Shown here piece by piece: positions 1 through 64,000 of a stretch of DNA of 64,000 nucleotides (its first letter is position 1; every line of letters begins with the position of its first letter). The stretch is taken from the NCBI GenBank assembly GCA_963754925.1, contig CAVWHX010000009.1, forward strand, positions 69,671 to 133,670, in the 5' to 3' direction. The notes under the pieces were generated by a model that saw only the letters and a list, made by a program, of their open reading frames with translations, was not told where the DNA came from and ran no database searches. The translations under genes were made by a program, and so were the position numbers. This stretch comes from an uncultured delta proteobacterium (lineage in GTDB: Bacteria; Myxococcota; B64-G9).

Positions 1-369
1 ACGATGTTCGAAAACGACGAGTTCAAGCGTCAGCACCCCGTGCTCAATCGTGCTCCCCAGCACGAGGTGGTTGGCGAGAGGAACGAAGACGAATCTCCCG
101 GTCCTTTCAACAGCGGTTTGTTCTCAGCGCTGCTTGATCGAGGCGACGTCAAGGGGGTCTTCGTCGGCCACGATCACATCAATGATTATGTCGGGAACTA
201 TTTTGGTATTTACCTCGGGTATTCCGCCAACACCGGATTCGGTACCTATGGGTTGGGCGGCGCCGATAACCATCGATTAAGAGGCGCGCGCGTCTTTGTA
301 CTGAATGAGGATGATCCCGAACACTTTGAAACGCATATGGTTTTTGCGAGAGATTACGGAATTCAGTAA
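1..369 (+). CDS. metallophosphoesterase (calcineurin-like) C-terminal fragment; 5' end lies outside the window
   Basis: Frame open to window start. GHDH motif (VFVGHDHIND) and overall similarity to purple-acid-phosphatase-type phosphoesterases. Confidence 0.55.
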   Translation, partial: TMFENDEFKRQHPVLNRAPQHEVVGERNEDESPGPFNSGLFSALLDRGDVKGVFVGHDHINDYVGNYFGIYLGYSANTGFGTYGLGGADNHRLRGARVFVLNEDDPEHFETHMVFARDYGIQ

Positions 370-473
370 GCGTCGTATAATTAACATTGGACGCCTCCCC
401 CATTCGCTTTTCTCTCATTATCCTTAAGTCATCTCTAAGGGTCGGGCGCCGTCTTTATCCTCTCCCACGCCTT

Positions 474-2012
474 TCATGGTGAAAGGGACAGCTCTGAGTG
501 AGATACGAAGGAGGATACTCGACCACCGGTGTGACTCTTCGTCGGAAAGTAAATACTATACCTCTCTCCACTGTACTCTTTGGAGAAGACTTCCTGGTTC
601 CGATTCACTCGCTCGATAAAGGCTTGTCGTGTTGTTTCGCAGGCGCCGTCTCCGGGCAAGCAAGGAAATGATGATGGGCTAAAGATTATCGCTGAGACCG
701 CATCTTTCTTGCTCCAATCATCGTAGATTTCAGACGCTTCTTCCAAAGAGGAGTAGAACGGTATGAAGAGAGAATCGACGTAGGCTGCAGGAATTGGATC
801 AGAGGTGAGTATGGCGCCTGGTACCGGATGCGATGCAAAATATCGGTAATATTCGGCTACCATTGGTCGTTCGTTGCTTGACATCATCTCATAGTATTTC
901 CCGTCTTCTCTGACGGATAGAGTTCCCGAATAGAGAAAAAACAAAACTATGACGGCCGCGGCTGCGGTGCTGAGTATTATGTTCATTTCTCGTTTTTTTC
1001 GCAGCCACTCTAAAAGCCACATGACTCCCCATGCTGCACTGATCGCGAAGTACGGGAGCATCACAATGAGGAACCGTGTCTGCTTGTTGATTATCCAAGT
1101 AAAGTATCCCAGGTATACCGCCAAAAAGAGGACGATAGTGCGCCTATGAGTGTTACGAGCGGTTGTTGAAAATACTATCAGCGCGGCGCCAAGGATGACA
1201 AACCCCAACATCCAATTGTCATTAATCGCGGCAGCGGGGTAAAAAGTCAGATTTTGCCAGAAACCGGGGACGCTATCGAATGGGTTTGATTGATGCCAGC
1301 TGCCAAGTATTATAGGTCTGAAAAATGCGTCGATGATGCTGCTTGAATCTGGGTGATACATGAAGTAATTGAAAATGAAAAATGGGGCCACCGTGATGAA
1401 GAATGAAGAGGTTATCGTTAAGGCCTTCTTGAAAAGGTCTTTTGTGTCCTTGTCATAGGCCCATGAGAAAACCAGAGACATGATAATCGCGCCGAATGCG
1501 AGTCCTTGAGGAAATCTTGTCAGGAATGAAACGCCGCAGAACACTCCAGTTAATGCGTATTTTTTCTTGATGAAAAAGAATAGCGCGCAGAGTACGAAGA
1601 ATGTCGAAGGGATATCCGACAGCGCGGATCCGGTATATGAGAAATATGTTGGTGATATCGCCATGGTTAATGCGGCCAAAAGCGCAACTCTTCCATCAAA
1701 TATTTCCTCTGCGATGAGGTAGGTAATAACGATCGCCCCTGCAGAGAATAGGATCTCGACTATTTCCGCAACATACACCTGGGGAAGACCAACTTTCCAT
1801 ATCGTTCCCAATATGAGCGGAAGCACCAGGGGCCTGATCTCTTCAAATAACCCGATATGGCCAAAAGACATAAGATATTTGCCCATGGCCAGATAGACTG
1901 CCTCATCCCATATTATTTCGTGAGGTTTGAGTAAGAAAAATATCCTTACCACAATAAACAAGGCTATGAGGTACCCTATCCAAATATATTTTTTGAAAAG
2001 ACTTTCTTTCAT
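474..2012 (-). CDS. integral-membrane glycosyltransferase, family 39/83-like (ArnT/PMT type, polyprenyl-phosphate-sugar dependent)
   Basis: 512 aa with many predicted TM helices. DE motif in the first loop (IIWDEAVYL) and a soluble C-terminal domain. ATGA overlap with the upstream phosphoesterase gene indicates an operon. Confidence 0.55.
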   Translation of the reverse strand: MKESLFKKYIWIGYLIALFIVVRIFFLLKPHEIIWDEAVYLAMGKYLMSFGHIGLFEEIRPLVLPLILGTIWKVGLPQVYVAEIVEILFSAGAIVITYLIAEEIFDGRVALLAALTMAISPTYFSYTGSALSDIPSTFFVLCALFFFIKKKYALTGVFCGVSFLTRFPQGLAFGAIIMSLVFSWAYDKDTKDLFKKALTITSSFFITVAPFFIFNYFMYHPDSSSIIDAFFRPIILGSWHQSNPFDSVPGFWQNLTFYPAAAINDNWMLGFVILGAALIVFSTTARNTHRRTIVLFLAVYLGYFTWIINKQTRFLIVMLPYFAISAAWGVMWLLEWLRKKREMNIILSTAAAAVIVLFFLYSGTLSVREDGKYYEMMSSNERPMVAEYYRYFASHPVPGAILTSDPIPAAYVDSLFIPFYSSLEEASEIYDDWSKKDAVSAIIFSPSSFPCLPGDGACETTRQAFIERVNRNQEVFSKEYSGERYSIYFPTKSHTGGRVSSFVSHSELSLSP

Positions 2013-3781
2013 TGGCAGACACCGGGAGCCACGGCGAAGTCGCCGGTGAAGTTAAGCACCGCCCAGAACGTGTGCGTGGTTAGATCAACACCGTAGGTGC
2101 CCAGGCCATAGCCGCTGGTATAGGGTCCCACGACAAACATCTTGGTGCCGCCCGTATTGCCGCTCACCACGTTGACCCACTTCTTGTCTCCTGGGGTCGC
2201 GATTCCCAAGCAGCCTGTCTTAGCCATTTTATTGCTGACTTTATCGTCATCGTAACTCATGGAGAGGACAAAGATATCGGTTGTAGCTTTGCCCTGCTCC
2301 GTCATGCCCCAAAGGGTGAGAATGTCGCTATAAAGATCGCCGAATCGGTCCGTCCAGCCCGTATTGACGGCCTTGCTGACGGTCCGGCCGCTGCCGTCCC
2401 TTTGAGTGCTGCTGTTGGTCCCGTCGAGGATGGCGGCGGTGGTGGTGTCGTATATATCGGATACGACCGAGTACGAGGCGCCCTGGGCGACGATGAATTC
2501 CTGGCCGTTGAGGCTATAGCCGAAGGAATCGCGTTTGGTGAACGTGAGTGTCGGTGTGGCGCTGATGGTCACGTTTTTTCCGGGAGCGGCAGGCGTGCCC
2601 ATGAGATCCGAGGCGTAATAGTCCACGGTAACCGCAGGTCCTTTGACCGTGAAGATGTAGTAACCGATCCGGTAGAGATCTTGACCCAGCGGCGTTTCCC
2701 GAGCCACGCCAAACGACGGCACGTCGTATTTTTCGTCATGGGAAGGCGTTGCCGGGGTATAAAACTTGTAGCTGCAGGAGGCGACGATCAGGTCCGTGAT
2801 CCTGACCGTTCCCTTGGTGTCGGACACGAGGGCACGGTTGTGCATGTGGTCATGGCCTCCAATAAAATAGCGCACGCTGTTGCCGAAGAGGGAGTCGATG
2901 AAGACGTCCGTTGCCGCCGGGTTCTGGGAAGGATTCGAGGTGGGATCCAGGTTAACGTTATTGCTCAGGAGAGTATCCACGTGGTTCTCGGTGATGATCC
3001 CCTTGTGACTGAAGACAAAGGCATGCGTTCCGGCGTCTCGCCCGGTTAAGGCGCTGGTGATCCACTCTTGCTGAGGAGCAATAGCGCCGAGTCCGTCCGC
3101 GGCGGCATCGGCGGGCGTGAACTGATCAAGGATCACGAAACGGGCGTTACGATAGTCGAAGGAATAGCTCAAACCCGTCAAATCACCGATCCCCTGGACG
3201 TTCCCGGGGGTGCTGAAGTTTGTTCCCGTGGTGAAGACGGAGCCTCTCTTGGGCGGGAGCTGAATGTTGTCCGTGGTGGTGATGAATGCGTCCCGCGGTG
3301 TGGCATTGTGGTGTCCCTTTTGAGTTTGGGGATAGATGCGCTGGAATTCGCGGGCCGCGGCGGAGTCGGCCACGTAGCCGCTGTCTTCGCCTTCGTGGTT
3401 GCCGCGCATAGGGAAGAAGCCGATCCGTGCGTTGTAGAGAGCCTGGGCATAGGTGGCGCGAGTGTCCATGGCCAACACGGTGCCGTTGTCCGTGAGATCA
3501 CCTACCTGGATCACGAATTTGACGCGCCTGTTGATGAATTCCCTATTCACCTGGTCAATAATGCCGACGGCAACGGTATTGGGATTCTTGCCGTCGTCCG
3601 TGGGCCATTGCGTATCGCCCATGACGCCGAATGCCCAGGTATGCAAGAAGTCTGTCGATGGCACCCGCGAGGAAACCCGGGCATCGAAATCTTCAGTGAT
3701 GTCCTGCAACTGGTCACAGCCGACAACGAGGATCGCTGCCGAAAGAGCAATGGCTATGACGGTTTTTCGAATTGACAACAT
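2009..3781 (-). CDS. secreted lipoprotein metallophosphoesterase (calcineurin-like)
   Basis: ORF track gives 2009..3946. I place the start at the internal ATG 3781 (MLSIRKTVIAIALSAAILVVGC, lipobox), 8 nt after GGAGGA. Motifs GDTQ, GDLTDNG, GNHE, GHDH. Confidence 0.65.
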   Translation of the reverse strand: MLSIRKTVIAIALSAAILVVGCDQLQDITEDFDARVSSRVPSTDFLHTWAFGVMGDTQWPTDDGKNPNTVAVGIIDQVNREFINRRVKFVIQVGDLTDNGTVLAMDTRATYAQALYNARIGFFPMRGNHEGEDSGYVADSAAAREFQRIYPQTQKGHHNATPRDAFITTTDNIQLPPKRGSVFTTGTNFSTPGNVQGIGDLTGLSYSFDYRNARFVILDQFTPADAAADGLGAIAPQQEWITSALTGRDAGTHAFVFSHKGIITENHVDTLLSNNVNLDPTSNPSQNPAATDVFIDSLFGNSVRYFIGGHDHMHNRALVSDTKGTVRITDLIVASCSYKFYTPATPSHDEKYDVPSFGVARETPLGQDLYRIGYYIFTVKGPAVTVDYYASDLMGTPAAPGKNVTISATPTLTFTKRDSFGYSLNGQEFIVAQGASYSVVSDIYDTTTAAILDGTNSSTQRDGSGRTVSKAVNTGWTDRFGDLYSDILTLWGMTEQGKATTDIFVLSMSYDDDKVSNKMAKTGCLGIATPGDKKWVNVVSGNTGGTKMFVVGPYTSGYGLGTYGVDLTTHTFWAVLNFTGDFAVAPGVCQ

Positions 3782-3837
3782 TGGGTTGATGGTTTCCTCC
3801 TCTCGATCAGTTTTCGAAGGGAAGGATACTGAGGATT

Positions 3838-3859
3838 CGTTACAGCGTTGTGACAACTG
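3838..3859 (-). promoter_or_regulatory. Pho-box-like 7-4-7 direct repeat (TTGTCAC aacg CTGTAAC) about 60-80 bp upstream of the phosphoesterase start
   Basis: Read directly on the minus strand. Matches the architecture of PhoB boxes (CTGTCAT n4 CTGTCAT). A PhoB-like regulator is encoded 2 kb away. Confidence 0.35.
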
Positions 3860-3881
3860 CGTAAATTCTTGATGGTTTCTT

Positions 3882-5651
3882 CTATGAACTGAATAGAGGA
3901 AGCGTGAAAAAGAAGGTTGTTCCTCGGCCGACGGCACTCTCGACATCGACTGTTCCGTCCATGGCTTCGACCAGGTGTTTTACGATGGACAGGCCGAGTC
4001 CCGTGCCGCCGAGCTCGCGCGACCTCCCGGGGTCAACGCGGTAGAAGCGTTCGAACAGCCGGGGAAGGTGCGCCGGTTCGATACCGGGTCCCGTGTCTTC
4101 GATCGACACCCGAACGAATAATCCCTCAACCGCGGCCCGAATGTGGACCTCGGTGCCCTCGGGACAGTACTTGACGGCGTTGTCGAGAAGGTTGGCAAGG
4201 ATTTGATCCACCGCGCGTCGATCCGCCCGCACGGGCGGCACGTCGTCCGGCAGGGATTGATGAATCGTGATCCGTTTCGAGGCGGCTCTATCACAGCAGA
4301 CGGTGAGGGCGTTTTCGATCACGGATCGGAGACTGAGGGGTTCATAGTGAAGCCTGAACTCACGGGATTCAATCCGCGATAGGTCCAAAAGATCCTCAAT
4401 GAGATGATGCAGTCGGTCCACGTTTCGCTCGATGATATCGAGAAAGTCGGAGGCGGCAGCCGGGTCGCTTTTCAACGCTCCGTGGAGCGTCTCCAGCGCG
4501 GAACGCGCGGACGCTACCGGGGTGCGGAGCTCGTGGGAGGCATTGGCTACGAAGTCCCGACGCAACGACTCAAGGCGACGAATGTCGGTCACATCCACAA
4601 ACACCAACAAGGTGCCCTGATGGGCGGCTACCGTGGATGCGTGGACTAACAGCCGACGAGGCTTGATCCCCGCCACGTCGATTTCGCCCGAGACCGCTGT
4701 TTGTGCGCTGACCGCTTGATCCAAAAGCGACTTGAGCTCGGCGTGGCGTATGACCTCCAGCAGCTGCCGACCGACGACGTCGGAACCAACCAGGAACATC
4801 TCGCGGAAAGAGGGATTGAGCAGGGCGAGCCGTCCTTGGCTATCAACCAGGAGGACGCCTTCCCGCATGCCGGTCAGAATCCCTCCGAGCAGATCGCGTT
4901 CGGAGCGCAGATCGGCGAGCGAAGCCGACAGGCTCTGGGCGAGGCCATTGAGCGTCTGCCCCAGCTCGGCGAACTCGTCGCGCCCGGCAACGGTTGTTCG
5001 TGTTGAAAGATCGCCTTGTGCCATCGCCCTGGCGGCGGCGGTCAGCCCCCGGACCGTACGCGCCGCAAGCTGCGTGGCAACCCCCGAGAACAGCGTGGCC
5101 AAGGCCAAGGCCAAAAACGACGCGAGGAGAATCACTCGTCTGAGCTTCGCGAGGGACTGGTCGATTTCCACAAGCGGCATGGCGATACGAACAACCCCTA
5201 CAACCTCGTTGGCGCGGCGAAAGGGAACGGCGGCATACAATAAACGCCCTTTGATGGTAGTGCTGTAGCGGGCGCTCTCCCCCTGGCCCTTGGCGAGCGC
5301 CTCTGCCACCTCCGGCCTATCGGAGTGATTTTCCAAGCGGGCAAGCTGTTCAAGACTCACTTCCGAATCTCCCAGAACAACGCCGTCACGTCGAATGATG
5401 GTCACCCGCGCCCGAGTAAGCCGTCCCAACGCGTCGGCGACGGCGTCCCAGGCGGCGGTATCGTCAAGCGGAATGGAGAGCGCCCCGACATCGTGATGAA
5501 CCAGATCGAGTCGGACGAGAAGGTCGTCGCGGATGCTGTCGGTAAGAAAGCGATCGAGTGCGGTTGAAAGGTAGCCGTACGCGGCGATACATGAGACGGC
5601 GATGAGGCCGAATGAGAGCAGGAAAAGTTTCGATCGGATGCCAAGCTTCAT
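3882..5651 (-). CDS. sensor histidine kinase, PhoR-like (TM, HAMP, PAS, HisKA, HATPase)
   Basis: H-box NASHELRTPV, HAMP-like segment after the second TM, C-terminal G-boxes (GGTGLGLSIV). 4-bp overlap with the upstream response regulator. Confidence 0.8.
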   Translation of the reverse strand: MKLGIRSKLFLLSFGLIAVSCIAAYGYLSTALDRFLTDSIRDDLLVRLDLVHHDVGALSIPLDDTAAWDAVADALGRLTRARVTIIRRDGVVLGDSEVSLEQLARLENHSDRPEVAEALAKGQGESARYSTTIKGRLLYAAVPFRRANEVVGVVRIAMPLVEIDQSLAKLRRVILLASFLALALATLFSGVATQLAARTVRGLTAAARAMAQGDLSTRTTVAGRDEFAELGQTLNGLAQSLSASLADLRSERDLLGGILTGMREGVLLVDSQGRLALLNPSFREMFLVGSDVVGRQLLEVIRHAELKSLLDQAVSAQTAVSGEIDVAGIKPRRLLVHASTVAAHQGTLLVFVDVTDIRRLESLRRDFVANASHELRTPVASARSALETLHGALKSDPAAASDFLDIIERNVDRLHHLIEDLLDLSRIESREFRLHYEPLSLRSVIENALTVCCDRAASKRITIHQSLPDDVPPVRADRRAVDQILANLLDNAVKYCPEGTEVHIRAAVEGLFVRVSIEDTGPGIEPAHLPRLFERFYRVDPGRSRELGGTGLGLSIVKHLVEAMDGTVDVESAVGRGTTFFFTLPLFSS

Positions 5652-6346
5652 GGTCCCGCTCCATCAGGGCTCTCCGCAAAGCGGTAGCCGACCCCGCGCA
5701 CCGTCTCAATGTACTCGCCGGCGCGACCGAGCTTTTCCCGCAGGCGTTTGACATGGGTGTCCACGGTTCTGGTGGTGATGGCCGCTTCGATGCCCCATAC
5801 GTCGTCGAGCAGAACCGTCCTATTCTGAACGCGGTTGCGCCGGTCATAGAGCGTTACGAGGAGTTTAAACTCCAGGGCGGTGAGCTCAACTTCCCGTTCG
5901 GCCACCCACACGCGGTGCGCGTCGCAATCAACGCGCAACCATCCAAACTCAAAAGACTGCGGCGCGGCGCTTTCTCCCTGCGTGCGCCGAAGAATCGCCT
6001 CGATCCGGAGGAGCAGCTCCCGGACGCTGAACGGCTTTACCACGTAGTCGTCGGCGCCAAGCTCGAATCCGACGACACGGTCGACCTCTTCACCTTTGGC
6101 GGTGAGCATGAGGATCGGAATACCCTTCGTTTTCGGATCTCGTTTGATGGTCTTGCAGACCTCGGTGCCCGGCAGGTCCGGGAGCATCAGGTCGAGGATC
6201 ACGAGCTCGGGGTTGCGGTCCCGCGCGATCTGGAGGCCGTCCCGTCCGCGCAACGCGGTAAGCACCTCATGGCCGGCCTGCTTAAGGTTGTAGCCCAGGA
6301 CCTTCTGGAGGTCTAGTTCATCTTCGATAACCAAAACGCGAGCCAT
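5648..6346 (-). CDS. OmpR-family response regulator, PhoB-like
   Basis: Receiver domain (VLVIEDE...ILDLMLPD...TAKGEE) plus winged-helix domain (TVRGVGYRF). Collinear similarity to E. coli PhoB along the whole length. Confidence 0.85.
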   Translation of the reverse strand: MARVLVIEDELDLQKVLGYNLKQAGHEVLTALRGRDGLQIARDRNPELVILDLMLPDLPGTEVCKTIKRDPKTKGIPILMLTAKGEEVDRVVGFELGADDYVVKPFSVRELLLRIEAILRRTQGESAAPQSFEFGWLRVDCDAHRVWVAEREVELTALEFKLLVTLYDRRNRVQNRTVLLDDVWGIEAAITTRTVDTHVKRLREKLGRAGEYIETVRGVGYRFAESPDGAGP

Positions 6347-6463
6347 GGTATGCCCTCCGTGCGGAGTGAAACAACTTCTTCAGCAAGCGCGACTCGGGCA
6401 TTGCTCCACTAGCGCCACGAGCCGTCTCACCTCATTCTGGTTACCACGAAGTGCGTATGGGTT

Positions 6464-8146
6464 TCAAATGGAGGTTGGTTGCGAGGCGAGGCGCGTGGTT
6501 TGCACGCTCTTCCCAACCCTCCAGACAAGTTTATGCAGCAGGTACCTTACCATTCCTGGCGCTAGAGCCAGCTGCATGGCGATATCATATGAACGCAGGT
6601 CATTCTGTTCTTCTAAAGGCTTGGGCAAGGGCAGCCCTTTTAGTCCATGCAATTTTTCCTCGATGAGATTTTCACTCTCATCGTACAAACCGTCCTCGAT
6701 TTTTTTCAAGTAATCAATGTAGTATCCATCCGCGACGCGCGCAATGGATTCGTTCATTCTTCTAATGCCGTAGCCATGCACGATTCCGAACAAAGAATCG
6801 AATACATTTTTTTTGAACACACTTTTGAGAATATAGCCGTGCGTGTACACGTCGTTATAGATGTCGATGATAATGCGCTGGAGAGTGCTCGGTTTCATTT
6901 TTTTGGGGAAATAGGTTATAAAGCTGCCGGTCATGTAGTCGGCATACGAGGAATTTGACGGGTCCGTCATTTGGTAATACGTCATGAACCGTCGATTGAG
7001 CGGTACCAACAGGGTGCCGTCGTCTTCCCGTTTGATGTCGTGCAGGATAAACACATTAAGACTCAGATTGTTTTGCCTGATAAATTGCACCAACTCGCGC
7101 GCCTTCTCTTTGGTATCGCCGTCATACCCAAACGCGAATGTGCCAATCACATGGATGCCGCTTTTTTTGATATTATGAAGAGACCATACCACATCGGCGC
7201 TGGTCTGCTTTTTATTAAAGGCTTTGAGGTTCGCATCAACCAGGGATTCGACTCCCACAATCAGGCATTGAACGCCTGCTTTTTTCAAAAGGGCGAGTGT
7301 TTCTTCATCGTGACCTATCTCTTCGCGCTCGAAAACGATTAAGGTCGCGCCCAGGTTTTCCTTTATCAGCCGGTTGAGCAAAAGCTTCGTTTTCTCTCTG
7401 TTTCCGAAAAAGCTGTTGTCCACCACGAAAAACCAATCATTATAGCGCTGCTTGTCCTTGATTTCGGCGATTATGCTATCGATGTCCCGGTTTCTGTACA
7501 CGCCGCCGAAAAGCTTTTGCGTAGGACAGAAGCTGCATTTATAGTGACATCCCCGCGAGGTCTGGAGCGTGTTTTGAATATTATACAAACGTCCAATACC
7601 CAGTGTCATGCGTTTGAATCCGCGGATGAGCGTCATATCGGGAATAATCGAAGGAATTACGGGAGGAACACGACTCGGCGTTTTTACAATCCCTCTGTCT
7701 TTTTTAAACATAATACCTTGTACGCGTTCAATATCTCCCCGGTTCATGATACATTTGATAAGTTCCGGCAAAACCTCATCGCCCTCGCAGCAGACCGCGT
7801 AATGACAGAAATCCAACACGGTTTCCGGGAACATGATAACGTGCGGGCCGCCGATTATGACGCTGATGCCGGGTTTTTCCTTCATAATACGCATAGCGCA
7901 TTCTTTAACTTTATTATACGCGGGGGCAAACAGCGGAAAACATACAACGTCGCAATCGGTCATGGTTTCAAAATCCATCCGACTTGTTCCTTCCAGATAA
8001 ACCGCAACATCGTATCCCTTTTGCTTTAATATCGTTGCGAGAAGAGGCGTTCCGTATTTCGGAAACACTCTTCTCGCGGCAAGGGTATTCAACTTCGCGT
8101 TATACTCGATAAAATTCACTCTCGTATGAGATGGTATATCTGACAT
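6464..8146 (-). CDS. B12-binding domain-containing radical SAM protein (class B)
   Basis: N-terminal cobalamin-binding-type domain followed by CxxxCxxC (SRGCHYKCSFCP). 560 aa. Confidence 0.8.
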   Translation of the reverse strand: MSDIPSHTRVNFIEYNAKLNTLAARRVFPKYGTPLLATILKQKGYDVAVYLEGTSRMDFETMTDCDVVCFPLFAPAYNKVKECAMRIMKEKPGISVIIGGPHVIMFPETVLDFCHYAVCCEGDEVLPELIKCIMNRGDIERVQGIMFKKDRGIVKTPSRVPPVIPSIIPDMTLIRGFKRMTLGIGRLYNIQNTLQTSRGCHYKCSFCPTQKLFGGVYRNRDIDSIIAEIKDKQRYNDWFFVVDNSFFGNREKTKLLLNRLIKENLGATLIVFEREEIGHDEETLALLKKAGVQCLIVGVESLVDANLKAFNKKQTSADVVWSLHNIKKSGIHVIGTFAFGYDGDTKEKARELVQFIRQNNLSLNVFILHDIKREDDGTLLVPLNRRFMTYYQMTDPSNSSYADYMTGSFITYFPKKMKPSTLQRIIIDIYNDVYTHGYILKSVFKKNVFDSLFGIVHGYGIRRMNESIARVADGYYIDYLKKIEDGLYDESENLIEEKLHGLKGLPLPKPLEEQNDLRSYDIAMQLALAPGMVRYLLHKLVWRVGKSVQTTRLASQPTSI

Positions 8147-8404
8147 GGCGCACCCTCCCTTTGACTTTTTCTTCTATAAACCCGTTTGAGCAATACCGAA
8201 CCTACCTCCAATCCGCTGAGGGATTTCTCATTTTTGTCCGGTATGATTCCTCCAGGGAAAAAACGTTATTTTGATGCTTCAAAGTATGGTATTGTCACGC
8301 TGGTTGTATACGCAGTAGATGGTTTAATGTTTGGAACTTTGTCATTGGTCATCAATGTTGACACTGCAATTATATGATAACCTTAGAATGTGTGCGATGT
8401 CAAC

Positions 8405-9067
8405 ATGAAAAATGCCAGGACACCCAAACCGCGCCCGACCCGCTCAAGAATCAAGCGCAAGAGCCGAACCCACCCCGCCAGATACCACCACGGCAATCTG
8501 CGCGCCGCGCTGATCGAGGCGGGCCTGAAGGCGCTGGAGGTTAATGATCGGCGTGAGTTGAGCGTGCGTGAACTGGCGCGACGCGTGGGCGTGTCGGCCA
8601 ATGCCTCCTACCGACACTTCGCCAACAAGGAAGCCCTCCTGTCAGCGCTGGCTGCGGAAGGCTTCCGCCGCCTGCAAGCGGCATACAACAAAGCCACCGC
8701 GCAGCAGAGCCGGTCAGACGCGGGCTTTCGCGCGGCCGGTCGCGCCTATGTGCATTTCGCCATCGACAACCCGGCGCTGTTCCGTTTAATGTTCGAGCAC
8801 TTTACCCTCAGCCCGGAAGACCCGGAGCTGCTCGAAGCATCGATGGCATGCTTTCAATGGATGCTCAACTTCCTGGCTGGGGTGATCGGGCTTACGCCCG
8901 ATGACCCACGCGTGTTGATGAATGCCTTGGTAGGTTGGAGCACCGTGCATGGGTTGACCCACCTGGTCCTGAGCGGGCAGTTGGACTCCTTTGGCGGCGT
9001 TACCGACCAACTGATTGATGCAGTCGTGAACACGGATGTTCCGCTCTTTATGACGCTGAACAAGTAG
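8405..9067 (+). CDS. TetR/AcrR family transcriptional regulator
   Basis: HTH LSVRELARRVGVSANASYRHFANKEALL with an all-helical C-terminal domain. Start taken at ATG 8405 (MKNARTPK). Confidence 0.8.
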   Translation: MKNARTPKPRPTRSRIKRKSRTHPARYHHGNLRAALIEAGLKALEVNDRRELSVRELARRVGVSANASYRHFANKEALLSALAAEGFRRLQAAYNKATAQQSRSDAGFRAAGRAYVHFAIDNPALFRLMFEHFTLSPEDPELLEASMACFQWMLNFLAGVIGLTPDDPRVLMNALVGWSTVHGLTHLVLSGQLDSFGGVTDQLIDAVVNTDVPLFMTLNK

Positions 9068-9130
9068 GCAACCAGATTGACAGGCGTCTCTTGAGTGTTC
9101 TCTGTGTGGTTAGCTCGGAGCACCTGCGCA

Positions 9131-10213
9131 TTACGGCGCCTCGGTCGGTGTAACCTGCAGTTCCAATATCTCCGTTACGCGCAGCACCTTCACCGTCGCC
9201 GGTTTCTTTGACGGCCACTCCGTCAGGAAACGGTGCAAATCGTCTATGCTGGCGATCGGATGATCCGCCACGCCCAGTATCATGTCGCCCGGCAGAAGGC
9301 CCGATCGCTTCGCCGGTCCCCGTTGCTCAACCTCCACCACCTCCACTCCCTGTTCCAGGGGGAGCGCGTAATGGCGAACAATGCGCCGGTGAATCGGACG
9401 CGTGCCGCCGACAATACCCAGGTACGCCCGTGGCACTCGGCCCTGCGACATCAGCTTGGCCAGAACCCAACTCACGGTGTTTGAGGGGACGGCGAATCCG
9501 ATACCCTGTGCCGCTGCGATGGCAGCCGTATTAATCCCGACGACCTGGCCCTTGATGTTGATGAGCGGACCGCCTGAGTTGCCGGGGTTCAACGGCGCGG
9601 TGTGCTGGATCACGTTCTCGATGAGCCGCCCGTTGATGCTGCGCAGGGCGCGCCCCAAAGCACTGACGACCCCGGTTGAGACTGTGGAGTCGAATCCGAG
9701 CGGGTTGCCGACCGCTATGACGGTCTGGCCGGCGCGCAACTGATGTGAATCGCCCAGTTCCGCGAACGCCAGGCCGGAGCCGCCGACCCAGATCGCGGCC
9801 AAGTCCGTCGGCGGATCGACGCCCACCAGGGTGGCGTTTCGCGTGCTCCCATCGGTGAACTCGACGCCAATTTCTCTGGCGCCGAGAACCACATGGCTGT
9901 TGGTAATGATGTACCCGTCGGGGGCGATGACCACGCCGGAGCCGCTGCCGCGTCGCTCTGGATTAGCCGCGCCGTTGCCGTATCGGGTGACGATACTCAC
10001 CACAGCGGGAGCCACGCCCGCGACGATCGCGGCCACGGCGCGGGAAAAGGACTCGAGTATCCCGATGTCGCCCGCGACATGGTCGACGACGATGCGGGGT
10101 CTTGGGGTGTCGGATACCTCATCGGCGCTGCCGGTTGGTTTCCACGTTCTCGGAAATAGGTATAACACGCGCCACGTTTTGCCTCCTAGCGGCGAACGGC
10201 CGTCTATTCTCAC
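9131..10213 (-). CDS. HtrA/DegP-family trypsin-like serine protease with C-terminal PDZ domain
   Basis: Catalytic His (TNSHVV), Asp (TDLAAI) and Ser (GNSGGPLIN), then a PDZ-like segment. The true start may be downstream of the ORF-track start. Confidence 0.8.
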   Translation of the reverse strand: MRIDGRSPLGGKTWRVLYLFPRTWKPTGSADEVSDTPRPRIVVDHVAGDIGILESFSRAVAAIVAGVAPAVVSIVTRYGNGAANPERRGSGSGVVIAPDGYIITNSHVVLGAREIGVEFTDGSTRNATLVGVDPPTDLAAIWVGGSGLAFAELGDSHQLRAGQTVIAVGNPLGFDSTVSTGVVSALGRALRSINGRLIENVIQHTAPLNPGNSGGPLINIKGQVVGINTAAIAAAQGIGFAVPSNTVSWVLAKLMSQGRVPRAYLGIVGGTRPIHRRIVRHYALPLEQGVEVVEVEQRGPAKRSGLLPGDMILGVADHPIASIDDLHRFLTEWPSKKPATVKVLRVTEILELQVTPTEAP

Positions 10214-10281
10214 TCAAAGGTAAGTACGCCGATACCCTGTGGCAAGAGCTGTTCGTGAAGTATTTTGTTGGGGCAACCCCG

Positions 10282-11117
10282 TCAGGACCCCATCGACCTC
10301 ATGACCTTAAGCATTAACCAATCGAAAGCCCGGTCGGACAGCACCGAGCGCAAGAACAGTATCGGCCGGGCGCCGGCCCCGGCCGCGTACCTCGTCTTCG
10401 GCCTCTTGGCCAGGAGGACCTTTTCGATCACCTTGGCGATAACGTCCGGGGGAGAGGCCCGCTTATACGCAACGGTAAGAAGACGCGCGTTCAACCGCGC
10501 GAGCTCCCGGTAGTCGGTGCTGCCGGAGGTCTTCATCACATTCTCGGCCGCAATGCCACCCCACTCGGTCTTGATGCCGCCGGGCTCGACAACGACCACG
10601 TCGATGCCGAAACCTTTGACCTCGAGCCGCAGGCAATCGCTGAGCGCCTCGAGGGCGAACTTCGTCGCGTGGTACCAGCTCCCCATCGGTTCGTAGATCT
10701 TTCCGCCGATCGACGAGATGTTGACGATCTTCCCGTAACGCTGCTTCCGCATCGAGGGCAGCACGAGCTGCATCATCCGCGCGGCCCCGAATACATTCAC
10801 CTCGAACTGGCGCCGGGCTTCGGCCGGGAAACGTCCTCGAGAGCGCCGTACGAGCCGTAGCCGGCGTTGTTGACGAGGATGTCGATCCGGCCCTGCTCCG
10901 CGAGGATGCACGCTACCATCGCGACCATCGACCCTTCGTCGGTGACGTCAAGCTTCAGGATGTTGATGCCTCGTAACTTCAAGGCGGCCATGCGATCAAG
11001 TCTACGTGCCGCTGCATAAACAACAAATCCTGCCCGCATCAGCCGGATTGCCGTTGCCTCGCCGATTCCCGACGAGGCCCCCGTGACGAGGACGACTTTT
11101 TTCGATTTCATGTCCAT
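10282..11117 (-). pseudogene. short-chain dehydrogenase/reductase split by a 1-bp frameshift (N-part 10797..11117, C-part 10282..10911)
   Basis: N-part has TGASSGIG and NNAG. C-part has YHATK and EARRQFEVNVFG. Restoring one C in the run near 10828-10833 joins them (…EDVS-PAEARRQ…). Start ATG 11117 follows AAGGAGAA. Confidence 0.65.
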
Positions 11118-11492
11118 GGGTTCTCCTTTGTCAATTCCCCAACGTCTCGGCACCGGCACAGCTTCTATGGGTTTTTTAATTAAGGGAAGAAAAAAATTAG
11201 GCCCCGGAGCGACAAGCTACACCCTAAGGGGGGAGTAGGCATAAGCCTGTTACACCACGGGGCCCTACAATGTATAGAACGCTCGATGGTCCTTAATTAT
11301 TCCGCCTACATTAGGCAAAGGACACGCAGGGGCGCACCATCCCCCTCATGGCTGCCCACCCAAGAGCCTTCGAATAGATTGATTCAAATTGAATGAAATG
11401 ATAGTTCATCATGATTGAGCCCGTCGCCTCATAGACTGGCTCTGGCAATGGCCATAACTGCGATGGTCGTTTATCAAAGAGGAGGATGGAAA

Positions 11493-12278
11493 ATGCGTTA
11501 CCTGCTCATTGCGTTTTCGATGCTGCTTTTGCCGGTGAGCTTGGCCCAAGCTCAGATCAGCGTCAACGTCGGTATCAACATGCCGGTATATCCGGAGTTG
11601 GTCCCCGTGCCGGGCTATCCCGTCTACTACGCCCCTCACGCGAGTTCGAATTACTTCTTTTACGACGGAATGTACTGGGCGTACTGGGAAGACAACTGGT
11701 ATGCGAGCGGCTGGTACAACGGGCCGTGGCAGCCGGTGGCGCCCATGGAGGTGCCGCTGTTTGTGCTGCGCGTTCCGGTGCGCTACTACCGACAGCCTCC
11801 GATGTATTTTCGCGGCTGGCGCGACGACGGGCCGCCCCGATGGGGCGAGCATTGGGGCCATGACTGGGAAGACCATCGACGCGGATGGGACCGCTGGGAC
11901 CGCCGCGCCGTTCCCCATGCCGCACCGTTGCCGGTTTACCAGCGGGCGTATTCGGGGGACCGCTATCCTCACGAGGCGGAACAGCGACATTCGATTCAAT
12001 CCGAGCATTACCATTATCAGCCGCATGAGGCCGTATCGCGGCAGCATTTTCAACAGCTGCACAACACGGGCAGCTCGCGCGCCCAGCCGCAACAGCCTAT
12101 CCGAGAGCGATCGTCCGTTCACCAACAGCCGGTGCAACCGCATCAGCAACCGCAACACCTGCAACCGGCGCAGCCGCAACACGCGCAACCGGCGCAGCGC
12201 CCGCAACACCCCCAAACCGCACCGCACAACACGGGTCGGGAGAACAGACACGAAGAGCACGGCGAGGAACACCGATAA
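11493..12278 (+). CDS. secreted protein: aromatic/Pro-rich N-domain and His/Gln/Pro-rich low-complexity C-terminal tail
   Basis: Start ATG 11493 after AAAGAGGAGGA. Signal peptide MRYLLIAFSMLLLPVSLAQAQ. C-terminus HQQPVQPHQQPQHLQPAQPQHAQPAQRPQHPQ…HEEHGEEHR. The equally long antisense ORF is a G+C artefact. Confidence 0.5.
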   Translation: MRYLLIAFSMLLLPVSLAQAQISVNVGINMPVYPELVPVPGYPVYYAPHASSNYFFYDGMYWAYWEDNWYASGWYNGPWQPVAPMEVPLFVLRVPVRYYRQPPMYFRGWRDDGPPRWGEHWGHDWEDHRRGWDRWDRRAVPHAAPLPVYQRAYSGDRYPHEAEQRHSIQSEHYHYQPHEAVSRQHFQQLHNTGSSRAQPQQPIRERSSVHQQPVQPHQQPQHLQPAQPQHAQPAQRPQHPQTAPHNTGRENRHEEHGEEHR

Positions 12279-12324
12279 TTAGCTATACTTCATTTCCAAC
12301 GATAGGTATCGAGATTTCAATCTG

Positions 12325-13530
12325 TTAAGAATAACAAGTTCTATTAATAATAACCTTCTTTAATTCATCGGAAAGGTTATTAAAGTATGCGCAGTATCCG
12401 GCTACGCGCACCAGGAGATAGGGGTGTTTTTCCGGATGGTGGTATGCATCCAGTAATAGTTCTCTGTTGAGAACGTTGGGCTGGAATTGCATGCCGCCTT
12501 TCTTGAAATAGGTGCTGATTAAACCTGAGAGGTTTCTGACTCCGTCAGGGCCCTGAAACAATGCGGAATCAATAGTGAACGTGACCGTGGTGCCATTGGG
12601 GGCATAGGTTTCAAAATCAACGCCGGCCACGGAATTCAGTGATGACAATAAGTCCGCCATCTGCATTCCATAATGAGGAGCAACACTGTTGGCGAGAGGA
12701 ACCCCCCTCAATCTGCCTGAAGGCAGTGAAGGCGTTTTTGCACCGTAAACATCACTTACATTCAAGGCGTAATAACCGGCGGTATATATGCCGTTACGCG
12801 GACAGTTCTCTACCTGTTTCAAAGCGTTAACATAAATCTGTAAGACTCGGTTAACCCATTCGACCGCCTCACGGGACTCATCATGACCAAATTTCGGCAC
12901 AGCGAGTAACGCCCATCGGATGCGCTGATAATATTCTCCGGCAAAGTCGTTGTCGATGGCGTTGATGATGTCATGTATTGAATACAGCTTTTTCTCGTAT
13001 ACGACTTCATTAATGGCGTGCAGCGAATCCGCGACATCCGTAATTCCTACTGCCTGAATGCCGCTGCTGTTAAACGTCGTGCCGCCTTCGTTCACATCTT
13101 TTCCGCTTTCAATACATCCCGTAAAGAGAGAAGATGCCAGGGGTGTGGTAAAGTCTTTACCAATCGCCTTTTCGATTTTCTGGTGATCAGCCAATATAGA
13201 GGACGCCAGATGATTCAAACGTGTCTGATAGCGTTCAAGCAGTTCATCCATGTTCGCGGGCGGATTGGGCCTGGAGGCCCTCTTCTTTTTATACCTGCCG
13301 CGGGCTTGGTTATATTTCAACACAATAAATTTAGAAAATGCAGTATCCCCGCTGAAGGTGTATTCGACAAATTTGGTGATCATTTTCTCCCGTTGATCGG
13401 AGAGTCCAAAGTTCCATAAATCATCTTCTTCGCCTTTCATGGCCTGCAGGAACGGCAGGACCACGTTCATATTGGCGCAGTCGGTATTGCCGAAATGATC
13501 ATCAGAAGCAGTGGGCTCGACACATCCCAC
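12325..13530 (-). CDS. glycyl radical enzyme, C-terminal half (Cys loop GCVEP to glycyl-radical motif RVAGY)
   Basis: VGCVEP at the ORF start. C-terminus …LLVRVAGYCAYFNNLSDELKKVIINRT aligns with the PFL/glycerol-dehydratase glycyl radical domain. Continues the upstream ORF after a 1-bp frameshift in a T5 run (13573-13577). Confidence 0.8.
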   Translation of the reverse strand: MGCVEPTASDDHFGNTDCANMNVVLPFLQAMKGEEDDLWNFGLSDQREKMITKFVEYTFSGDTAFSKFIVLKYNQARGRYKKKRASRPNPPANMDELLERYQTRLNHLASSILADHQKIEKAIGKDFTTPLASSLFTGCIESGKDVNEGGTTFNSSGIQAVGITDVADSLHAINEVVYEKKLYSIHDIINAIDNDFAGEYYQRIRWALLAVPKFGHDESREAVEWVNRVLQIYVNALKQVENCPRNGIYTAGYYALNVSDVYGAKTPSLPSGRLRGVPLANSVAPHYGMQMADLLSSLNSVAGVDFETYAPNGTTVTFTIDSALFQGPDGVRNLSGLISTYFKKGGMQFQPNVLNRELLLDAYHHPEKHPYLLVRVAGYCAYFNNLSDELKKVIINRTCYS

Positions 13531-15629
13531 TATCGAGTAGTTTCTCGCGTCTTCCCGTGTGGTGGGGTAATGTTTTTGTATGGTTTTAATATACCTTCAT
13601 CATTAAACAATTCCGGCATGGGTGACCCATTGATATATACCTCTGCAATCCTGTCCAGATATCGCGGGGGACTGTTTTGATGAATTCTTGCCGTCATATT
13701 TACGGCGAGAGGCTGCAGTTCGCAAACATCCAGCAGCATGTAGGTTAGGTCATTGGTGGCGTCGTGGCCGTTTTTGTCAACACCTCCAAACGTCAACGCT
13801 TGATCGGTAGACTGCGTCTCAAAAAGTCTTCCGATTCTAAGATAGGTATCGCCGTCGTTTACGAGAATGGCCTCGTCCATTTTGAGAATAAATAAGGCCA
13901 GCAGTTCTTTCGCCTTCTCATAATCCATTATTCCGGCCTCGGTATCCTTTTTATAGTAGGGATATAGTATCTGGTCGAGGCGTCCAAAGGATACCGCATT
14001 TTCATAGGACTCTATGCACAGCGCGATCTGTAAAAACATCATGGATTGGAGCGCCTCATGATAGGTGCGGGCAGGATATCGAGGGACCTGTCTGCAAATC
14101 TCCGCCATTTCTTCAAGTTCTCTACGGCGGGCCGGATCTGTTTCTTTTTGAGTTAACTCCGACAGTACATTGGCGTATCTTTCTGCAAAACTCTCCAGCG
14201 CTTTGAGGGCGATAATGGCGCCGTTATAGAAGTCCTGATTATTTTCAGGCTTTTCTTTTTGCTTTTGTTCAATCTCTTGTATGATTCCGGTGGTTCCACG
14301 TTTGAGCATGCGTTCGAAATTGACGACAAAATGCGCTATGGCGGCCGTGTTATTATTGAATCCGGTATTCATTTCGGAACATCGCGCAAGGTTCAACATA
14401 AAATCCGAAAAAGATTTGTACACCTTCATCAAAAGGCAGTGTTTTCGCCAGAAGGGAAATATTCTAAAATAAAAATTAAGCTTGTCTCTAAAAGAACACT
14501 TGAAGGAAACCGGCGTCTGTCGATTGATTTGATGGAGAATGGAAACAAAAAGAACGCCGTAGTGTTCTTCCCAGATCTGGCCGCCGACGCGCTTTGAAGT
14601 AAAATTGCCGACGAGCAATTCATGAGGATAGATGATGATTTTCTTGTTTTTCAATACATGCGACAGACGCTGCGCTCTATGAATATGAACCGGTTTACTG
14701 AAACCATTCTTCTTGTAGAATTCCGTTTTCAGTTTGGATGCTTCAAAACAGAGGTGATAATCACTCCCCCTGATATCTTTTTGTATGTCATAAACGCGAT
14801 TGGTAAAGACGGCTGTATGCCGGGAAGCATCCAAATCACAACATTCGGCCTTGATGTCAAACGATTTGAATAATTCGACCGCGTTTTTGATGGCGGCCAG
14901 GCTTTGATCGGGAGTAATATTCAACGATTCCCGCACCAGACCCAAACGCTGTGCCTTATCTTCGTACAGGTTGTGGTATTTCAGCAACTCAATTGAGTCG
15001 TAATTGATAGACTTTAAAAAAACAGCAGTTGCTTGTATAGTGCTTTCCGTATCGTTGTATCCCGGCACCATCACCATGCGGAATTTAACATTGGCGTTTG
15101 AATCAAGCAGTTTCCTTAGATTACTGTGGATTAATGCGCCATCCTGTTTTGTGTATTTCTTATGAAGATCGTCATCGCCGACAATCTTCAGATCAACTAA
15201 AAACAAATTTATATACGATGCTATGTTGTGTATATGTTCCCAGGGCGCATGCAGGGAGGTTTCGACAACGACATGAATGTTATTATTCTTAAATAAATTC
15301 AAGAGACTTATAAGGCTGCCCGGGTCCTGTAACAGAGGCTCACCGCCGCTGAGGGTCACACCGCCGCCGGTTTTGAAGTAGTACTCGTTATCTCGTAACA
15401 CAACTTCCAGTATGTCGGAAATCGAATACGTGCCGTCGGGCGCCATGGTGGGATTGAATGACAGCGCTTCGGGATTCTGGCACCATACACATCTCAGGGT
15501 GCACCCCTGAAAGAAAATAGTGGTGCGGATACCGGGGCCGTCATGAACACAGGTGCGTTGGATTTTTAAAACTTTTAGCTTCTCGGTGTGTTCGACTGGG
15601 CGATCATCAAGATTTTTGGCGGTCTGCAT
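13530..15629 (-). CDS. in-frame fusion: GRE-activating radical SAM enzyme (about residues 1-265) plus N-terminal half of the glycyl radical enzyme
   Basis: Activase part: GCTLRCVWCQNP (CxxxCxxC), SGGEPLLQ, C-terminus like PflA. An 8-aa linker is then followed directly by the GRE N-terminal region (RAQRLSHVLKNKKIIIYPHELLVGN…; …FNDEGILKPYK). No stop or start between them in any frame. Confidence 0.8.
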   Translation of the reverse strand: MQTAKNLDDRPVEHTEKLKVLKIQRTCVHDGPGIRTTIFFQGCTLRCVWCQNPEALSFNPTMAPDGTYSISDILEVVLRDNEYYFKTGGGVTLSGGEPLLQDPGSLISLLNLFKNNNIHVVVETSLHAPWEHIHNIASYINLFLVDLKIVGDDDLHKKYTKQDGALIHSNLRKLLDSNANVKFRMVMVPGYNDTESTIQATAVFLKSINYDSIELLKYHNLYEDKAQRLGLVRESLNITPDQSLAAIKNAVELFKSFDIKAECCDLDASRHTAVFTNRVYDIQKDIRGSDYHLCFEASKLKTEFYKKNGFSKPVHIHRAQRLSHVLKNKKIIIYPHELLVGNFTSKRVGGQIWEEHYGVLFVSILHQINRQTPVSFKCSFRDKLNFYFRIFPFWRKHCLLMKVYKSFSDFMLNLARCSEMNTGFNNNTAAIAHFVVNFERMLKRGTTGIIQEIEQKQKEKPENNQDFYNGAIIALKALESFAERYANVLSELTQKETDPARRRELEEMAEICRQVPRYPARTYHEALQSMMFLQIALCIESYENAVSFGRLDQILYPYYKKDTEAGIMDYEKAKELLALFILKMDEAILVNDGDTYLRIGRLFETQSTDQALTFGGVDKNGHDATNDLTYMLLDVCELQPLAVNMTARIHQNSPPRYLDRIAEVYINGSPMPELFNDEGILKPYKNITPPHGKTRETTR

Positions 15630-15697
15630 TTTCTAAACAGCGCCTTCTCACATCTAGCTTCATGTTAACTCTATACGCATTACTGAGTCAATCTTAC

Positions 15698-16618
15698 CTA
15701 TCGCACGAGGACCAAGACGACCTTGTTTTTCCCACCCTTCTTCGCCTGGTACAGCGCCCGATCCGCTTTTTCGATAAGCTTCCGAGGCGAAGTTATGGTG
15801 CGATCGCAGACGGCGACTCCCACGCTAACGGTAATCCGGTGCCCGCCACCGGTTATTCTCCCGGCTTTTGCTCTGATTCTTTCCGCGATTTCGCCCGCCT
15901 CATCGGGGTCGTTGGTGAATGGCAGAATGGCGACAAACTCCTCACCGCCAAAGCGGCAGCAGATATCCGAATCTCTCATCTGCTCTTTCATCGTTTTGGC
16001 TACTTTGATCAGTACCCGGTCTCCCTCTTGATGGCCGTACCGATCGTTAACCGACTTGAAGTTATCGATGTCCAACAGAATTAAGGACACGCCGACGCGG
16101 TATCGTCGCTGGCGTCTGAACTCCAGTTCCAGCAGCTCATAACAGCTCGAGTGGTTGAAAAGGCCCGTCATCCCGTCGCGCATCGAGAGGTCTGCTATCT
16201 CCGAGACATAGGCCTCGGCAATCAACGTGGGCGAACTCAACTCACTCGTGATATTCGAAAGGTAATCCAAGGTGGCGACGGTCATGCGCACGTTTCTGCC
16301 AAGTTTCTCCGACATTATGTGCTTGTGCACCAGCACCGTATCCCAAAGGACCTCGGCGATCTTGGGAGCAAAATAGTGGTGCGTAATCGCATAAAACAGG
16401 TCCGAATAAAAGGCGCTCCCCCGACTGTTCTTCTGTGTGCAAATAAAAGCATCCTCCGCCTCTGTCAGTTGTCGGTCGCCGGCACAGGCTGATACTAAAT
16501 CAACGCGCACGGCATCCGACGCGGTTGTTCCCCGCAGCCGATCCGTGTCGTTCTCATCTTGTGCCAACGTGGGCATTCTTCGGCTACTCCCACCCATCGC
16601 CAGTCCTCCGTCGGCCAT
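15698..16618 (-). CDS. GGDEF-domain diguanylate cyclase with N-terminal sensory domain of unknown type
   Basis: GGEEF motif (RFGGEEFVAILPF), with the DRYGHQEGD and SVGVA segments typical of GGDEF domains. Confidence 0.85.
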   Translation of the reverse strand: MADGGLAMGGSSRRMPTLAQDENDTDRLRGTTASDAVRVDLVSACAGDRQLTEAEDAFICTQKNSRGSAFYSDLFYAITHHYFAPKIAEVLWDTVLVHKHIMSEKLGRNVRMTVATLDYLSNITSELSSPTLIAEAYVSEIADLSMRDGMTGLFNHSSCYELLELEFRRQRRYRVGVSLILLDIDNFKSVNDRYGHQEGDRVLIKVAKTMKEQMRDSDICCRFGGEEFVAILPFTNDPDEAGEIAERIRAKAGRITGGGHRITVSVGVAVCDRTITSPRKLIEKADRALYQAKKGGKNKVVLVLVR

Positions 16619-16740
16619 TCCCCTCTCGGTTCGGCCACGACCGTTAATTACAACCTGTCCAGAATTATACTAGTATTTGAGGTTCTGGGCAAAAATAGAT
16701 TAACGTATCACCTATCCAGATGATACCTTTGATCAGCTTC

Positions 16741-17007
16741 GGTAGTGTCTCATTTTACCAGAGGCTTACGGGTGTTCGGCAGGCGACCGTCTATCCCACA
16801 AGGGGACAAGAGCTTGTAAGCCTCACTTTGTTCGGCAACAAGCTCTAGCACCCAGGCTGCATTTGCATAATGAATTTTTCAATCTTGAGCGGTTAATTAG
16901 AGACTGTTAGTGAGCGAAGCGATACTTACAGTCTCTTATCCTTTAGGGTATGTTTCGGTCGCGTGTCGTTCGACGAATACCCGTAAGCCTCAAACTGAGA
17001 CACTACC
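16741..17007. mobile_element. MITE-like 267-bp non-coding element, copy 1 (TIR GGTAGTG…CACTACC; 8-bp target duplication TCAGCTTC)
   Basis: About 95% identical to 35558..35824. Terminal inverted repeats of 12+ bp extended by imperfect pairing. Flanked by direct TCAGCTTC at 16733-16740 and 17008-17015. No ORF. Confidence 0.6.
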
Positions 17008-17034
17008 TCAGCTTCGCTGCGGTGAGGAGATATC

Positions 17035-18663
17035 ATGGGAACAGTTCTCGTAATCAACGGCAGTATCATCGACGGCACGGGAAAACCAGGCTTTCCCGGG
17101 CATGTGCTCATCGAGGGCGGCGCAATAAAAGACCTCTTGAGTCCAGGCGCTTCTCTCCCGCTTGTGGATGAGACCATCGATGCCAAGGGTTGTGTCGTAT
17201 GTCCCGGCTTCATTGACATGCACTCCCACTCGGACTGGATCCTGCCGCTGGAAGAGAACCCAGGCATTCTCAGGCATCTCATCGAGCAAGGCATCACGAG
17301 CGTGGTGGCAGGCAACTGCGGATTATCTCCCGCCCCTTTCGGGCAGAAGATTTCCTACAAACTCCTGCAGAGTAGTCTGCTTCTGGAGAGGAAATTCGAT
17401 GTTACCTGGAAATCCATGGATGAATTCCTTTCGCGTCTATCCGAGACAGGGCCGGCCGTCAATGTTGCAGAGCTTTCCGGCCACATATGCATACGACTCG
17501 CCGCCGCAGACACCCTGCGGGGCGCCCTGCCCCCTGAAGAGCTCAGGAACTGTCTGGCTGTGCTCGGGCAGTCTCTTGACGAAGGGGCCTGCGGCCTGAG
17601 TTTCGGGCTCGGCTATGAACCCGGCATGTATTCTCCCCTCGATGAGATCGAGGCATTCTGCAGGGTAGCTCGTCAAAAGAACAAACCCGTTACCGTACAC
17701 CTGAAAGCCCTGAGTGTCATATCGCCTACCTACCCTTTGACAACTTTTAAGCCGCACAACCTTCTGGCGCTTAAGGAGATGATTGAGATCGCCCGAAAGA
17801 CGGGGATAGACCTTCAGGTCTCCCACTTCATCTTTGCGGGCAGAAGGAGTTTTTGGACCGCCGCAAGGGCCATAGAGATGGTGGAGCAGGCCCGCCGTGA
17901 CGGCGTGAATATCATGATTGACGCCTTTCCGTTCATGTGCGGCAACACCACCATCACGGCGGTGCTCCCGCACTGGTTCCTGAAGAGGACCCCAAAGGCC
18001 TACCATAACCGCCTGCTCAGGCTTCGTCTCAGGGCAGAGCTCGAAACCGGATTTCGACTGATCGGCTTCACGTATAAGGACTTTCAGGTCATGGAGGCGG
18101 GCATTCAGGGGATGGAGGAACTCAACGGCCTCACCATCCCGGAGATCGCAAAAAAATGGCATACGAGCAACTTCGATACCGTGCTCAACCTCTGCGAGCA
18201 GAGCAAAGGGGCCACGCTCATGCTGTTCCACGCTTACAGTGGGGAGCCGGGTCGCACCGAGGTGATTGAACGCGTGCTCTCAAACCGTCTATGCCTTTTC
18301 GAAACGGATGCCGTCATCAAAAGCAGGGGATACCCCAACCCGTCAGCCCGAGGAGCCTTCCCCTATATCCTGGGACCCCTGGTGCGGGATCGTAAACTAT
18401 TCAATCTGGAAGACGCAATCCATCGTTCAACCTACGCAAGCGCACAGCGCTTCCATATCGCGGACCGGGGGCTTTTGCAGGCGGGCAAGGCGGCAGACCT
18501 CGTGGTCTTCGACCCGATTGGCATCTGCGATACCCCGCCCGTCGGCCAGCAAGCCGCGGGCAAGCCAAAGGGCATCATTCATGTATTCATCAACGGACGG
18601 CAGGTGATAAAAGATGGATCGCTGACCGGGGATCAGAGGGCCGGCAAAGTATTGAGGTTGTAA
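17035..18663 (+). CDS. amidohydrolase-family protein, N-acyl-D-amino-acid deacylase (D-aminoacylase)-like
   Basis: PGFIDMHSHSD metal-binding motif with a DGTG N-terminal segment. 542 aa. RBS GGTGAGGAGA before ATG 17035. Confidence 0.8.
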   Translation: MGTVLVINGSIIDGTGKPGFPGHVLIEGGAIKDLLSPGASLPLVDETIDAKGCVVCPGFIDMHSHSDWILPLEENPGILRHLIEQGITSVVAGNCGLSPAPFGQKISYKLLQSSLLLERKFDVTWKSMDEFLSRLSETGPAVNVAELSGHICIRLAAADTLRGALPPEELRNCLAVLGQSLDEGACGLSFGLGYEPGMYSPLDEIEAFCRVARQKNKPVTVHLKALSVISPTYPLTTFKPHNLLALKEMIEIARKTGIDLQVSHFIFAGRRSFWTAARAIEMVEQARRDGVNIMIDAFPFMCGNTTITAVLPHWFLKRTPKAYHNRLLRLRLRAELETGFRLIGFTYKDFQVMEAGIQGMEELNGLTIPEIAKKWHTSNFDTVLNLCEQSKGATLMLFHAYSGEPGRTEVIERVLSNRLCLFETDAVIKSRGYPNPSARGAFPYILGPLVRDRKLFNLEDAIHRSTYASAQRFHIADRGLLQAGKAADLVVFDPIGICDTPPVGQQAAGKPKGIIHVFINGRQVIKDGSLTGDQRAGKVLRL

Positions 18664-18718
18664 CGCCTCATCCCCCCGATGGATGTGTTGAGAGTGCATC
18701 CTAGGAGAGTCGGCGCCG

Positions 18719-20240
18719 TTACTCGACCGAACCGCTCGTACAGGTCGCGCCCCGCGACTGCCCAATTTGATCCGTGGCGGGACAGTCGCTGCCGGCCCCG
18801 CGCGCCGGGCTGGTCGACGCCGGGAGCATCGTCTCGGTGGGGCCCCCGTTGTTGCCCAAGGGACCGAGGAGCGGATCGGCCACCGTGATGTCCGCGGTGC
18901 AGGGGGCCGCGCCTGTCCACTGGAGGTTGCCGCCTCCCTCCCCGAGCTCGTTGTCGCAGCTCGGTCCCCACGTGCCGGTGTTGCCCGAGACGAGGGAGTT
19001 CTTCAGGACGAGCCCGGTGTGGCCGCCGAAGACGGCGCCGGCGCCGGCATTATAGTCACCGGGGTACTGACCGTCGGCGTGGTTGTTGGCGATGGTGCAG
19101 TTGAGGAGCTCGCCGGGCGGGTTGTAGCTCAGCCAAAGTCCGCCGCCGTTGCTCCCGGTGGCGACGTTTTCGGCGACGGTCACGTTGGTCATCTGGACCT
19201 GGGCCTTGCTGATCCAGAATCCCTCCGTTGTACCAGGCCCGGTTACGCGAGATGGTGCTCGCCTCCAGGTTCATGTCGAGCCCCTGGAGGTAGAGGCCGC
19301 CCGCGTCCCCTTCGCCGGCCGCGGTGACTTGGTTCGCATCGACGGTGGTCTGGTCCATCGTGAAGGTGCCGGAGTTGTCGTTTGAGACCCTAAAAAACCC
19401 GCCACCTACCGCCCCCGCCGTGTTATTGGCGATGGTCACGCCGCAGAGAGCGGTCCGCTCGTCCGCCCCGTCCATGTAGATCGCGCCGCCGCAGCCGCCG
19501 TTTCCCGGATTGCCGCCGGTGCCTGTGGCCGCGTTCTGGGTGAAGGTGCTGTTGACGACTATCAGATCGCCGTTGAGGCTGCCGATGGCGCCGCCGTTAC
19601 TGGCCTCATTCCCCTGGAAGGTGCTGCCGACGACGATCGTGTCGCCGCCGCCGAAGGCGTAGATCGCTCCGCCCGCGATGTCCTGTCCGGGCGACGGGGC
19701 CTGGTTGTCGAGGAAGACCGAATTGATGACCGTCAGGCTGCCGCCGTTCCGATAGATAGCGCCGCCGCCCTGGGTCGTGTCATCGCCGCCCGGGGGGCTG
19801 CTGCCATCGCTGAAGGTGAGCCGCTGCACCGAAAGCCGCGGCGTGGTCTGGTCGTAGCCGGAGTCTAGGTAGAGAATGCGCGAGGTCCCGCCGCCGCTCA
19901 GGGTGACCGTGCCGCCGCCGTCGAGGACCGTCTCCTTCTTGAATATGATGGGTGAGGTCACGGTGATCGTGACCGGTGAAGCGCCGCAGTTGAAGACGAT
20001 AGTTCCCCCGGCGTCCGCCGCGGTCTGGAGGAACGCCTGGGTGCAGGTCTCAGCCGTGCCGGAACCCACTACCGACGTCGGGGCCGACACGTCATAGGGG
20101 CCTACCGGCGCTTCGCAGGTAGTAGGCGGAGGGTTGCCGCTGAACTTGGTGTGGTTTCCAGATGAGCAGGAGCAGGTTACGAGGAGCACCGCAGTCAGTA
20201 AGAGGCACGAGCGCATACGACCTCCGACGTGATTAACCAT
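18719..20240 (-). CDS. secreted lipoprotein with parallel beta-helix (Pmp-like GGAIY) repeats and a C-terminal choice-of-anchor-Q-type domain; frameshifted near 19215
   Basis: Lipobox LLVTCSCSS. Repeated GGAIY/NGGAI motifs. Second ORF (18719..19192) carries ADPLLGPLGNNGGPTET…DQIGQSRG. The first ORF runs into Arg-rich nonsense after …STISRNRAWYNGG, so a frameshift joins them. Confidence 0.55.
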
Positions 20241-20438
20241 ATGCTCCTATTTTAGCACCTTAATCAGACTCGATCATCAGTGAAATTCTAACGTTTCCCG
20301 ATGACACCGGTCGAGAGGCGATTTGCTATCCTTGAAATTCCTCCTTGACATGGGGGAATTTCAAGGTTTGTTCCGTTCGATTCGATCAATTACTTTGACC
20401 TCGAAGACCCTTCAAATCTGGCCCGTCTTGATGAACCC

Positions 20439-20945
20439 ATGACCGCCTTGCAGAACCTTAAAGGGCTGGTGGTGATTGATGAGATCCAGCGACGCCCGGA
20501 GCTTTTCCCTATTCTGAGAGTCCTGGCGGATCGCGTTCCGCTGCCCGCGCGTTTTCTCATTTTAGGGAGCGCATCGCCGGCATTACTGCGTCAATCATCC
20601 GAATCGCTGGCGGGACGGCAAGAAACCATCTGCATCGGCGGCTTGATGCTCAACGATGTTGGGATACGACATCACGATCGACATTGGCTGCGCGGAGGGT
20701 TGCCGCTCTCTGGGGCAACCCATGCCGGCGCCGAACTGGATATATTGCTTATAAAGGGACGTCGTCGTATCGGGGTAGAAATCAAGCGGGCGGACGCGCC
20801 GGGCTTGACGCCCTCCATGAAGGTGGCGATGAGCGACCTAAGTTTACAAAAACTGTTTGTCATATATCCCGGTACAAAACGTTATTCACTTGCCCGGGAT
20901 ATTGAAGTTCTTCCGATGGCTCAGTTGTTGGATGCTTTGAAATGA
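20439..20945 (+). pseudogene. AAA+ ATPase (DUF4143-type) lacking its 5' end (P-loop region missing)
   Basis: Protein begins in the Walker-B region ([13 protein letters not shown]). Upstream in frame reads …[15 protein letters not shown] back to a stop near 20347, and no Walker A is present. A palindrome lies at the break. Confidence 0.6.
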
Positions 20946-21204
20946 TGAAGACTGCTTAAGCCATACCCACCCAAATTCGCATCTAGAGTTCTTTTGAAAC
21001 CGGATCTCCTTCCAAACATCATGATAGGCAAAAAGAAAGGAACAAAACTTGGCAGGAGTTTATGCAGAGCTTATTATTAAGAAAATAGGGCGACAGAACG
21101 ACACGGGGAATGAATGGGTCATCGCACGTCTAGGATGGAGAACCAGCTACTTGTCGTGGAGCTATGCAGAAGCTACAGAATAAATTGTTAGCGTGTGATA
21201 AATT

Positions 21205-21981
21205 ATGTCTTTTGACCAGCTTAAGCATGTATCTAGAATTTGCCATGGTGAAGGCAGCCATTTTTTGTTTGTTGAGGAATGGGATATCAAGAGGCAGTAT
21301 TTGGCTGTGTACAACCAAGATATACCTAAACTCGTTGATAAGTATAAATCGTCAAAAGAAGAGCCATATGAACTTGATCCAAAAATTACACTGGTTGACC
21401 AAGCGCCAAGGCTGCGCCTTTCTAGCTCATGCGAAGCAGCAGCTAATTTCTTATATTCAATGGCAGAGATAGCAGCTCAGTTTGGAAATAAAGTATCGAA
21501 AGGAGATCTTCCTTCATCTTTTAATAAATTAAGAAAAAATTATGAAGATGGCGCTTTCCGAGAGCTAGGCTTAGTTGAATGGGTGGATGATTTTCAATGG
21601 TATAAAAAGGTCAGAGAATTAAGAACCGAATGGGCTCACTTTTCAACCATATTTATAGGTAGGGATGATCGTGGAGAACCAATATTGGTTGTAAGGTCGC
21701 ACAGGCGCCATTCTGATAGAGAAGAGTTCAAAGGTAAAATAGAAATAAACATTGGTGATTTAGTTGGCTGGATAAATAAAGCTATTCATACAATTGATAG
21801 CTTTGGCAATTTTCTTCTAGTGAAATATATCGTGCCATCGCTTGATTTAAATAGAGAGTTTATTTCCCCTGTTTATGACAAGAATGGGTTTCCAATTATT
21901 AAACTAGATAATAGGTTTGAAGTGGAGACCATTACAGTTGAAGAACATTTGCGAAGATGCGGTATTACAATTCCACGCTAA
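21205..21981 (+). CDS. hypothetical protein (258 aa), first gene of an AT-rich four-gene cassette; contains an Rx4H motif (RTEWAH)
   Basis: ATG 21205. No recognisable family. Codon usage and G+C differ from the flanks. Confidence 0.5.
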   Translation: MSFDQLKHVSRICHGEGSHFLFVEEWDIKRQYLAVYNQDIPKLVDKYKSSKEEPYELDPKITLVDQAPRLRLSSSCEAAANFLYSMAEIAAQFGNKVSKGDLPSSFNKLRKNYEDGAFRELGLVEWVDDFQWYKKVRELRTEWAHFSTIFIGRDDRGEPILVVRSHRRHSDREEFKGKIEINIGDLVGWINKAIHTIDSFGNFLLVKYIVPSLDLNREFISPVYDKNGFPIIKLDNRFEVETITVEEHLRRCGITIPR

Positions 21982-22089
21982 CAAGGTTATCAGCTACGCG
22001 CCTTCGGAGCCGAACGCAAGCAAGCGTGCGCCGGTTATAACGGCGTTAGGTGGACCAAGGCAAACATCAAAGAAACCGAAGGAGGAAAT

Positions 22090-22539
22090 ATGCTTTTTAA
22101 AAAGCGGTATACAAAGAATGTGGCCAGAATTTATCAGTCTAATGATACTGATGAACAATTTGGCTTAATTGCAATCAATGGGGACATGAAGGAAAAACTG
22201 ATATCCAAATTCAAGGAAAATTATCAAATTCAAGGCAATCATATTAAAAATGGTGGTAAAACATCGGAACTTTGTATTCCTACCTTACTAGCGGGAGGTA
22301 CTGGAGCACTAAGTATGGCAGCAGCTACATCTGGTACATTATTCATGGCAACGGCAAATCCCGCCACTTTGATGGCTATTGGAAATGGAGTGGGTAGTGC
22401 TGTTATGGGTGCTGGGGGCATTCTTGCGCAAGCTCCATTTATATCTGTAGCCGGTGCGTTAATGCCTGTTGCTGCTCCATTACTTGCTTTTCAAGCTTTA
22501 TCAACAATAATGATTCTTCAACAGTTTAATCTGCTTTAA
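22090..22539 (+). CDS. small protein with C-terminal glycine-zipper-like membrane segment (149 aa)
   Basis: Soluble N-terminal half, then …LLAGGTGALSMAAATSGTLFMATANPATLMAIGNGVGSAVMGAGGILAQAPFISVAGALMPVAAPLLAF. Confidence 0.5.
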   Translation: MLFKKRYTKNVARIYQSNDTDEQFGLIAINGDMKEKLISKFKENYQIQGNHIKNGGKTSELCIPTLLAGGTGALSMAAATSGTLFMATANPATLMAIGNGVGSAVMGAGGILAQAPFISVAGALMPVAAPLLAFQALSTIMILQQFNLL

Positions 22540-22546
22540 TGAAAAG

Positions 22547-23281
22547 TTGGTCAGTATCGAAAAAACTATCAACCGTGTTTTGCAAAGAAATGAAGCTGCA
22601 TATATTGGTGAAGCCATTTCGGCATGTTCACGTCTCGACGGCTTAGAAAAAGAGTTTTCTGTAGCAAACAAATTTACTCAAGATATGATTATTCGATTAG
22701 CCCTAATTGAAGACAAGGTTAATCCAATATTTGAAAGATATAAATATTTGTATGAAGCACAAGATATTAATAAAAGATTGTCAGCCGAGGATTTGGGATT
22801 TAAACAAACCGATGCATACATTTTAATTGTTTTATCAATGCTTGATCTAAGAAATGATATTCTACGAGTTAAGCTTACAATTCAAGAAAATCCTGGTGTT
22901 ATAAAACAATCTGCAGAGAACTTGATTGGAAAAGTAGAGCGTTACCGAAAACTATGGATGGATATTGAAGAAAGCCCCAAAAGAGTCGCGGAAGTTTCAC
23001 AATCTATTAGAGATGCTGTTTCAGATATGAGATTTTGGAAAAAAAATATGCCTGGTTGGTTAGGCGGAAATCGTAAAGGCCGAAAAGAAATGCAAAAGCA
23101 AGCATCAGCTTTATCTACAAATAATTCCGTTGAAAAGGTGTCTAGTATAGTTGATAGTGCGAAATCTGCCATTGAAGTTGGAAATTCACTATTGTCAAAT
23201 GCAAAACCGGTTACATTACTTTATTGGGAAGATGATAATGGTAAACACTCATATTATACAGATGATGTTTTAATTCAATAA
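22547..23281 (+). CDS. hypothetical protein (about 244 aa; start uncertain, TTG at 22547 or a downstream ATG)
   Basis: Open frame begins 7 bp after the previous stop. Predicted helical/coiled-coil. No family recognised. Confidence 0.4.
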   Translation: MVSIEKTINRVLQRNEAAYIGEAISACSRLDGLEKEFSVANKFTQDMIIRLALIEDKVNPIFERYKYLYEAQDINKRLSAEDLGFKQTDAYILIVLSMLDLRNDILRVKLTIQENPGVIKQSAENLIGKVERYRKLWMDIEESPKRVAEVSQSIRDAVSDMRFWKKNMPGWLGGNRKGRKEMQKQASALSTNNSVEKVSSIVDSAKSAIEVGNSLLSNAKPVTLLYWEDDNGKHSYYTDDVLIQ

Positions 23282-23372
23282 TTCACCTAACAACGAGTTC
23301 AAACTGATTTGCAGGACAAGCCTGCAAACAGGTTAACTCAATGCTGGCCAACCAAAATTCATAGGTTCGACC

Positions 23373-24302
23373 ATGCCCAAACAACTATCTCCAGCAGCAG
23401 TGATGGCCTTAAAGGAAGCGCTCTGTTCGGTCTACTGGTACAAGTCTGACCTTCGAAGCTTCCTGGAACTGTGCCTGGCAGATCCATCGATACTCTCGCG
23501 ATTTGATTGGAGTAACTACAAGCGGCAAATCGTGTCGGACTTGATAGACGTTTTGGTTAAAAGCCCAGAAAAGCACATCGGTGACATAACGAAGATTTGC
23601 TATGAGCTTTGCAAAATCACAGACTACAACCACCTAAAGCAATTAGATGACGGAGATACAAAGGCAGAGCGAGCTCGCGCTGCTGTAAACCAGCTAAAGC
23701 AGCTGGTAGAACCCCACCAAGATTTCGAGAAGGAGCAAGAAGAGATTAGAAAGCGGCAGGAGATCGCCGCGAAGAAATTGAAAGAGAATCTGGCAGTTAG
23801 AAATAAGCTCGAAGAAATCAGGACTCGCTATCTTGGTCTTTTCGAGGCTGCTAACCCACAAAGCCGTGGTTACGAGCTTGAGAAAATCATGTACGATCTA
23901 TTCGAGCTGTTTGATTTAGATCCCAAGGCGTCATTCAAGAACACTGGCGAACAGATTGATGGAGCCTTCAAGCTTGAAGGAACAGAGTACTTATTCGAAG
24001 CAAAGTGGCAGAAAGAGATGGTTGATAAAGCCGACCTGTCAATATTCTCTGACAAGGTTCGAACAAAACTAGAAAACACGTTGGGGGTGTTCCTTTCGAT
24101 CAATGGCTACTCGCAAGAAGGCGTTACAGCTCATCAAGCTGGAGGATCAGCCATCATACTGATGGATGGAGGCGATTTGATGGCCGTCTTTGATGAGCGG
24201 ATTGATTTCGTGAGCTTACTGCTGCGTAAAAAGCGGCATGCCGCTCAAACAGGTAATATCTATCTCACTTATTTTCAAATTGCTGGATCTGAGAATGGCT
24301 AA
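23373..24302 (+). CDS. protein with N-terminal unknown domain, coiled coil, and C-terminal Mrr-type restriction-endonuclease (PD-(D/E)xK) domain
   Basis: C-terminus GYELEKIMYDLFELFDLD…GEQIDGAFKLEGTEYLFEAKWQK…GVFLSINGYS matches the Mrr_cat core (D, E-x-K). Confidence 0.6.
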   Translation: MPKQLSPAAVMALKEALCSVYWYKSDLRSFLELCLADPSILSRFDWSNYKRQIVSDLIDVLVKSPEKHIGDITKICYELCKITDYNHLKQLDDGDTKAERARAAVNQLKQLVEPHQDFEKEQEEIRKRQEIAAKKLKENLAVRNKLEEIRTRYLGLFEAANPQSRGYELEKIMYDLFELFDLDPKASFKNTGEQIDGAFKLEGTEYLFEAKWQKEMVDKADLSIFSDKVRTKLENTLGVFLSINGYSQEGVTAHQAGGSAIILMDGGDLMAVFDERIDFVSLLLRKKRHAAQTGNIYLTYFQIAGSENG

Positions 24303-24460
24303 CCAGTCGCTCAACCGGACACTGCCTCTGCGAGACACAGTCCGATCCTTTCGCGACGCAATGGGGTCGCCGGTTAGCTTCCATCGATAGGCGGAACGCA
24401 TAGTAAGGAGTCAACGATGCGAGGTAGTTTGCATATCACTGAAATCTCGTTTAGACTCTC

Positions 24461-25096
24461 TTGGTCAATTTGAGGACAAGTATGAACGACGCGCAAATCC
24501 GACATGCCTTTCACCGAAGGCTTCTCCGAAGACACCATGCCCAGACGGCGACTCGCGTAATTGACGAATTTGGTCTCCAACATGGCAGATCGCGAGCAGA
24601 TATCGTTGTTATAAATGAGACTCTCTCAGGTTACGAAATAAAGAGCGATCAAGACTCTCTGGAAAGATTGAGGTCACAGATCGAAAGCTATAATGCCGTA
24701 TTCGACCGAGTTTATATCATTGTTGCGACTCGTCACCTCCTTCGCGCGGTTGCACTAATCCCTCCATGGTGGGGCGTCATATCCGTCACTAAAGGCCCGC
24801 GAGGGGGTACTCGATTCGAACGCGTGCGTCCCTCCAAACCCAACGTCAGCGTCAACGATTACGCAGTTGCCCAGCTCTTATGGCGGGATGAAGCAATTGA
24901 ATTGCTAAGTAGCTTTGGCGCAAGAGGCACCCGACTCAGGGAGCCCAGATCCAGTCTCTACAGGTATCTTGTCGAGATGCTCGATTCCCACGACCTGCGT
25001 CGAGCCGTTAGAACCTATCTCAAACAACGCCCAGCGCGACCACATCTTGCGCCACCATCTCCAAATGGTGGTTCGTCCCAACCCATCGCCACGTAG
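24461..25096 (+). CDS. hypothetical protein with a putative PD-(D/E)xK-like core (sce7726-family-like)
   Basis: RSRADIVVINETLSGYEIKSDQD gives a D…E-x-K arrangement. Convergent with and overlapping the 3' end of a beta-protein-family gene. Family assignment from memory only. Confidence 0.4.
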   Translation: MVNLRTSMNDAQIRHAFHRRLLRRHHAQTATRVIDEFGLQHGRSRADIVVINETLSGYEIKSDQDSLERLRSQIESYNAVFDRVYIIVATRHLLRAVALIPPWWGVISVTKGPRGGTRFERVRPSKPNVSVNDYAVAQLLWRDEAIELLSSFGARGTRLREPRSSLYRYLVEMLDSHDLRRAVRTYLKQRPARPHLAPPSPNGGSSQPIAT

Positions 25097-26116
25097 TCAG
25101 ATTGCCGGTCGAAGCTTGACCTTGCGAGCATTTATAGATGTACTCGTCTCCTTTTGAAAACTTCCACCCGCGGTAGTACTTTTTTGCTCCTACAACCATG
25201 CTACACAAATCGCGGTATTGGTCGAACCCATTATCACGGACGTTCTTTCCCTTTACTAAAAGCCACCCGTCATCAACTGTATACCTTATGCTTGCAGATG
25301 GTTTCACTATTCTCATATCTATAGTGGGAACTTCGGGGTGGTTAATCGCATAGTCACCAAAACATGGGACCCGAACACCTAACTGTGCTAGCCGACTCGC
25401 AAGCATCTTGTACATACTCCACTCACTTCTAGGAATAATTGAAGCCCCAAGTCCAACAATTGCCATCGTGGATGGAAACGATGTCCCGATCAACACCAAC
25501 CTTCGCCAACGATCCAAGTTAGGAAAAACCCTAATAATCTCCTCCAGGATATTAACAAACCCGTCCATCGGATCAAAATTCGGTGCTTCTAAGTCAAGGA
25601 TTAGATCACAATCCTCTGGTTTCAGGCCGTAGCCCTCAATCAGATCCTTTACCAAGCCTAAAAAGCCTTTATTTGCCGTCTCATCGATACGTAACCTAAG
25701 AGCCAATCCACGCCCGTCCGCCCCAACAATCCTCCTAATAGACATCTGCATCCCTGGCGGTTCTACTAGCCTAACAACCGGGATAGCAAGTGCCTTTTTA
25801 GCTTTAAGTCATCAAATACGAATGTCAGCGCATCCTCGCCTTTGAGCATACGATTCGATGCTCCCACGAGCCGCAAGTCAACAAGGCACTCATCTCTTCC
25901 CCACTTCTCACTGACTCGTTGGGCAAATGGGCTAAGATGCTCATCGATTGTTTTAGATTGCTTCTGTTTCTCAAAATCGAAACCGATTTCAGCAACCTCG
26001 ATCAGAGGCAGTATGCTTTGCCGCGCACCAGCTGAAAGGTGTTTCAGGGCTTGATATTCGCCCTGTTTCCAGCGAAGGCAAGGAACGTATGGCATCCTAT
26101 TAACTTCCACCGACAA
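25020..26116 (-). CDS. beta-protein-family (PF14350-like) protein, split by a 1-bp frameshift in a T5 run (25795-25799)
   Basis: N-terminus MPYVPCLRWKQGEYQAL is typical of the family. Adding one A to the A5 run joins …FVFDDLKLKKALAIPVVRLVEPPGMQMSIRR… (116+243 aa). Confidence 0.5.
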
Positions 26117-26127
26117 CCTCCTTACTC

Positions 26128-27438
26128 TCAGATGCCAAACGACGCTTCCGGGAAATGTTTTCGCACTTCACCTTGCCCCACCAAGTCATTTAGAATGACG
26201 TAATTCCTGGCCTCATACCTGATTCGACCAGCCACAATTGCTGAGCTTATACCTAGCTGTTCCGCCAGCATCTTCACCGATTGCGGTGACCGCACGTATC
26301 GCGCAAGTGCACGGCTCCATATCGCAGCTGGTATAAGCACCTCCCCCGTAAGCTTGTCCGCCTCTACTTCACTCTTATCCTCGTCAGAAGCATCCAAATC
26401 GTCGAAAACCCCTTCGATTGCACCCTTCTGCAGGTGCTTTAAGACATGAAAGATCTCATGGAAAAGAACAAACCAGAAGTTGTCAAGACGGTCGTACCTA
26501 AGCGTCAAGCCAATTATGGGCAGGTATCCATCATATAGAATCGCTGCTCCGTCCAAATGAGTGCTGGGCAAATGCGACTCTACTACAAGTGGAATACCTG
26601 CCTTTTGCAGGATAGTCCTCGCACAGGCCGGCCCATTTGGCAGAGCACTACTCCTCACGAGTTCCGCAATGCACTCTGAGGTTAGTAGCTCAGGTCGATA
26701 TCTTTCTCCGACGTCAGCCCGCTTTGCCAAAGCAATAACACGGCATTCCCATGCCAAGAGCGAAAATTTATCAACTGATGAACCAGAGCGTACCTTCATG
26801 CTGTGTAATGCAACTGCTGGCTTTCGAGAAACACTGGTTATATAATCTTCGACAAGTGATTCAGTGTTACGCAGTGCTGCATCAAGCGATCCAGAATACC
26901 CCTCAAGCCAGCCTCGCTTATACATCTCCCTAATAGGAAACTTGCTCCAGTCAATTTTCTCTAAATTCCTCGCTCTCCGAGACAAAGACTCATCCACTAT
27001 CCGAGCGGACTCAGTTATCTTTAGGTTCAGTGCCTCAGCAATCTCTCGAAGACGTCGTAGACTTGCCATGAAATACTCATCAGACTCATACCGCTGAATC
27101 TGTTGCTCCTTTAACCCAACTAGTTCAGCGAGCTGTCGTTGTGATAAGCCTCTGGCTATACGCGCCCGAATTAGAATCCGAGGCAATTCGTCTAGGCTTG
27201 CTGCTTCGAGTTTGGTGACTCCACCCGACTTGAGTTCCTCATATTCATGTATTTCGTCTGAGAGCACTTTTAACTCGCTCCGAAGTGCCTCCAGCTCCGC
27301 TGTTGCCAGAATTTCCGATCCCACACGGTTAGCAACAGCTCGCGAATCGAATTCTTCGATTCCCTTCTGTAACTCACCAAGCCTCCGCTTCGATATGCGA
27401 TATTGACGTTCGTTCGAAATCATCACACTAGCCTCCAC
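26128..27438 (-). CDS. XRE-family HTH domain fused to ImmA/IrrE-type zinc metallopeptidase
   Basis: HTH LSQRQLAELVGLKEQQIQRYE in the middle. HExxH (LFHEIFHVL) in the C-terminal domain. 11-bp overlap with the downstream small nucleotidyltransferase gene. Confidence 0.8.
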   Translation of the reverse strand: MEASVMISNERQYRISKRRLGELQKGIEEFDSRAVANRVGSEILATAELEALRSELKVLSDEIHEYEELKSGGVTKLEAASLDELPRILIRARIARGLSQRQLAELVGLKEQQIQRYESDEYFMASLRRLREIAEALNLKITESARIVDESLSRRARNLEKIDWSKFPIREMYKRGWLEGYSGSLDAALRNTESLVEDYITSVSRKPAVALHSMKVRSGSSVDKFSLLAWECRVIALAKRADVGERYRPELLTSECIAELVRSSALPNGPACARTILQKAGIPLVVESHLPSTHLDGAAILYDGYLPIIGLTLRYDRLDNFWFVLFHEIFHVLKHLQKGAIEGVFDDLDASDEDKSEVEADKLTGEVLIPAAIWSRALARYVRSPQSVKMLAEQLGISSAIVAGRIRYEARNYVILNDLVGQGEVRKHFPEASFGI

Positions 27439-27853
27439 CCAATTCTTTGAGATGCAGGCGAATAATCCCCTTCTTCTTTCCCGTCTCTTTGTCCTTTTGG
27501 AAATAATCTACGAAGAAAAGAGAACTATCTGCTCGTGCGCTCGACGGGAAGAATTCACCTCCGTATTTCAATTTCTGTTTGCGACGTTTGTCTGAGAAAT
27601 CCAAGAACACTGGGTTTAGCTTTACAGTGTCAACACCAGTAGGATCCCAGCACACGTCATAGTCACCAGGTCTCGGTTTCTCCGTTACAAAGCTCCCATC
27701 CAGGAACACCTCTTTGCATCCTGCCGCCTTAAGCAATCTACAGGCGTTCACCAATCCAAAAAACAGCTTTCGTCTAACCTCAGAACTTCCGAACCGCTCC
27801 CTTACTTCTTGAAGTGTTGCATCGTGAATCCCCGGTGACGTGCCCCCGTTCAT
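27428..27853 (-). pseudogene. small nucleotidyltransferase-fold protein interrupted near its 5' end by the IS3-family element
   Basis: DGSFVTEKPRPGDYDV fits the GS-x9-D-x-D motif of Pol-beta-type nucleotidyltransferases. The first 6 codons of this ORF are read from the IS terminus. The native 5' end (…MVLPP) lies at 29112-29199 on the far side of the IS and joins in frame across the duplicated CCGG. Confidence 0.5.
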
Positions 27854-27864
27854 AGGACCACTCT

Positions 27865-28776
27865 CTATGAGAGTTGTTCATGGTTAACCATCGTTCCTTT
27901 ATCCATAGCAACACCAGTTTTCAGAGCGAAGGGAGCCGGAGGCGACCGAAGCTCTGAAAACTGTCGCGCGAACTCCGCCGGTGTCTCCTGTCCCAGCGAA
28001 CTGTGCGGCCGCACATGATTGTAATCCATCCGCCATGATTCGATTTTATTACGAGCATCTTGTAGATTTATAAACCAATGTTGATTGAGACATTCATCTC
28101 GAAATTTGCCGTTGAAGCTTTCGATCAAGGCATTCTGCACCGGCTTGCCCGGCTCGATAAAATGCAACTGCACCCCATGCCGGTACGCCCAGAGGTCCAG
28201 CGCACGACTCGTGAACTCCGGACCGTTATCCGTCACCATCGCTTCGGGATACCTACCCCGTTCAGCGGCAATATCGTCCAAAATCCTGGCCACCCGGCTG
28301 CCGGAAATGGACGTGTCTACGGGTAAGGCAAGACTCTCTCGACTGAATTCATCCAGCACGCTCAACACCTTCAACCGTCGCCCATCTGAGAGACAATCAG
28401 ATAGAAAATCCATCGACCATCGCTCGTTGAGTCCTTCCGGAAGACGCAGCGGCTGCCGCGCGATGCTCCGGTATCTCTTGCGCTGCTTCTTCCTCACGCT
28501 CAATCCCTCTTGCCGATACAGCCGATACACCCGCTTGTGATTCACCACATACCCTTCCCGCCGCAATAACACCTGCAACCGTCGATATCCGAAGCGTACC
28601 CGCTGCGCCGCAAGCTCTAAAAGACGCTCCCGCAACTGCGGATACAGTTGGCCTACCGAACGGTACCGAAAGCTCGATCGCCCGATCCTCATCAGCCCGC
28701 AGGCGCGTCGTTCGCTCACCCCAAATTCCTCGCGGGCATGCACAACGGCCTGCTTTCGCGCTGCGGGCTTCACCAT
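27865..28776 (-). CDS. IS3-family transposase OrfB (DDE integrase core)
   Basis: rve-type core with DxxD…E spacing (WSMDFLSD…VTDNGPEF…ESFNGKFRDECLN). Confidence 0.9.
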   Translation of the reverse strand: MVKPAARKQAVVHAREEFGVSERRACGLMRIGRSSFRYRSVGQLYPQLRERLLELAAQRVRFGYRRLQVLLRREGYVVNHKRVYRLYRQEGLSVRKKQRKRYRSIARQPLRLPEGLNERWSMDFLSDCLSDGRRLKVLSVLDEFSRESLALPVDTSISGSRVARILDDIAAERGRYPEAMVTDNGPEFTSRALDLWAYRHGVQLHFIEPGKPVQNALIESFNGKFRDECLNQHWFINLQDARNKIESWRMDYNHVRPHSSLGQETPAEFARQFSELRSPPAPFALKTGVAMDKGTMVNHEQLS

Positions 28777-29036
28777 TTTCTTGAGTTGATATCCCTCAAG
28801 ATCTGGTTGTCGAGAGTGAGATCGGCCACGGCACGCTTCAGCCTTCGGTTTTCTTCCTCAAGCTGCTTCAGCCGCCGCGCCTCGCTGACGTCCATCCCGC
28901 CGTACTTGGATTTCCAACGGTAGTACGTTTGTTCGCAGAAGCCATGTGTGCGACAGAGATCAGACAGCTTCACCCCCGCTTCGGCTTCTTTCAATATCCC
29001 GATGATCTTATCCTCAGAAAACCGTTTCCCTTTCAT
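28770..29036 (-). CDS. IS3-family transposase OrfA (HTH)
   Basis: MKGKRFSEDKIIGILKEAEAGVKLSDLCRTHG…leucine zipper. Stop overlaps the OrfB start, allowing a -1 frameshift fusion. Confidence 0.9.
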   Translation of the reverse strand: MKGKRFSEDKIIGILKEAEAGVKLSDLCRTHGFCEQTYYRWKSKYGGMDVSEARRLKQLEEENRRLKRAVADLTLDNQILRDINSRKW

Positions 29037-29507
29037 TGAGCAAGCTCCTTTCCGGCATTCTAGCCGAAGGAACTCTCATTGAAAATGGTCCAGTTTTTGG
29101 GGGGCAGGTCACCGGAGGTAGCACCATCCAAGATGCACCGATGTCAACGAAGTCCGGTATCATCGACACAACAATATAATTGTGTTCATTCATTGTCAAG
29201 GTTTAACTCAACGTCAGTTTATTTAAGCTAACGGCTATCTTCACCGCTCCCTACTCACAACTAGTTGCAATCATTTTAGAAAACTATTATATTATAATGG
29301 GTTGCCGATCGACTGGCAGCCTGATCGCCGCCGGACGGAGCAAGAGAGAGGGGCTTTCTTGTGGACAATTCCAAAGTGCGGTATTGGGCGGGGGCGTCCG
29401 GGGTCGCGGGGTTCGGATGAAGTTCTTTGGGAGTTTCGTTAGCCCTAACAAGAGCGCTGGCGGGTGCTCCGCACCGCTTAGCCCAGGGATATGGATTCTA
29501 AATAACA

Positions 29508-29816
29508 ATGAGACGTGGTGAATTCATATTTAATCTCTTCTTCCTTCTTGGCCCAATAATTTTTTGCTCAATTATAGTCATGTCGATGTGCCACTCAACT
29601 GTGTATATCATTATTATTTTTCTCTTGTACTTGATGGGGTTTGTTTTATTCCTAATAGCCAAAATCTCAGTTTTTAAAAAAGGTATACGTGTCTCTTTTG
29701 GTGCGAAGCAAATGTCACGCTTATATCGATCTTTTTATATTTCTGGTTATATTTTAATGGGTATAGGTTTATTTCTTTTAATAATGGTTCTGGTGTTTAG
29801 AAATGTCATTAAGTAA
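29508..29816 (+). CDS. small hydrophobic protein, about 3 TM helices
   Basis: Strongly hydrophobic 102-aa ORF in an AT-rich segment directly upstream of the EcsC-family gene. Confidence 0.35.
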   Translation: MRRGEFIFNLFFLLGPIIFCSIIVMSMCHSTVYIIIIFLLYLMGFVLFLIAKISVFKKGIRVSFGAKQMSRLYRSFYISGYILMGIGLFLLIMVLVFRNVIK

Positions 29817-29849
29817 AAGATCGAACGAGCGCATTAAGGCGGAACTATC

Positions 29850-30638
29850 ATGCAGCTAACCCAAGAAGAACTCAGCGATCTTCAAACTGCTAAGCTGCAC
29901 CTTGAAAATCCAAACATCGCAATCAAGGTCACCAATGTAGTAGGAATACCCATCGAGAAAGGTTTAGAGCTCTTACCCAACAAATGGTCGGAAGTAATCG
30001 GCGATGCAACTCGAAAAGCACTCGGGATAGCTCTTGATGGCGCATTAAGAACGCTAGACAAGGCTGTTCAATTGCCTTCTCAGGATATGTGGCACAAGGT
30101 TGCGGTCACCGCGACAGGAGCTGGAGCTGGATGGTTCGGTCTCCCGGCACTCATTGTAGAACTACCAATTTCCACCACCATAATGCTGCGGTCGATTGCT
30201 GACATCGCCCGTAGTGAAGGAGAGAATCTGCACGTACCGATTGCACAGCTTGCCTGTATAGAAGTATTTGCTTTGGGAGGAAGAACATCCAAGGACGATG
30301 CCGCTGAATCTGGTTACTTTGCCATTCGTGCAGGTCTCGCCAAGGCCGTCTCTGAGGCGGCTGAGTTCATTGCAGAAAGGGGATTTGCAAAAGAAGGGGC
30401 GCCGGCGATCGTTCGTTTGATTTCCCAAATAGCCGAGCGCTTCAGCATTAATGTGTCCGAAAAAGCAGCGGCTCAAGCAATTCCAGCCATTGGCGCAGCT
30501 GGCGGCGCTCTAATCAACTTAATCTTCATGGACCATTTTCAAAACATGGCTCGGGGACATTTTACGGTTCGAAGGCTTGAGAGAAAATATGGGGCTGATG
30601 CGGTCAAGACCGCTTACCTCAAACTTCCAAACAAATAA
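29850..30638 (+). CDS. EcsC-family protein
   Basis: 262 aa. VTATGAGAGWFGLPALIVELP and IGAAGGALINLIFMDHF segments resemble the EcsC family. Assigned from memory of the family consensus. Confidence 0.5.
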   Translation: MQLTQEELSDLQTAKLHLENPNIAIKVTNVVGIPIEKGLELLPNKWSEVIGDATRKALGIALDGALRTLDKAVQLPSQDMWHKVAVTATGAGAGWFGLPALIVELPISTTIMLRSIADIARSEGENLHVPIAQLACIEVFALGGRTSKDDAAESGYFAIRAGLAKAVSEAAEFIAERGFAKEGAPAIVRLISQIAERFSINVSEKAAAQAIPAIGAAGGALINLIFMDHFQNMARGHFTVRRLERKYGADAVKTAYLKLPNK

Positions 30639-31034
30639 CTATTGGCCGCCCAACCAGCGACTCAACCGCAGCCAAATCGGGCTACCCTCTTAGATACCTA
30701 TTTTCTTACAATGGGTTGCCGATCGGCTGGAACCTCCCCAGGAGTCCTCTGACTCCCGTAGAACCTGACAAATATGATTTACAGAAAGGCGAAAAAATTG
30801 GTTGAAAAGAATCGCAAGAGATTATGTACTGTCGCCACATAGGATTCACGAAAAACAAGTGGGCAATAGTCTATGGATCGACTGGAAACATACGACTTGT
30901 CGTTGCAAGGTGCTATGAGGGTATAACTAACATTATGGAGCTATACAGAAACTATAGAATAACTTGTTAGGCTTTCAATCTCGCTGGAGCACTCAAAGCC
31001 CGAAGGGTATTGAGAACAAAAAAGGAGAAATACC

Positions 31035-32966
31035 ATGATGACAGAAATGATAGGATGGGTTGTCTTAAGTCTAGTCGTTTTTATTGTTCTGGTGGTTATC
31101 CTTAAAGGTTTTTGTTTGATTGGTCCCAATCAAGTCGGCATCCTTACTAAAAACATGTTTGGCAAAAAAATGCCTGAAGGACAAATAATCGCGCGCCACG
31201 GGGAAATAGGGGTTCAGGCCAGGACGTTGATGCCAGGGCTCTATTGGAGGATGCCTATAATTTGGTCATTTACAAAAATTCCGGTAGTGACGGTAGATAT
31301 TGCTAGTATCGGCATCATCGAATCTATTGACGGCGAACCACTACCTAAAGGTAGAGTGTTAGCTGACGAAGTCGAGTGTAATCAATTTCAAGATGCAGAG
31401 ATGTTCTTAGCCAACCATGGAAAGAAGGGACCACAGGTTGGAATTCTACGTCCCGGCACCTACCGGATCAATTCCAGACTGTTCTATATTACCAAAGCTC
31501 CCGCGGTAAAAATAGCTGAGAATACCATTGGTATCGCTGTTGCCAGAGATGGTATTCCTTTACCTACTGGCTATGTCATCGCCCCGAAGGCTTTAAATGA
31601 TGACGGTACCGAAGTAGACCACAAAGCTTATCAAAATGGGCAGCTCTTTATCGATAGCAAAGGATACCGGGGACCGCAGTTGGATACCCTGCAGCCGGGA
31701 ATATATTACATCAATCCGAACTTATTTGATATTAAACTTGAATATGTCGCCGAGGTCCTTCCGGGATATGTGGCGGTCATCAGGTCCAACGTGGGGCTGG
31801 AGTTGGAAAGGACGTCCGAAGGGCCCGATCGAACTACCGGTGAAGGAAAACTCTGTGGTCCGATCCATGAAGATGTTGAGAAGATACTGATAACCAACAA
31901 ATATACTCGCGGCATTTGGCGAGAGCCGATAGCACCGGGGAAATACAATCTCAACGCGATTGCCTTCACCGCCTATCAAGTGCCTACTTCCGCCGTCACC
32001 ATCGATTGGGCAAGCGAGGGAAGAATCGGGACAGAGGTAAAGGGAGTTAAACCGACGGAGGCTAAGGCTGCGGGGGTTCTGTACAGTTTTGATCCCTTGA
32101 AGGTGACTTCTAAAGATGGCTTTCAACTGGAAGTCAATGTTCGAATGGTGATTCGAATTCAACCGGGCAATGCGGCCTACATCATAGCGAGATTCGGGTC
32201 GGTGGCCAATCTGATTGATCAAATCGTGCATCCGCTGATTGATTCATCTTTCAGGAATAAAGCCGGAGAGAAGAAAGCGATTGACTTTTTCCAAAGCCGG
32301 ACGGACTTACAGACCGAAGCGCTGGCACATGCCAAAGAAAGATTTTCTGAGTACAACGTAGAGGCCCAAAACTTACTCATTGCTTATATCGATATACCTA
32401 AAGATTTGCTGGATACTCAAACCAAGAAGGAGATTGCCAATCAGCAGCAAGCCCAGTACGACCAGGAGGCGCTAGCTCAAGAAAAACGCATTGCGGTCAT
32501 GGAGAAATCGTCCCGGGCGGATAAACAGAAAGATGTTATTGATGCCAAATTATCTATAGACATCAATAACGATATGGCTGAGGCCAGAGTTAAGGAAGCT
32601 GACGGGAACAGGCGCTCGGTGATTCTCCAAGCTCAAGGAACTAAAGAATCCACCATACTGATGGCTCAAGGGACAAAAGAATCTACCATACTGGTGGCTG
32701 ACGGCAATTCTTATAAAAGCAAGATTGAGGGTGACGGTGTTGCCGCTGCCTATAATGCCCAAAAAGAGGCCATTGGTCAGCAGAATGTAGCGGTAATCAA
32801 ACTCATTCAGGAGATAGCGGCTGGTAAGATTCAGATTGTACCCCAGGTTCTGGTTGGGGGCGGAGAGGGCTCAGCCAGCGGCAACCTATTCAATGCATGG
32901 TTATCTCAAATGATTTTTCAAAACGCACCGAAAAATGAGGGAAAACAAATAGAGGCGACTGAATAA
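31035..32966 (+). CDS. SPFH/band-7 domain protein, flotillin-like (643 aa) with N-terminal TM anchor
   Basis: N-terminal TM, SPFH domain, long coiled-coil C-terminus with a 2x33-bp in-frame tandem duplication (AQGTKESTIL twice). Confidence 0.8.
   Translation: MMTEMIGWVVLSLVVFIVLVVILKGFCLIGPNQVGILTKNMFGKKMPEGQIIARHGEIGVQARTLMPGLYWRMPIIWSFTKIPVVTVDIASIGIIESIDGEPLPKGRVLADEVECNQFQDAEMFLANHGKKGPQVGILRPGTYRINSRLFYITKAPAVKIAENTIGIAVARDGIPLPTGYVIAPKALNDDGTEVDHKAYQNGQLFIDSKGYRGPQLDTLQPGIYYINPNLFDIKLEYVAEVLPGYVAVIRSNVGLELERTSEGPDRTTGEGKLCGPIHEDVEKILITNKYTRGIWREPIAPGKYNLNAIAFTAYQVPTSAVTIDWASEGRIGTEVKGVKPTEAKAAGVLYSFDPLKVTSKDGFQLEVNVRMVIRIQPGNAAYIIARFGSVANLIDQIVHPLIDSSFRNKAGEKKAIDFFQSRTDLQTEALAHAKERFSEYNVEAQNLLIAYIDIPKDLLDTQTKKEIANQQQAQYDQEALAQEKRIAVMEKSSRADKQKDVIDAKLSIDINNDMAEARVKEADGNRRSVILQAQGTKESTILMAQGTKESTILVADGNSYKSKIEGDGVAAAYNAQKEAIGQQNVAVIKLIQEIAAGKIQIVPQVLVGGGEGSASGNLFNAWLSQMIFQNAPKNEGKQIEATE
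32631..32696 (+). repeat. 2 x 33-bp in-frame tandem duplication inside the flotillin-like gene
   Basis: gctcaaggaactaaagaatccaccatactgatg / gctcaagggacaaaagaatctaccatactggtg. Copies differ only at synonymous positions. Confidence 0.6.
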
Positions 32967-32975
32967 TCTGAGCGG

Positions 32976-35378
32976 CTACTGCGTAAACAGTGGGAAGTCT
33001 CGGTATACAAAATCGTCGAACACATCAGTCATGCTTAAGAAATTGGCGTCCTTCACGGGCGCATTATCCGCACCCACTGATATGTTGCCCGATTCTCCCA
33101 GGGGGAACATGCTTTGAATCCCGAGGGGACCCGAACTGCCGAATTCGACGATGTGCGCGTAGGTGGAACGCGATGAGAAGGGTATTTCCCATACATTTCC
33201 CAGCAGGGGGTGGCTAAACGTGATAACTCCCCGCGCATTGGCGCCCCAGGGCTGGGCTCCCAGGGTGGCAAGGACATTGTCCAGCGCCTTTACGATGATA
33301 GCGTTGGCGGTCTGAGGCGCCGTAGGATCCGATGTATTCTGGAACCAGTTGTAGTAGTTGGTCAGACCTCCTGATCTGATGCCGTGGAGGAGTACATTGA
33401 AGAGCACCAGGTCGTCTATTGCCGTTGGAAAAGCGTTAAGCTCCTCGAACGTGAGGGTTATAACCTCTTTGATCCAGGCGTCCATAAGCTCCCATGCATC
33501 GGCGCGGTTCGTTCCGGTAGGCCAGGCTGCGACTCCCCCGTCAACGAAATGTCCGTCCCACGCAGCCAGAAGGTCAAGGGCCGCTGAACGAGCGGCAACG
33601 GGTGCATCCGGAGCAGCGTTTACCGCGGCGATGAAATAATCAGACACAAACTTCCAGGGATTCCCCCCGTTGCCGATGGAGTCGGTGGTGGCGATGTTGA
33701 GCGCAAGGTCTCTGATTTGATCAAAGGTCAGATTGTTATTGGCGGAAAGGTAGTCGTTTATTACATGGGCCCGGTGGAACGGGCCGAAGGAGTATGCGCT
33801 ATTATTCCATGAATTGGTGTAGCCTGCATTCGTCTTGTTGTTCCAGCCGCAGTAGTATCCCTGGCTGGTATTGCGATCGGTTGAACGGGGTATAAGGTTT
33901 GCCGCGTCCCATTCAAGGGGTGTCCCCGCGGCGCCCTGCGGCAACCGCCATTCGCCGTACGGACGGACGGGGTCCCTTCCCGACATCCAGTACGCAATAT
34001 TTCCATCGTTGTCGGCGTATGTAAAATGCATGGATACCGGCACGAGTTCTATGGCCGCCCCGAATTGGTCCATGCTTTCCGCCCGGGCGAGGCCAAGATA
34101 CGCCTTAAGAACATTAAATTCATACCCCCACTGGGAATACTTCCAAGAAATGACGGGGTTCGTATTAATAACGGGTCCATGAGCAGTCCGGTATATGGGC
34201 AGAACCACATCGGCGGCGCCTTGCACCTTGATGGTCTCCGTCCGGTTAAGGACCATAGCATCTGCGGATTCCAGGTAATAATCCACGGTATGGGCATGAC
34301 CCACTTGCATGGACCAGGCATGGTGGGGCGTACGCCCGATAACGATGCAGGGTAGACCCGCGATAATCATACCGGAGACATTCAAACCGCCGGCCCGCAG
34401 GGAGCCCTCACCGATGACCGAGGGCACGCTGAATCCCATCTGCGGACCGGAGTAGAGTATAGGATTACCGGTGGCCGTTTTGCTCCCCTTTATCGCCCAG
34501 GCATAACTGCCCATCTTTACGTAGGCGTTTATCTTTTTCAGACTCTGGTCGATCCGCGACTGCCTCTCGGCCATGCGTTGGGCGACCTGCCGCAAATCGG
34601 GGAACGAAGGATGATTTTTCATCAGCGGGGATCGCGTTGCCGCGGTTGATTTTTGAGCGGCCAAAACTTTGAGAGGTTTGGGTATGTAGGTCAGCGCGTC
34701 GGGATCGTTGATCCATCGTAAATCCTCAAACATACTCGTTCCCTGCTCGGCTCCATAGGCGGCCACAAGCCCCTGGTACAATGCCGCGTTATCGATCTGT
34801 CCCTGACTCTGCGCTTCGGGATCGAACCTTCTCATCATCGCCGCACCCCATGCAAATACATCCTTATACGTCCAGTCCTCAAGCGTCGTACTCGTAATGC
34901 CAACTGCGGAAAATTCATAGGGAAGCAGAGAAGAATCCTTGCGAATCTCGGCTATGCGTCTGTTGAAGCCCGCCACATACCCGTTGACCACGTCCTGGGA
35001 CTCCTTATCCAAGGAATCGTAACCGTTTTGCAATTCCTGATCGGAATAGCCGGTCGTACGTGCTAATTCATCCTGGTCTAGCAGAAAGGCGCCGAATATC
35101 TCGGCCAGCCTTCCCCGGGCGGACCGTCTGAAGGTCTCCGCCTGCCAAAGACGGTCGGTGGCGACGGCATAGCCCATTGCTTCAAATACATCATATAATT
35201 TGTCCTGCTCCGAACCGGTAATGAACCACACGCCTTTATCGTCACGAGCGGTTTTTACCGTGGAGGTTCTCCCGCTGGAACATTCGGACATAAGGATGGC
35301 GCTAGAGAATAGAAGAATGGTCAATGTCAGCCAGCGGGAATATAACGGTTTCAACGCATAAGATTTACTAATTCGCAT
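32976..35378 (-). CDS. penicillin acylase family (Ntn-hydrolase S45) protein, possibly an acyl-homoserine-lactone acylase
   Basis: 800 aa with signal peptide. Alpha-subunit motif DRLWQAETFRR, nucleophile region GSYAWAIKGSKTATGNPIL. Confidence 0.85.
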   Translation of the reverse strand: MRISKSYALKPLYSRWLTLTILLFSSAILMSECSSGRTSTVKTARDDKGVWFITGSEQDKLYDVFEAMGYAVATDRLWQAETFRRSARGRLAEIFGAFLLDQDELARTTGYSDQELQNGYDSLDKESQDVVNGYVAGFNRRIAEIRKDSSLLPYEFSAVGITSTTLEDWTYKDVFAWGAAMMRRFDPEAQSQGQIDNAALYQGLVAAYGAEQGTSMFEDLRWINDPDALTYIPKPLKVLAAQKSTAATRSPLMKNHPSFPDLRQVAQRMAERQSRIDQSLKKINAYVKMGSYAWAIKGSKTATGNPILYSGPQMGFSVPSVIGEGSLRAGGLNVSGMIIAGLPCIVIGRTPHHAWSMQVGHAHTVDYYLESADAMVLNRTETIKVQGAADVVLPIYRTAHGPVINTNPVISWKYSQWGYEFNVLKAYLGLARAESMDQFGAAIELVPVSMHFTYADNDGNIAYWMSGRDPVRPYGEWRLPQGAAGTPLEWDAANLIPRSTDRNTSQGYYCGWNNKTNAGYTNSWNNSAYSFGPFHRAHVINDYLSANNNLTFDQIRDLALNIATTDSIGNGGNPWKFVSDYFIAAVNAAPDAPVAARSAALDLLAAWDGHFVDGGVAAWPTGTNRADAWELMDAWIKEVITLTFEELNAFPTAIDDLVLFNVLLHGIRSGGLTNYYNWFQNTSDPTAPQTANAIIVKALDNVLATLGAQPWGANARGVITFSHPLLGNVWEIPFSSRSTYAHIVEFGSSGPLGIQSMFPLGESGNISVGADNAPVKDANFLSMTDVFDDFVYRDFPLFTQ

Positions 35379-35557
35379 CTTGGTTTCCCTCCTTAATGAA
35401 TGATAAGCTTTGGTTAAGGTGGAAAATTTACACCATACGCTTTCTTGGTAAGAGCTTGTTCACTAATGCCATAAAAAACGTCTAAAAGACATTGATTTCG
35501 TGTCTTCGCGTTGTTGCACCGGCATGATGAATCACGGTCGAACCTGCATGATTCTTC

Positions 35558-35824
35558 GGTAGTGGGTCAGTTTGCAAAAGGCTTACGGGTGTTCGGCAGG
35601 CGACCGTCTATCCCACAAGGGGACAAGAGCTTGTAAGCCTCACTTTGTTCGGCAACAAGCTCTAGCACCCAGGCTGCACTTGCACACTGAATTTTTCAAT
35701 TTTGAGCGGTTAATTAGAGACTGTTAGCGAACGAAGTGAGCGTTACAGTCTCTTATCCTTTAGGGTATGTTTCGGTCGCGTGTCGTTCGACGAATACCCG
35801 TAAGCCTCTAACTGACCCACTACC
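35558..35824. mobile_element. MITE-like 267-bp element, copy 2 (8-bp flanks GATTCTTC / GGTTCTTC)
   Basis: Same length and about 95% identity to copy 1. Terminal arms differ from copy 1 but remain self-complementary. Lies in the divergent region between the acylase and plsC-like genes. Confidence 0.6.
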
Positions 35825-35885
35825 GGTTCTTCGATGTCATTGCATTAGTATTAGCTTCGAAATAAGATAGTTACCGGAGATTGCT

Positions 35886-36623
35886 TTGAAAAAAATATTG
35901 GTATTGCTCTATCAGCCATATAAGTACCTTGTCTATATTCCTTTTCTGGTTTGTTCCACGTTGATATTCGGCGCAATCGCGACAATATTAGCCACTTTTG
36001 TAAATCAGAAGATCGGAAGCTTTATCGGAGGTGCTGTATGGTCGCGGCTGAACGGTTATATGACCCCCATTTTTGTAAAGGTCATTGGAAAAGAAAATAT
36101 CGATAAGAGGCAATCCTACGTTATTGTATCAAACCACCAGAGCCATTTTGATATCTTTGTTTTGTATGGCTGGATCGGCGTTGATTTCAAGTGGGTGCTC
36201 AAACAGGAGCTTCGAAAAATTCCGGGCTTAGGGATCGGATGCGAGAAGGTAGGGCATATATTCATCGACCGGTCGAACCATGAAAAAGCCATTGCATCCA
36301 TCAATGCGGCGAAGCAGAAGATCGTAAACGGCACCTCGGTACTTTTTTTTCCTGAAGGAACTAGATCGAAATCCGGGAGGTTGGGGGAGTTTAAGAAGGG
36401 CGCGTTTATTTTTGCAATTGATATCGGTGTGCCGATCCTGCCGGTAACGGTGATAAATACCGGCAGGATACTGCCGCCCCATACCTTGAACCTTTTACCG
36501 GGCAGGGCAAAGCTCATAATTCATAAAAAGATGGATGTAACTGGCTACCGTGCCGAAAACATAAACGAGTTTTTGAGCAAGGCCAGGGAGACCATTCAGT
36601 CGGGGCTGGACCGCTACTCCTGA
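35886..36623 (+). CDS. 1-acyl-sn-glycerol-3-phosphate acyltransferase (PlsC family)
   Basis: NHQSHFD (HX4D) and FPEGTRS motifs. TTG start preceded by GGAG. Confidence 0.85.
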   Translation: MKKILVLLYQPYKYLVYIPFLVCSTLIFGAIATILATFVNQKIGSFIGGAVWSRLNGYMTPIFVKVIGKENIDKRQSYVIVSNHQSHFDIFVLYGWIGVDFKWVLKQELRKIPGLGIGCEKVGHIFIDRSNHEKAIASINAAKQKIVNGTSVLFFPEGTRSKSGRLGEFKKGAFIFAIDIGVPILPVTVINTGRILPPHTLNLLPGRAKLIIHKKMDVTGYRAENINEFLSKARETIQSGLDRYS

Positions 36624-36658
36624 TGGGGGTATTTGGAAGGAATAGTCGGCCAGAGATA

Positions 36659-37021
36659 CTACTTTTCCGACGATTCGAACACGCCGATCACGCCGCCGGT
36701 GGGGTCGGCTAGCACGGCGAAGGCGCCCATCTCCGGAATCGGCGTCTTGTCCATAAGGATCTTTCCGCCGAGTTTGCGAGCTTTAGAGACGGTCTCTTCG
36801 ACGCTGTCCACCATTACGTACGTGAGCCATGCCGTTGGCATTTTCGGATTCGGTTTCTTCATGAGCCCGCCGCCCGGATCCTCACCTGTTTTGATCATGG
36901 TGTAGGCGCCCTCGGGCATGGGCAGGTCCTCAAAGGTCCAACTGAAGAGCTTGCCGTAAAAGGCCTTGGCTTTCGCAGGGTCATCTGTACTGAGCTCTAC
37001 ATGACAGAATGTATTTTTCAT
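36659..37021 (-). CDS. VOC/glyoxalase-bleomycin-resistance-fold protein
   Basis: Short beta-alpha-beta-beta-beta modules (FCHVELSTDDPAKAKAFYGKLFSW). Start placed at MKNTF. Confidence 0.55.
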   Translation of the reverse strand: MKNTFCHVELSTDDPAKAKAFYGKLFSWTFEDLPMPEGAYTMIKTGEDPGGGLMKKPNPKMPTAWLTYVMVDSVEETVSKARKLGGKILMDKTPIPEMGAFAVLADPTGGVIGVFESSEK

Positions 37022-37170
37022 TTTCTTGCTCCTTCGTCGCAAAGGGGACACGAGATCCCCGCACTGGTTTGAAATAGGAACGTATGTACGAACTCGGAAC
37101 GTGTCAACGCGCTGGAGAAAACCAACATGAGAATTCTATGAGGGCTCCGTCATGAGGGAGAATTGGATTT

Positions 37171-38217
37171 TCAAAGAAATAGAATCTCTCCCGGCTGAAT
37201 TATTTTGAGCTCCGCATCAAGCATTTTGGTTGAAGATAGTTCCTTGATACGCCGGAGTGGTTCGCCCGGCGGTTCGTCCGAAAGGTCAAAGGTGCCGTAG
37301 TGCATGGGAATAAAAACCTTGGCCTTGAGGTCATTGCTGGCTTTGGCAGCGTCGTCCGGCGACATATGGTTTTGCTTCATGATGTAATCGGGTTTGTAGG
37401 CGCCGATCGGCAGCAGCGCGATGTCTATGTTTGGGAAAAGCTTGGCTATCTGCGCAAAATGTGTCCCGTATGCCGAATCGCCGGCAAAATAAATGGTGCT
37501 GTTTTTGCCTTTGATAATGTAGCTGCCCCAAAGCACATGGTTTCTGTCATTGAGAGAACGCGCCGACCAGTGCCGCGCCGGAAGGAAATAAACCTCCGGG
37601 CCGTCGGTATGGTATTTTTGAAACCACCCGGCCTCTTCAACGGTTAGCGACGGATTGAAACCTCTCACGAGCCCACCCATGCGCAGCGGCAGCAGCGCCT
37701 TTGTCCCGGACAACTTGCTGTTTCTGATAGTGTATTTGTCGAGATGGTCGAAGTGCGTGTGCGATACCAGAAGATAATCAATCCCTTTTATATCTGTTAC
37801 CTCAATCGCCCTATCGCATTTCCTCGTATTAAAAGTGGTATCGCCGACCACGGGGTCCAGCAGCAGGGTTTTTCCATCTATCCGTATAAGAAACGATGAC
37901 TGGCCAAGCCAGACGATCATGTCTTCCTTCATGCCGAATATTTGCGGTGCTCGGAGAACGGTGAGCCGGTAAGGATCGTTCTTCTTTTCCTCAGACTGCG
38001 GATTTGAAGAAAAAAGCCTCCATTGTATGACTCGTGCGAATGAAAGGTCCATCTCGTAGTCGGGATCGCGGAACACGTTACCGTCACGGATATTCCCCGG
38101 ATAACCTTCAAGAACCACCGGAAGCTTTTCATTCCCGACATAGGTGACTGCAGCTTTTCTTTCAGACATGGTCGCACACGCCATAATTGCGGTTGATAAA
38201 ATAATGATGAGCCATTT
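37171..38217 (-). CDS. MBL-fold metallo-hydrolase, secreted
   Basis: HTHFDH (HxHxDH) motif. Start likely TTG about 38215 (KWLIIILSTAIMACA signal peptide). The ORF-track start at 38475 overlaps the neighbouring gene. Confidence 0.65.
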   Translation of the reverse strand, partial: KWLIIILSTAIMACATMSERKAAVTYVGNEKLPVVLEGYPGNIRDGNVFRDPDYEMDLSFARVIQWRLFSSNPQSEEKKNDPYRLTVLRAPQIFGMKEDMIVWLGQSSFLIRIDGKTLLLDPVVGDTTFNTRKCDRAIEVTDIKGIDYLLVSHTHFDHLDKYTIRNSKLSGTKALLPLRMGGLVRGFNPSLTVEEAGWFQKYHTDGPEVYFLPARHWSARSLNDRNHVLWGSYIIKGKNSTIYFAGDSAYGTHFAQIAKLFPNIDIALLPIGAYKPDYIMKQNHMSPDDAAKASNDLKAKVFIPMHYGTFDLSDEPPGEPLRRIKELSSTKMLDAELKIIQPGEILFL

Positions 38218-38242
38218 CAAGGCAAACCCCGTGGGTGGTCGA

Positions 38243-38603
38243 TTAGCTCCGTCGCAATTCGTTTCCGACGGAGAACGCGTCGCCAAGTTTGTCGCCGATA
38301 GAATAATACGCCATACTACCGAATGAACCAAACAGCATTGGTCGCACCTTCTCGATGTCTGGAATTTGATTGGGATTGAGAACCTCGCTATCGGCGACCA
38401 TTCCGACAATTTCCCCAATGAACATGGTATGCAGGCCGAGATCGACCTGCTTGACCAGATTGCATTCAAGCGCATAGGGAAATTCTTTTAATTCCTCCCC
38501 AGGCGGCATTCATGATATTGGGCCTGCCATCGGAGCCATACGTTCCTATGATGAGCACCGGAGAGGGGAGCAATATCGTTTGTGGTTGAAGGACGAGTTT
38601 CAT
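38243..38603 (-). CDS. flavin-reductase-like (FMN-binding split barrel) protein, 1-bp frameshift near 38497
   Basis: N-terminal part MKLVLQPQTILLPSPVLIIGTYGSDGRPNIMNAAWGG. C-terminal part (other frame) …FPYALECNLVKQVDLGLHTMFIGEIVGMVAD…. One extra G in the GGGG run would join them. Confidence 0.5.
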
Positions 38604-38676
38604 ACGTATCTCCTGGTATCGTGGTCGGCTATCGCGAAGGCCTAGGTACCGGTTTTTTGCATCGCCAGGGCGGATC

Positions 38677-41004
38677 TCAGCTGCCCTGCGCATTCTCCAA
38701 TACCTCTCGAATCTTGGCAGACAGATCCCCAGCGCTGAATGGTTTCTGAATGAAGGACACCCCGGTCTCCAGCACACCGTGGTGGGCGATGATATCGGCT
38801 GTGTAACCCGACATGAATAGGCACCTAACTCCCGGGTAAAGGGACAGCACGTTCTTCGCCAGGTCGCGGCCGTTCATTTCGGGCATCACAACGTCGCTCA
38901 GGAGCAGGTGGATGTCACCCAGGTGCTCACGAGCAACGCGGATCGCTTCACCTGGAGTGCGCGTCGCCAACACGCGGTATCCGAGCTCCTTGAGCAGTCT
39001 CGTGATCAACCTCAAGATCGCAGACTCGTCCTCCACTACCAGGATGGTCTCACGGCCCGACCGTGTCGGACGTGCTTGCTCTGCCCCCGCCTGGGCGGCC
39101 TTGGACACGTACCGGGGCAGGTAGATCGTAAACGTCGTGCCCTGCTGCGGCGCACTGGTGACGGTGATAATGCCGTTGTTCTGCTTGACGATTCCATACA
39201 CCGTAGCCAGCCCGAGTCCAGTGCCCTTGCCCCCGCTTTTGGTGGTGAAGAACGGCTCGAAGATGCGCTTCTGCGTCTCTGCGTCCATGCCGCAACCGTT
39301 ATCGCTCATGCACACCTGCACGTAGTCCCCGAGCACGAACCCCGGGTTACTGGTGCAGAAATTCTCATCGATGCTTCGGTTGGAAGTCTCGATGCTGACC
39401 GTGCCAATGTCGGCGATGGCGTCACGCGCGTTGACGCACAGATTGGTCAATATCTGGTCAACCTGGGAAGGGTCTATGAGGACCGGCCACAGGCCCGACC
39501 CCGGGTGCCAGGAGAGCGCGAGGTTCTCGCCCAGAATCCGACGGAGAATCTTGAGCAGGCCCCCAATAGACTCGTTCAGGTCGAGCGCCCGGGGGGCGAT
39601 CGTCTGTCTGCGTGCAAACGCCAGCAGTTGTTGCGTAAGTTCCGCCGAACGGTTGGCTGCCGTGCGGATGTCGGTCAGGTCGCCATAGAGCGAGAGAGAC
39701 GGGTCCACCGTCCCGATGGCATGCTGCACACTCATCTGGATGATGCTGAGCATGTTGTTGAAATCGTGTGCCACTCCGCCCGCGAGACGTCCGATCGACT
39801 CCATCTTCTGGGATTGGCGGAGCTGGTTTTCGAGATCCTCCTTTTGTGCCCGCGCCCGCTCACGCTCCGTGACATCTCTGGCTACGCCGAGAATATGTGG
39901 CACGTTGCCTATGAACAGGTTGTTGATGGAGAGCGAGACCCGGATCCGATCGCCGTTCTTGTTCCTGCCCCACATTTCCAGGTCCTTCACGAACCCCTTT
40001 TCCTTGAGCTGGGAGAGCAAGCGAGTTCGATCACTTGGGTCTTCGTACAGATTCAGATCCAGAGACGTCTTCCCGATAGCTTCATCGCGCTCGTAGCCAA
40101 AAACACTGACGAATTGGTTGTTGATATCGACGACCCGGCCTTCGTCGCGAGCGGCAATGTAGATCGCATCCAGGCCGGTCATAAACGCCTTTTTGAACTT
40201 CTCCTCGCTCACGCTGAGCGCCTCCTCGGCCCGTACGCGCTCGGTGACGTCGAGCATGGATCCTATCATCCGTATGGCGTTACCTCGATCATCGCGCAGC
40301 ACATAGCCGCGATCGAGGACCTCAGCCCAGCTTCCGTCAGCCTTTTGAAATCGATATTCGTCATGCCATCGGTCTTGCGCCGGGTCGTTCACCACGGCGA
40401 AGAAATTCCGATCTACCCTGTCCCGGTCGTCCGGGTGGACGCGCTCCACCCACCAGGCAGCATTCTGCGGCTGCGTTACAATATCGGTCCAACCAAAAAC
40501 CTCCGTTCCGGATTCATTCCATTGTTGCGCGTCAGCAACAATATCCCAGTCCCAGATTACCTCTCTCGTGGCTTTGCTCGCCAGCCGTAGTCGCTCGGAC
40601 ATCTCTCGGTATGCCGCTTCTGCACGCACGCGCTCGGAAATGTCGCGAACGACGCTCAGCAAGATGCGCTCGCCGCCGAGTGTCGCGCCCCGCGAGCTCA
40701 CCTCGACGGGGAAGGTGGTCCCGTTTTTCCTCCGGTGAACGGTTTCGAACCGCGTCCCGGCGGCGTCAGCCAAGGCCATCTGGCCTGTGATCGCGCCCTG
40801 GGTCTCCGGAGCGCGAAGCTTCCGGACTGAGAGAGAGAGCAACTCTTCGCGGCTGTAACCGTAGGCGCTGAGGGCGGCGGCGTTGGCGCCAAGGATGCAG
40901 GTATCGTGTGGCGCGACGAGGAGAACGATGTCCGGCAGGAACTCGATCAGCTCCTCGATGCGCTGCTGGCTCTGAGTCGTGCTCGTTTCACCATTGGACG
41001 GCAT
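38677..41004 (-). CDS. hybrid sensor histidine kinase: three PAS domains, HisKA, HATPase, C-terminal receiver
   Basis: H-box GVAHDFNNML, G-boxes, receiver ILVVEDE…LLLSDVVMPEMNG. Start ATG 41004 (MPSNGET) after AAGGGGGAG. Confidence 0.85.
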   Translation of the reverse strand: MPSNGETSTTQSQQRIEELIEFLPDIVLLVAPHDTCILGANAAALSAYGYSREELLSLSVRKLRAPETQGAITGQMALADAAGTRFETVHRRKNGTTFPVEVSSRGATLGGERILLSVVRDISERVRAEAAYREMSERLRLASKATREVIWDWDIVADAQQWNESGTEVFGWTDIVTQPQNAAWWVERVHPDDRDRVDRNFFAVVNDPAQDRWHDEYRFQKADGSWAEVLDRGYVLRDDRGNAIRMIGSMLDVTERVRAEEALSVSEEKFKKAFMTGLDAIYIAARDEGRVVDINNQFVSVFGYERDEAIGKTSLDLNLYEDPSDRTRLLSQLKEKGFVKDLEMWGRNKNGDRIRVSLSINNLFIGNVPHILGVARDVTERERARAQKEDLENQLRQSQKMESIGRLAGGVAHDFNNMLSIIQMSVQHAIGTVDPSLSLYGDLTDIRTAANRSAELTQQLLAFARRQTIAPRALDLNESIGGLLKILRRILGENLALSWHPGSGLWPVLIDPSQVDQILTNLCVNARDAIADIGTVSIETSNRSIDENFCTSNPGFVLGDYVQVCMSDNGCGMDAETQKRIFEPFFTTKSGGKGTGLGLATVYGIVKQNNGIITVTSAPQQGTTFTIYLPRYVSKAAQAGAEQARPTRSGRETILVVEDESAILRLITRLLKELGYRVLATRTPGEAIRVAREHLGDIHLLLSDVVMPEMNGRDLAKNVLSLYPGVRCLFMSGYTADIIAHHGVLETGVSFIQKPFSAGDLSAKIREVLENAQGS

Positions 41005-41317
41005 GCAAACTCCCCCTTTGAGTTTGGCCGAGCACGCCAGCCTCACGACGTTGCGAGGCAGCGATCTCCAAGAATTATACGTCATGAGCGTGACGTTTAC
41101 CAAAAGATACTGTTCGAATGAAATAACGAGTTATCAGCCAGGGACAGACCCCCGCCTCGCTCCCATTCGGTCGCGATCCGGTAAGAACGTGTTTGAGTCC
41201 TTGTCCCTACGGGCCAAGGATAATAACTTCTAACTGCCTCACTTCCTTCCAGTCGTGAGTCGGTAAGAAGTTATTATCAAATTGCATTAACCTTGCTCTT
41301 TCGTTAATATCGGGATC

Positions 41318-42229
41318 ATGAATGACTCGATCATCGTTGTGGCGGGAGCTACCGGTAATCTCGGCGGACGCATCGCGAGAGCTTTGCGCGAACGGGGAGC
41401 CAGCGTACGAGCGCTTGTTCGCCACGGCACAGCGCGAGAGAAAATTGAGCAACTGCAGGAGCTCGGCGTAGCGATTGCCCGTGTCGACTTGAGCAGCGCT
41501 TCCGAAGTGACACCGGCATGCTCGGGTGCGTCCTGCGTGGTGTCCGCGCTGCAGGGATTGCGGAACGTAATCGTGGAAACGCAAACGGCTCTACTCGACG
41601 CCGCGATCAAGGCCAACGTGCTCCGTTTCATTCCGTCCGACTACTCGATCGATTTCACCAAGTTTCCACCCGGAGAGAATCGCAATCTCGATCTGCGCCG
41701 AGACTTCCACCAGCGCCTGGACAAGACTTCGATTTCAGCAACCACGATCTTCAATGGTGCGTTTACCGATATGCTGACCGGTCAGATGCCGCTCATTCTC
41801 TTCAAACTGAAACGAGTCCTCTATTGGGGAGATGCCGACCAGCGCATGGACTTCACGACGATGGACGACACGGCTGCATTCACGGCAAGCGCGGCTCTTG
41901 ATCCGTCCACCCCTCGCATGCTACGAATCGCTGGCGATCAACTCAGCGCCCGGGAGCTGACAGCGGTCGCTCGTGAGGTAACCGGAAAGAAGTTCCGCCT
42001 GTTTCGCGCCGGAGGTCTGGGAATGCTCGGCACGCTTATCAAGGTCGCGCGCACGGTCGCGCCCGGAGAAAAGGACCTTTTTCCGGCATGGCAGGGCATG
42101 CAGTACATGCGGAACATGTTCGACGGCCGGGCAAAGCTAGAGCCGCTCGACAATGATCGATATCTCCGCATGCGTTGGACGACTGCGCGGGACGTGCTCT
42201 CAGCGCATCAAGTAAGGCGCCCATCGTAA
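41318..42229 (+). CDS. NmrA-like NAD(P)-binding protein (atypical SDR)
   Basis: N-terminal VAGATGNLGGRIARAL Rossmann motif. NmrA/PCBER-like overall. Confidence 0.75.
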   Translation: MNDSIIVVAGATGNLGGRIARALRERGASVRALVRHGTAREKIEQLQELGVAIARVDLSSASEVTPACSGASCVVSALQGLRNVIVETQTALLDAAIKANVLRFIPSDYSIDFTKFPPGENRNLDLRRDFHQRLDKTSISATTIFNGAFTDMLTGQMPLILFKLKRVLYWGDADQRMDFTTMDDTAAFTASAALDPSTPRMLRIAGDQLSARELTAVAREVTGKKFRLFRAGGLGMLGTLIKVARTVAPGEKDLFPAWQGMQYMRNMFDGRAKLEPLDNDRYLRMRWTTARDVLSAHQVRRPS

Positions 42230-42391
42230 ATTCTGTTGCCAGCTTTCGCATCGAGAGGATCAGGTCAACGATTCGTATCTTTAGGCAATAATTTCTCCGC
42301 GGCGCTTGTTATATTGCAGGGTGCGCTCACCGAGGGTGAGCGCGGGAGCGACTTGGGTATCAGTGAATATTGTATATAGGAGGATAAATCC

Positions 42392-43450
42392 ATGTTAAAC
42401 GCGAAAGCTTACTCCGCTGCCGGTGAGAGATCGCCGCTTGCCCCCACCACGATCGCGCGGCGCGATCCGACCAAACACGACGTTCAGATCGAAATCCTCT
42501 TCTGCGGCATCTGCCACTCCGATCTCCACCAAGTCCGTAACGAATGGGCCAACCTCATGCCCACGGTCTACCCGATTGTCCCGGGCCATGAGATCGTCGG
42601 CCGTGTCACCAAGGTCGGCTCGGCGGTCACCGCGTTCAAGCCCGGTGACCTCGCCGCGGTCGGCTGCATGGTCGACTCGGACGGTACCTGCGACCATTGC
42701 AAAGCCGGCTTTGAGCAGTTCTGCCCGACCATGACCCTCACCTTCAACTCCCCGGACAAACACCTCGGGGGCGTCACCTATGGCGGCTACTCCGATAGCG
42801 TGGTCGTCAATGAACGCTTTGTCCTGCACGTCCCCTCCAACCTCGCTCTCGCCGGTGCCGCGCCACTCCTCTGCGCCGGGATCACGACCTACTCGCCCAT
42901 GCGCCGCTGGGGCGTCGCACAGGGCAAGAACGTCGGCGTGGTTGGTCTTGGCGGACTGGGGCACATGGGCGTAAAGTTTGCTCATGCGTTTGGAGCCCAC
43001 GTCGTCGTCTTCACCACCTCGCCCGGCAAGAAGGAAGACGCGCTCCGCCTCGGCGCCGACGAAGTCGTCGTCTCCCGCGATGCCAACGAGATGCGGAAGC
43101 ACGCCGGTAGCTTCGACTTCATCCTCGACGCCGTCGCCGCCGATCACGACATCAACGCCTATATCAACCTGCTCCGCCGCGACGGCACCTTGACCCTGGT
43201 CGGCGCGCCGGCGAAGCCTCTCGCGGTCGCTGCCTTCGGCCTTCTGTTCGGACGTCGCAATCTCTCCGGCTCGCTCATAGGCGGCATCGCTGAAACCCAG
43301 GAGATGCTCGACTTTTGCGGGGCACAGAGCATCACCGCCGATGTCGAAGTCATCCCCATCCAGAAGGTCAATGAAGCCTACGAAAGAATGCTCAAGTCCG
43401 ATGTGAAGTACCGCTTCTCCATCGACATGGCTTCTCTCAGATCTCAATAA
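42392..43450 (+). CDS. NAD(P)-dependent Zn alcohol dehydrogenase (cinnamyl-ADH / YahK-like)
   Basis: GICHSDLH, GHEIVGRV, DSDGTCDHCKAGFEQFC zinc sites, GVVGLGGLGH Rossmann. Confidence 0.9.
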   Translation: MLNAKAYSAAGERSPLAPTTIARRDPTKHDVQIEILFCGICHSDLHQVRNEWANLMPTVYPIVPGHEIVGRVTKVGSAVTAFKPGDLAAVGCMVDSDGTCDHCKAGFEQFCPTMTLTFNSPDKHLGGVTYGGYSDSVVVNERFVLHVPSNLALAGAAPLLCAGITTYSPMRRWGVAQGKNVGVVGLGGLGHMGVKFAHAFGAHVVVFTTSPGKKEDALRLGADEVVVSRDANEMRKHAGSFDFILDAVAADHDINAYINLLRRDGTLTLVGAPAKPLAVAAFGLLFGRRNLSGSLIGGIAETQEMLDFCGAQSITADVEVIPIQKVNEAYERMLKSDVKYRFSIDMASLRSQ

Positions 43451-43459
43451 CTCGCGTGA

Positions 43460-44473
<1,014 letters not shown>

Positions 44474-44529
44474 CGGCATCGCCAGGGGCGGCGCTTTCCG
44501 AGAGACTCGCCTAAGGAGGTGCGTAGCTT

Positions 44530-45090
44530 TTACTCCCACACCCCGTGAAACTTACAATACGGCGCTCCCTCTGATACGCACTCAAGCTCCTTCATTTCTA
44601 CGACTTTGAAACCGGTCATTTCGGCAACACCATGAAAATAACCGCGCATCCCATTACAAAACGGCTTGCTCTGGGTAGGAAAATCCTTTATATAAACAAA
44701 GGCACTATTAGCGCTCTCCTTTTCCACTTCCAGCTTGCCATGCGTATGAACAAGACCCCACATTTTTGCGGAAGTTTTAAGCATGAAATTCACATTCAAT
44801 AATTTTATTAATGGCATATAGAATTTTGATACGCTCTTTTTAGCTTGATAGAGTCCTAATTGATATAAAGTTTCTTCGGGCGAAGGAGCAAATTTATCAA
44901 TCGCCAAAAAAATATTACGGTAGGTTTCTTCAGGGAACCAGGCGGTCGACAGAATTTCTTTATCAACTTCAGTCTTATCGCTATTACTAAGGCTATCGAT
45001 AACTTTTTGCCAAATTTCGGCGCCGAACCGTTCAACAACAAACTCCCGGCTGGAAGTAACGCACCAAGCCTTAACCATCGGTTGATCCAT
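44530..45090 (-). CDS. hypothetical protein with C-terminal Cys cluster (CxxxxG…CxxxGxxC)
   Basis: 186 aa ORF in a short AT-rich stretch. No confident family. Confidence 0.35.
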   Translation of the reverse strand: MDQPMVKAWCVTSSREFVVERFGAEIWQKVIDSLSNSDKTEVDKEILSTAWFPEETYRNIFLAIDKFAPSPEETLYQLGLYQAKKSVSKFYMPLIKLLNVNFMLKTSAKMWGLVHTHGKLEVEKESANSAFVYIKDFPTQSKPFCNGMRGYFHGVAEMTGFKVVEMKELECVSEGAPYCKFHGVWE

Positions 45091-45416
45091 TGATATTTAC
45101 CCCCATGGAAATTATTTGATCGCGCGTAGATGATAAAAAAACCTTGAAAACTATTTCTATTGCCGGCTATTTCCAGACTCTGTGATACTTACGATAGGGA
45201 TCGCATGCATAGGAAATTCAAACGCACTTTTGATCCCTTCACACTCTTCATTTCCAATAAAGCGTAGGACAGCGCTCTCTGAACTATAGTCCTATGTTTA
45301 ACTCTCAAAACATCGCTGAGTCAACGATTGTGTCGGAGTAGGAATCATGATTGCCCACGCGCGGTTATGGCAGGCCCCGGTTTAGTTATTGGCGGGGACA
45401 GGGCCGCAGCAAGTGG

Positions 45417-45779
45417 TCAACCCGGAGGGGCTTTTTCTTCCTTTTCCTTCTTGGGCTTCTTTTCCTTAGGCGGCTTCGGGGCCTTGGGCTGGTCAGCCTC
45501 CTTAGCGGGCTTCCCCTCCTTAGCGGGCTTCCCCTCCTTAGCGGGCTTCTCCTCCTTGGCGGGCTTCTCGACCTGCTCGTTCTTGGGCGGCTCCCACTGT
45601 AGGGATTCGATGGATCGCTTGACCTTCCGAGCCTCGGCCAGAAGGTGACGCATCATCGAGTTTTTCTGGATGACCTTCTCATCCAGTCCTCTTTCCTTCA
45701 GAACCTTCTTGTGGGCCTCAACCTGGGCCTTCACCAGGTTCAGTCGGTTTTCCCGCGCTTCCAGTTTCCTACTATTCAT
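45417..45779 (-). CDS. small coiled-coil protein with C-terminal (KPAKEG)x4 Lys/Pro/Glu repeats (histone H1/AlgP-like tail)
   Basis: Encoded by a 4 x 18-bp tandem DNA repeat at 45501..45572. Confidence 0.45.
   Translation of the reverse strand: MNSRKLEARENRLNLVKAQVEAHKKVLKERGLDEKVIQKNSMMRHLLAEARKVKRSIESLQWEPPKNEQVEKPAKEEKPAKEGKPAKEGKPAKEADQPKAPKPPKEKKPKKEKEEKAPPG
45501..45572 (-). repeat. 4 x 18-bp tandem repeat (cttagcgggcttcccctc) encoding KPAKEG repeats
   Basis: Read directly. The last unit is degenerate. Confidence 0.7.
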
Positions 45780-45968
45780 GGGTGACCTCTCTCGCGAAAT
45801 TATCGACGTTCAAAACGCCCCACCCTATGATGATCCCGGTTAGCTTGTCAAAGCCTTCCTTCGTTAACAAAAATGCCCACCGAGGGGTGAGCATTGACTA
45901 TTTTGTCCTTACCCTATGGGCCAAGGCTACGGGACCATCAACTCGGAGTAGCACTTGGTATAGCTCCA

Positions 45969-46544
45969 TTATTTAAACAACTTCGGGATCAGCATCGGTG
46001 TTTTTCTTTTATATTCACGGTAGGTTTCGCCAAGACGTTTTTCCAGTTCAGGTTCTTCAATAAATTTAAATTCAAGAACACTGCAGACCACAAAGATCGG
46101 CGCAAAAACAAACAGCAGGGATAGAGATTCTATAATAAACCCAATTCCGAAGAGGATGAAAAATATACCTGTCAGCATCGGGTTTCTTGCGTAAGCGTAG
46201 GGGCCGGTATTGACAAGTTTGGGGGGTGGGTTGACAGGTACGGGGGTTCCCTTCGCTTTCATAAAATGCAGGACTGACCATATCCACAGAAAAGCGCCAA
46301 TTATAAGCAGTGGTATGGAAAGAATATAATCCCCGGGATATCGGACAGGTCCGGAAAAATTGAAAACCCCGTCGACCTTCAGCGCAAGAAATACCGTCAG
46401 TAAAACAACGGAAAGGAAAAGTGCGGCAAAGATAGGCGTAAAGATTATCCGTATATTCCGTGCCCCTGTTACCACCCGATAAATGAAATCTACGACGATT
46501 TTCATGTCCTGATGCCTAACGAGCTTGTCGAAAAACTCCGTCAA
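45969..46544 (-). CDS. isoprenylcysteine carboxyl methyltransferase / phospholipid methyltransferase family membrane protein
   Basis: NTGPYAYARNPMLTG and C-terminal EEPELEKRLGETYREYKRKTP motif. Several TM helices. Confidence 0.8.
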   Translation of the reverse strand: MTEFFDKLVRHQDMKIVVDFIYRVVTGARNIRIIFTPIFAALFLSVVLLTVFLALKVDGVFNFSGPVRYPGDYILSIPLLIIGAFLWIWSVLHFMKAKGTPVPVNPPPKLVNTGPYAYARNPMLTGIFFILFGIGFIIESLSLLFVFAPIFVVCSVLEFKFIEEPELEKRLGETYREYKRKTPMLIPKLFK

Positions 46545-46592
46545 TTGTTAAAACTATAAAATTTAGACCATCAAAACACAAGCCTCTGCTCG

Positions 46593-46946
46593 TCAGGGTT
46601 TTAAAGCAGCCTCGCCCTTCTTTATCCTGTCTCGCACGATCAGGTACCATGGGAATCCAATAATCCAAAGGCCGCAAAGCCCAATGAACAAAACCACCGG
46701 TCCGTACGATATGCCGGTCTTGTACTTCTTGAGGCCGATTCGGACTGAGTCACGAGACGCCCACAAGGCGGTTACTCCTATCATTAGGATTGTGAATACA
46801 TGGTACGTTATTTTCCCGATCAGAACACCTTCTGCCTTCGACGCCGGTTTAGTAATGAAGACAATAACAATGCAGGTGAGAAAAATGGCTAGGAATTCGA
46901 CCAGAAATATTCCGGCGGTAATCAACAGGGCCTTTATTACTCTCAT
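46593..46946 (-). CDS. small membrane protein (about 4 TM)
   Basis: Hydrophobic 117-aa ORF. No family. Confidence 0.35.
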   Translation of the reverse strand: MRVIKALLITAGIFLVEFLAIFLTCIVIVFITKPASKAEGVLIGKITYHVFTILMIGVTALWASRDSVRIGLKKYKTGISYGPVVLFIGLCGLWIIGFPWYLIVRDRIKKGEAALKP

Positions 46947-47491
46947 AAGTTATTTTCCCCCGATTGCCAACCTGCATACCAGTCATATTCCAAAAAGATC
47001 TTCCAAACAAATCTATGAGCGTTGTCGCCTCACTCCGAGTCTTATCGAGCTGCGAGAAGAAGCGCACGACGCCTATCCGGCCCGAGAAACGAGCAAAGTC
47101 AACGCCCAACTACGTTCCACTCAATCAGATAATAGGCTCTCCGCATGCTCACGGTACGAGGCGAGTTTCATTTTGTTATTGCATTGGTTGGGATTAGTCA
47201 AACCGCAAGGCGTTGTTAAGAAAAAGGCCCACCATCCGGTGGGCCTTCTGGTTTATTATCTCCCCAGGCTAGACGATTATCGAACCGCGATAATGGAGAT
47301 GGGGGCGGCGTGAAAAAGGGTTGCCGATACCATCCTCCATCCCTTGTTTGTTTTGCTACATCAATCCCTCGAGGGACGACTACTACTTCTTGACCTCGAT
47401 CAGGGGAATATCCATTACCTTAGCCACGCCCTCTCCGTAGGCATCGTCCGCCTTGAGTCAGTTGCCGATGTGGCGCAGCTTGTCGCCGCGC

Positions 47492-49773
<2,282 letters not shown>

Positions 49774-49790
49774 TTACTCCTTTCCTTGCT

Positions 49791-50276
49791 TCACGGCTTC
49801 TTGAGACTCCCTGTCTCTGATTTCGTGGCTTGTTCCTTCGAGCAACGATCGCAAACACCGCGCACCTCGATGCGCGCGCCGAGGATACTGCCGAATTCCT
49901 TCACCAACACCGGGATGCTAAGTGCGTTGAGCTCCGCGCTCTCGAAATCGCGCGTGAGGCCACAGCGCACGCATACGTAGTGATGGTGGTGCACGAGGTT
50001 GGCGTCGAAGCGCACGCTCTCGCGTCTCGGCCCCAGCGTCGAGACGAGGCCGAGGTCGTTTAGCAGCCAGAGCGTTCGGTAGACGGTGTCGAGCGAGACC
50101 GTGGGCATCCGTGGCTGAACCGCCTTGAGTACGGCCTCCGCGCTTGGGTGATCCAGGCTCGCGGCGACTTCGCGAAAGATCTCGAGCCGTTGGTGGGTGA
50201 GCTTGACGCCTGCCTGCCTGGCGGCCTCCCTGAAGTGCTCGACCCGGCGCTCGACCTCGCTCATTTCTACCTTCAT
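49791..50276 (-). CDS. Fur-family transcriptional regulator (FurA/PerR-like) upstream of katG
   Basis: HHHHYVCVRCG…CDRC metal-site motifs. Classic furA-katG arrangement. Confidence 0.85.
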   Translation of the reverse strand: MKVEMSEVERRVEHFREAARQAGVKLTHQRLEIFREVAASLDHPSAEAVLKAVQPRMPTVSLDTVYRTLWLLNDLGLVSTLGPRRESVRFDANLVHHHHYVCVRCGLTRDFESAELNALSIPVLVKEFGSILGARIEVRGVCDRCSKEQATKSETGSLKKP

Positions 50277-50387
50277 ATCCGCTCCTATCTGCTAGCATTA
50301 CGCAGGTTGGAATCTACTGACATTTAGATCGGATGTCAATACCATAACGTCGAGGCGTTTCAACCAGCTGAAATCGAATGGGAAAAT

Positions 50388-50411
50388 GTAAAACGCCCAC
50401 CTTGGTTGGTG
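50388..50411 (-). terminator. Rho-independent terminator downstream of tRNA-Asn
   Basis: 8-bp perfect stem cgcccacc / ggtgggcg with a 6-nt loop. On the minus strand it is followed by a T-rich tract. Confidence 0.5.
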
Positions 50412-50423
50412 GGCGGGATAATT

Positions 50424-50499
50424 TGGCTCCCGAGGAGGGACTCGAACCCCCGGCCCAGTGGTTAACAGCCACTTGCTCTACCGGCTGAGCTACTCGGGA
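50424..50499 (-). tRNA. tRNA-Asn (anticodon GTT), CCA encoded
   Basis: Cloverleaf folds by hand: 7-bp acceptor stem, D-arm AGCTCAGCCGGTAGAGC, anticodon loop CTGTTAA, T-arm GGGGGTTCGAGTCCCTC. Confidence 0.85.
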
Positions 50500-50810
50500 A
50501 TAAACTCAAAAGCAAAGGAGGGCGTGATTAATCACGTCCCTTACCTCATATGCTCGTAAAAGAACCAAAAGCGACCAAACCAATTACACTTATTCCCCCC
50601 GGGTGTCAAGGAAAGACGCCGGCGCCCCCCACCCGGCCCCTAAAGGAATAAGTGGCTGGAACGCTCGCTTCGCTGAGGAACTCAATCTTATCCCCTTCGG
50701 GGATGTAGAAATTCTTACTGAGCAAAGCGAAGTTAGTATTTCTTATCCCCTTCGGGGATAAGAGCCCGTAAAGCTCGCGTCCCCTGTCGGGAACGCTCGC
50801 TAACGGGCTC

Positions 50811-51943
50811 TTACTGCGCGGCCTTGCGGTTGATTTTGAAAGCGTAGAGCTTTTGATCGCCTGAGGTGACGTACAACCGGTCGCCGTCCAGAATCGGATC
50901 GCTCTCGATCTTATAGTTAGTCCTGAAAGACCACACCTGCTGGCAATCGGCTCGATTGATGGCGTAGATCGACCCGTCGCCCTGGCCCGCCCCGAAAATC
51001 GCCACATCCTGGTAAAAAACCGGGTAGGAGATCACCGGTCCTTTGGCCGTGAAGTGGCACTTTTCTTTTCCGTTAGCGGAATCGAGCGCATAGAGGTTGC
51101 CATCGTTGGACCCGATAAAAAGCGTCCCATCTATGATGCGGGGAGAGCTGAGCACATTGCCGCCGGTTTTAAACTTCCATTTGACCGTGGCGCCCGTGGC
51201 CGCATCAATGGCATAAACCTGATCGTCCTTCGAACCAAAATAAACCGTGCCTTTTTCGACCCAGGCGGTCGAGGTAATCCCCTCACCGGCTTTAAAAATC
51301 CACTTCAGCGAGCCATCCACGACATTGAGGGCATACATATTGCCGTCGAGGTTGCCGATGTACAGCACGCCTTCGCTGATTACCGGTGCGGCATACGAAA
51401 ACGAACCGGGCGAAAGCGCCGAGGCGGATGGCTCATCAGACTTGGCCTCGCCGGTCTTCGCGGCATCGGGGGGAACTGCCATAGCTTCTTCCCGTTATCA
51501 GCGGCCAGAGCATAGACGTGGCCGTCGTAGCTGGTCAGGTAGACGACGCCGTTTTCAACCACCGGATCCGACTTGATCCGGTCGCGGGTGATGTACTTCC
51601 ATCTGAGCTGCCCGTTGAAATCGAGCGCATAGAAGGTCTGATTCGTCGCCCCAAAAAAGATCAGCTTCCCGTCCGTCTGCGGATGCGCAAAGATCCCCGA
51701 GCTGGCCGTCTGGAACTGCCAACGAGTGCGGCCGTTGCGATCGACGGCGTTCATCACGCCTGATTCAGACCCGAAAACAATCAAGTCCTCGACGACGAGC
51801 GGCGTGGAGTAGATCGGCGAGCTCGTCCCAAACTCCCACAATTTTTCAAAATCCGAAGTGCACCCCGCGGCCATGCCCACACCAACAACCAGTAGAAACA
51901 CCTCTGCAACTTTTAGTAACCTGGAAGACTGAGTCATTATCAC
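50811..51943 (-). CDS. PQQ-repeat beta-propeller lipoprotein (BamB-like); 1-bp frameshift in a G7 run (51468-51474)
   Basis: Lipobox VGMAAGCTSD. Repeated YALD..G...W blades in both ORFs. One extra C would join …KLWQFPP-DAAKTGEAK…. Confidence 0.7.
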
Positions 51944-52090
51944 TCCCCCTTGAATTCGGGTACAAATAGTTGCAGCCTTTTCAATACCATCGCCCGGTGG
52001 AAGTTGTCAATGATAGTTGAGGAATGAATGCACGACTGGATCGCTTGCTACAATTTCTTAGATGAGGTTGGATGAGCGAGAGGTGCCCCT

Positions 52091-54596
52091 ATGCCCGTTG
52101 TAGTCGATCTCAACAAACGCACGATAACCGGCGCCATTCGCGATTTGACCGAATCGATCCGCGAGGGCGCACGCGGCCTTGGATTGCTCGGCCGCGTTCG
52201 GTCGGAGTTGGGCACGCGCATTCACCAGAATTACCGCCGGACGCGCGCTCAACACGAAGGATTCTCGAGTGAAGTGGCCGTGGCGCTGCACACCGAGTTC
52301 GACGGGTTTCAGGTCGCCCTGCGGGGCCGCATTGACGGTTGTATCCGCGGCCCCGACGAGGTCGTGCTTGAAGAAGTAAAGTCGGTGTCGTTGGGCATGC
52401 CCGATTTGGTCCGCATGAACGCCGAAAGCTTTCCGGAATACAGTCTGCAGCTACGACTCTATGCGCTGGCCTACGCTCCCGAACATCCGCAGCAAACGAT
52501 CCGAACGCGCCTGATCCTCTTCTCGCTCATCGATAACGGAAGCCGCGAGATCCTGGTCCCCGTTAATCCAGCCGATACCCGCGCGCAATTGGTGGACCTG
52601 CTTCGGCAACGGATTAGCGAAGCGGAGAAACAGCGTGAGCGAGCTGCGCGGTTTGCCGACCTCGCCGCAAAACTGAGGTTTCCCTATCCCGCCCTGCGCC
52701 CCCATCAGGCGGAATTGATGAACGTCATGGAGGCGGGCCTCAGCGCGAGCCGCCCGGTGCTGGCCATGGCGCCGACCGGGATCGGTAAGACGGTGAGCGC
52801 GTTGTTGACGGGGTTGCGGTATGTTCTCCAAAAGAATACGCAGCTCGTGTACGTAACCGCCAAGACCACCCAACAGCCCCTGGTGGAGCGCACGTTTGAA
52901 GACATCTGCGTAAACGCCGAAATACCGTCCGGAGCGTTGCGCTGCCTCACCCTGCGTAACAAGGAAAGCATGTGCCCCTCCGGTTCGTTGCTGTGCCACG
53001 CGGAGGTGTGCGAGTTTCTCGAAGATTTTCCGGCGCGCGTCGAGCGATCGCGGGCGATTGAGAAACTGTTGCAGCTTGGCGCGCGGATCGATCCGGATGC
53101 CGTCCGGGCGCTCGGCGAAGCGCATCGGTTGTGCCCCTTTGCCCTGTCGCTGATGCTTATCCCCGAGGTGCAACTCGTTATCTGCGATTACAATTATATG
53201 TATGATCCGAGCGTAGCGCTCGCTCAATTCTCCGATGCAACGACCCTTAAGCCGGCGGTGATCATCGACGAGGCCCATAACCTGTTCGACCGCGCCCGCG
53301 GCTACTACTCGCCGTTTCTGGCAAGCCGCGCACTCGATGAGCTTGATCAACGACTCGTAAGCGGCGAGTTTTTGGGGTGTTCTGACCGTACGGATCAGCT
53401 TTCGTTCCGCCCGCTACTTGGCAGCATCAACGGCCCGGTTTTGTTCGAACGGCTGCGCGGGTTTGTAGCCCAGCTCAAAGATAGCGTCGCAAAAACCCTG
53501 ACCGCGGCCGCGACCCTCGAAGGCGGCCTCGACCACTGCCGGCCGGTCGAGCCCGAGCGCGATCGCTGGCACGACCACGCCGAGCGCGCCGCCGAGTTGC
53601 TCCTTGCCTACGCCCTCTACAACCGGACCCATGCGCTCGCGTACGCTCAGGATCCGATACTGGATCTCCTTTCCCTGGTGATTCACCTGCGCGACGTGGT
53701 ATCCGCTGCGGGCAAAGAAATTGTTCCCTACGCGGCGTTTGCCGAAGCGCCGCAAAGCGAGGGTTTCCGGCTGCCTGTGCATCAACCCGGCCAAGCGGCT
53801 GCTCGAGCGACACCGACAGATGGCCGGCACCATCGCCATCAGCGCCACCCTGACACCGTTATCGTATTACGAGGATGTGCTGGGCTTCGCCGCGCTGAAT
53901 CCGGTCATGGCGTCATTCGCCTCGCCGTTTCCCCGCGAGAACCTCGGCGTCTGGGTGGTGCCGTCGGTCTCTACCGCCTTTCGCGCACGCGGCCGTCACC
54001 GCGAAGCTATCGCGCGAATCATCGAACAAACGTACGAAGCCAAACACGGGCGGTACGTCGCCTTTTTTCCGAGTTATCAGTTCTTAACCGAAGTGCATCC
54101 GATCTTGAAGATTCCGGCGGAACACGTGCTGGTGCAGCAACAAGGCCTTACCGGACCGGAGCGAAAGCGGTTGCTTACCGCCTTCCGCGAGAGCTCGGGC
54201 CCCGTATTGCTGCTGGCGGTGATGGGCGGGGTGTACGCCGAAGGGATCGATCTGCCGGGCGCAGAACTCATTGGGGCGGTCGTCATCGGCCCGGGTTTTC
54301 CTCAGGTGGGTTTCGAGCGGGCGGTCATGCGGGATTACTTCGAACGCGAGTACGAGCGCGGTTTTGCGTATGCGATGGTGTACCCGGGAATGCAACGGGT
54401 AATCCAATCGGCCGGCCGGGTGATCCGCACTCCGGATGACGCCGGGGTGATCGTCTTGGCCGACCGCCGCTTTGCCGATGCGGAGCTTGCCGCCTGCCTT
54501 CCGGCGCACTGGTATCGCTACGATCCCAGCGAGTTGGTCACGGATGATTTACCAAAGGCTTTGGCCGCCTTTTGGGAATCCGTTATTTCCCCATGA
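52091..54596 (+). CDS. DinG/Rad3(XPD)-family ATP-dependent DNA helicase with Fe-S domain; frameshifted near 53700-53790
   Basis: Walker A APTGIGKT. Cys-rich insert (CPSGSLLCHAEVCEF, …CPF). DEAH box IIDEAHNL. Second ORF (53721..54596) carries IAISATL and the C-terminal GGVYAEGIDLPG…QSAGRVIR. The first ORF ends in Arg-rich nonsense. Confidence 0.8.
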
Positions 54597-56725
54597 GCAC
54601 GACGCTGCTGCGAGGACTGGTATGATAGAATTCAGCCGGATCAATCAACACCTCTTTGCCAAAATCACAAAAGTCCTCTCCCGGCGCGAGGCTGGTGTCA
54701 ACCACGCGATGCCACCTTAATCCTTTCGGCAATGGCGGAAGCTTCACATGACTATGCTGGTAGTCGGCGTTGAGAATAAAAAACAGTCGATAATCGCCGA
54801 TTTCTGACGGTTCGTCCCGGCCGTCGAGAAAACAACACAGTGTCCTGGCATTGGGATCGTCCCAGCGGGGCTTCTTCCCATCCGGACCAAACCAAGCAAG
54901 ATGCGGAGCGTCGCTTGCGTCCTCTCCCGGGACCCAACTAAATTTGCGCCGATAGAGGATGGTGCAGTGCTTATTAAACTCAATCGCCTTGCGAAAGAAC
55001 GTATAGATATCGCGATTGCGATCGACCAAGCTCCAATCAAACCAGGAAATCTCATTGTCCTGGCAATAGGCGTTGTTGTTGCCCTTCTGGGTGCGCAAGA
55101 ACTCATCCCCGCCCAGGATCATCGGCGTGCCGAGCGAGAACAACAGGTGGCAGATATAATTTTTTACTAATTTGCGGCGCAACGAGTTGATCTCGGGATC
55201 GTCGGTTTTTCCCTCGGCTCCGCAGTTCCAGGAATTATTGTCATCGCTTCCGTCGCGGTTGTTCTCTTGGTTGGCCTCGTTGTGTTTCTCGTTGTATGAA
55301 ACCAGGTCGTAGAGGGTAAAGCCGTCATGGCAGGTGATGAAGTTGATGCTGTTGAAGGCCGAGCGCCCGTCATCGCCGTACAGATCGGCCGAGCCGGTAA
55401 TCCGCCAGGCGAGCTCGCGCAATTGACCGCTGTCGCCCTTGCCGAACCGACGGCAAACATCCCGAAAGCGCCCATTCCACTCGGACCAGTCGATCGGAAA
55501 GTTGCCGACCTGGTAGGTGGCCAGGTCCCAGGGCTCGGCGATGAGCTTGATGCGGTTGAGGGCCGGGTCCTGTGAAACGGCGTCAAAAAACGACGCCGAA
55601 CGATGGAATGACTCTTCGCGCCGCCCGAGCACCGAGGCCAGATCAAAACGGAAATCCGTCGACATGCATGACGTCGACCCAGTAGCGCAGCGAGTCCATC
55701 ACCAGTCGAATGGCCTGCGGATCGTCGCTGTTCAGACTATTGCCGCAGCCGGTATAGTTCATGCATAACGGCGTCCGGCTCTTCCGTTGTCTCCGATGAG
55801 GACGTAGTAGGTCGGGTTGTCGATCCCCCTGAAAGCAGACCGTCGGCCCCAGCTCGTTGCCCTCGCCGGTATGGTTGTACACCACGTCGAGAATCACCTC
55901 AATGCCGGCCTTATGAAGCTCGCGCACCAAGGTCTTGAACTCGCGCACCTGGCATCCCGGCGCTCGTTGACTGCTATAGGACCATTCGGGGGAGAAGAAT
56001 CCGATGCTGTTGTATCCCCAGTAATTGGTCAGCCCGCGCTCGATGATAAAATCCTCGACATAAAATTCGTGCAGCGGCAGAAGCTCCACCGCGTTAATCC
56101 CCAGCTCCTTGAGGTGAGGAATCTTCTCGATGAATCCGAGGTACGTGCCCGGGTAGCGAACCTTCGACGAGGGATGGGCGGTAAACCCCTTGACGTGAAC
56201 CTCGTAAATAACAACTTTCTCAAGCGGGAGGTCGGGCGGCGTATCGCCCTGCCAGTCAAAGGCGTCGTCGATCACCAGGCATTTGGGAACGATCGCGGTG
56301 TTGTCGCGCGGCATCCATGGTCAGGTCGGGTTGCGGCGCCCACGCATCGTAGCCCAGCAGCAGATTGTTCGGTGTTGTCGAAATTTTCCGGTCAGCGCCT
56401 TGGCGTAGGGGTCGACGAGCAGCTTGTTCTCGTTGAAGCGCAAGCCCGCGAGCGGATGGTAATCGCCCCGGACTTTATATGCATACAGCTGTCCGGCCGT
56501 GCACCCATGAACGAAAACGTGCCAAATGCGCCTGCTGTAATTTTCTAACTTGATAATGTCGGTGGGCGGTCGATCGGCCCGGTCAAAAAGCAGCAAAAAA
56601 ACTTCGCGCGCACGTTGAGAGTGCAGCGCAAAATTAACCCCGTCGGGCGTCAGCGTGGCGCCTTGCGGGTGAAAGCTCCCCGGCGACAGTTTTCGTTTGG
56701 TTTTGTGCTCGAGACGGTACTTCAT
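54583..56725 (-). CDS. glgX: glycogen debranching enzyme GlgX; in three ORF pieces (frameshifts near 55650 and 56315, probably another compensated pair inside the middle piece)
   Basis: Collinear with E. coli GlgX: N-terminal CBM48-like segment (GVNFALHSQRAREVFLLLFD), GH13 catalytic regions (ELLPLHEF, GIEVILDVVYNHTGEGN, VDGFPF/RFD, LIAEPWD, FITCHDGFTL, GTPMILGGDEF). Confidence 0.8.
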
Positions 56726-56756
56726 GACTCAACTATCCCATCGGCCCCTGAACAGA

Positions 56757-58257
56757 TTACCGTTTTTCCTCGCGTTGGCGAGCCAGTACACTATGATACC
56801 GCCCATAAGAAAAGTAAATCCCAAAACCAAGCAACAGCCAAACCGCCAAACGCAGCCAGTTCTCAGGTGGTAAGGAAAACATCAGCACCAGGCAAAAAAT
56901 AATCCCGAGAATCGGCACCAGCGGCACAAAGGGAGCCCGAAACGGTCGTTTGGCGTCAGGATTGGTCTTGCGCATGATCAATACCGCCGCGCAGACTATT
57001 ACAAACGCGAGCAAGGTGCCGATATTTACGAGTTCCGCCAGGAACCGGATGGGCAAGAACGCCGCCATGGTTCCAACGAATATTCCGGTGACGATGGATG
57101 ATTTCCAGGGGGTGCGAAAACGCGGGTGCACCGCGCCGAAGAAGCTTTTCGGTAACAATCCGTCGCGTGCTATCGCGAGCAACACCCGCGGCTGGCTGAG
57201 CATCAATACCAGCATCACCGACGTGATCCCGGCCACCGCGCCGAGCGAGACTAAAAACTGCGCCCAGGTCAATCCTACCTGGCGGAACGCATCCGGAAAC
57301 CGGCGCATTGATGTTGATCTTATTATAAGGAACCATCCCGGTGAGAACCGCCGCCACGGCGATGTACAGCACCGTGCAAATCAAAAGCGATGCGATCAAT
57401 CCAATCGGCACGTCGCGCTGGGGCTGGCGGGCTTCCTCGGCGTGGGTCGAGATCGAATCAAAACCGATGTAGGCGAAGAAAATCATGCCGGCCCCGGCCA
57501 GCATGCCGAGCGGCTCGCCTCCAGCGCCCTCCTGGCCGACAATGGTTTTACCGAAGAAGCTTACCCCGCTCATGCCATAGGGAGCGAACGGGTGCCAGTT
57601 GTCCGGGTTAATATAAAAGGCCCCTACCCCGATCACCATCAGGATTATCACGAGCTTGGTAATCACCATGGCCGTGTTGAAGGTGGCGCTCTCTTTAATG
57701 CCCTTGACCAAGATGATGGTTATGATGATGACAATGACCAGGGCCGGCAGATCAAACAGCGCATCGGTGGTCTTAAAAACTCCGGCCGCGACATCATAGT
57801 CAAACGGCGCTTGCGCAAGGGCTGCCGGCACTTGGTAGCCAAAGATGCCGATAAAGTCCTGGAAGTATTTCGACCAACCGTTGGCAACCGTGGCCGAGCT
57901 GACTGAATACTCCAGCACCAGATCCCAGCCGATGATCCAGGCGAACAACTCCCCCAGGGTAGCGTACGCGTACGTGTACACCGAGCCGGCCACCGGCACC
58001 ATCGAAGCAAACTCGGCATAGCACACGGCGGCGAAAATGCATGCCACCCCCGCAACGGTAAACGACAACATCAAGGCCGGCCCGGTTTTATCGTGAGCGG
58101 TCAACCCAACTAGAACGAAGATCCCGGTGCCGATGATGGCGCCTACGCCCAGGCTGGTGAGCGTCACCGGACCGAGGACCCGACGCAGGCGGTTTTCGCC
58201 CTTCATTTCCTCCAACAACAGCGAAAGCGGCTTGGTCTTGAAGAGATTGCTTGCCAT
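56757..58257 (-). CDS. APC-superfamily amino acid permease (cationic amino acid transporter-like); frameshifted near 57300
   Basis: 12-TM architecture across the two ORFs. The first ORF degenerates into Arg-rich nonsense after …MVPYNKININAPVS, and the second supplies the last TM helices. Confidence 0.8.
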
Positions 58258-58446
58258 GTATGAGCCTCGTCCCTGATATCCGATGCTCGGATTCGTTCAT
58301 CAACATCGCTTGTCTCCCAAACCGGGCAACTCGTCCGAGACGGTATCCGAACGAGGCTATGATGTCAAAGTGTGTTTCCAATATTTTATTAATTTGCAAA
58401 ATCATTGAATCAGCGTTTCGTTGATTGTAAATGTTACGACCTATAT

Positions 58447-58684
58447 GGATAACAACCCAAAAGAACGACTTCGTTTTTTAGATGCGTTACGGGGGTTAGC
58501 TGCGCTATGGATTGCCACCTTTATATCAGTATATATATAGTCAGCAAATCGCGGTATCGATAAAATTTCTGGCCATATCCTGCCTAACAATAGCGTCAGT
58601 TATCTGCATTTCTTTCATTGTCTATCAGCTCATTGAGAAACCGGGTATTGCACTCGGTAAAAAAGTCTTGAACTCGATACGTTA
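58447..58684 (+). pseudogene. acyltransferase-3 (OafA/OpgC-type) gene remnant: N-terminus and C-terminus present, interior deleted
   Basis: MDNNPKERLRFLDALRGLAALWIATFISVYI* (typical family N-terminus), then after about 20 bp …ISFIVYQLIEKPGIALGKKVLNSIR* (typical C-terminus). Confidence 0.4.
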
Positions 58685-59017
58685 ATTGCTAAAGACTATT
58701 GTAGACAACAACGATAACCGACTGTTTCATGATTTCCTACTAACAGGAAACTTCAAATACCCCATCGCTCAACGCAGGGTGTCGGTCAACCCGGGCCTCT
58801 ACCACGAGGTCGGCCTCTCTGATCTCGATGTCCGCTTTTTGCCTTTGTCATGTTCAGCTTTTATCTGTTGCAGACGCCTTTATTGCGTAACCATAATATT
58901 AAGGCTATTGGAATACTCTTAATTGGTATTGCTCTTGTTCTTTATATAGAATTCATGAATGTAAGACTCTATATTTTTAATCATTACTACATGAGAGGTT
59001 TTATTTTGTTGGTCCTT

Positions 59018-60127
59018 TTACAATAATCCGAGCCAGCGCTTAAATCTAACTTTTCTACCTTGTGCGAAGTAAGGCAATGGAGCTTCTGCCGGTTTCAATG
59101 CCGGGGGCGGAAGGGGTTGCGGAATTTCAATATATATACGTTCCGGTGAAATTGTCCCTTTGATTCCGTCTTTTACACCGCGGTAAAAAGTGCTTTGCGA
59201 CTTCATTGTCGGATATATGTTACGGAAGTATTCGTTAATAATTCCGCGGTTTGATCTGAAGACCTCTTTCACCATGCCTTTCGTTAGTTTATATAAATTG
59301 ATGAGTATCCGGATAAGCATTCCGAGGTACACATTGAAATATAGTTTTGCGATCTGATGTTTTTTGCCGTATTTTTTTGCAAAAAGGAATGGATTTCTGC
59401 CTAGGAAATATCCGTAGGAAAATATCTTTTTCTTGTTTTTCAAATTCACACTTGAGCTTCCCTTATGAAGAATGGCCGCCTCATCTACATACACGGTGCG
59501 ATAGCCCTTTGATTTTGCGCGGTAGCACCAGTCGACGTCCTCATCAGCCATCCAATAATCTTCATCAAATAGCCCTATCTCTTTAAGAACCGAGGCTCGA
59601 ATCATACAGCCATTGAAGATGATCCAGTCTACATCTTTAGGTGGCTGCTTTTGTTGTTGGTCCGGTTCGAATCTGCCTGCCGTCGTAACCAGCATCGGAC
59701 TCCACTTGACCTCTCCGTATTTTCCCCAGGTATAATATGGATTGTCCATCAAAAGGTTTTTTGCGCCGACTATAGCTATCGAGGGGTCATCTTGCATGAC
59801 TCGCAAAAGGGTGGAAATCGTATCGGGAAAAACCTTTGTATCTCCGTTGAGCAGCAAAATATAGTCAAAGTTTTTCTGGAGACAATAACGGAATCCAATA
59901 TTATTGGCTCTACAGAAGCCAAGATCAACACCTTCCTCTATTAGGGTAACCCACTTGAAATCACGCCTGACAACTTCTGATGTATTGTCTTCTCCATTGT
60001 TTACAACAACAACTTCCAAATTTTCATATTTGACTTCTTTAAGGCTCTTGAGGCAGTCTACCAGTTCTTCCGCCTGGTTCCACGCGGGAATCTGAACGGC
60101 AATTTTTGGAGACTGTTCCTTAGGCAC
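59018..60127 (-). CDS. family-2 glycosyltransferase
   Basis: GT2 fold: IPAWNQAEELVDCLKSL…VVVNNGEDNT…NGDTKVF…MADEDVDWCYRA (DxD). Confidence 0.8.
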   Translation of the reverse strand: MPKEQSPKIAVQIPAWNQAEELVDCLKSLKEVKYENLEVVVVNNGEDNTSEVVRRDFKWVTLIEEGVDLGFCRANNIGFRYCLQKNFDYILLLNGDTKVFPDTISTLLRVMQDDPSIAIVGAKNLLMDNPYYTWGKYGEVKWSPMLVTTAGRFEPDQQQKQPPKDVDWIIFNGCMIRASVLKEIGLFDEDYWMADEDVDWCYRAKSKGYRTVYVDEAAILHKGSSSVNLKNKKKIFSYGYFLGRNPFLFAKKYGKKHQIAKLYFNVYLGMLIRILINLYKLTKGMVKEVFRSNRGIINEYFRNIYPTMKSQSTFYRGVKDGIKGTISPERIYIEIPQPLPPPALKPAEAPLPYFAQGRKVRFKRWLGLL

Positions 60128-60373
60128 GTGGTGCTCCTTGTCTTCATTATGAATCTTCGACGAATCCGTAACTGATGATAAACGGGTTTAAATAATGTTT
60201 CGGCAATATATTGCATTTCTATTGACGATTGTAAATTTAAATAACGAGCTCTTGGCTCTTGATAATAACGTAAGCCTAATTCTTGTTTTTTCAGTTGCAG
60301 TTGCGTTACTGTTGGCGACCGATGGGGTGTCTCGACTAAGTAAGAGCCCGTAATGCTCTGTAATGCCCCCCAT

Positions 60374-61000
60374 TTAGCAAGCCTTTTGTAAGAGAATGTT
60401 GTGGCCAGTTTGTTCCTGTTCGAATCGTACCGGTGATTGGTATCCAAGACTCGAGTGCAAATAGCTGTTGTTGTATTCATAAAACCAGGAATTCAAGGCT
60501 TCAAAGAAAATGCTTGGATTCTTCCACTTACGAAGCCATACAAGTTCTTCCTTCAGCGTCCGCATGAATCGTTCGGTATCAGCATTGCCTTTGGGGTTGT
60601 TATAACTCGCAAATGATTGTCTGATTTTCAAAACAGCGCACGCTTCCATAAATCCCACCGAGGTGGGTTGGCAGCCATTGTCAGACATCAGATGCGGTTC
60701 ATGTCCCCGAACTCCATCAGGGAATTGCCGATTGACGGCCTAGTTCAATGCCGCCAGCCAATGCCAGGCCTTCGACTGAACTCCCGCATAATGCCCCGTA
60801 ACTTTCTTGGAATACCAGTCGATGACTATCACCACATAGACCCAACCAAACCCGTCGATCATCCCCTTGGTCATATCAATGCCCCACTATCGGTTGCACC
60901 GAACAGGACGCGGTTTGCTGGTATTTGCTCGCCGCGTTGCTTTCAGCTTCAGGTTGGGCATCACCAGAAGCTCGCGAAGCTGCACGTTGCGTAATCCGGT
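60374..61000 (-). pseudogene. IS3-family transposase OrfB remnant (C-terminal about 60% of the integrase core), with in-frame stop and frameshift
   Basis: …GIDMTKGMIDGFGWVYVVIVIDWYSKKVTGHY…* …MSDNGCQPTSVGF…ERFMRTLKEE…FYEYNNSYLHSSLGYQSP. No OrfA and no recognisable IRs. Confidence 0.55.
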
Positions 61001-61334
61001 CAAATCGATCAGGTATTCCGATCGAATCCGAACAAGTTTTACAGCTATTCCGATCACCGATTAGCCTCGGTTATTCTCCGCGTCATTGGAGCGAAGCGAC
61101 GCTCGTTTAAACTATCCTGTTTTCCATTTGTGAGTCAGCTGGTTTCAACTTAGATAGTGACCGCCGGAGCATACCCGTCACCTTGTTTTTTCTCTCTATA
61201 AGGAAGCCCTCGCATGTTCGGCCCCTTCATTTTGATTCGGTGATCACGATGCACTACCCGATCCAGGATTGAGTCAGCCAGGGTCTGACGTCCCTTATCT
61301 ATTCGTTCGCTATTACAACGGCTGCTTCCAATGC

Positions 61335-61390
61335 CTTGGTGATCGACGTCAACTAGTCTTTCCAGAAAGAATAGTTGACGTCGATCACCA
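61335..61390. other. near-perfect 56-nt palindrome (18-bp perfect arms extended to about 25 bp, 3-nt centre) 55 bp upstream of an SDR gene
   Basis: ggtgatcgacgtcaactagtctttc cag aaagaatagttgacgtcgatcacc. No downstream T-tract. Confidence 0.4.
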
Positions 61391-61445
61391 CTGTGGTTAT
61401 CTTGAGGACGATATACCATCGGCAGGTAACAAGGAGATAGGTTGA

Positions 61446-62186
61446 ATGAATTGCATGGTAACCGGTGTATCCCGCGGTATCGGGCGCGCAACGATTGCCG
61501 AATTGGTACGGCAGGGACACTCCGTGTGGGGGCTTTCGCGTACTGCAGTTTCCAACATTCTCGAAGAAGAGAAAAGACGATTCCGTCATTCTTTGTGCGA
61601 TGTTGGTGATCAAGAGCACCGCAAACGTGTATCCGAGGAAATGGACGCCGCGGGATTTTGCCCAGATGTTATCATCTTAAACGCAGCAATCGAATATGAA
61701 GAAGAGGAGACCGCCTTTTCCTGGGAGAAGATGCAACAGGTACTACGTATTAATGTCGAAGGGGCTTTGTTCTGGATTTCCCATTGGATGGAACGTTATC
61801 CGCAGCGTTTCATACAATTCGTCGGACTTTCCTCATTATTCGCCATTTGGCCTGACGCGGATTGTCCTGCCTACAGTGCAAGCAAAGCGGCGCTCTCCAT
61901 GGCGTTTCGTGGGCTTCGCCTGCGCTATACTAAAAGACCTGTTACTTTTAAACTTTTATATCTAGGTCCCGTTCAAACCTCTATCAATCCACGTTTCGCT
62001 TCAAAAGGCTCAGCCGGTTGGCAAGTGGCGAAGCCTGAAGCAGTTGCTCGCTATATCGTAAATATTGTTCTTTCTAAACAGCGGCTCACCTTCTACTATC
62101 CTGCAATGATGGGGCTGTTGAGCTTGTTTGGTAAGTGGATCCCTGACTCATTTTTTGAATGCGTTACTCGCCCGTTACGCAGATAG
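61446..62186 (+). CDS. short-chain dehydrogenase/reductase
   Basis: TGVSRGIGRA, NAAI, YSASKAA motifs. Confidence 0.8.
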   Translation: MNCMVTGVSRGIGRATIAELVRQGHSVWGLSRTAVSNILEEEKRRFRHSLCDVGDQEHRKRVSEEMDAAGFCPDVIILNAAIEYEEEETAFSWEKMQQVLRINVEGALFWISHWMERYPQRFIQFVGLSSLFAIWPDADCPAYSASKAALSMAFRGLRLRYTKRPVTFKLLYLGPVQTSINPRFASKGSAGWQVAKPEAVARYIVNIVLSKQRLTFYYPAMMGLLSLFGKWIPDSFFECVTRPLRR

Positions 62187-62195
62187 GGAACCACC

Positions 62196-62921
62196 ATGGA
62201 TAAAGGAACGCAACTTCCTGAATTGTCCATCGTAATTTTATGTTATCATGCCGCGGCTATTGTGCGCGATCTAGTTTCGCAGGTGGAACGGGAGATGGAA
62301 GAAGCCGCGATTGATTATGAATTGGTCCTCGTCGGCAATTATTTGCCCAGCGATACGAAGGATCAAACACCAACAGTACTGAGGACGCTTGCGGCGGGTA
62401 AACCTCGCATTGTTTTGGTAATCAAAGAAAAAGAAGGCATGATGGGCTGGGATATGCGATCCGGCCTGGACGCCGCTACGGGACGCTACATCGCCGTAAT
62501 CGACGGCGACGGGCAGATGCCGATGAGTGATGTCATAAAAGTCTATCGCGTTCTGCAGGTAGGCAAATACGATTTAGTAAAAACATTCCGCGCACAGCGG
62601 TGGGACGGCTGGTATAGACGGACGGCTTCTGGGGTATACAATTTTCTCTTTCGATTGCTGTATCCAGCGGCGCATGTTTTCCGCGATATCAATTCTAAGC
62701 CCAAGGTGATGACGCGCGAGGCCCATCAGCGCATGCAGTTGGTATCAAACGATTGGTTCACCGACGCAGAAATAATGATTGAAGCGCTGCGAATCGGTCT
62801 TTCGGTTGGCGAGGTGTCTACGGTATTTTACAAAAACGAGCGACGAGGAACCTTTGTGCGTTTTTCTACGGTTTTCGAGTTCCTGGGTAATTTGTTTTAT
62901 TATCGCTTCATAAAAAAATAA
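62196..62921 (+). CDS. family-2 glycosyltransferase, polyprenyl-phosphate mannose/glucose synthase (DPM1/ArnC-like)
   Basis: LSIVILCYHAA…DGDGQ (DxD)…short 241-aa GT2 with C-terminal amphipathic tail. Confidence 0.85.
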   Translation: MDKGTQLPELSIVILCYHAAAIVRDLVSQVEREMEEAAIDYELVLVGNYLPSDTKDQTPTVLRTLAAGKPRIVLVIKEKEGMMGWDMRSGLDAATGRYIAVIDGDGQMPMSDVIKVYRVLQVGKYDLVKTFRAQRWDGWYRRTASGVYNFLFRLLYPAAHVFRDINSKPKVMTREAHQRMQLVSNDWFTDAEIMIEALRIGLSVGEVSTVFYKNERRGTFVRFSTVFEFLGNLFYYRFIKK

Positions 62922-63089
62922 CCGTACCATAGCTTAAGATATTCCTGGAGCAATAGATGTCATTTTATTTGAGATCACAAAAACTTATTCTTAATCTTTT
63001 TGCTCCTGATTAATATTAATAAAACGCTGCAAACCTTGACTATTATCGTTATATTAATCGCTAATTTCCGACTTCTTTTCGCATTCTTC

Positions 63090-64000
63090 CTATGGGATGA
63101 TTTTCTTCTCTTGTACCAGATTTCCAACTGGCCTTTTCTTGACTTTATTTTCTCTAATTTTGGCGGCCATCTGTTTATCTTCAGGAATCTGGTTTACTAT
63201 GGTATGCATACGATTTTTGGCGCTAATGCAGCTCCGTACCTCTTAACGGTGCTTCTTACTCATTTAGGCGCAGCATACATTCTATTTAAAATAATCCTCC
63301 TCATAGTAGAGAAACCATCATTGGCCGCCGCGGGCACGATGATCTGGGGAATATGCCCCGTTAACTATGCAACTCTATTGTGGTACGCGGCATTTGCTCA
63401 GATCCTTGTGGGTTTTTTCTTTTTATTAATAGTATATGATCTTCTCAAAATTGAAAAAGGTTTAATTGCATTTTCAGCAAAAAGAGCCGTTCTTTGGTCA
63501 TTCTACCTTTTCCTGATGTCAGCTTCCTATGGTTCGGGGCTTGCCATTGCATGCTTGGCTCCCTTCGCGATAGTGATTATCCTCTGGAATGATGAAAAGA
63601 AATGGCGGATTTCCGCATCAGTGCTTCCCGTTATAGCTTTAATTTTATTGTTGTTTGTTTACAAGGACTCAATTTACGGATACGTAAGTGGAGAAGTGCA
63701 GGATACAAGACCTATCACTTTAATATTTGCTATTGGCTATTATCAAAGTATCTTAGAATTCTTCATCAGAATGTTTATGTACGCCATTTATTGTATGGCT
63801 GCTTTTCCCTTATTATTTTTCTCATCCGCAATGAATAGCACAAATGATATGATTATTATGTCAATTCCAGTTATCGTGGTGTTGGTATTATATATTGTCT
63901 TATTTGCTCGCGCCGAAGGACGAAGATTTAGATTTTATACGGTTCTCGGAATATTTTTTCTTGTATTGGTAGGATTAACTGCTTATGGAAGGGCACCGAT
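63090..64000 (+). CDS. polytopic membrane protein (3' end outside window; start uncertain), possibly a glycosyltransferase or polymerase of the adjacent polysaccharide cluster
   Basis: Continuous open frame from about 62973 to the window end, strongly hydrophobic. Not in the ORF track because it has no in-window stop. First in-frame ATG is far downstream, so the start may be non-ATG or lost to an indel. Confidence 0.35.

Follow-up and report, generated by a model that had tools for sequence, protein, structure and literature searches.

A glycyl radical enzyme fused to its own activase in an uncultured delta proteobacterium: a predicted single-chain member of a widespread family

Glycyl radical enzymes (GREs) have been described as two-protein systems in which every GRE is said to require a dedicated activase, or activating enzyme (AE), as a separate protein, and no GRE-activase complex has a solved structure (PMC13450708; PMC4034769). 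Insoluble activases have been named the main obstacle to characterising new GREs. The locus described here resembles the PFL2-class systems, e.g., glycerol dehydratase DhaB1/DhaB2, propanediol dehydratase, PflD/PflC, CutC/CutD, and A. fulgidus PFL2 (PDB 2f3o), with which it shares the PFL-like fold, the RVxGY Gly loop, and the GCVEP Cys loop with its CXE motif, and whose activases fit the same subfamily model (TIGR02494) as its own; enzyme and activase are separate in those systems, however, whereas here they are predicted to form one polypeptide with the activase at the N terminus. A natural single-ORF fusion of a GRE and a radical-SAM activase is likewise found in eukaryotic NrdDG, which combines a class III ribonucleotide reductase with its activase and has been proposed to ease horizontal transfer (PMC3019208). 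NrdDG belongs to the ribonucleotide reductase branch and has the order NrdD then NrdG, whereas the fusion analysed here belongs to the PFL-like branch, has the reverse order, and occurs in bacteria and archaea; NrdG models reach only 42-51 bits.

The fusion gene lies on the minus strand of a 64,000-nt stretch of DNA (the window, to which all coordinates refer) and spans positions 12325..15629, with the stop codon at 12325-12327 and 1101 codons once one missing base is restored. As assembled, it is split into ORFs of 699 aa (13530..15629) and 401 aa (12325..13530). The 699-aa ORF begins with a radical SAM activase domain (aa 1-262, 14844..15629), recognised by Pfam (Radical_SAM, aa 38-195, E 1.5e-17; Fer4_12, aa 30-134), by NCBIfam TIGR02494, and by its match to the PflA structures 3c8f and 8fo0. 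Beyond a junction of fixed length (aa 263-274, CCDLDASRHTAV, 14808..14843), it continues as the N-terminal part of a PFL-like GRE up to the frameshift (aa 275-678, 13596..14807), as indicated by Pfam (PF02901, aa 277-682, profile positions 3-410 of 647, E 3.4e-90) and by alignments to 2f3o, 5i2a, 9rco, and 1r8w. The 401-aa ORF contributes a further part of the same profile (PF02901, positions 480-646, E 6.7e-37) and a Gly_radical domain (PF01228, E 6.6e-22), so that the joined product has the arrangement that defines the PFL-like division of the GRE superfamily, i.e., a PFL-like domain with a glycine-radical domain behind it at the C terminus. Both superfamily loops are present and invariant in our family alignment of 24 sequences (A1): a Cys loop with its Cys (GCVEP, 13513..13527), containing the predicted catalytic Cys703 and the Glu705 of the CXE motif, whose role follows PMC13450708, and a Gly loop of the type RVxG[FY] (RVAGY, 12394..12408), containing the predicted radical-bearing Gly1078 (12397-12399). 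A preliminary description of this DNA had read a complete activase, a short linker, and the N-terminal region of a PFL2-like GRE from the 699-aa ORF and had placed the Cys loop and the glycyl-radical domain in the next one; this layout was borne out, with a linker of about 12 residues, and the motifs quoted for it (CTLRCVWCQNP, SGGEPLLQ, VGCVEP, and RVAGYCAYF) all occur in the translations. Upstream of the start codon, a gap of 68 nt contains a weak promoter-like site (TTGACT-18-TAACAT, 9/12, 15662..15691), which stems from a consensus scan alone and carries no evidence of function.

Direct reading of the DNA at the junction revealed no stop codon between activase and GRE, in agreement with the earlier claim, and in the alignment this region is free of gaps in the window and in 23 of 24 relatives, the remaining one having a single extra residue. 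The preliminary description had also proposed searching for further AE-GRE fusions, and many were found. Each of the 51 related loci that are complete in species-representative genomes reads through the junction in one frame, and 116 of the 120 best database homologues (66-80% identity, lengths of 1067-1131 aa) carry PF04055, PF13353, PF02901, and PF01228 together. An artefact, in which a sequencing indel erased the AE stop and the GRE start between two separate genes, would accord with the indel errors that exist in the assembly and with a distant relative (L079) that has separate, adjacent AE-then-GRE genes, but it is scarcely credible in view of a one-frame junction in 51/51 loci from many independent assemblies with 37-70% G+C, of a junction conserved without gaps at the protein level, and of the fused state of 116/120 best matches. 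At the sequence level, the fusion is confirmed as genuine and the gene as one predicted to encode a single polypeptide, because the same open-frame junction recurs in every complete locus and the four-domain architecture in nearly all best homologues.

The fusion is shared well beyond this locus, which represents one member of a large conserved family. Related loci span many phyla and reach into the Asgard archaea; Leptospira, Oscillospiraceae, and Bacteroidaceae have members as well, and the family is common in Smithella and Syntrophaceae. Further metagenomic AE-GRE fusions (P0123, P0126, P0134, and P0239; L077, L078, and L080) have the same domain order in one frame, but they are only 27-39% identical to the fusion, their activase keeps the Fer4 two-cluster insert, and their GRE lacks the insertion after the Cys loop described below. 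No description of PFL-like AE-GRE fusions was found in the literature, including a GRE review of June 2026, but papers that escaped the search may exist; as far as we found, the family is large, widespread, and apparently undescribed.

The interruption of the gene was traced to a 1-nt deletion at 13594..13595 (FNDE/gg/YIKT), where the codon after GAA (13598-13596) consists of GG alone before TAT (13593-13591) and where relatives have V, I, or L. The preliminary description had suspected a T5 run at 13570-13580, about 20 nt away, which proved not to be the site, but its estimate of about 1100 aa after repair of a single-base frameshift was accurate: in a tblastn search, residues 1-1101 of the homologue P0002 were covered in two frames of the window, and the addition of one base yields a 1101-aa protein that is colinear and gap-free with homologues of the same length, the commonest in the family. 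A genuine deletion would make this copy of a real fusion family a pseudogene, truncated before the Cys and Gly loops and non-functional. Such decay would agree with the two ORFs in different frames, with the position of the deletion in a GG dinucleotide rather than in a long homopolymer, with the compositionally foreign nature of the gene, as acquisitions of this kind are often lost, and with an identical 699-aa product on record in a public collection (P0001). On the other hand, at least four unrelated genes in the 64-kb window (SDR, KatG-like, helicase, and isoamylase-like) are similarly split, which indicates either assembly indels or genome-wide decay; the positions concerned are about 10810-10830, 48088-48169, 53721-54439, and 55643-55665, and the break in the SDR gene is likewise a 1-nt deletion adjoining GG. 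The repaired protein moreover matches 356 of 359 family-invariant residues, with three deviations that are all conservative (intact members deviate at 0-19 of these columns), and the part after the shift is more conserved than the part before it (84% versus 80% identity to the 1101-aa homologues). We therefore regard a pseudogene as unlikely, though with a chance worth keeping in mind, and an assembly indel as the probable cause of the split, because the other window genes are broken alike and the invariant residues are kept. A contig closely matching the locus, L086 (93% identity), ends 15 nt inside the gene, short of the frameshift site.

The activase domain carries DGPGIR (aa 30-35), the cluster motif CX3CX2C (C43, C47, and C50; codons at 15480..15503), and GGE (aa 95-97). 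In its minimal, radical-SAM-only build of about 250 aa, with CX3CX2C, DGxGxR, and GGE and no auxiliary clusters, it resembles Escherichia coli PflA (3c8f, 3cb8), but differs in being covalently joined to its substrate protein. The label "PflA-type" in the preliminary description thus holds for the architecture, which lacks a ferredoxin insert, but not for the sequence family: the domain passes the model of the PFL2-type PFLE/PFLC subfamily (TIGR02494, 213.6 bits; cut-off, 174.35) and fails the PflA equivalog (TIGR02493, 142.7 bits; cut-off, 231.75). The ferredoxin-like insert of PFL2-class activases, with eight Cys for two auxiliary [4Fe-4S] clusters, is absent, the Cys residues of activase and linker being confined to positions 27, 43, 47, 50, 263, and 264, and the best TIGR02494 match begins at profile position 104; the related fusions P0123 and P0126 retain the Fer4 insert. 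The domain looks like a member of the PFL2-type lineage that lost the ferredoxin-like insert. It might be argued that it is a structural or regulatory remnant and that a separate activase elsewhere makes the glycyl radical, since the ferredoxin-like domain of most non-PFL activases is missing and a fixed 1:1 ratio of AE to GRE is unusual. However, PflA and NrdG work without a ferredoxin domain (PMC13450708), the catalytic motifs are invariant across phyla, and neither the window nor the sampled loci showed a second activase close to the gene, all of which renders a remnant very improbable. The domain is predicted to be active, and looks so because DGPGIR, CX3CX2C, and GGE are all invariant in A1.

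For the GRE domain, alignment to characterised GREs, as proposed in the preliminary description, identified the CXE type (C703-V-E705) and confirmed that the portion at 13530-14850 is GRE-like. The CXE glutamate is the hallmark of GRE eliminases and isomerases (PMC13450708). Among solved structures, the closest relatives are A. fulgidus PFL2 (344-366 bits), propanediol dehydratase, glycerol dehydratase, PflD, and CutC, all within 290-366 bits, versus 103-129 bits for PflB, MasD (129), and TutD (103). No model of a characterised eliminase or isomerase was passed (HpfG 374, HpsG 357, PflD 356, HypD 351, and CutC 311 bits; cut-offs, 1000-1109), and the PFL2-3 subfamily TIGR01774 was not reached either (repaired protein 529.7 and homologue P0002 511.4 bits; cut-off, 678.2). 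Membership in the formate lyases PflB and TdcE is contradicted by a single Cys in VGCVEP in place of a Cys-Cys pair and by the TIGR01255 score (114.7 versus 994.2 bits). The dehydratases have G-H-S in the motif IESNGHSIS, in which we take H281 and S282 to be the active-site His-Ser pair of glycerol dehydratase; this pair is absent from the fusion, which has E-N-A (IESYENAVS) at the aligned positions, as does 2f3o in similar form (ENYEQAIS). Equivalents of His H164 and Asp D447 of glycerol dehydratase are present in the alignment. An insertion particular to the family, about 45-60 aa long and placed after the Cys loop (aa ~733-792, 13255..13434, bounds approximate), remained unaligned in all four PDB alignments; solved GREs lack it, as does the ferredoxin-containing fusion P0123.

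These features also bear on the question of whether the GRE might instead activate hydrocarbons in the manner of an X-succinate synthase. Its best solved match is 2f3o, for which glycerol dehydratase and alkylsuccinate synthase are rival functional assignments, the replacement of the His-Ser pair by E-N/Q-A is common to the family and 2f3o, and the family is frequent in Smithella and Syntrophaceae. Nevertheless, the CXE glutamate is kept, MasD and TutD score far below PFL2, the eliminases, PflD, and CutC, small-subunit genes were not found nearby in the window or the sampled loci, and the family extends to Leptospira, Oscillospiraceae, Bacteroidaceae, and Asgard archaea, so that there is little to recommend a hydrocarbon-activating function. 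The GRE is a candidate eliminase or isomerase, an assignment that rests on the CXE motif and overall similarity while no curated model cut-off was passed; in accordance with the preliminary description, the substrate class cannot be read from the sequence.

The gene is more AT-rich than both flanks, as described previously, with 45.6% G+C compared with 57.3% on the left and 50.8% on the right; in steps of 300 nt, position 12300 marks a drop in G+C from 0.61 to 0.44, and a value of 0.53 is regained by 15300. Its closest DNA relative is found in Smithella (81%), similarity to other loci ends at the gene boundaries, and the neighbouring genes are not conserved across related loci. The coincidence of the G+C drop with the gene body, the loss of similarity beyond the gene, and the closest relative in Smithella support the horizontal acquisition that had been suggested before. 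A flanking amidohydrolase has its named relatives in Desulfomonilia and Desulfobacterota, in line with a Desulfobacterota-like host genome. In a search of 53 related loci and the window for pathway clues, a FadR/FCD-type GntR regulator was located directly upstream in 10 loci from Smithella-like and other Desulfobacterota MAGs and an MFS_2 transporter in seven, mostly from Clostridia and other Bacillota; beyond these two, there were no conserved pathway neighbours and, unlike in the PFL2-class systems, no conserved operon, but only sporadic genes (GDPD, APH kinase-like, glycerol-3-phosphate-dehydrogenase-like, patatin, Aas-like, and sulfatase). The neighbours may point to a hydroxy-acid, a sugar, or a lipid headgroup as the substrate, but too weakly to be of use. 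Around the nearest unfused GREs (34-36% identity; Dehalococcoidia and Syntrophaceae), only housekeeping synteny was found.

Overall, we consider it likely that the locus comprises one gene, which encodes a self-contained GRE in a single chain of 1101 aa, is split by an assembly indel, and was horizontally acquired as a single-gene unit. By analogy with the established mechanism of GREs and their activases, the AE domain would bind a [4Fe-4S] cluster via C43, C47, and C50, together with SAM; a flavodoxin or ferredoxin of the host would reduce the cluster, and SAM would be cleaved to a 5'-deoxyadenosyl radical that takes a hydrogen from Gly1078, either within one chain or across to the partner chain of a GRE dimer. 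Once stored, the glycyl radical would generate a thiyl radical on Cys703, which would take a hydrogen next to a substrate hydroxyl while Glu705 deprotonates that hydroxyl, and the outcome may be a 1,2-elimination or a ring-opening isomerisation. The gene would have entered the host genome as a single unit, and the fusion would ease such transfer, since enzyme and activator move together on one gene. More tentatively, the tethered, ferredoxin-less activase could remain stably bound to its own GRE, within one molecule or within the dimer, and serve as an integral activator and re-activator, and the substrate specificity could lie outside every characterised class; we view this extension as possible but rather doubtful. 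An AlphaFold2 prediction based on A1 gave a poor model (pLDDT 55, pTM 0.38). A permanent 1:1 ratio of AE to GRE is at odds with the catalytic use of activases and counts against the single-chain explanation, and for PFL a 1:1 activase ratio sped up radical loss (PMC13450708).

A natural and strongly conserved single-chain AE-GRE would represent a fixed 1:1 complex and could help to show how activase and enzyme dock. It opens to experiment the route by which the Gly loop gets to the activase, the choice between activation in cis and activation in trans across the dimer, and the purpose of the ferredoxin domain, given that the fusion family manages without one. The family also offers a template for engineered GREs that activate themselves. 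If the stable tethered complex is real, the fusion would be a radical enzyme that moves horizontally as a single gene, and it would provide the first natural GRE-activase complex that can be isolated and solved. In ecological terms, the family represents a common radical enzyme of syntrophic Desulfobacterota, spirochaetes, clostridia, and Asgard archaea.

The AE-GRE fusion gene (12325..15629, minus strand) comprises two open reading frames. The first (699 aa; 13530..15629, minus strand) carries Radical_SAM and Fer4_12 domains at aa 30 to 195 and a PFL-like region at aa 277 to 682 (profile positions 3 to 410 of 647), and is followed directly, in a different frame, by a 401-aa ORF (12325..13530, minus strand) with PFL-like profile positions 480 to 646 and the Gly_radical domain (Pfam). 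The preliminary description, which placed an activase (AE) and the GRE-like N-terminal part of a glycyl radical enzyme (GRE) in one ORF and the Cys loop and glycyl radical domain in the next, is borne out, and the junction DNA indeed contains no stop codon. A search of 5.8 billion proteins (E ≤ 1e-10) yielded 622 matches; among the best 120 (66 to 80% identity), 116 possess all four domains and 117 are 1067 to 1131 aa long. Scanning of species-representative genomes revealed 56 loci of this AE-GRE family at 49 to 86% identity, in Smithella and other Syntrophaceae, Desulfomonilia, Myxococcota, Bacteriovoracaceae, Spirochaetota including Leptospira, Hydrogenedentota, Clostridia and Oscillospiraceae, Bacteroidaceae, and Asgard archaea. 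All 51 complete loci, with G+C contents from 37% to 70%, read through in a single frame, and the junction (…DLDxSRHxAVFTxRVYDIQ…) is conserved and aligned without gaps, which rules out a junction indel artifact for the family; for the window copy, such an artifact is very unlikely. Judged from these sequences, the fusion is genuine, and it characterizes a whole family across many phyla rather than this locus alone. Clustering at 50% identity left one full-length representative of the family (P0081).

The preliminary description had correctly recognized a frameshift and a product of about 1100 aa after a 1-bp repair, but had misjudged the site and nature of the lesion. In a tblastn search of the window with a 1101-aa homologue (P0002), residues 1 to 689 matched in one frame and 680 to 1101 in the next, free of gaps. 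The switch is confined to 13594-13596, about 20 nt from the suspected T5 run (13570-13580): codon GAA (13598-13596) is followed by only "GG" before TAT (13593-13591), and the second frame contains stop codons just upstream. Insertion of one base yields a protein of 1101 aa, the length most often found in the family.

The window has at least four more genes that are broken in this way, each with complementary domain halves in two ORFs (Pfam): an SDR (10797..11159 and 10282..10911; adh_short profile 1 to 97 and 100 to 186), a KatG-like catalase-peroxidase (48088..49770 and 47492..48169), a DinG/XPD-like helicase (52091..54439 and 53721..54596), and an isoamylase/GlgX-like gene (55643..56314 and 54583..55665). 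In the SDR, too, a single nucleotide is missing next to GG. This frequency, roughly one frameshift per 10 kb, suggests either indel errors in the assembly or gene decay on a wide scale. Five split genes within 64 kb agree with indels left in a long-read assembly, and contigs of related samples bear names in long-read assembler style, which is only circumstantial for the assembly type. A real, very recent inactivation of the fusion gene is improbable, though its probability is not negligible: besides the four further split genes, it is opposed by the repaired protein, in which, compared with 24 relatives, only 3 of 359 invariant columns are changed, all conservatively (intact members, 0 to 19), and by the part after the shift being more similar to P0002 (84% identity) than the preceding part (80%). 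An assembly error is the most likely source of the frameshift. Two truncated family members lacking Gly_radical on long contigs, P0051 (932 aa) and P0056 (748 aa), may be further frameshifted assemblies.

The best-scoring solved relative of the GRE half is A. fulgidus PFL2 (2f3o; 366 bits), followed by propanediol dehydratase (5i2a; 341 bits), 9rco (335 bits), glycerol dehydratase (1r8w; 320 bits), PflD (8yjo; 299 bits), and CutC (9f3w, best chain; 290 bits), while MasD (129 bits), PflB (about 125 bits), and TutD (103 bits) score far lower. The Cys loop (GCVEP) retains the CXE glutamate, which deprotonates the substrate hydroxyl in all characterized 1,2-eliminases and isomerases (PMC13450708). 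Alignment to solved GREs showed that the residues corresponding to H164 and D447 of glycerol dehydratase are likewise kept, whereas the dehydratase G-H-S triplet is replaced by E-N-A, as in 2f3o. Radical 1,2-elimination or isomerization of a hydroxylated substrate is the most likely predicted chemistry. A family-specific insertion of about 45 to 60 aa follows the Cys loop. The repaired protein passed no curated GRE model (TIGR01774, 529.7 versus 678.2), and all equivalogs scored below 380 bits against cut-offs of 1000 or more; the GRE half therefore represents a distinct, uncharacterized clade, whose substrate class, as had been stated, cannot be read from sequence.

In the activase half, D30-G-P-G-I-R35, C43/C47/C50, and G95-G96-E97 are invariant in the 24-sequence family alignment. 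Since cysteines occur only at positions 27, 43, 47, 50, 263, and 264, the ferredoxin-like insert with eight cysteines that is typical of non-PFL activases (PMC13450708) is missing. The domain passes TIGR02494, the PFL2-type activase subfamily (213.6 bits versus 174.35; best match from profile position 104), and falls below the PflA equivalog cut-off (142.7 versus 231.75), and the distant fusion P0123 carries the insert exactly where the family has about ten residues. By sequence it is accordingly classified as a PFL2-type activase that has lost the insert; the label "PflA-type" holds for architecture and not for lineage.

No neighbor gene is shared throughout the AE-GRE loci, and most are sporadic; a FadR/FCD-type GntR regulator is the immediate upstream neighbor in 10 loci from Smithella-like and other Desulfobacterota MAGs, and an MFS_2 transporter occurs in 7, mostly from Clostridia and other Bacillota. 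The window fusion gene has a GGDEF gene 68 nt upstream of it, and the split SDR follows downstream. In G+C content the fusion gene (45.6%) lies below its left (57.3%) and right (50.8%) flanks; no other locus in the comparison shows a deficit as large, and the edges at the gene ends are sharp. DNA similarity to other loci (best match Smithella, 81%) ends at the gene boundaries. The host is probably a member of the Desulfomonilia or Desulfobacterota, as indicated by a flanking amidohydrolase. The horizontal acquisition previously proposed, here of one self-sufficient gene, is well supported by these sequence features, even though the whole window is compositionally patchy. A related contig of 93% identity (ENA ERZ25039519 contig_91573; locus L086, 1-173; compare window 15692-17007) lacks the GGDEF gene (15698..16618) together with the sequence around it. 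There, about 100 nt separate the amidohydrolase gene from the stretch immediately upstream of the fusion gene, and the contig breaks off 15 nt into the latter gene. Directly downstream of the window fusion gene, at the G+C boundary, is a 287-aa ORF (11415-12278, plus strand) without Pfam match and with a Q/P/H-rich tail, opposite an equally long antisense ORF (11409-12272, minus strand). A 560-aa B12-binding radical SAM protein about 4 kb away (6464-8146, minus strand) is not of the activase type and has no evident link to the fusion.

There are also much more distant AE-GRE fusions (27 to 39% identity; P0123, P0126, P0134, and P0239; loci L077, L078, and L080), whose activase retains the Fer4 two-cluster insert. 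At locus L079, activase and GRE are encoded by two distinct neighboring genes in the order of the fusion, plausibly its precursor arrangement. P0126 has unusual loops (VGSCE for GCVEP, PLSGN for RVxGY). In locus L085 (422-3853), GRE and then AE matches lie in the same frame 66 nt apart, which may represent a fusion of opposite order. P0143 (943 aa; SCP2, PFL-like, and Gly_radical) is a further unreported domain fusion of a GRE; its N-terminal SCP2 sterol/lipid-transfer domain hints at a hydrophobic substrate.

A comprehensive GRE review of June 2026 (PMC13450708) presents each activase as a protein of its own, and the words "fusion" and "fused" do not appear in it; no paper on PFL-like AE-GRE fusions emerged from full-text searches. 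Among natural fusions of a GRE with its activase, eukaryotic NrdDG (PMC3019208) is the only one for which a description was found; it belongs to the RNR branch and has the opposite domain order. The sequences can already be found in public databases, labeled for example "pyruvate formate lyase family protein" or "radical SAM protein"; what is new is the recognition and description of the family. With the three corrections concerning family-wide occurrence, activase lineage, and frameshift, the original interpretation is upheld. While the probable sequencing defect limits the interest of the window copy, the AE-GRE family, as known from sequence, would constitute a natural tethered GRE-activase complex and is therefore of interest to radical-enzyme specialists.

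Follow-up and report, generated by a model that had tools for sequence, protein, structure and literature searches.

A 267-bp MITE-like repeat with 8-bp target-site duplications in an uncultured delta proteobacterium, and an IS110/IS1111-type insertion sequence in the terminal repeats of its relatives

Introduction

In a typical MITE family, the two ends are conserved and the interior is modular. Elements in the ISPna2 group of the IS1595 family have ends similar to the GGnnnTG type and make 8-bp duplications. Ends of the GGnnnTG form are also common to most members of the IS6/IS26 family and to IS1, and the target duplications of IS6/IS26 elements are 8 bp long (PMC6807381). Within the IS1 family, ISDge2 from Deinococcus geothermalis has the terminal repeat GGTAGTGGCTGC and is flanked by 8-bp direct repeats, nine of which have been tabulated and one of which stems from an observed transposition event (PMC7674623, PMC8533066). 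The ISAba3-like IS1 element in Moraxella, which has the end GGTGGTGTTTCA (GGTGGTGTTTCAAAAAG...), likewise generates 8-bp duplications (PMC6382973). IS1111-type elements, on the other hand, are characterized by subterminal inverted repeats and a long 3′ non-coding region (PMC11187229), and QMITE2, a small repeat in Coxiella burnetii, is a target of such an element (PMC5896051).

Here, we describe a repeated sequence in a stretch of 64,000 nucleotides from an uncultured delta proteobacterium, hereafter called the window, and compare it with its relatives in other genomes and metagenomes and with the systems above.

Results

The window contains two copies of a non-coding sequence of 267 bp, which have the same orientation and are located at positions 16741..17007 (copy 1) and 35558..35824 (copy 2) on the + strand. 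The initial annotation had placed this two-copy repeat correctly but had put the identity of the copies at about 95%, whereas an ungapped comparison yielded 248 identical positions out of 267, or 92.9%. The 19 differences are clustered in the terminal repeats (positions 8-21 and 252-260 of the element), in its centre (122-144) and in a hairpin loop (171-185). Both copies start with GGTAGTG and end with CACTACC, but they differ in the bases that follow inwards, such that copy 1 represents a TCTCA/TGAGA end variant and copy 2 a GGTCA/TGACC end variant. The terminal inverted repeats with subterminal pairing that had been described for the element were recovered, with 12/12 complementary positions between GGTAGTGTCTCA (16741..16752, + strand) and TGAGACACTACC (16996..17007, + strand) in copy 1 and likewise 12/12 between GGTAGTGGGTCA and TGACCCACTACC in copy 2, and with imperfect pairing that continues inwards over about 50 nt, in copy 1 from the left repeat onward to ~16789. 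Since the first and last 12 nucleotides are perfectly complementary within each copy, positions 8-9 and 259-260 differ in a compensatory manner between the copies.

A conserved subterminal 17-mer occurs four times in the window, where 0.18 occurrences are expected by chance, and its sites are the four ends of the two copies only. The number of dispersed copies is two in 64 kb, and a profile search of the window detected no further full copy. The element contains only chance open reading frames, the longest fully internal one of which comprises 51 aa and is located in copy 2, and no match to a protein family was found within it. Its length of 267 bp lies in the range of MITEs, which comprise about 100-400 bp and have no coding capacity.

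The 8-bp flanking repeats reported in the initial annotation were confirmed for both copies. Copy 1 is flanked by a perfect direct repeat (8/8) of TCAGCTTC at positions 16733..16740 on the left side and 17008..17015 on the right side, while copy 2 is flanked by GATTCTTC (35550..35557) and GGTTCTTC (35825..35832), which agree at 7/8 positions. A ninth matching base on the left side, a G, is the first base of the element itself. The duplicated sequence differs from site to site, which suggests that the choice of target is loose.

An empty site, of the kind that the initial annotation had envisaged in related genomes, was found for copy 1 in an ENA metagenome contig (L011), which encodes a 95%-identical homologue (P0001) of the amidohydrolase downstream of copy 1. 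The sequence upstream of P0001 reads ...ATAGATTAACGTATCACCTATCCTAATGATACCCTTGA-TCAGCTTC-CCGTCGGTGAGGAGGTATC-ATG, and consists of the left flank known from the window, a single octamer and the ribosome-binding site, without the element. In a BLAST alignment, positions 133-181 of L011 correspond to positions 16692-16740 of the window, and positions 174-3878 correspond to positions 17008-20711 with 93% identity. The two alignment blocks overlap by 8 bases in L011, and these are the duplicated octamer TCAGCTTC. The presence of an ortholog that lacks the element and contains only one octamer shows that copy 1 was inserted and excludes a conserved leader. A contig from the Logan collection (L024), which represents the same strain in a second sample and is 99.95% identical to the window, has a filled site and begins within the right-hand end of this copy, a break of the kind that assemblers leave at repeats. 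The locus is thus polymorphic for the presence of the element, being empty in L011 and filled in the window and in L024. No empty site was obtained for copy 2, for which the nearest amidase homologue checked (P0243 in L018, 80% identity) was non-syntenic. Nor were matching duplications seen around the metagenome copies of the element, the contigs of which were assembled across repeated insertion sequences, such that the flanks possibly come from different loci.

The alignment with L011 revealed additional differences between the two genomes. L011 lacks the gene for a GGDEF diguanylate cyclase (15698-16618, − strand) that is located directly to the left of copy 1, and has 55 unrelated bases (78-132) in place of positions 15692-16691 of the window. 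Copy 1 consequently borders on another insertion/deletion by which the two genomes differ. The gene for an AAA_14 ATPase (20439-20945) is truncated in the window, in which about 450 bp of L011 3606-4562 are missing, whereas the version in L011 is intact and encodes a protein of 318 aa with AAA_14 and DUF4143 domains. The region at ~21150-30680 has a lower G+C content than much of the window and includes several open reading frames without a Pfam match, a split "Beta protein" gene, a gene for a protein with an HTH and an M78 peptidase domain, DUF6932 and an IS3 element. At the corresponding place, L011 (4767-7330) contains different genes instead (DUF4062/pYEATS, DUF6602, Imm40). Both versions of the cassette have a common repeat of about 45 nt (ATTATAATGGGTTGCCGATCG...) at their borders, which is located at positions 29267-29316 and 30681-30730 in the window, and the region looks like a variable, defence-island-like cassette site. 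On the − strand, several genes seem to be divided over adjacent open reading frames, as observed for the Beta protein (25020-26116; 116 + 243 aa), for a peroxidase (47492-49770; 560 + 225 aa) and for a PFL-like glycyl-radical enzyme (12325-15629; 699 + 401 aa), and could represent frameshifts, sequencing errors or pseudogenes in the assembly.

To identify transposases, all 56 open reading frames of at least 110 aa in the window were scanned with Pfam. The sole transposase is OrfB (27865-28776, − strand; rve and HTH_21 domains) of an IS3-family element at positions 27836-29111 (− strand), in which a short OrfA is located upstream of OrfB. The outermost bases of this element (TGACCTGCCCCC... / ...GGGGGCACGTCA), when compared with those of the 267-bp repeat as TGACCTGCC.../...GGGGGCACGTCA, are unrelated to them. 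The scan and the comparison of the ends both uphold the earlier statement that no cognate transposase is encoded in the window. A search for an autonomous element with GGTAGTG ends had been proposed, but no partner with the same terminal repeats was found in the window or in any of the collections searched, which comprised plasmids, phages, 185,579 species genomes and viral contigs, and no IS1-type gene was identified in the window or in the related loci. The searches for a partner demanded exact matches of at least 16 specified bases (16 to ~20, depending on the scan), for which reason its absence is weak evidence. Because no partner was found, we infer the family of the transposase from about 12 nt of the ends together with the length of the duplication.

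Given that the element is a MITE, the IS1 family is its likeliest parent, and a reasonably probable one in view of these two features. The ends of the element have the GGnnnTG form of the IS1 family, and its duplications of 8 bp agree with the 8-9 bp that are typical of this family. The end of copy 1 matches the ISAba3-like IS1 element at 10 of the first 12 positions, and the agreement with the two IS1 members ISDge2 and ISAba3-like IS is 9-10/12. Several families that make 8-bp duplications had been listed as candidates in the initial annotation, and among these, IS1 fits the GGTAGTG end best according to our comparison with the literature.

It is rather unlikely, by comparison, that the MITE was moved by another family with GG...TG ends and 8-bp duplications, either by IS6/IS26, through a copy-in cointegrate that is subsequently resolved by recombination between the copies, or by the ISPna2 group of IS1595. 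All ends of the MITE family contain the bases G1, G2 and G7, and the combination of GGnnnTG with an 8-bp duplication also fits IS6/IS26 (PMC6807381). However, the MITE ends lack the conserved TTGCAAA block of IS6 past position 7. Furthermore, copy 1 matches the IS26 end (GGCACTGTTGCA) at 8/12 positions, as compared to 9-10/12 for the IS1 members, and IS6-type elements are not known as a source of MITE families. None of the points against these families is decisive.

The element forms a long, imperfect palindrome. Each of its strands folds much more stably than shuffled sequences do (z = -10.2 and -9.6), and 97 positions are paired from end to end in the consensus fold. An internal hairpin, H' (AAGAGCTTGT...ACAAGCTCT; 16808..16846, + strand), has the same sequence in both window copies. 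A second hairpin module, H (16899..16950, + strand), consists of hairpin H proper (AGAGACTGT...ACAGTCTCT) at positions 16899-16936 and a small hairpin, TATCCTTTAGGGTA, directly after it. The stem pairing of H is kept in the metagenome copies, although the stem is there formed by GAGCCCGT...ACGGGCTC as opposed to GAGACTGT...ACAGTCTC in the window, which corresponds to two double changes. These changes maintain the local hairpin and weaken the long-range pairing, which suggests that the local hairpins are the conserved part of the structure. Both the terminal stem and hairpin H show compensatory changes, which go beyond what a plain MITE model needs and hint at an extra structural constraint. 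In its overall organization, the element appears to resemble a head-to-head pair of one IS end plus a hairpin module.

A solo H module (AGAGCCCGT...ACGGGCTCT plus TTATCCCCGAAGGGGATAAGA) is located at positions 50741..50811 (− strand) and begins at the stop codon of a beta-propeller open reading frame. As it has no terminal repeats, we classify it as a related small palindrome, not as another copy of the MITE. The H module also occurs alone in one of the metagenome contigs (L019). In the window, the solo module is followed by more small related palindromes (50634-50841, − strand), including a shorter second copy of the small palindrome, ATCCCCGAAGGGGATAAGA, which are located between the PQQ/beta-propeller open reading frame and a tRNA gene (50427-50499). 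They seem to form a family of small, REP-like hairpins that is related to the interior of the MITE.

The palindromic structure is also what would be expected if the element were a GTAG-tagged palindrome doublet of the REP/REPIN type, spread by a REP-associated tyrosine transposase (RAYT) instead of a DDE transposase. A GTAG motif is present in the ends (G-GTAG-TG), the long imperfect palindrome is built from hairpin modules, one of which is found solo elsewhere in the window, and GTAG-tagged REPs are known targets of IS1111-type elements (PMC5896051). However, a length of 267 bp is far above the size of a REP doublet, and no Y1 transposase was present among the 56 window open reading frames scanned. 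Moreover, HUH/Y1 transposition, as in IS200/IS605 and RAYT, is not known to produce a target duplication, whereas the 8-bp duplication of copy 1 is verified by the empty site in L011. A doublet of this type is therefore an improbable explanation.

Inspection of open reading frames and Pfam domains showed that the gene contexts of both copies had been described correctly. Copy 1 is placed between the GGDEF gene (− strand) and the amidohydrolase gene (+ strand), 27 nt before the ATG of the latter, and copy 2 is placed between a penicillin-amidase gene (− strand) and an acyltransferase gene (+ strand), 61 nt before its TTG. Direct look-ups of the amidohydrolase and the acyltransferase from the window gave no match. 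A possible contribution of the copies to promoter or UTR structure had also been suggested, but motif scans for sigma-70-like promoters and intrinsic terminators detected none within copy 1 or copy 2, which leaves this suggestion without support. By its insertion, copy 1 has separated the ribosome-binding site of the amidohydrolase gene, which was left intact, from the former upstream region by a very stable hairpin of 267 nt, so that transcripts from upstream would have to cross a hairpin with a predicted stability of about -122 kcal/mol. Any effect of the insertions on the genes that follow them would most probably be neutral or mildly modulatory.

We find it very unlikely that the element is a conserved, structured leader or a regulatory RNA of the downstream genes and is not mobile at all. 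Both copies are indeed located just before + strand genes in the same orientation, and the predicted structure is very stable and shows a few compensatory changes. Yet, no statistical weight attaches to an orientation shared by only two copies, the genes that follow them are unrelated in function, the amidohydrolase ortholog in L011 has no element in front of it, and the related copies are found in quite different contexts. In addition, no match to Rfam was obtained at gathering or permissive thresholds, even at E = 1, and the two strands fold about equally well, as palindromic DNA does, unlike a strand-specific RNA. The initial interpretation of the element as a MITE is hence supported: its authors had considered that orthologous loci might carry the sequence without flanks resembling target-site duplications, but the ortholog in L011 is empty.

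Relatives of the MITE were searched for in other genomes. No match to the 267-mer was found in plasmid and phage collections with BLAST in distant mode, and an exact conserved subterminal 20-mer is absent from 185,579 species-representative genomes. The same 20-mer has one match in metagenomes, which is located in a JGI contig (L001), and additional contigs (L013-L016 and L019-L023) were reached by following the neighboring gene in L001. In this manner, the search for further copies proposed in the initial annotation uncovered the family at unrelated loci in other metagenomes. The related copies, from peat and other metagenomes, are 72-87% identical to the window element and have the same ends, and the end sequence of the terminal repeats is also kept, with GGTAGTG at 8/8 ends examined. 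The copies in L001 and L014 are 86-87% identical to the window element, and the copy in L014 is complete with the right end ...CTCTAATTGACCCACTACC. The copy in L013 is 72-78% identical and has retained both ends of about 45 nt as well as the H module, while the middle is different.

The terminal-repeat pattern GGTAGTGNNTCAN{4,10}AGGYTTACGG had a single match in the genomes (L017) and none in the viral contigs. The match in L017 is a solo end-like sequence of 31 nt, GGTAGTGTCTCAGTTTGAGGAAGGCTTACGG (L017 537-567, − strand), between UvrA-like and DinB-like genes in a Candidatus Dormiibacterota bin (DATNKB010000333.1). It agrees with the MITE end well past the positions that the pattern requires, has no similarity to the element beyond, and may be a remnant of this MITE family in another phylum. 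A scan of the viral contigs with a 16-mer gave nine matches, none of which extended, and these were dismissed as chance.

At several of the related loci (L001, L013-L016, L019 and L021-L023), the MITE is associated with an insertion sequence that is absent from the window, here called the companion IS. The gene beside the MITE copy in L001 encodes a DEDD transposase with matches to PF01548 (E = 2.9e-20) and PF02371 (E = 7.3e-23), and by these domains, the companion IS belongs to the IS110/IS1111 family. It occurs in two types, one of 1424 bp in L014 (261-1684) and one of 1401 bp in L013 (15-1415), which are 83% identical to each other. The transposase comprises 360-368 aa, the subterminal inverted repeats are CATGAAAGTGGGCTGTC / GACAGACCCACTTTCATAG, and the stop codon is followed by about 245 nt of non-coding sequence. 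No match to Rfam was found in the companion IS.

In the terminal repeat of the MITE, the companion IS sits precisely at the junction of GGTAGTG and NNTCAG, and in one orientation only. Insertions were observed at at least six different loci, with six distinct left flanks that all abut GGTAGTG, and these occupied loci (at least six) belong to one or more organisms in peat metagenomes. All junctions have the form GGTAGTG|TA(T/C)TCATG... on the left side and ...CATAGATG|NNTCAG on the right side. More specifically, a flank that ends in GGTAGTG is followed by TA(T/C)TCATGAAAGTGGGCTGTC in six contexts at the left junction, while ...GACAGACCCACTTTCATAGATG is followed at the right junction by TCTCAGTTTG... 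or GGTCAGTTTG..., which is the remainder of the MITE. The base pairs TG are common to both junctions of the IS. Excision in silico of the 1424-bp IS from L014 or the 1401-bp IS from L013 restores GGTAGTG|NNTCAG, which in L014 is TCTCAG. The junctions indicate that the companion IS was inserted into the MITE, and not the MITE into the IS. The MITE core in L001 is surrounded by a perfect inverted repeat of 47 nt, which we considered as an assembly fold-back but which is better explained by a second IS copy placed symmetrically in the other terminal repeat.

The least credible explanation, in which the element would itself be the non-coding end (bridge/seek RNA gene) belonging to an IS110-family element whose recombinase moved it, was suggested by the position of the L001 copy about 240 nt downstream of the transposase gene, but was dropped on the evidence from the junctions, which place the IS inside the terminal repeat such that removal of 1424 bp restores GGTAGTG|TCTCAG, and is also contradicted by the subterminal repeats and the 3′ non-coding region that the IS has of its own, by the variable 8-bp duplications, which are unlike the products of IS110-type recombination, and by the lack of an IS110 homologue in the window in a tblastn search.

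In the 3′ region of the companion IS, a segment that is complementary to the top strand of the target is located 5′ of a segment, GGTAGTGT, that is identical to the top strand. The same order of segments has been reported for the seekRNAs of IS1111 (PMC11187229, PMC11208160). Candidate guide segment 1 reads ACTGAGTCA in the L014-type IS, which is found in TCTCAG and ACTCAG ends, and ACTGACCCA in the L013-type IS, which is found in a GGTCAG end. The two guide-like segments overlap at the crossover TG and face each other across an internal loop of a predicted stem-loop. Within the two IS variants that could be compared, the candidate guide segments thus appear to co-vary with the target variant, as a programmable guide would predict.

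Discussion

The ends of the 267-bp repeat, its target-site duplications, the insertion polymorphism at the copy 1 locus and the distribution of related copies over several genomes identify it with considerable confidence as a MITE that is mobilized by a transposase acting in trans, probably of the IS1 type, with duplication of 8 bp of the target. The transposase would be made elsewhere in the genome and bind both GGTAGTG-NN-TCA... terminal inverted repeats, whereupon the ends of the element would be joined to staggered cuts 8 bp apart in the target, and the repair of the gaps would yield the 8-bp direct repeat. The most probable enzyme is a trans-acting IS1-type DDE transposase, where we infer both the family of the enzyme and the mode of transposition.

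The MITE family was previously uncatalogued, but it is an ordinary kind of element. Both 267-bp blocks should be annotated as mobile-element insertions and not as regulatory leaders, and the intergenic regions before the amidohydrolase and the acyltransferase genes have been remodelled recently. The plasmid, phage and species-representative collections searched contained no match, and the element thus adds a MITE family from poorly sampled anaerobe or peat lineages.

The most noteworthy aspect is the presence of an IS with a putative guide RNA at the ends of the MITE, which is found outside the window and for which there is a published precedent. It is a tentative but serious possibility that the terminal repeat of the MITE is a dedicated landing site of an RNA-guided IS1111-type element and that the two co-evolve. 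There would then be at least two old variants of the repeat (TCTCAG/ACTCAG and GGTCAG), each of which would be matched by its own guide (ACTGAGTCA versus ACTGACCCA). If this is true, the copies in the window, one per variant, would be unoccupied landing pads, and the family would provide a natural example of guide reprogramming that follows a mobile target. Selection exerted by the transposase of the MITE, by the guide RNA, or by both could account for the compensatory changes through which the two ends of a copy remain identical.

Among the known systems, members of the IS1 family (ISDge2, the ISAba3-like IS and IS1 of E. coli) have GGnnnTG ends like GGTAGTG(T/G)(C/G)TCA in the MITE and make 8-bp duplications alike, but the MITE has no transposase gene, and the comparison is limited to about 12 nt of the ends. 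The element that is closest in organization is QMITE2 from Coxiella burnetii, since both are small, non-coding and have terminal inverted repeats of about 23-29 nt (PMC5896051). In both cases, the flanking direct repeats are variable and 7-9 bp long, a GTAG-tagged palindrome is present, and shorter, REP-like hairpin versions occur as well, and both QMITE2 and the present family are the specific insertion target of an IS1111-type element (PMC5896051). The likeness is one of organization, and QMITE2 is 150-190 bp long as compared to 267 bp for the present element. Unlike QMITE2, the present element resides in uncultivated bacteria, whose proteins have their best matches in Desulfobacterota-type metagenome bins, and the insertion point of the IS is between positions 7 and 8 of the terminal repeat itself.

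The companion IS, in turn, is similar to IS4321/IS5075 of the IS1111 group, in that both occupy a fixed position and have a fixed orientation inside the terminal repeat of another transposon. However, the target of the companion IS is the end of a MITE, whereas IS4321/IS5075 target the terminal repeats of the Tn21 family (Tn3-family transposon). The companion IS shares a DEDD transposase (PF01548 + PF02371), subterminal repeats and a long 3′ non-coding region with the IS110/IS1111 elements that use seekRNAs or bridge RNAs (PMC11187229, PMC11208160), while its transposase is longer at 360-368 aa than the 330-350 aa of typical IS1111 members (PMC11187229). With the role of the guide still putative here, this would be the second natural case of a guide-RNA-directed IS in the ends of a MITE after QMITE2/IS1111 in Coxiella, and since two guide/target variants can be compared, the system could serve the study of natural guide reprogramming.
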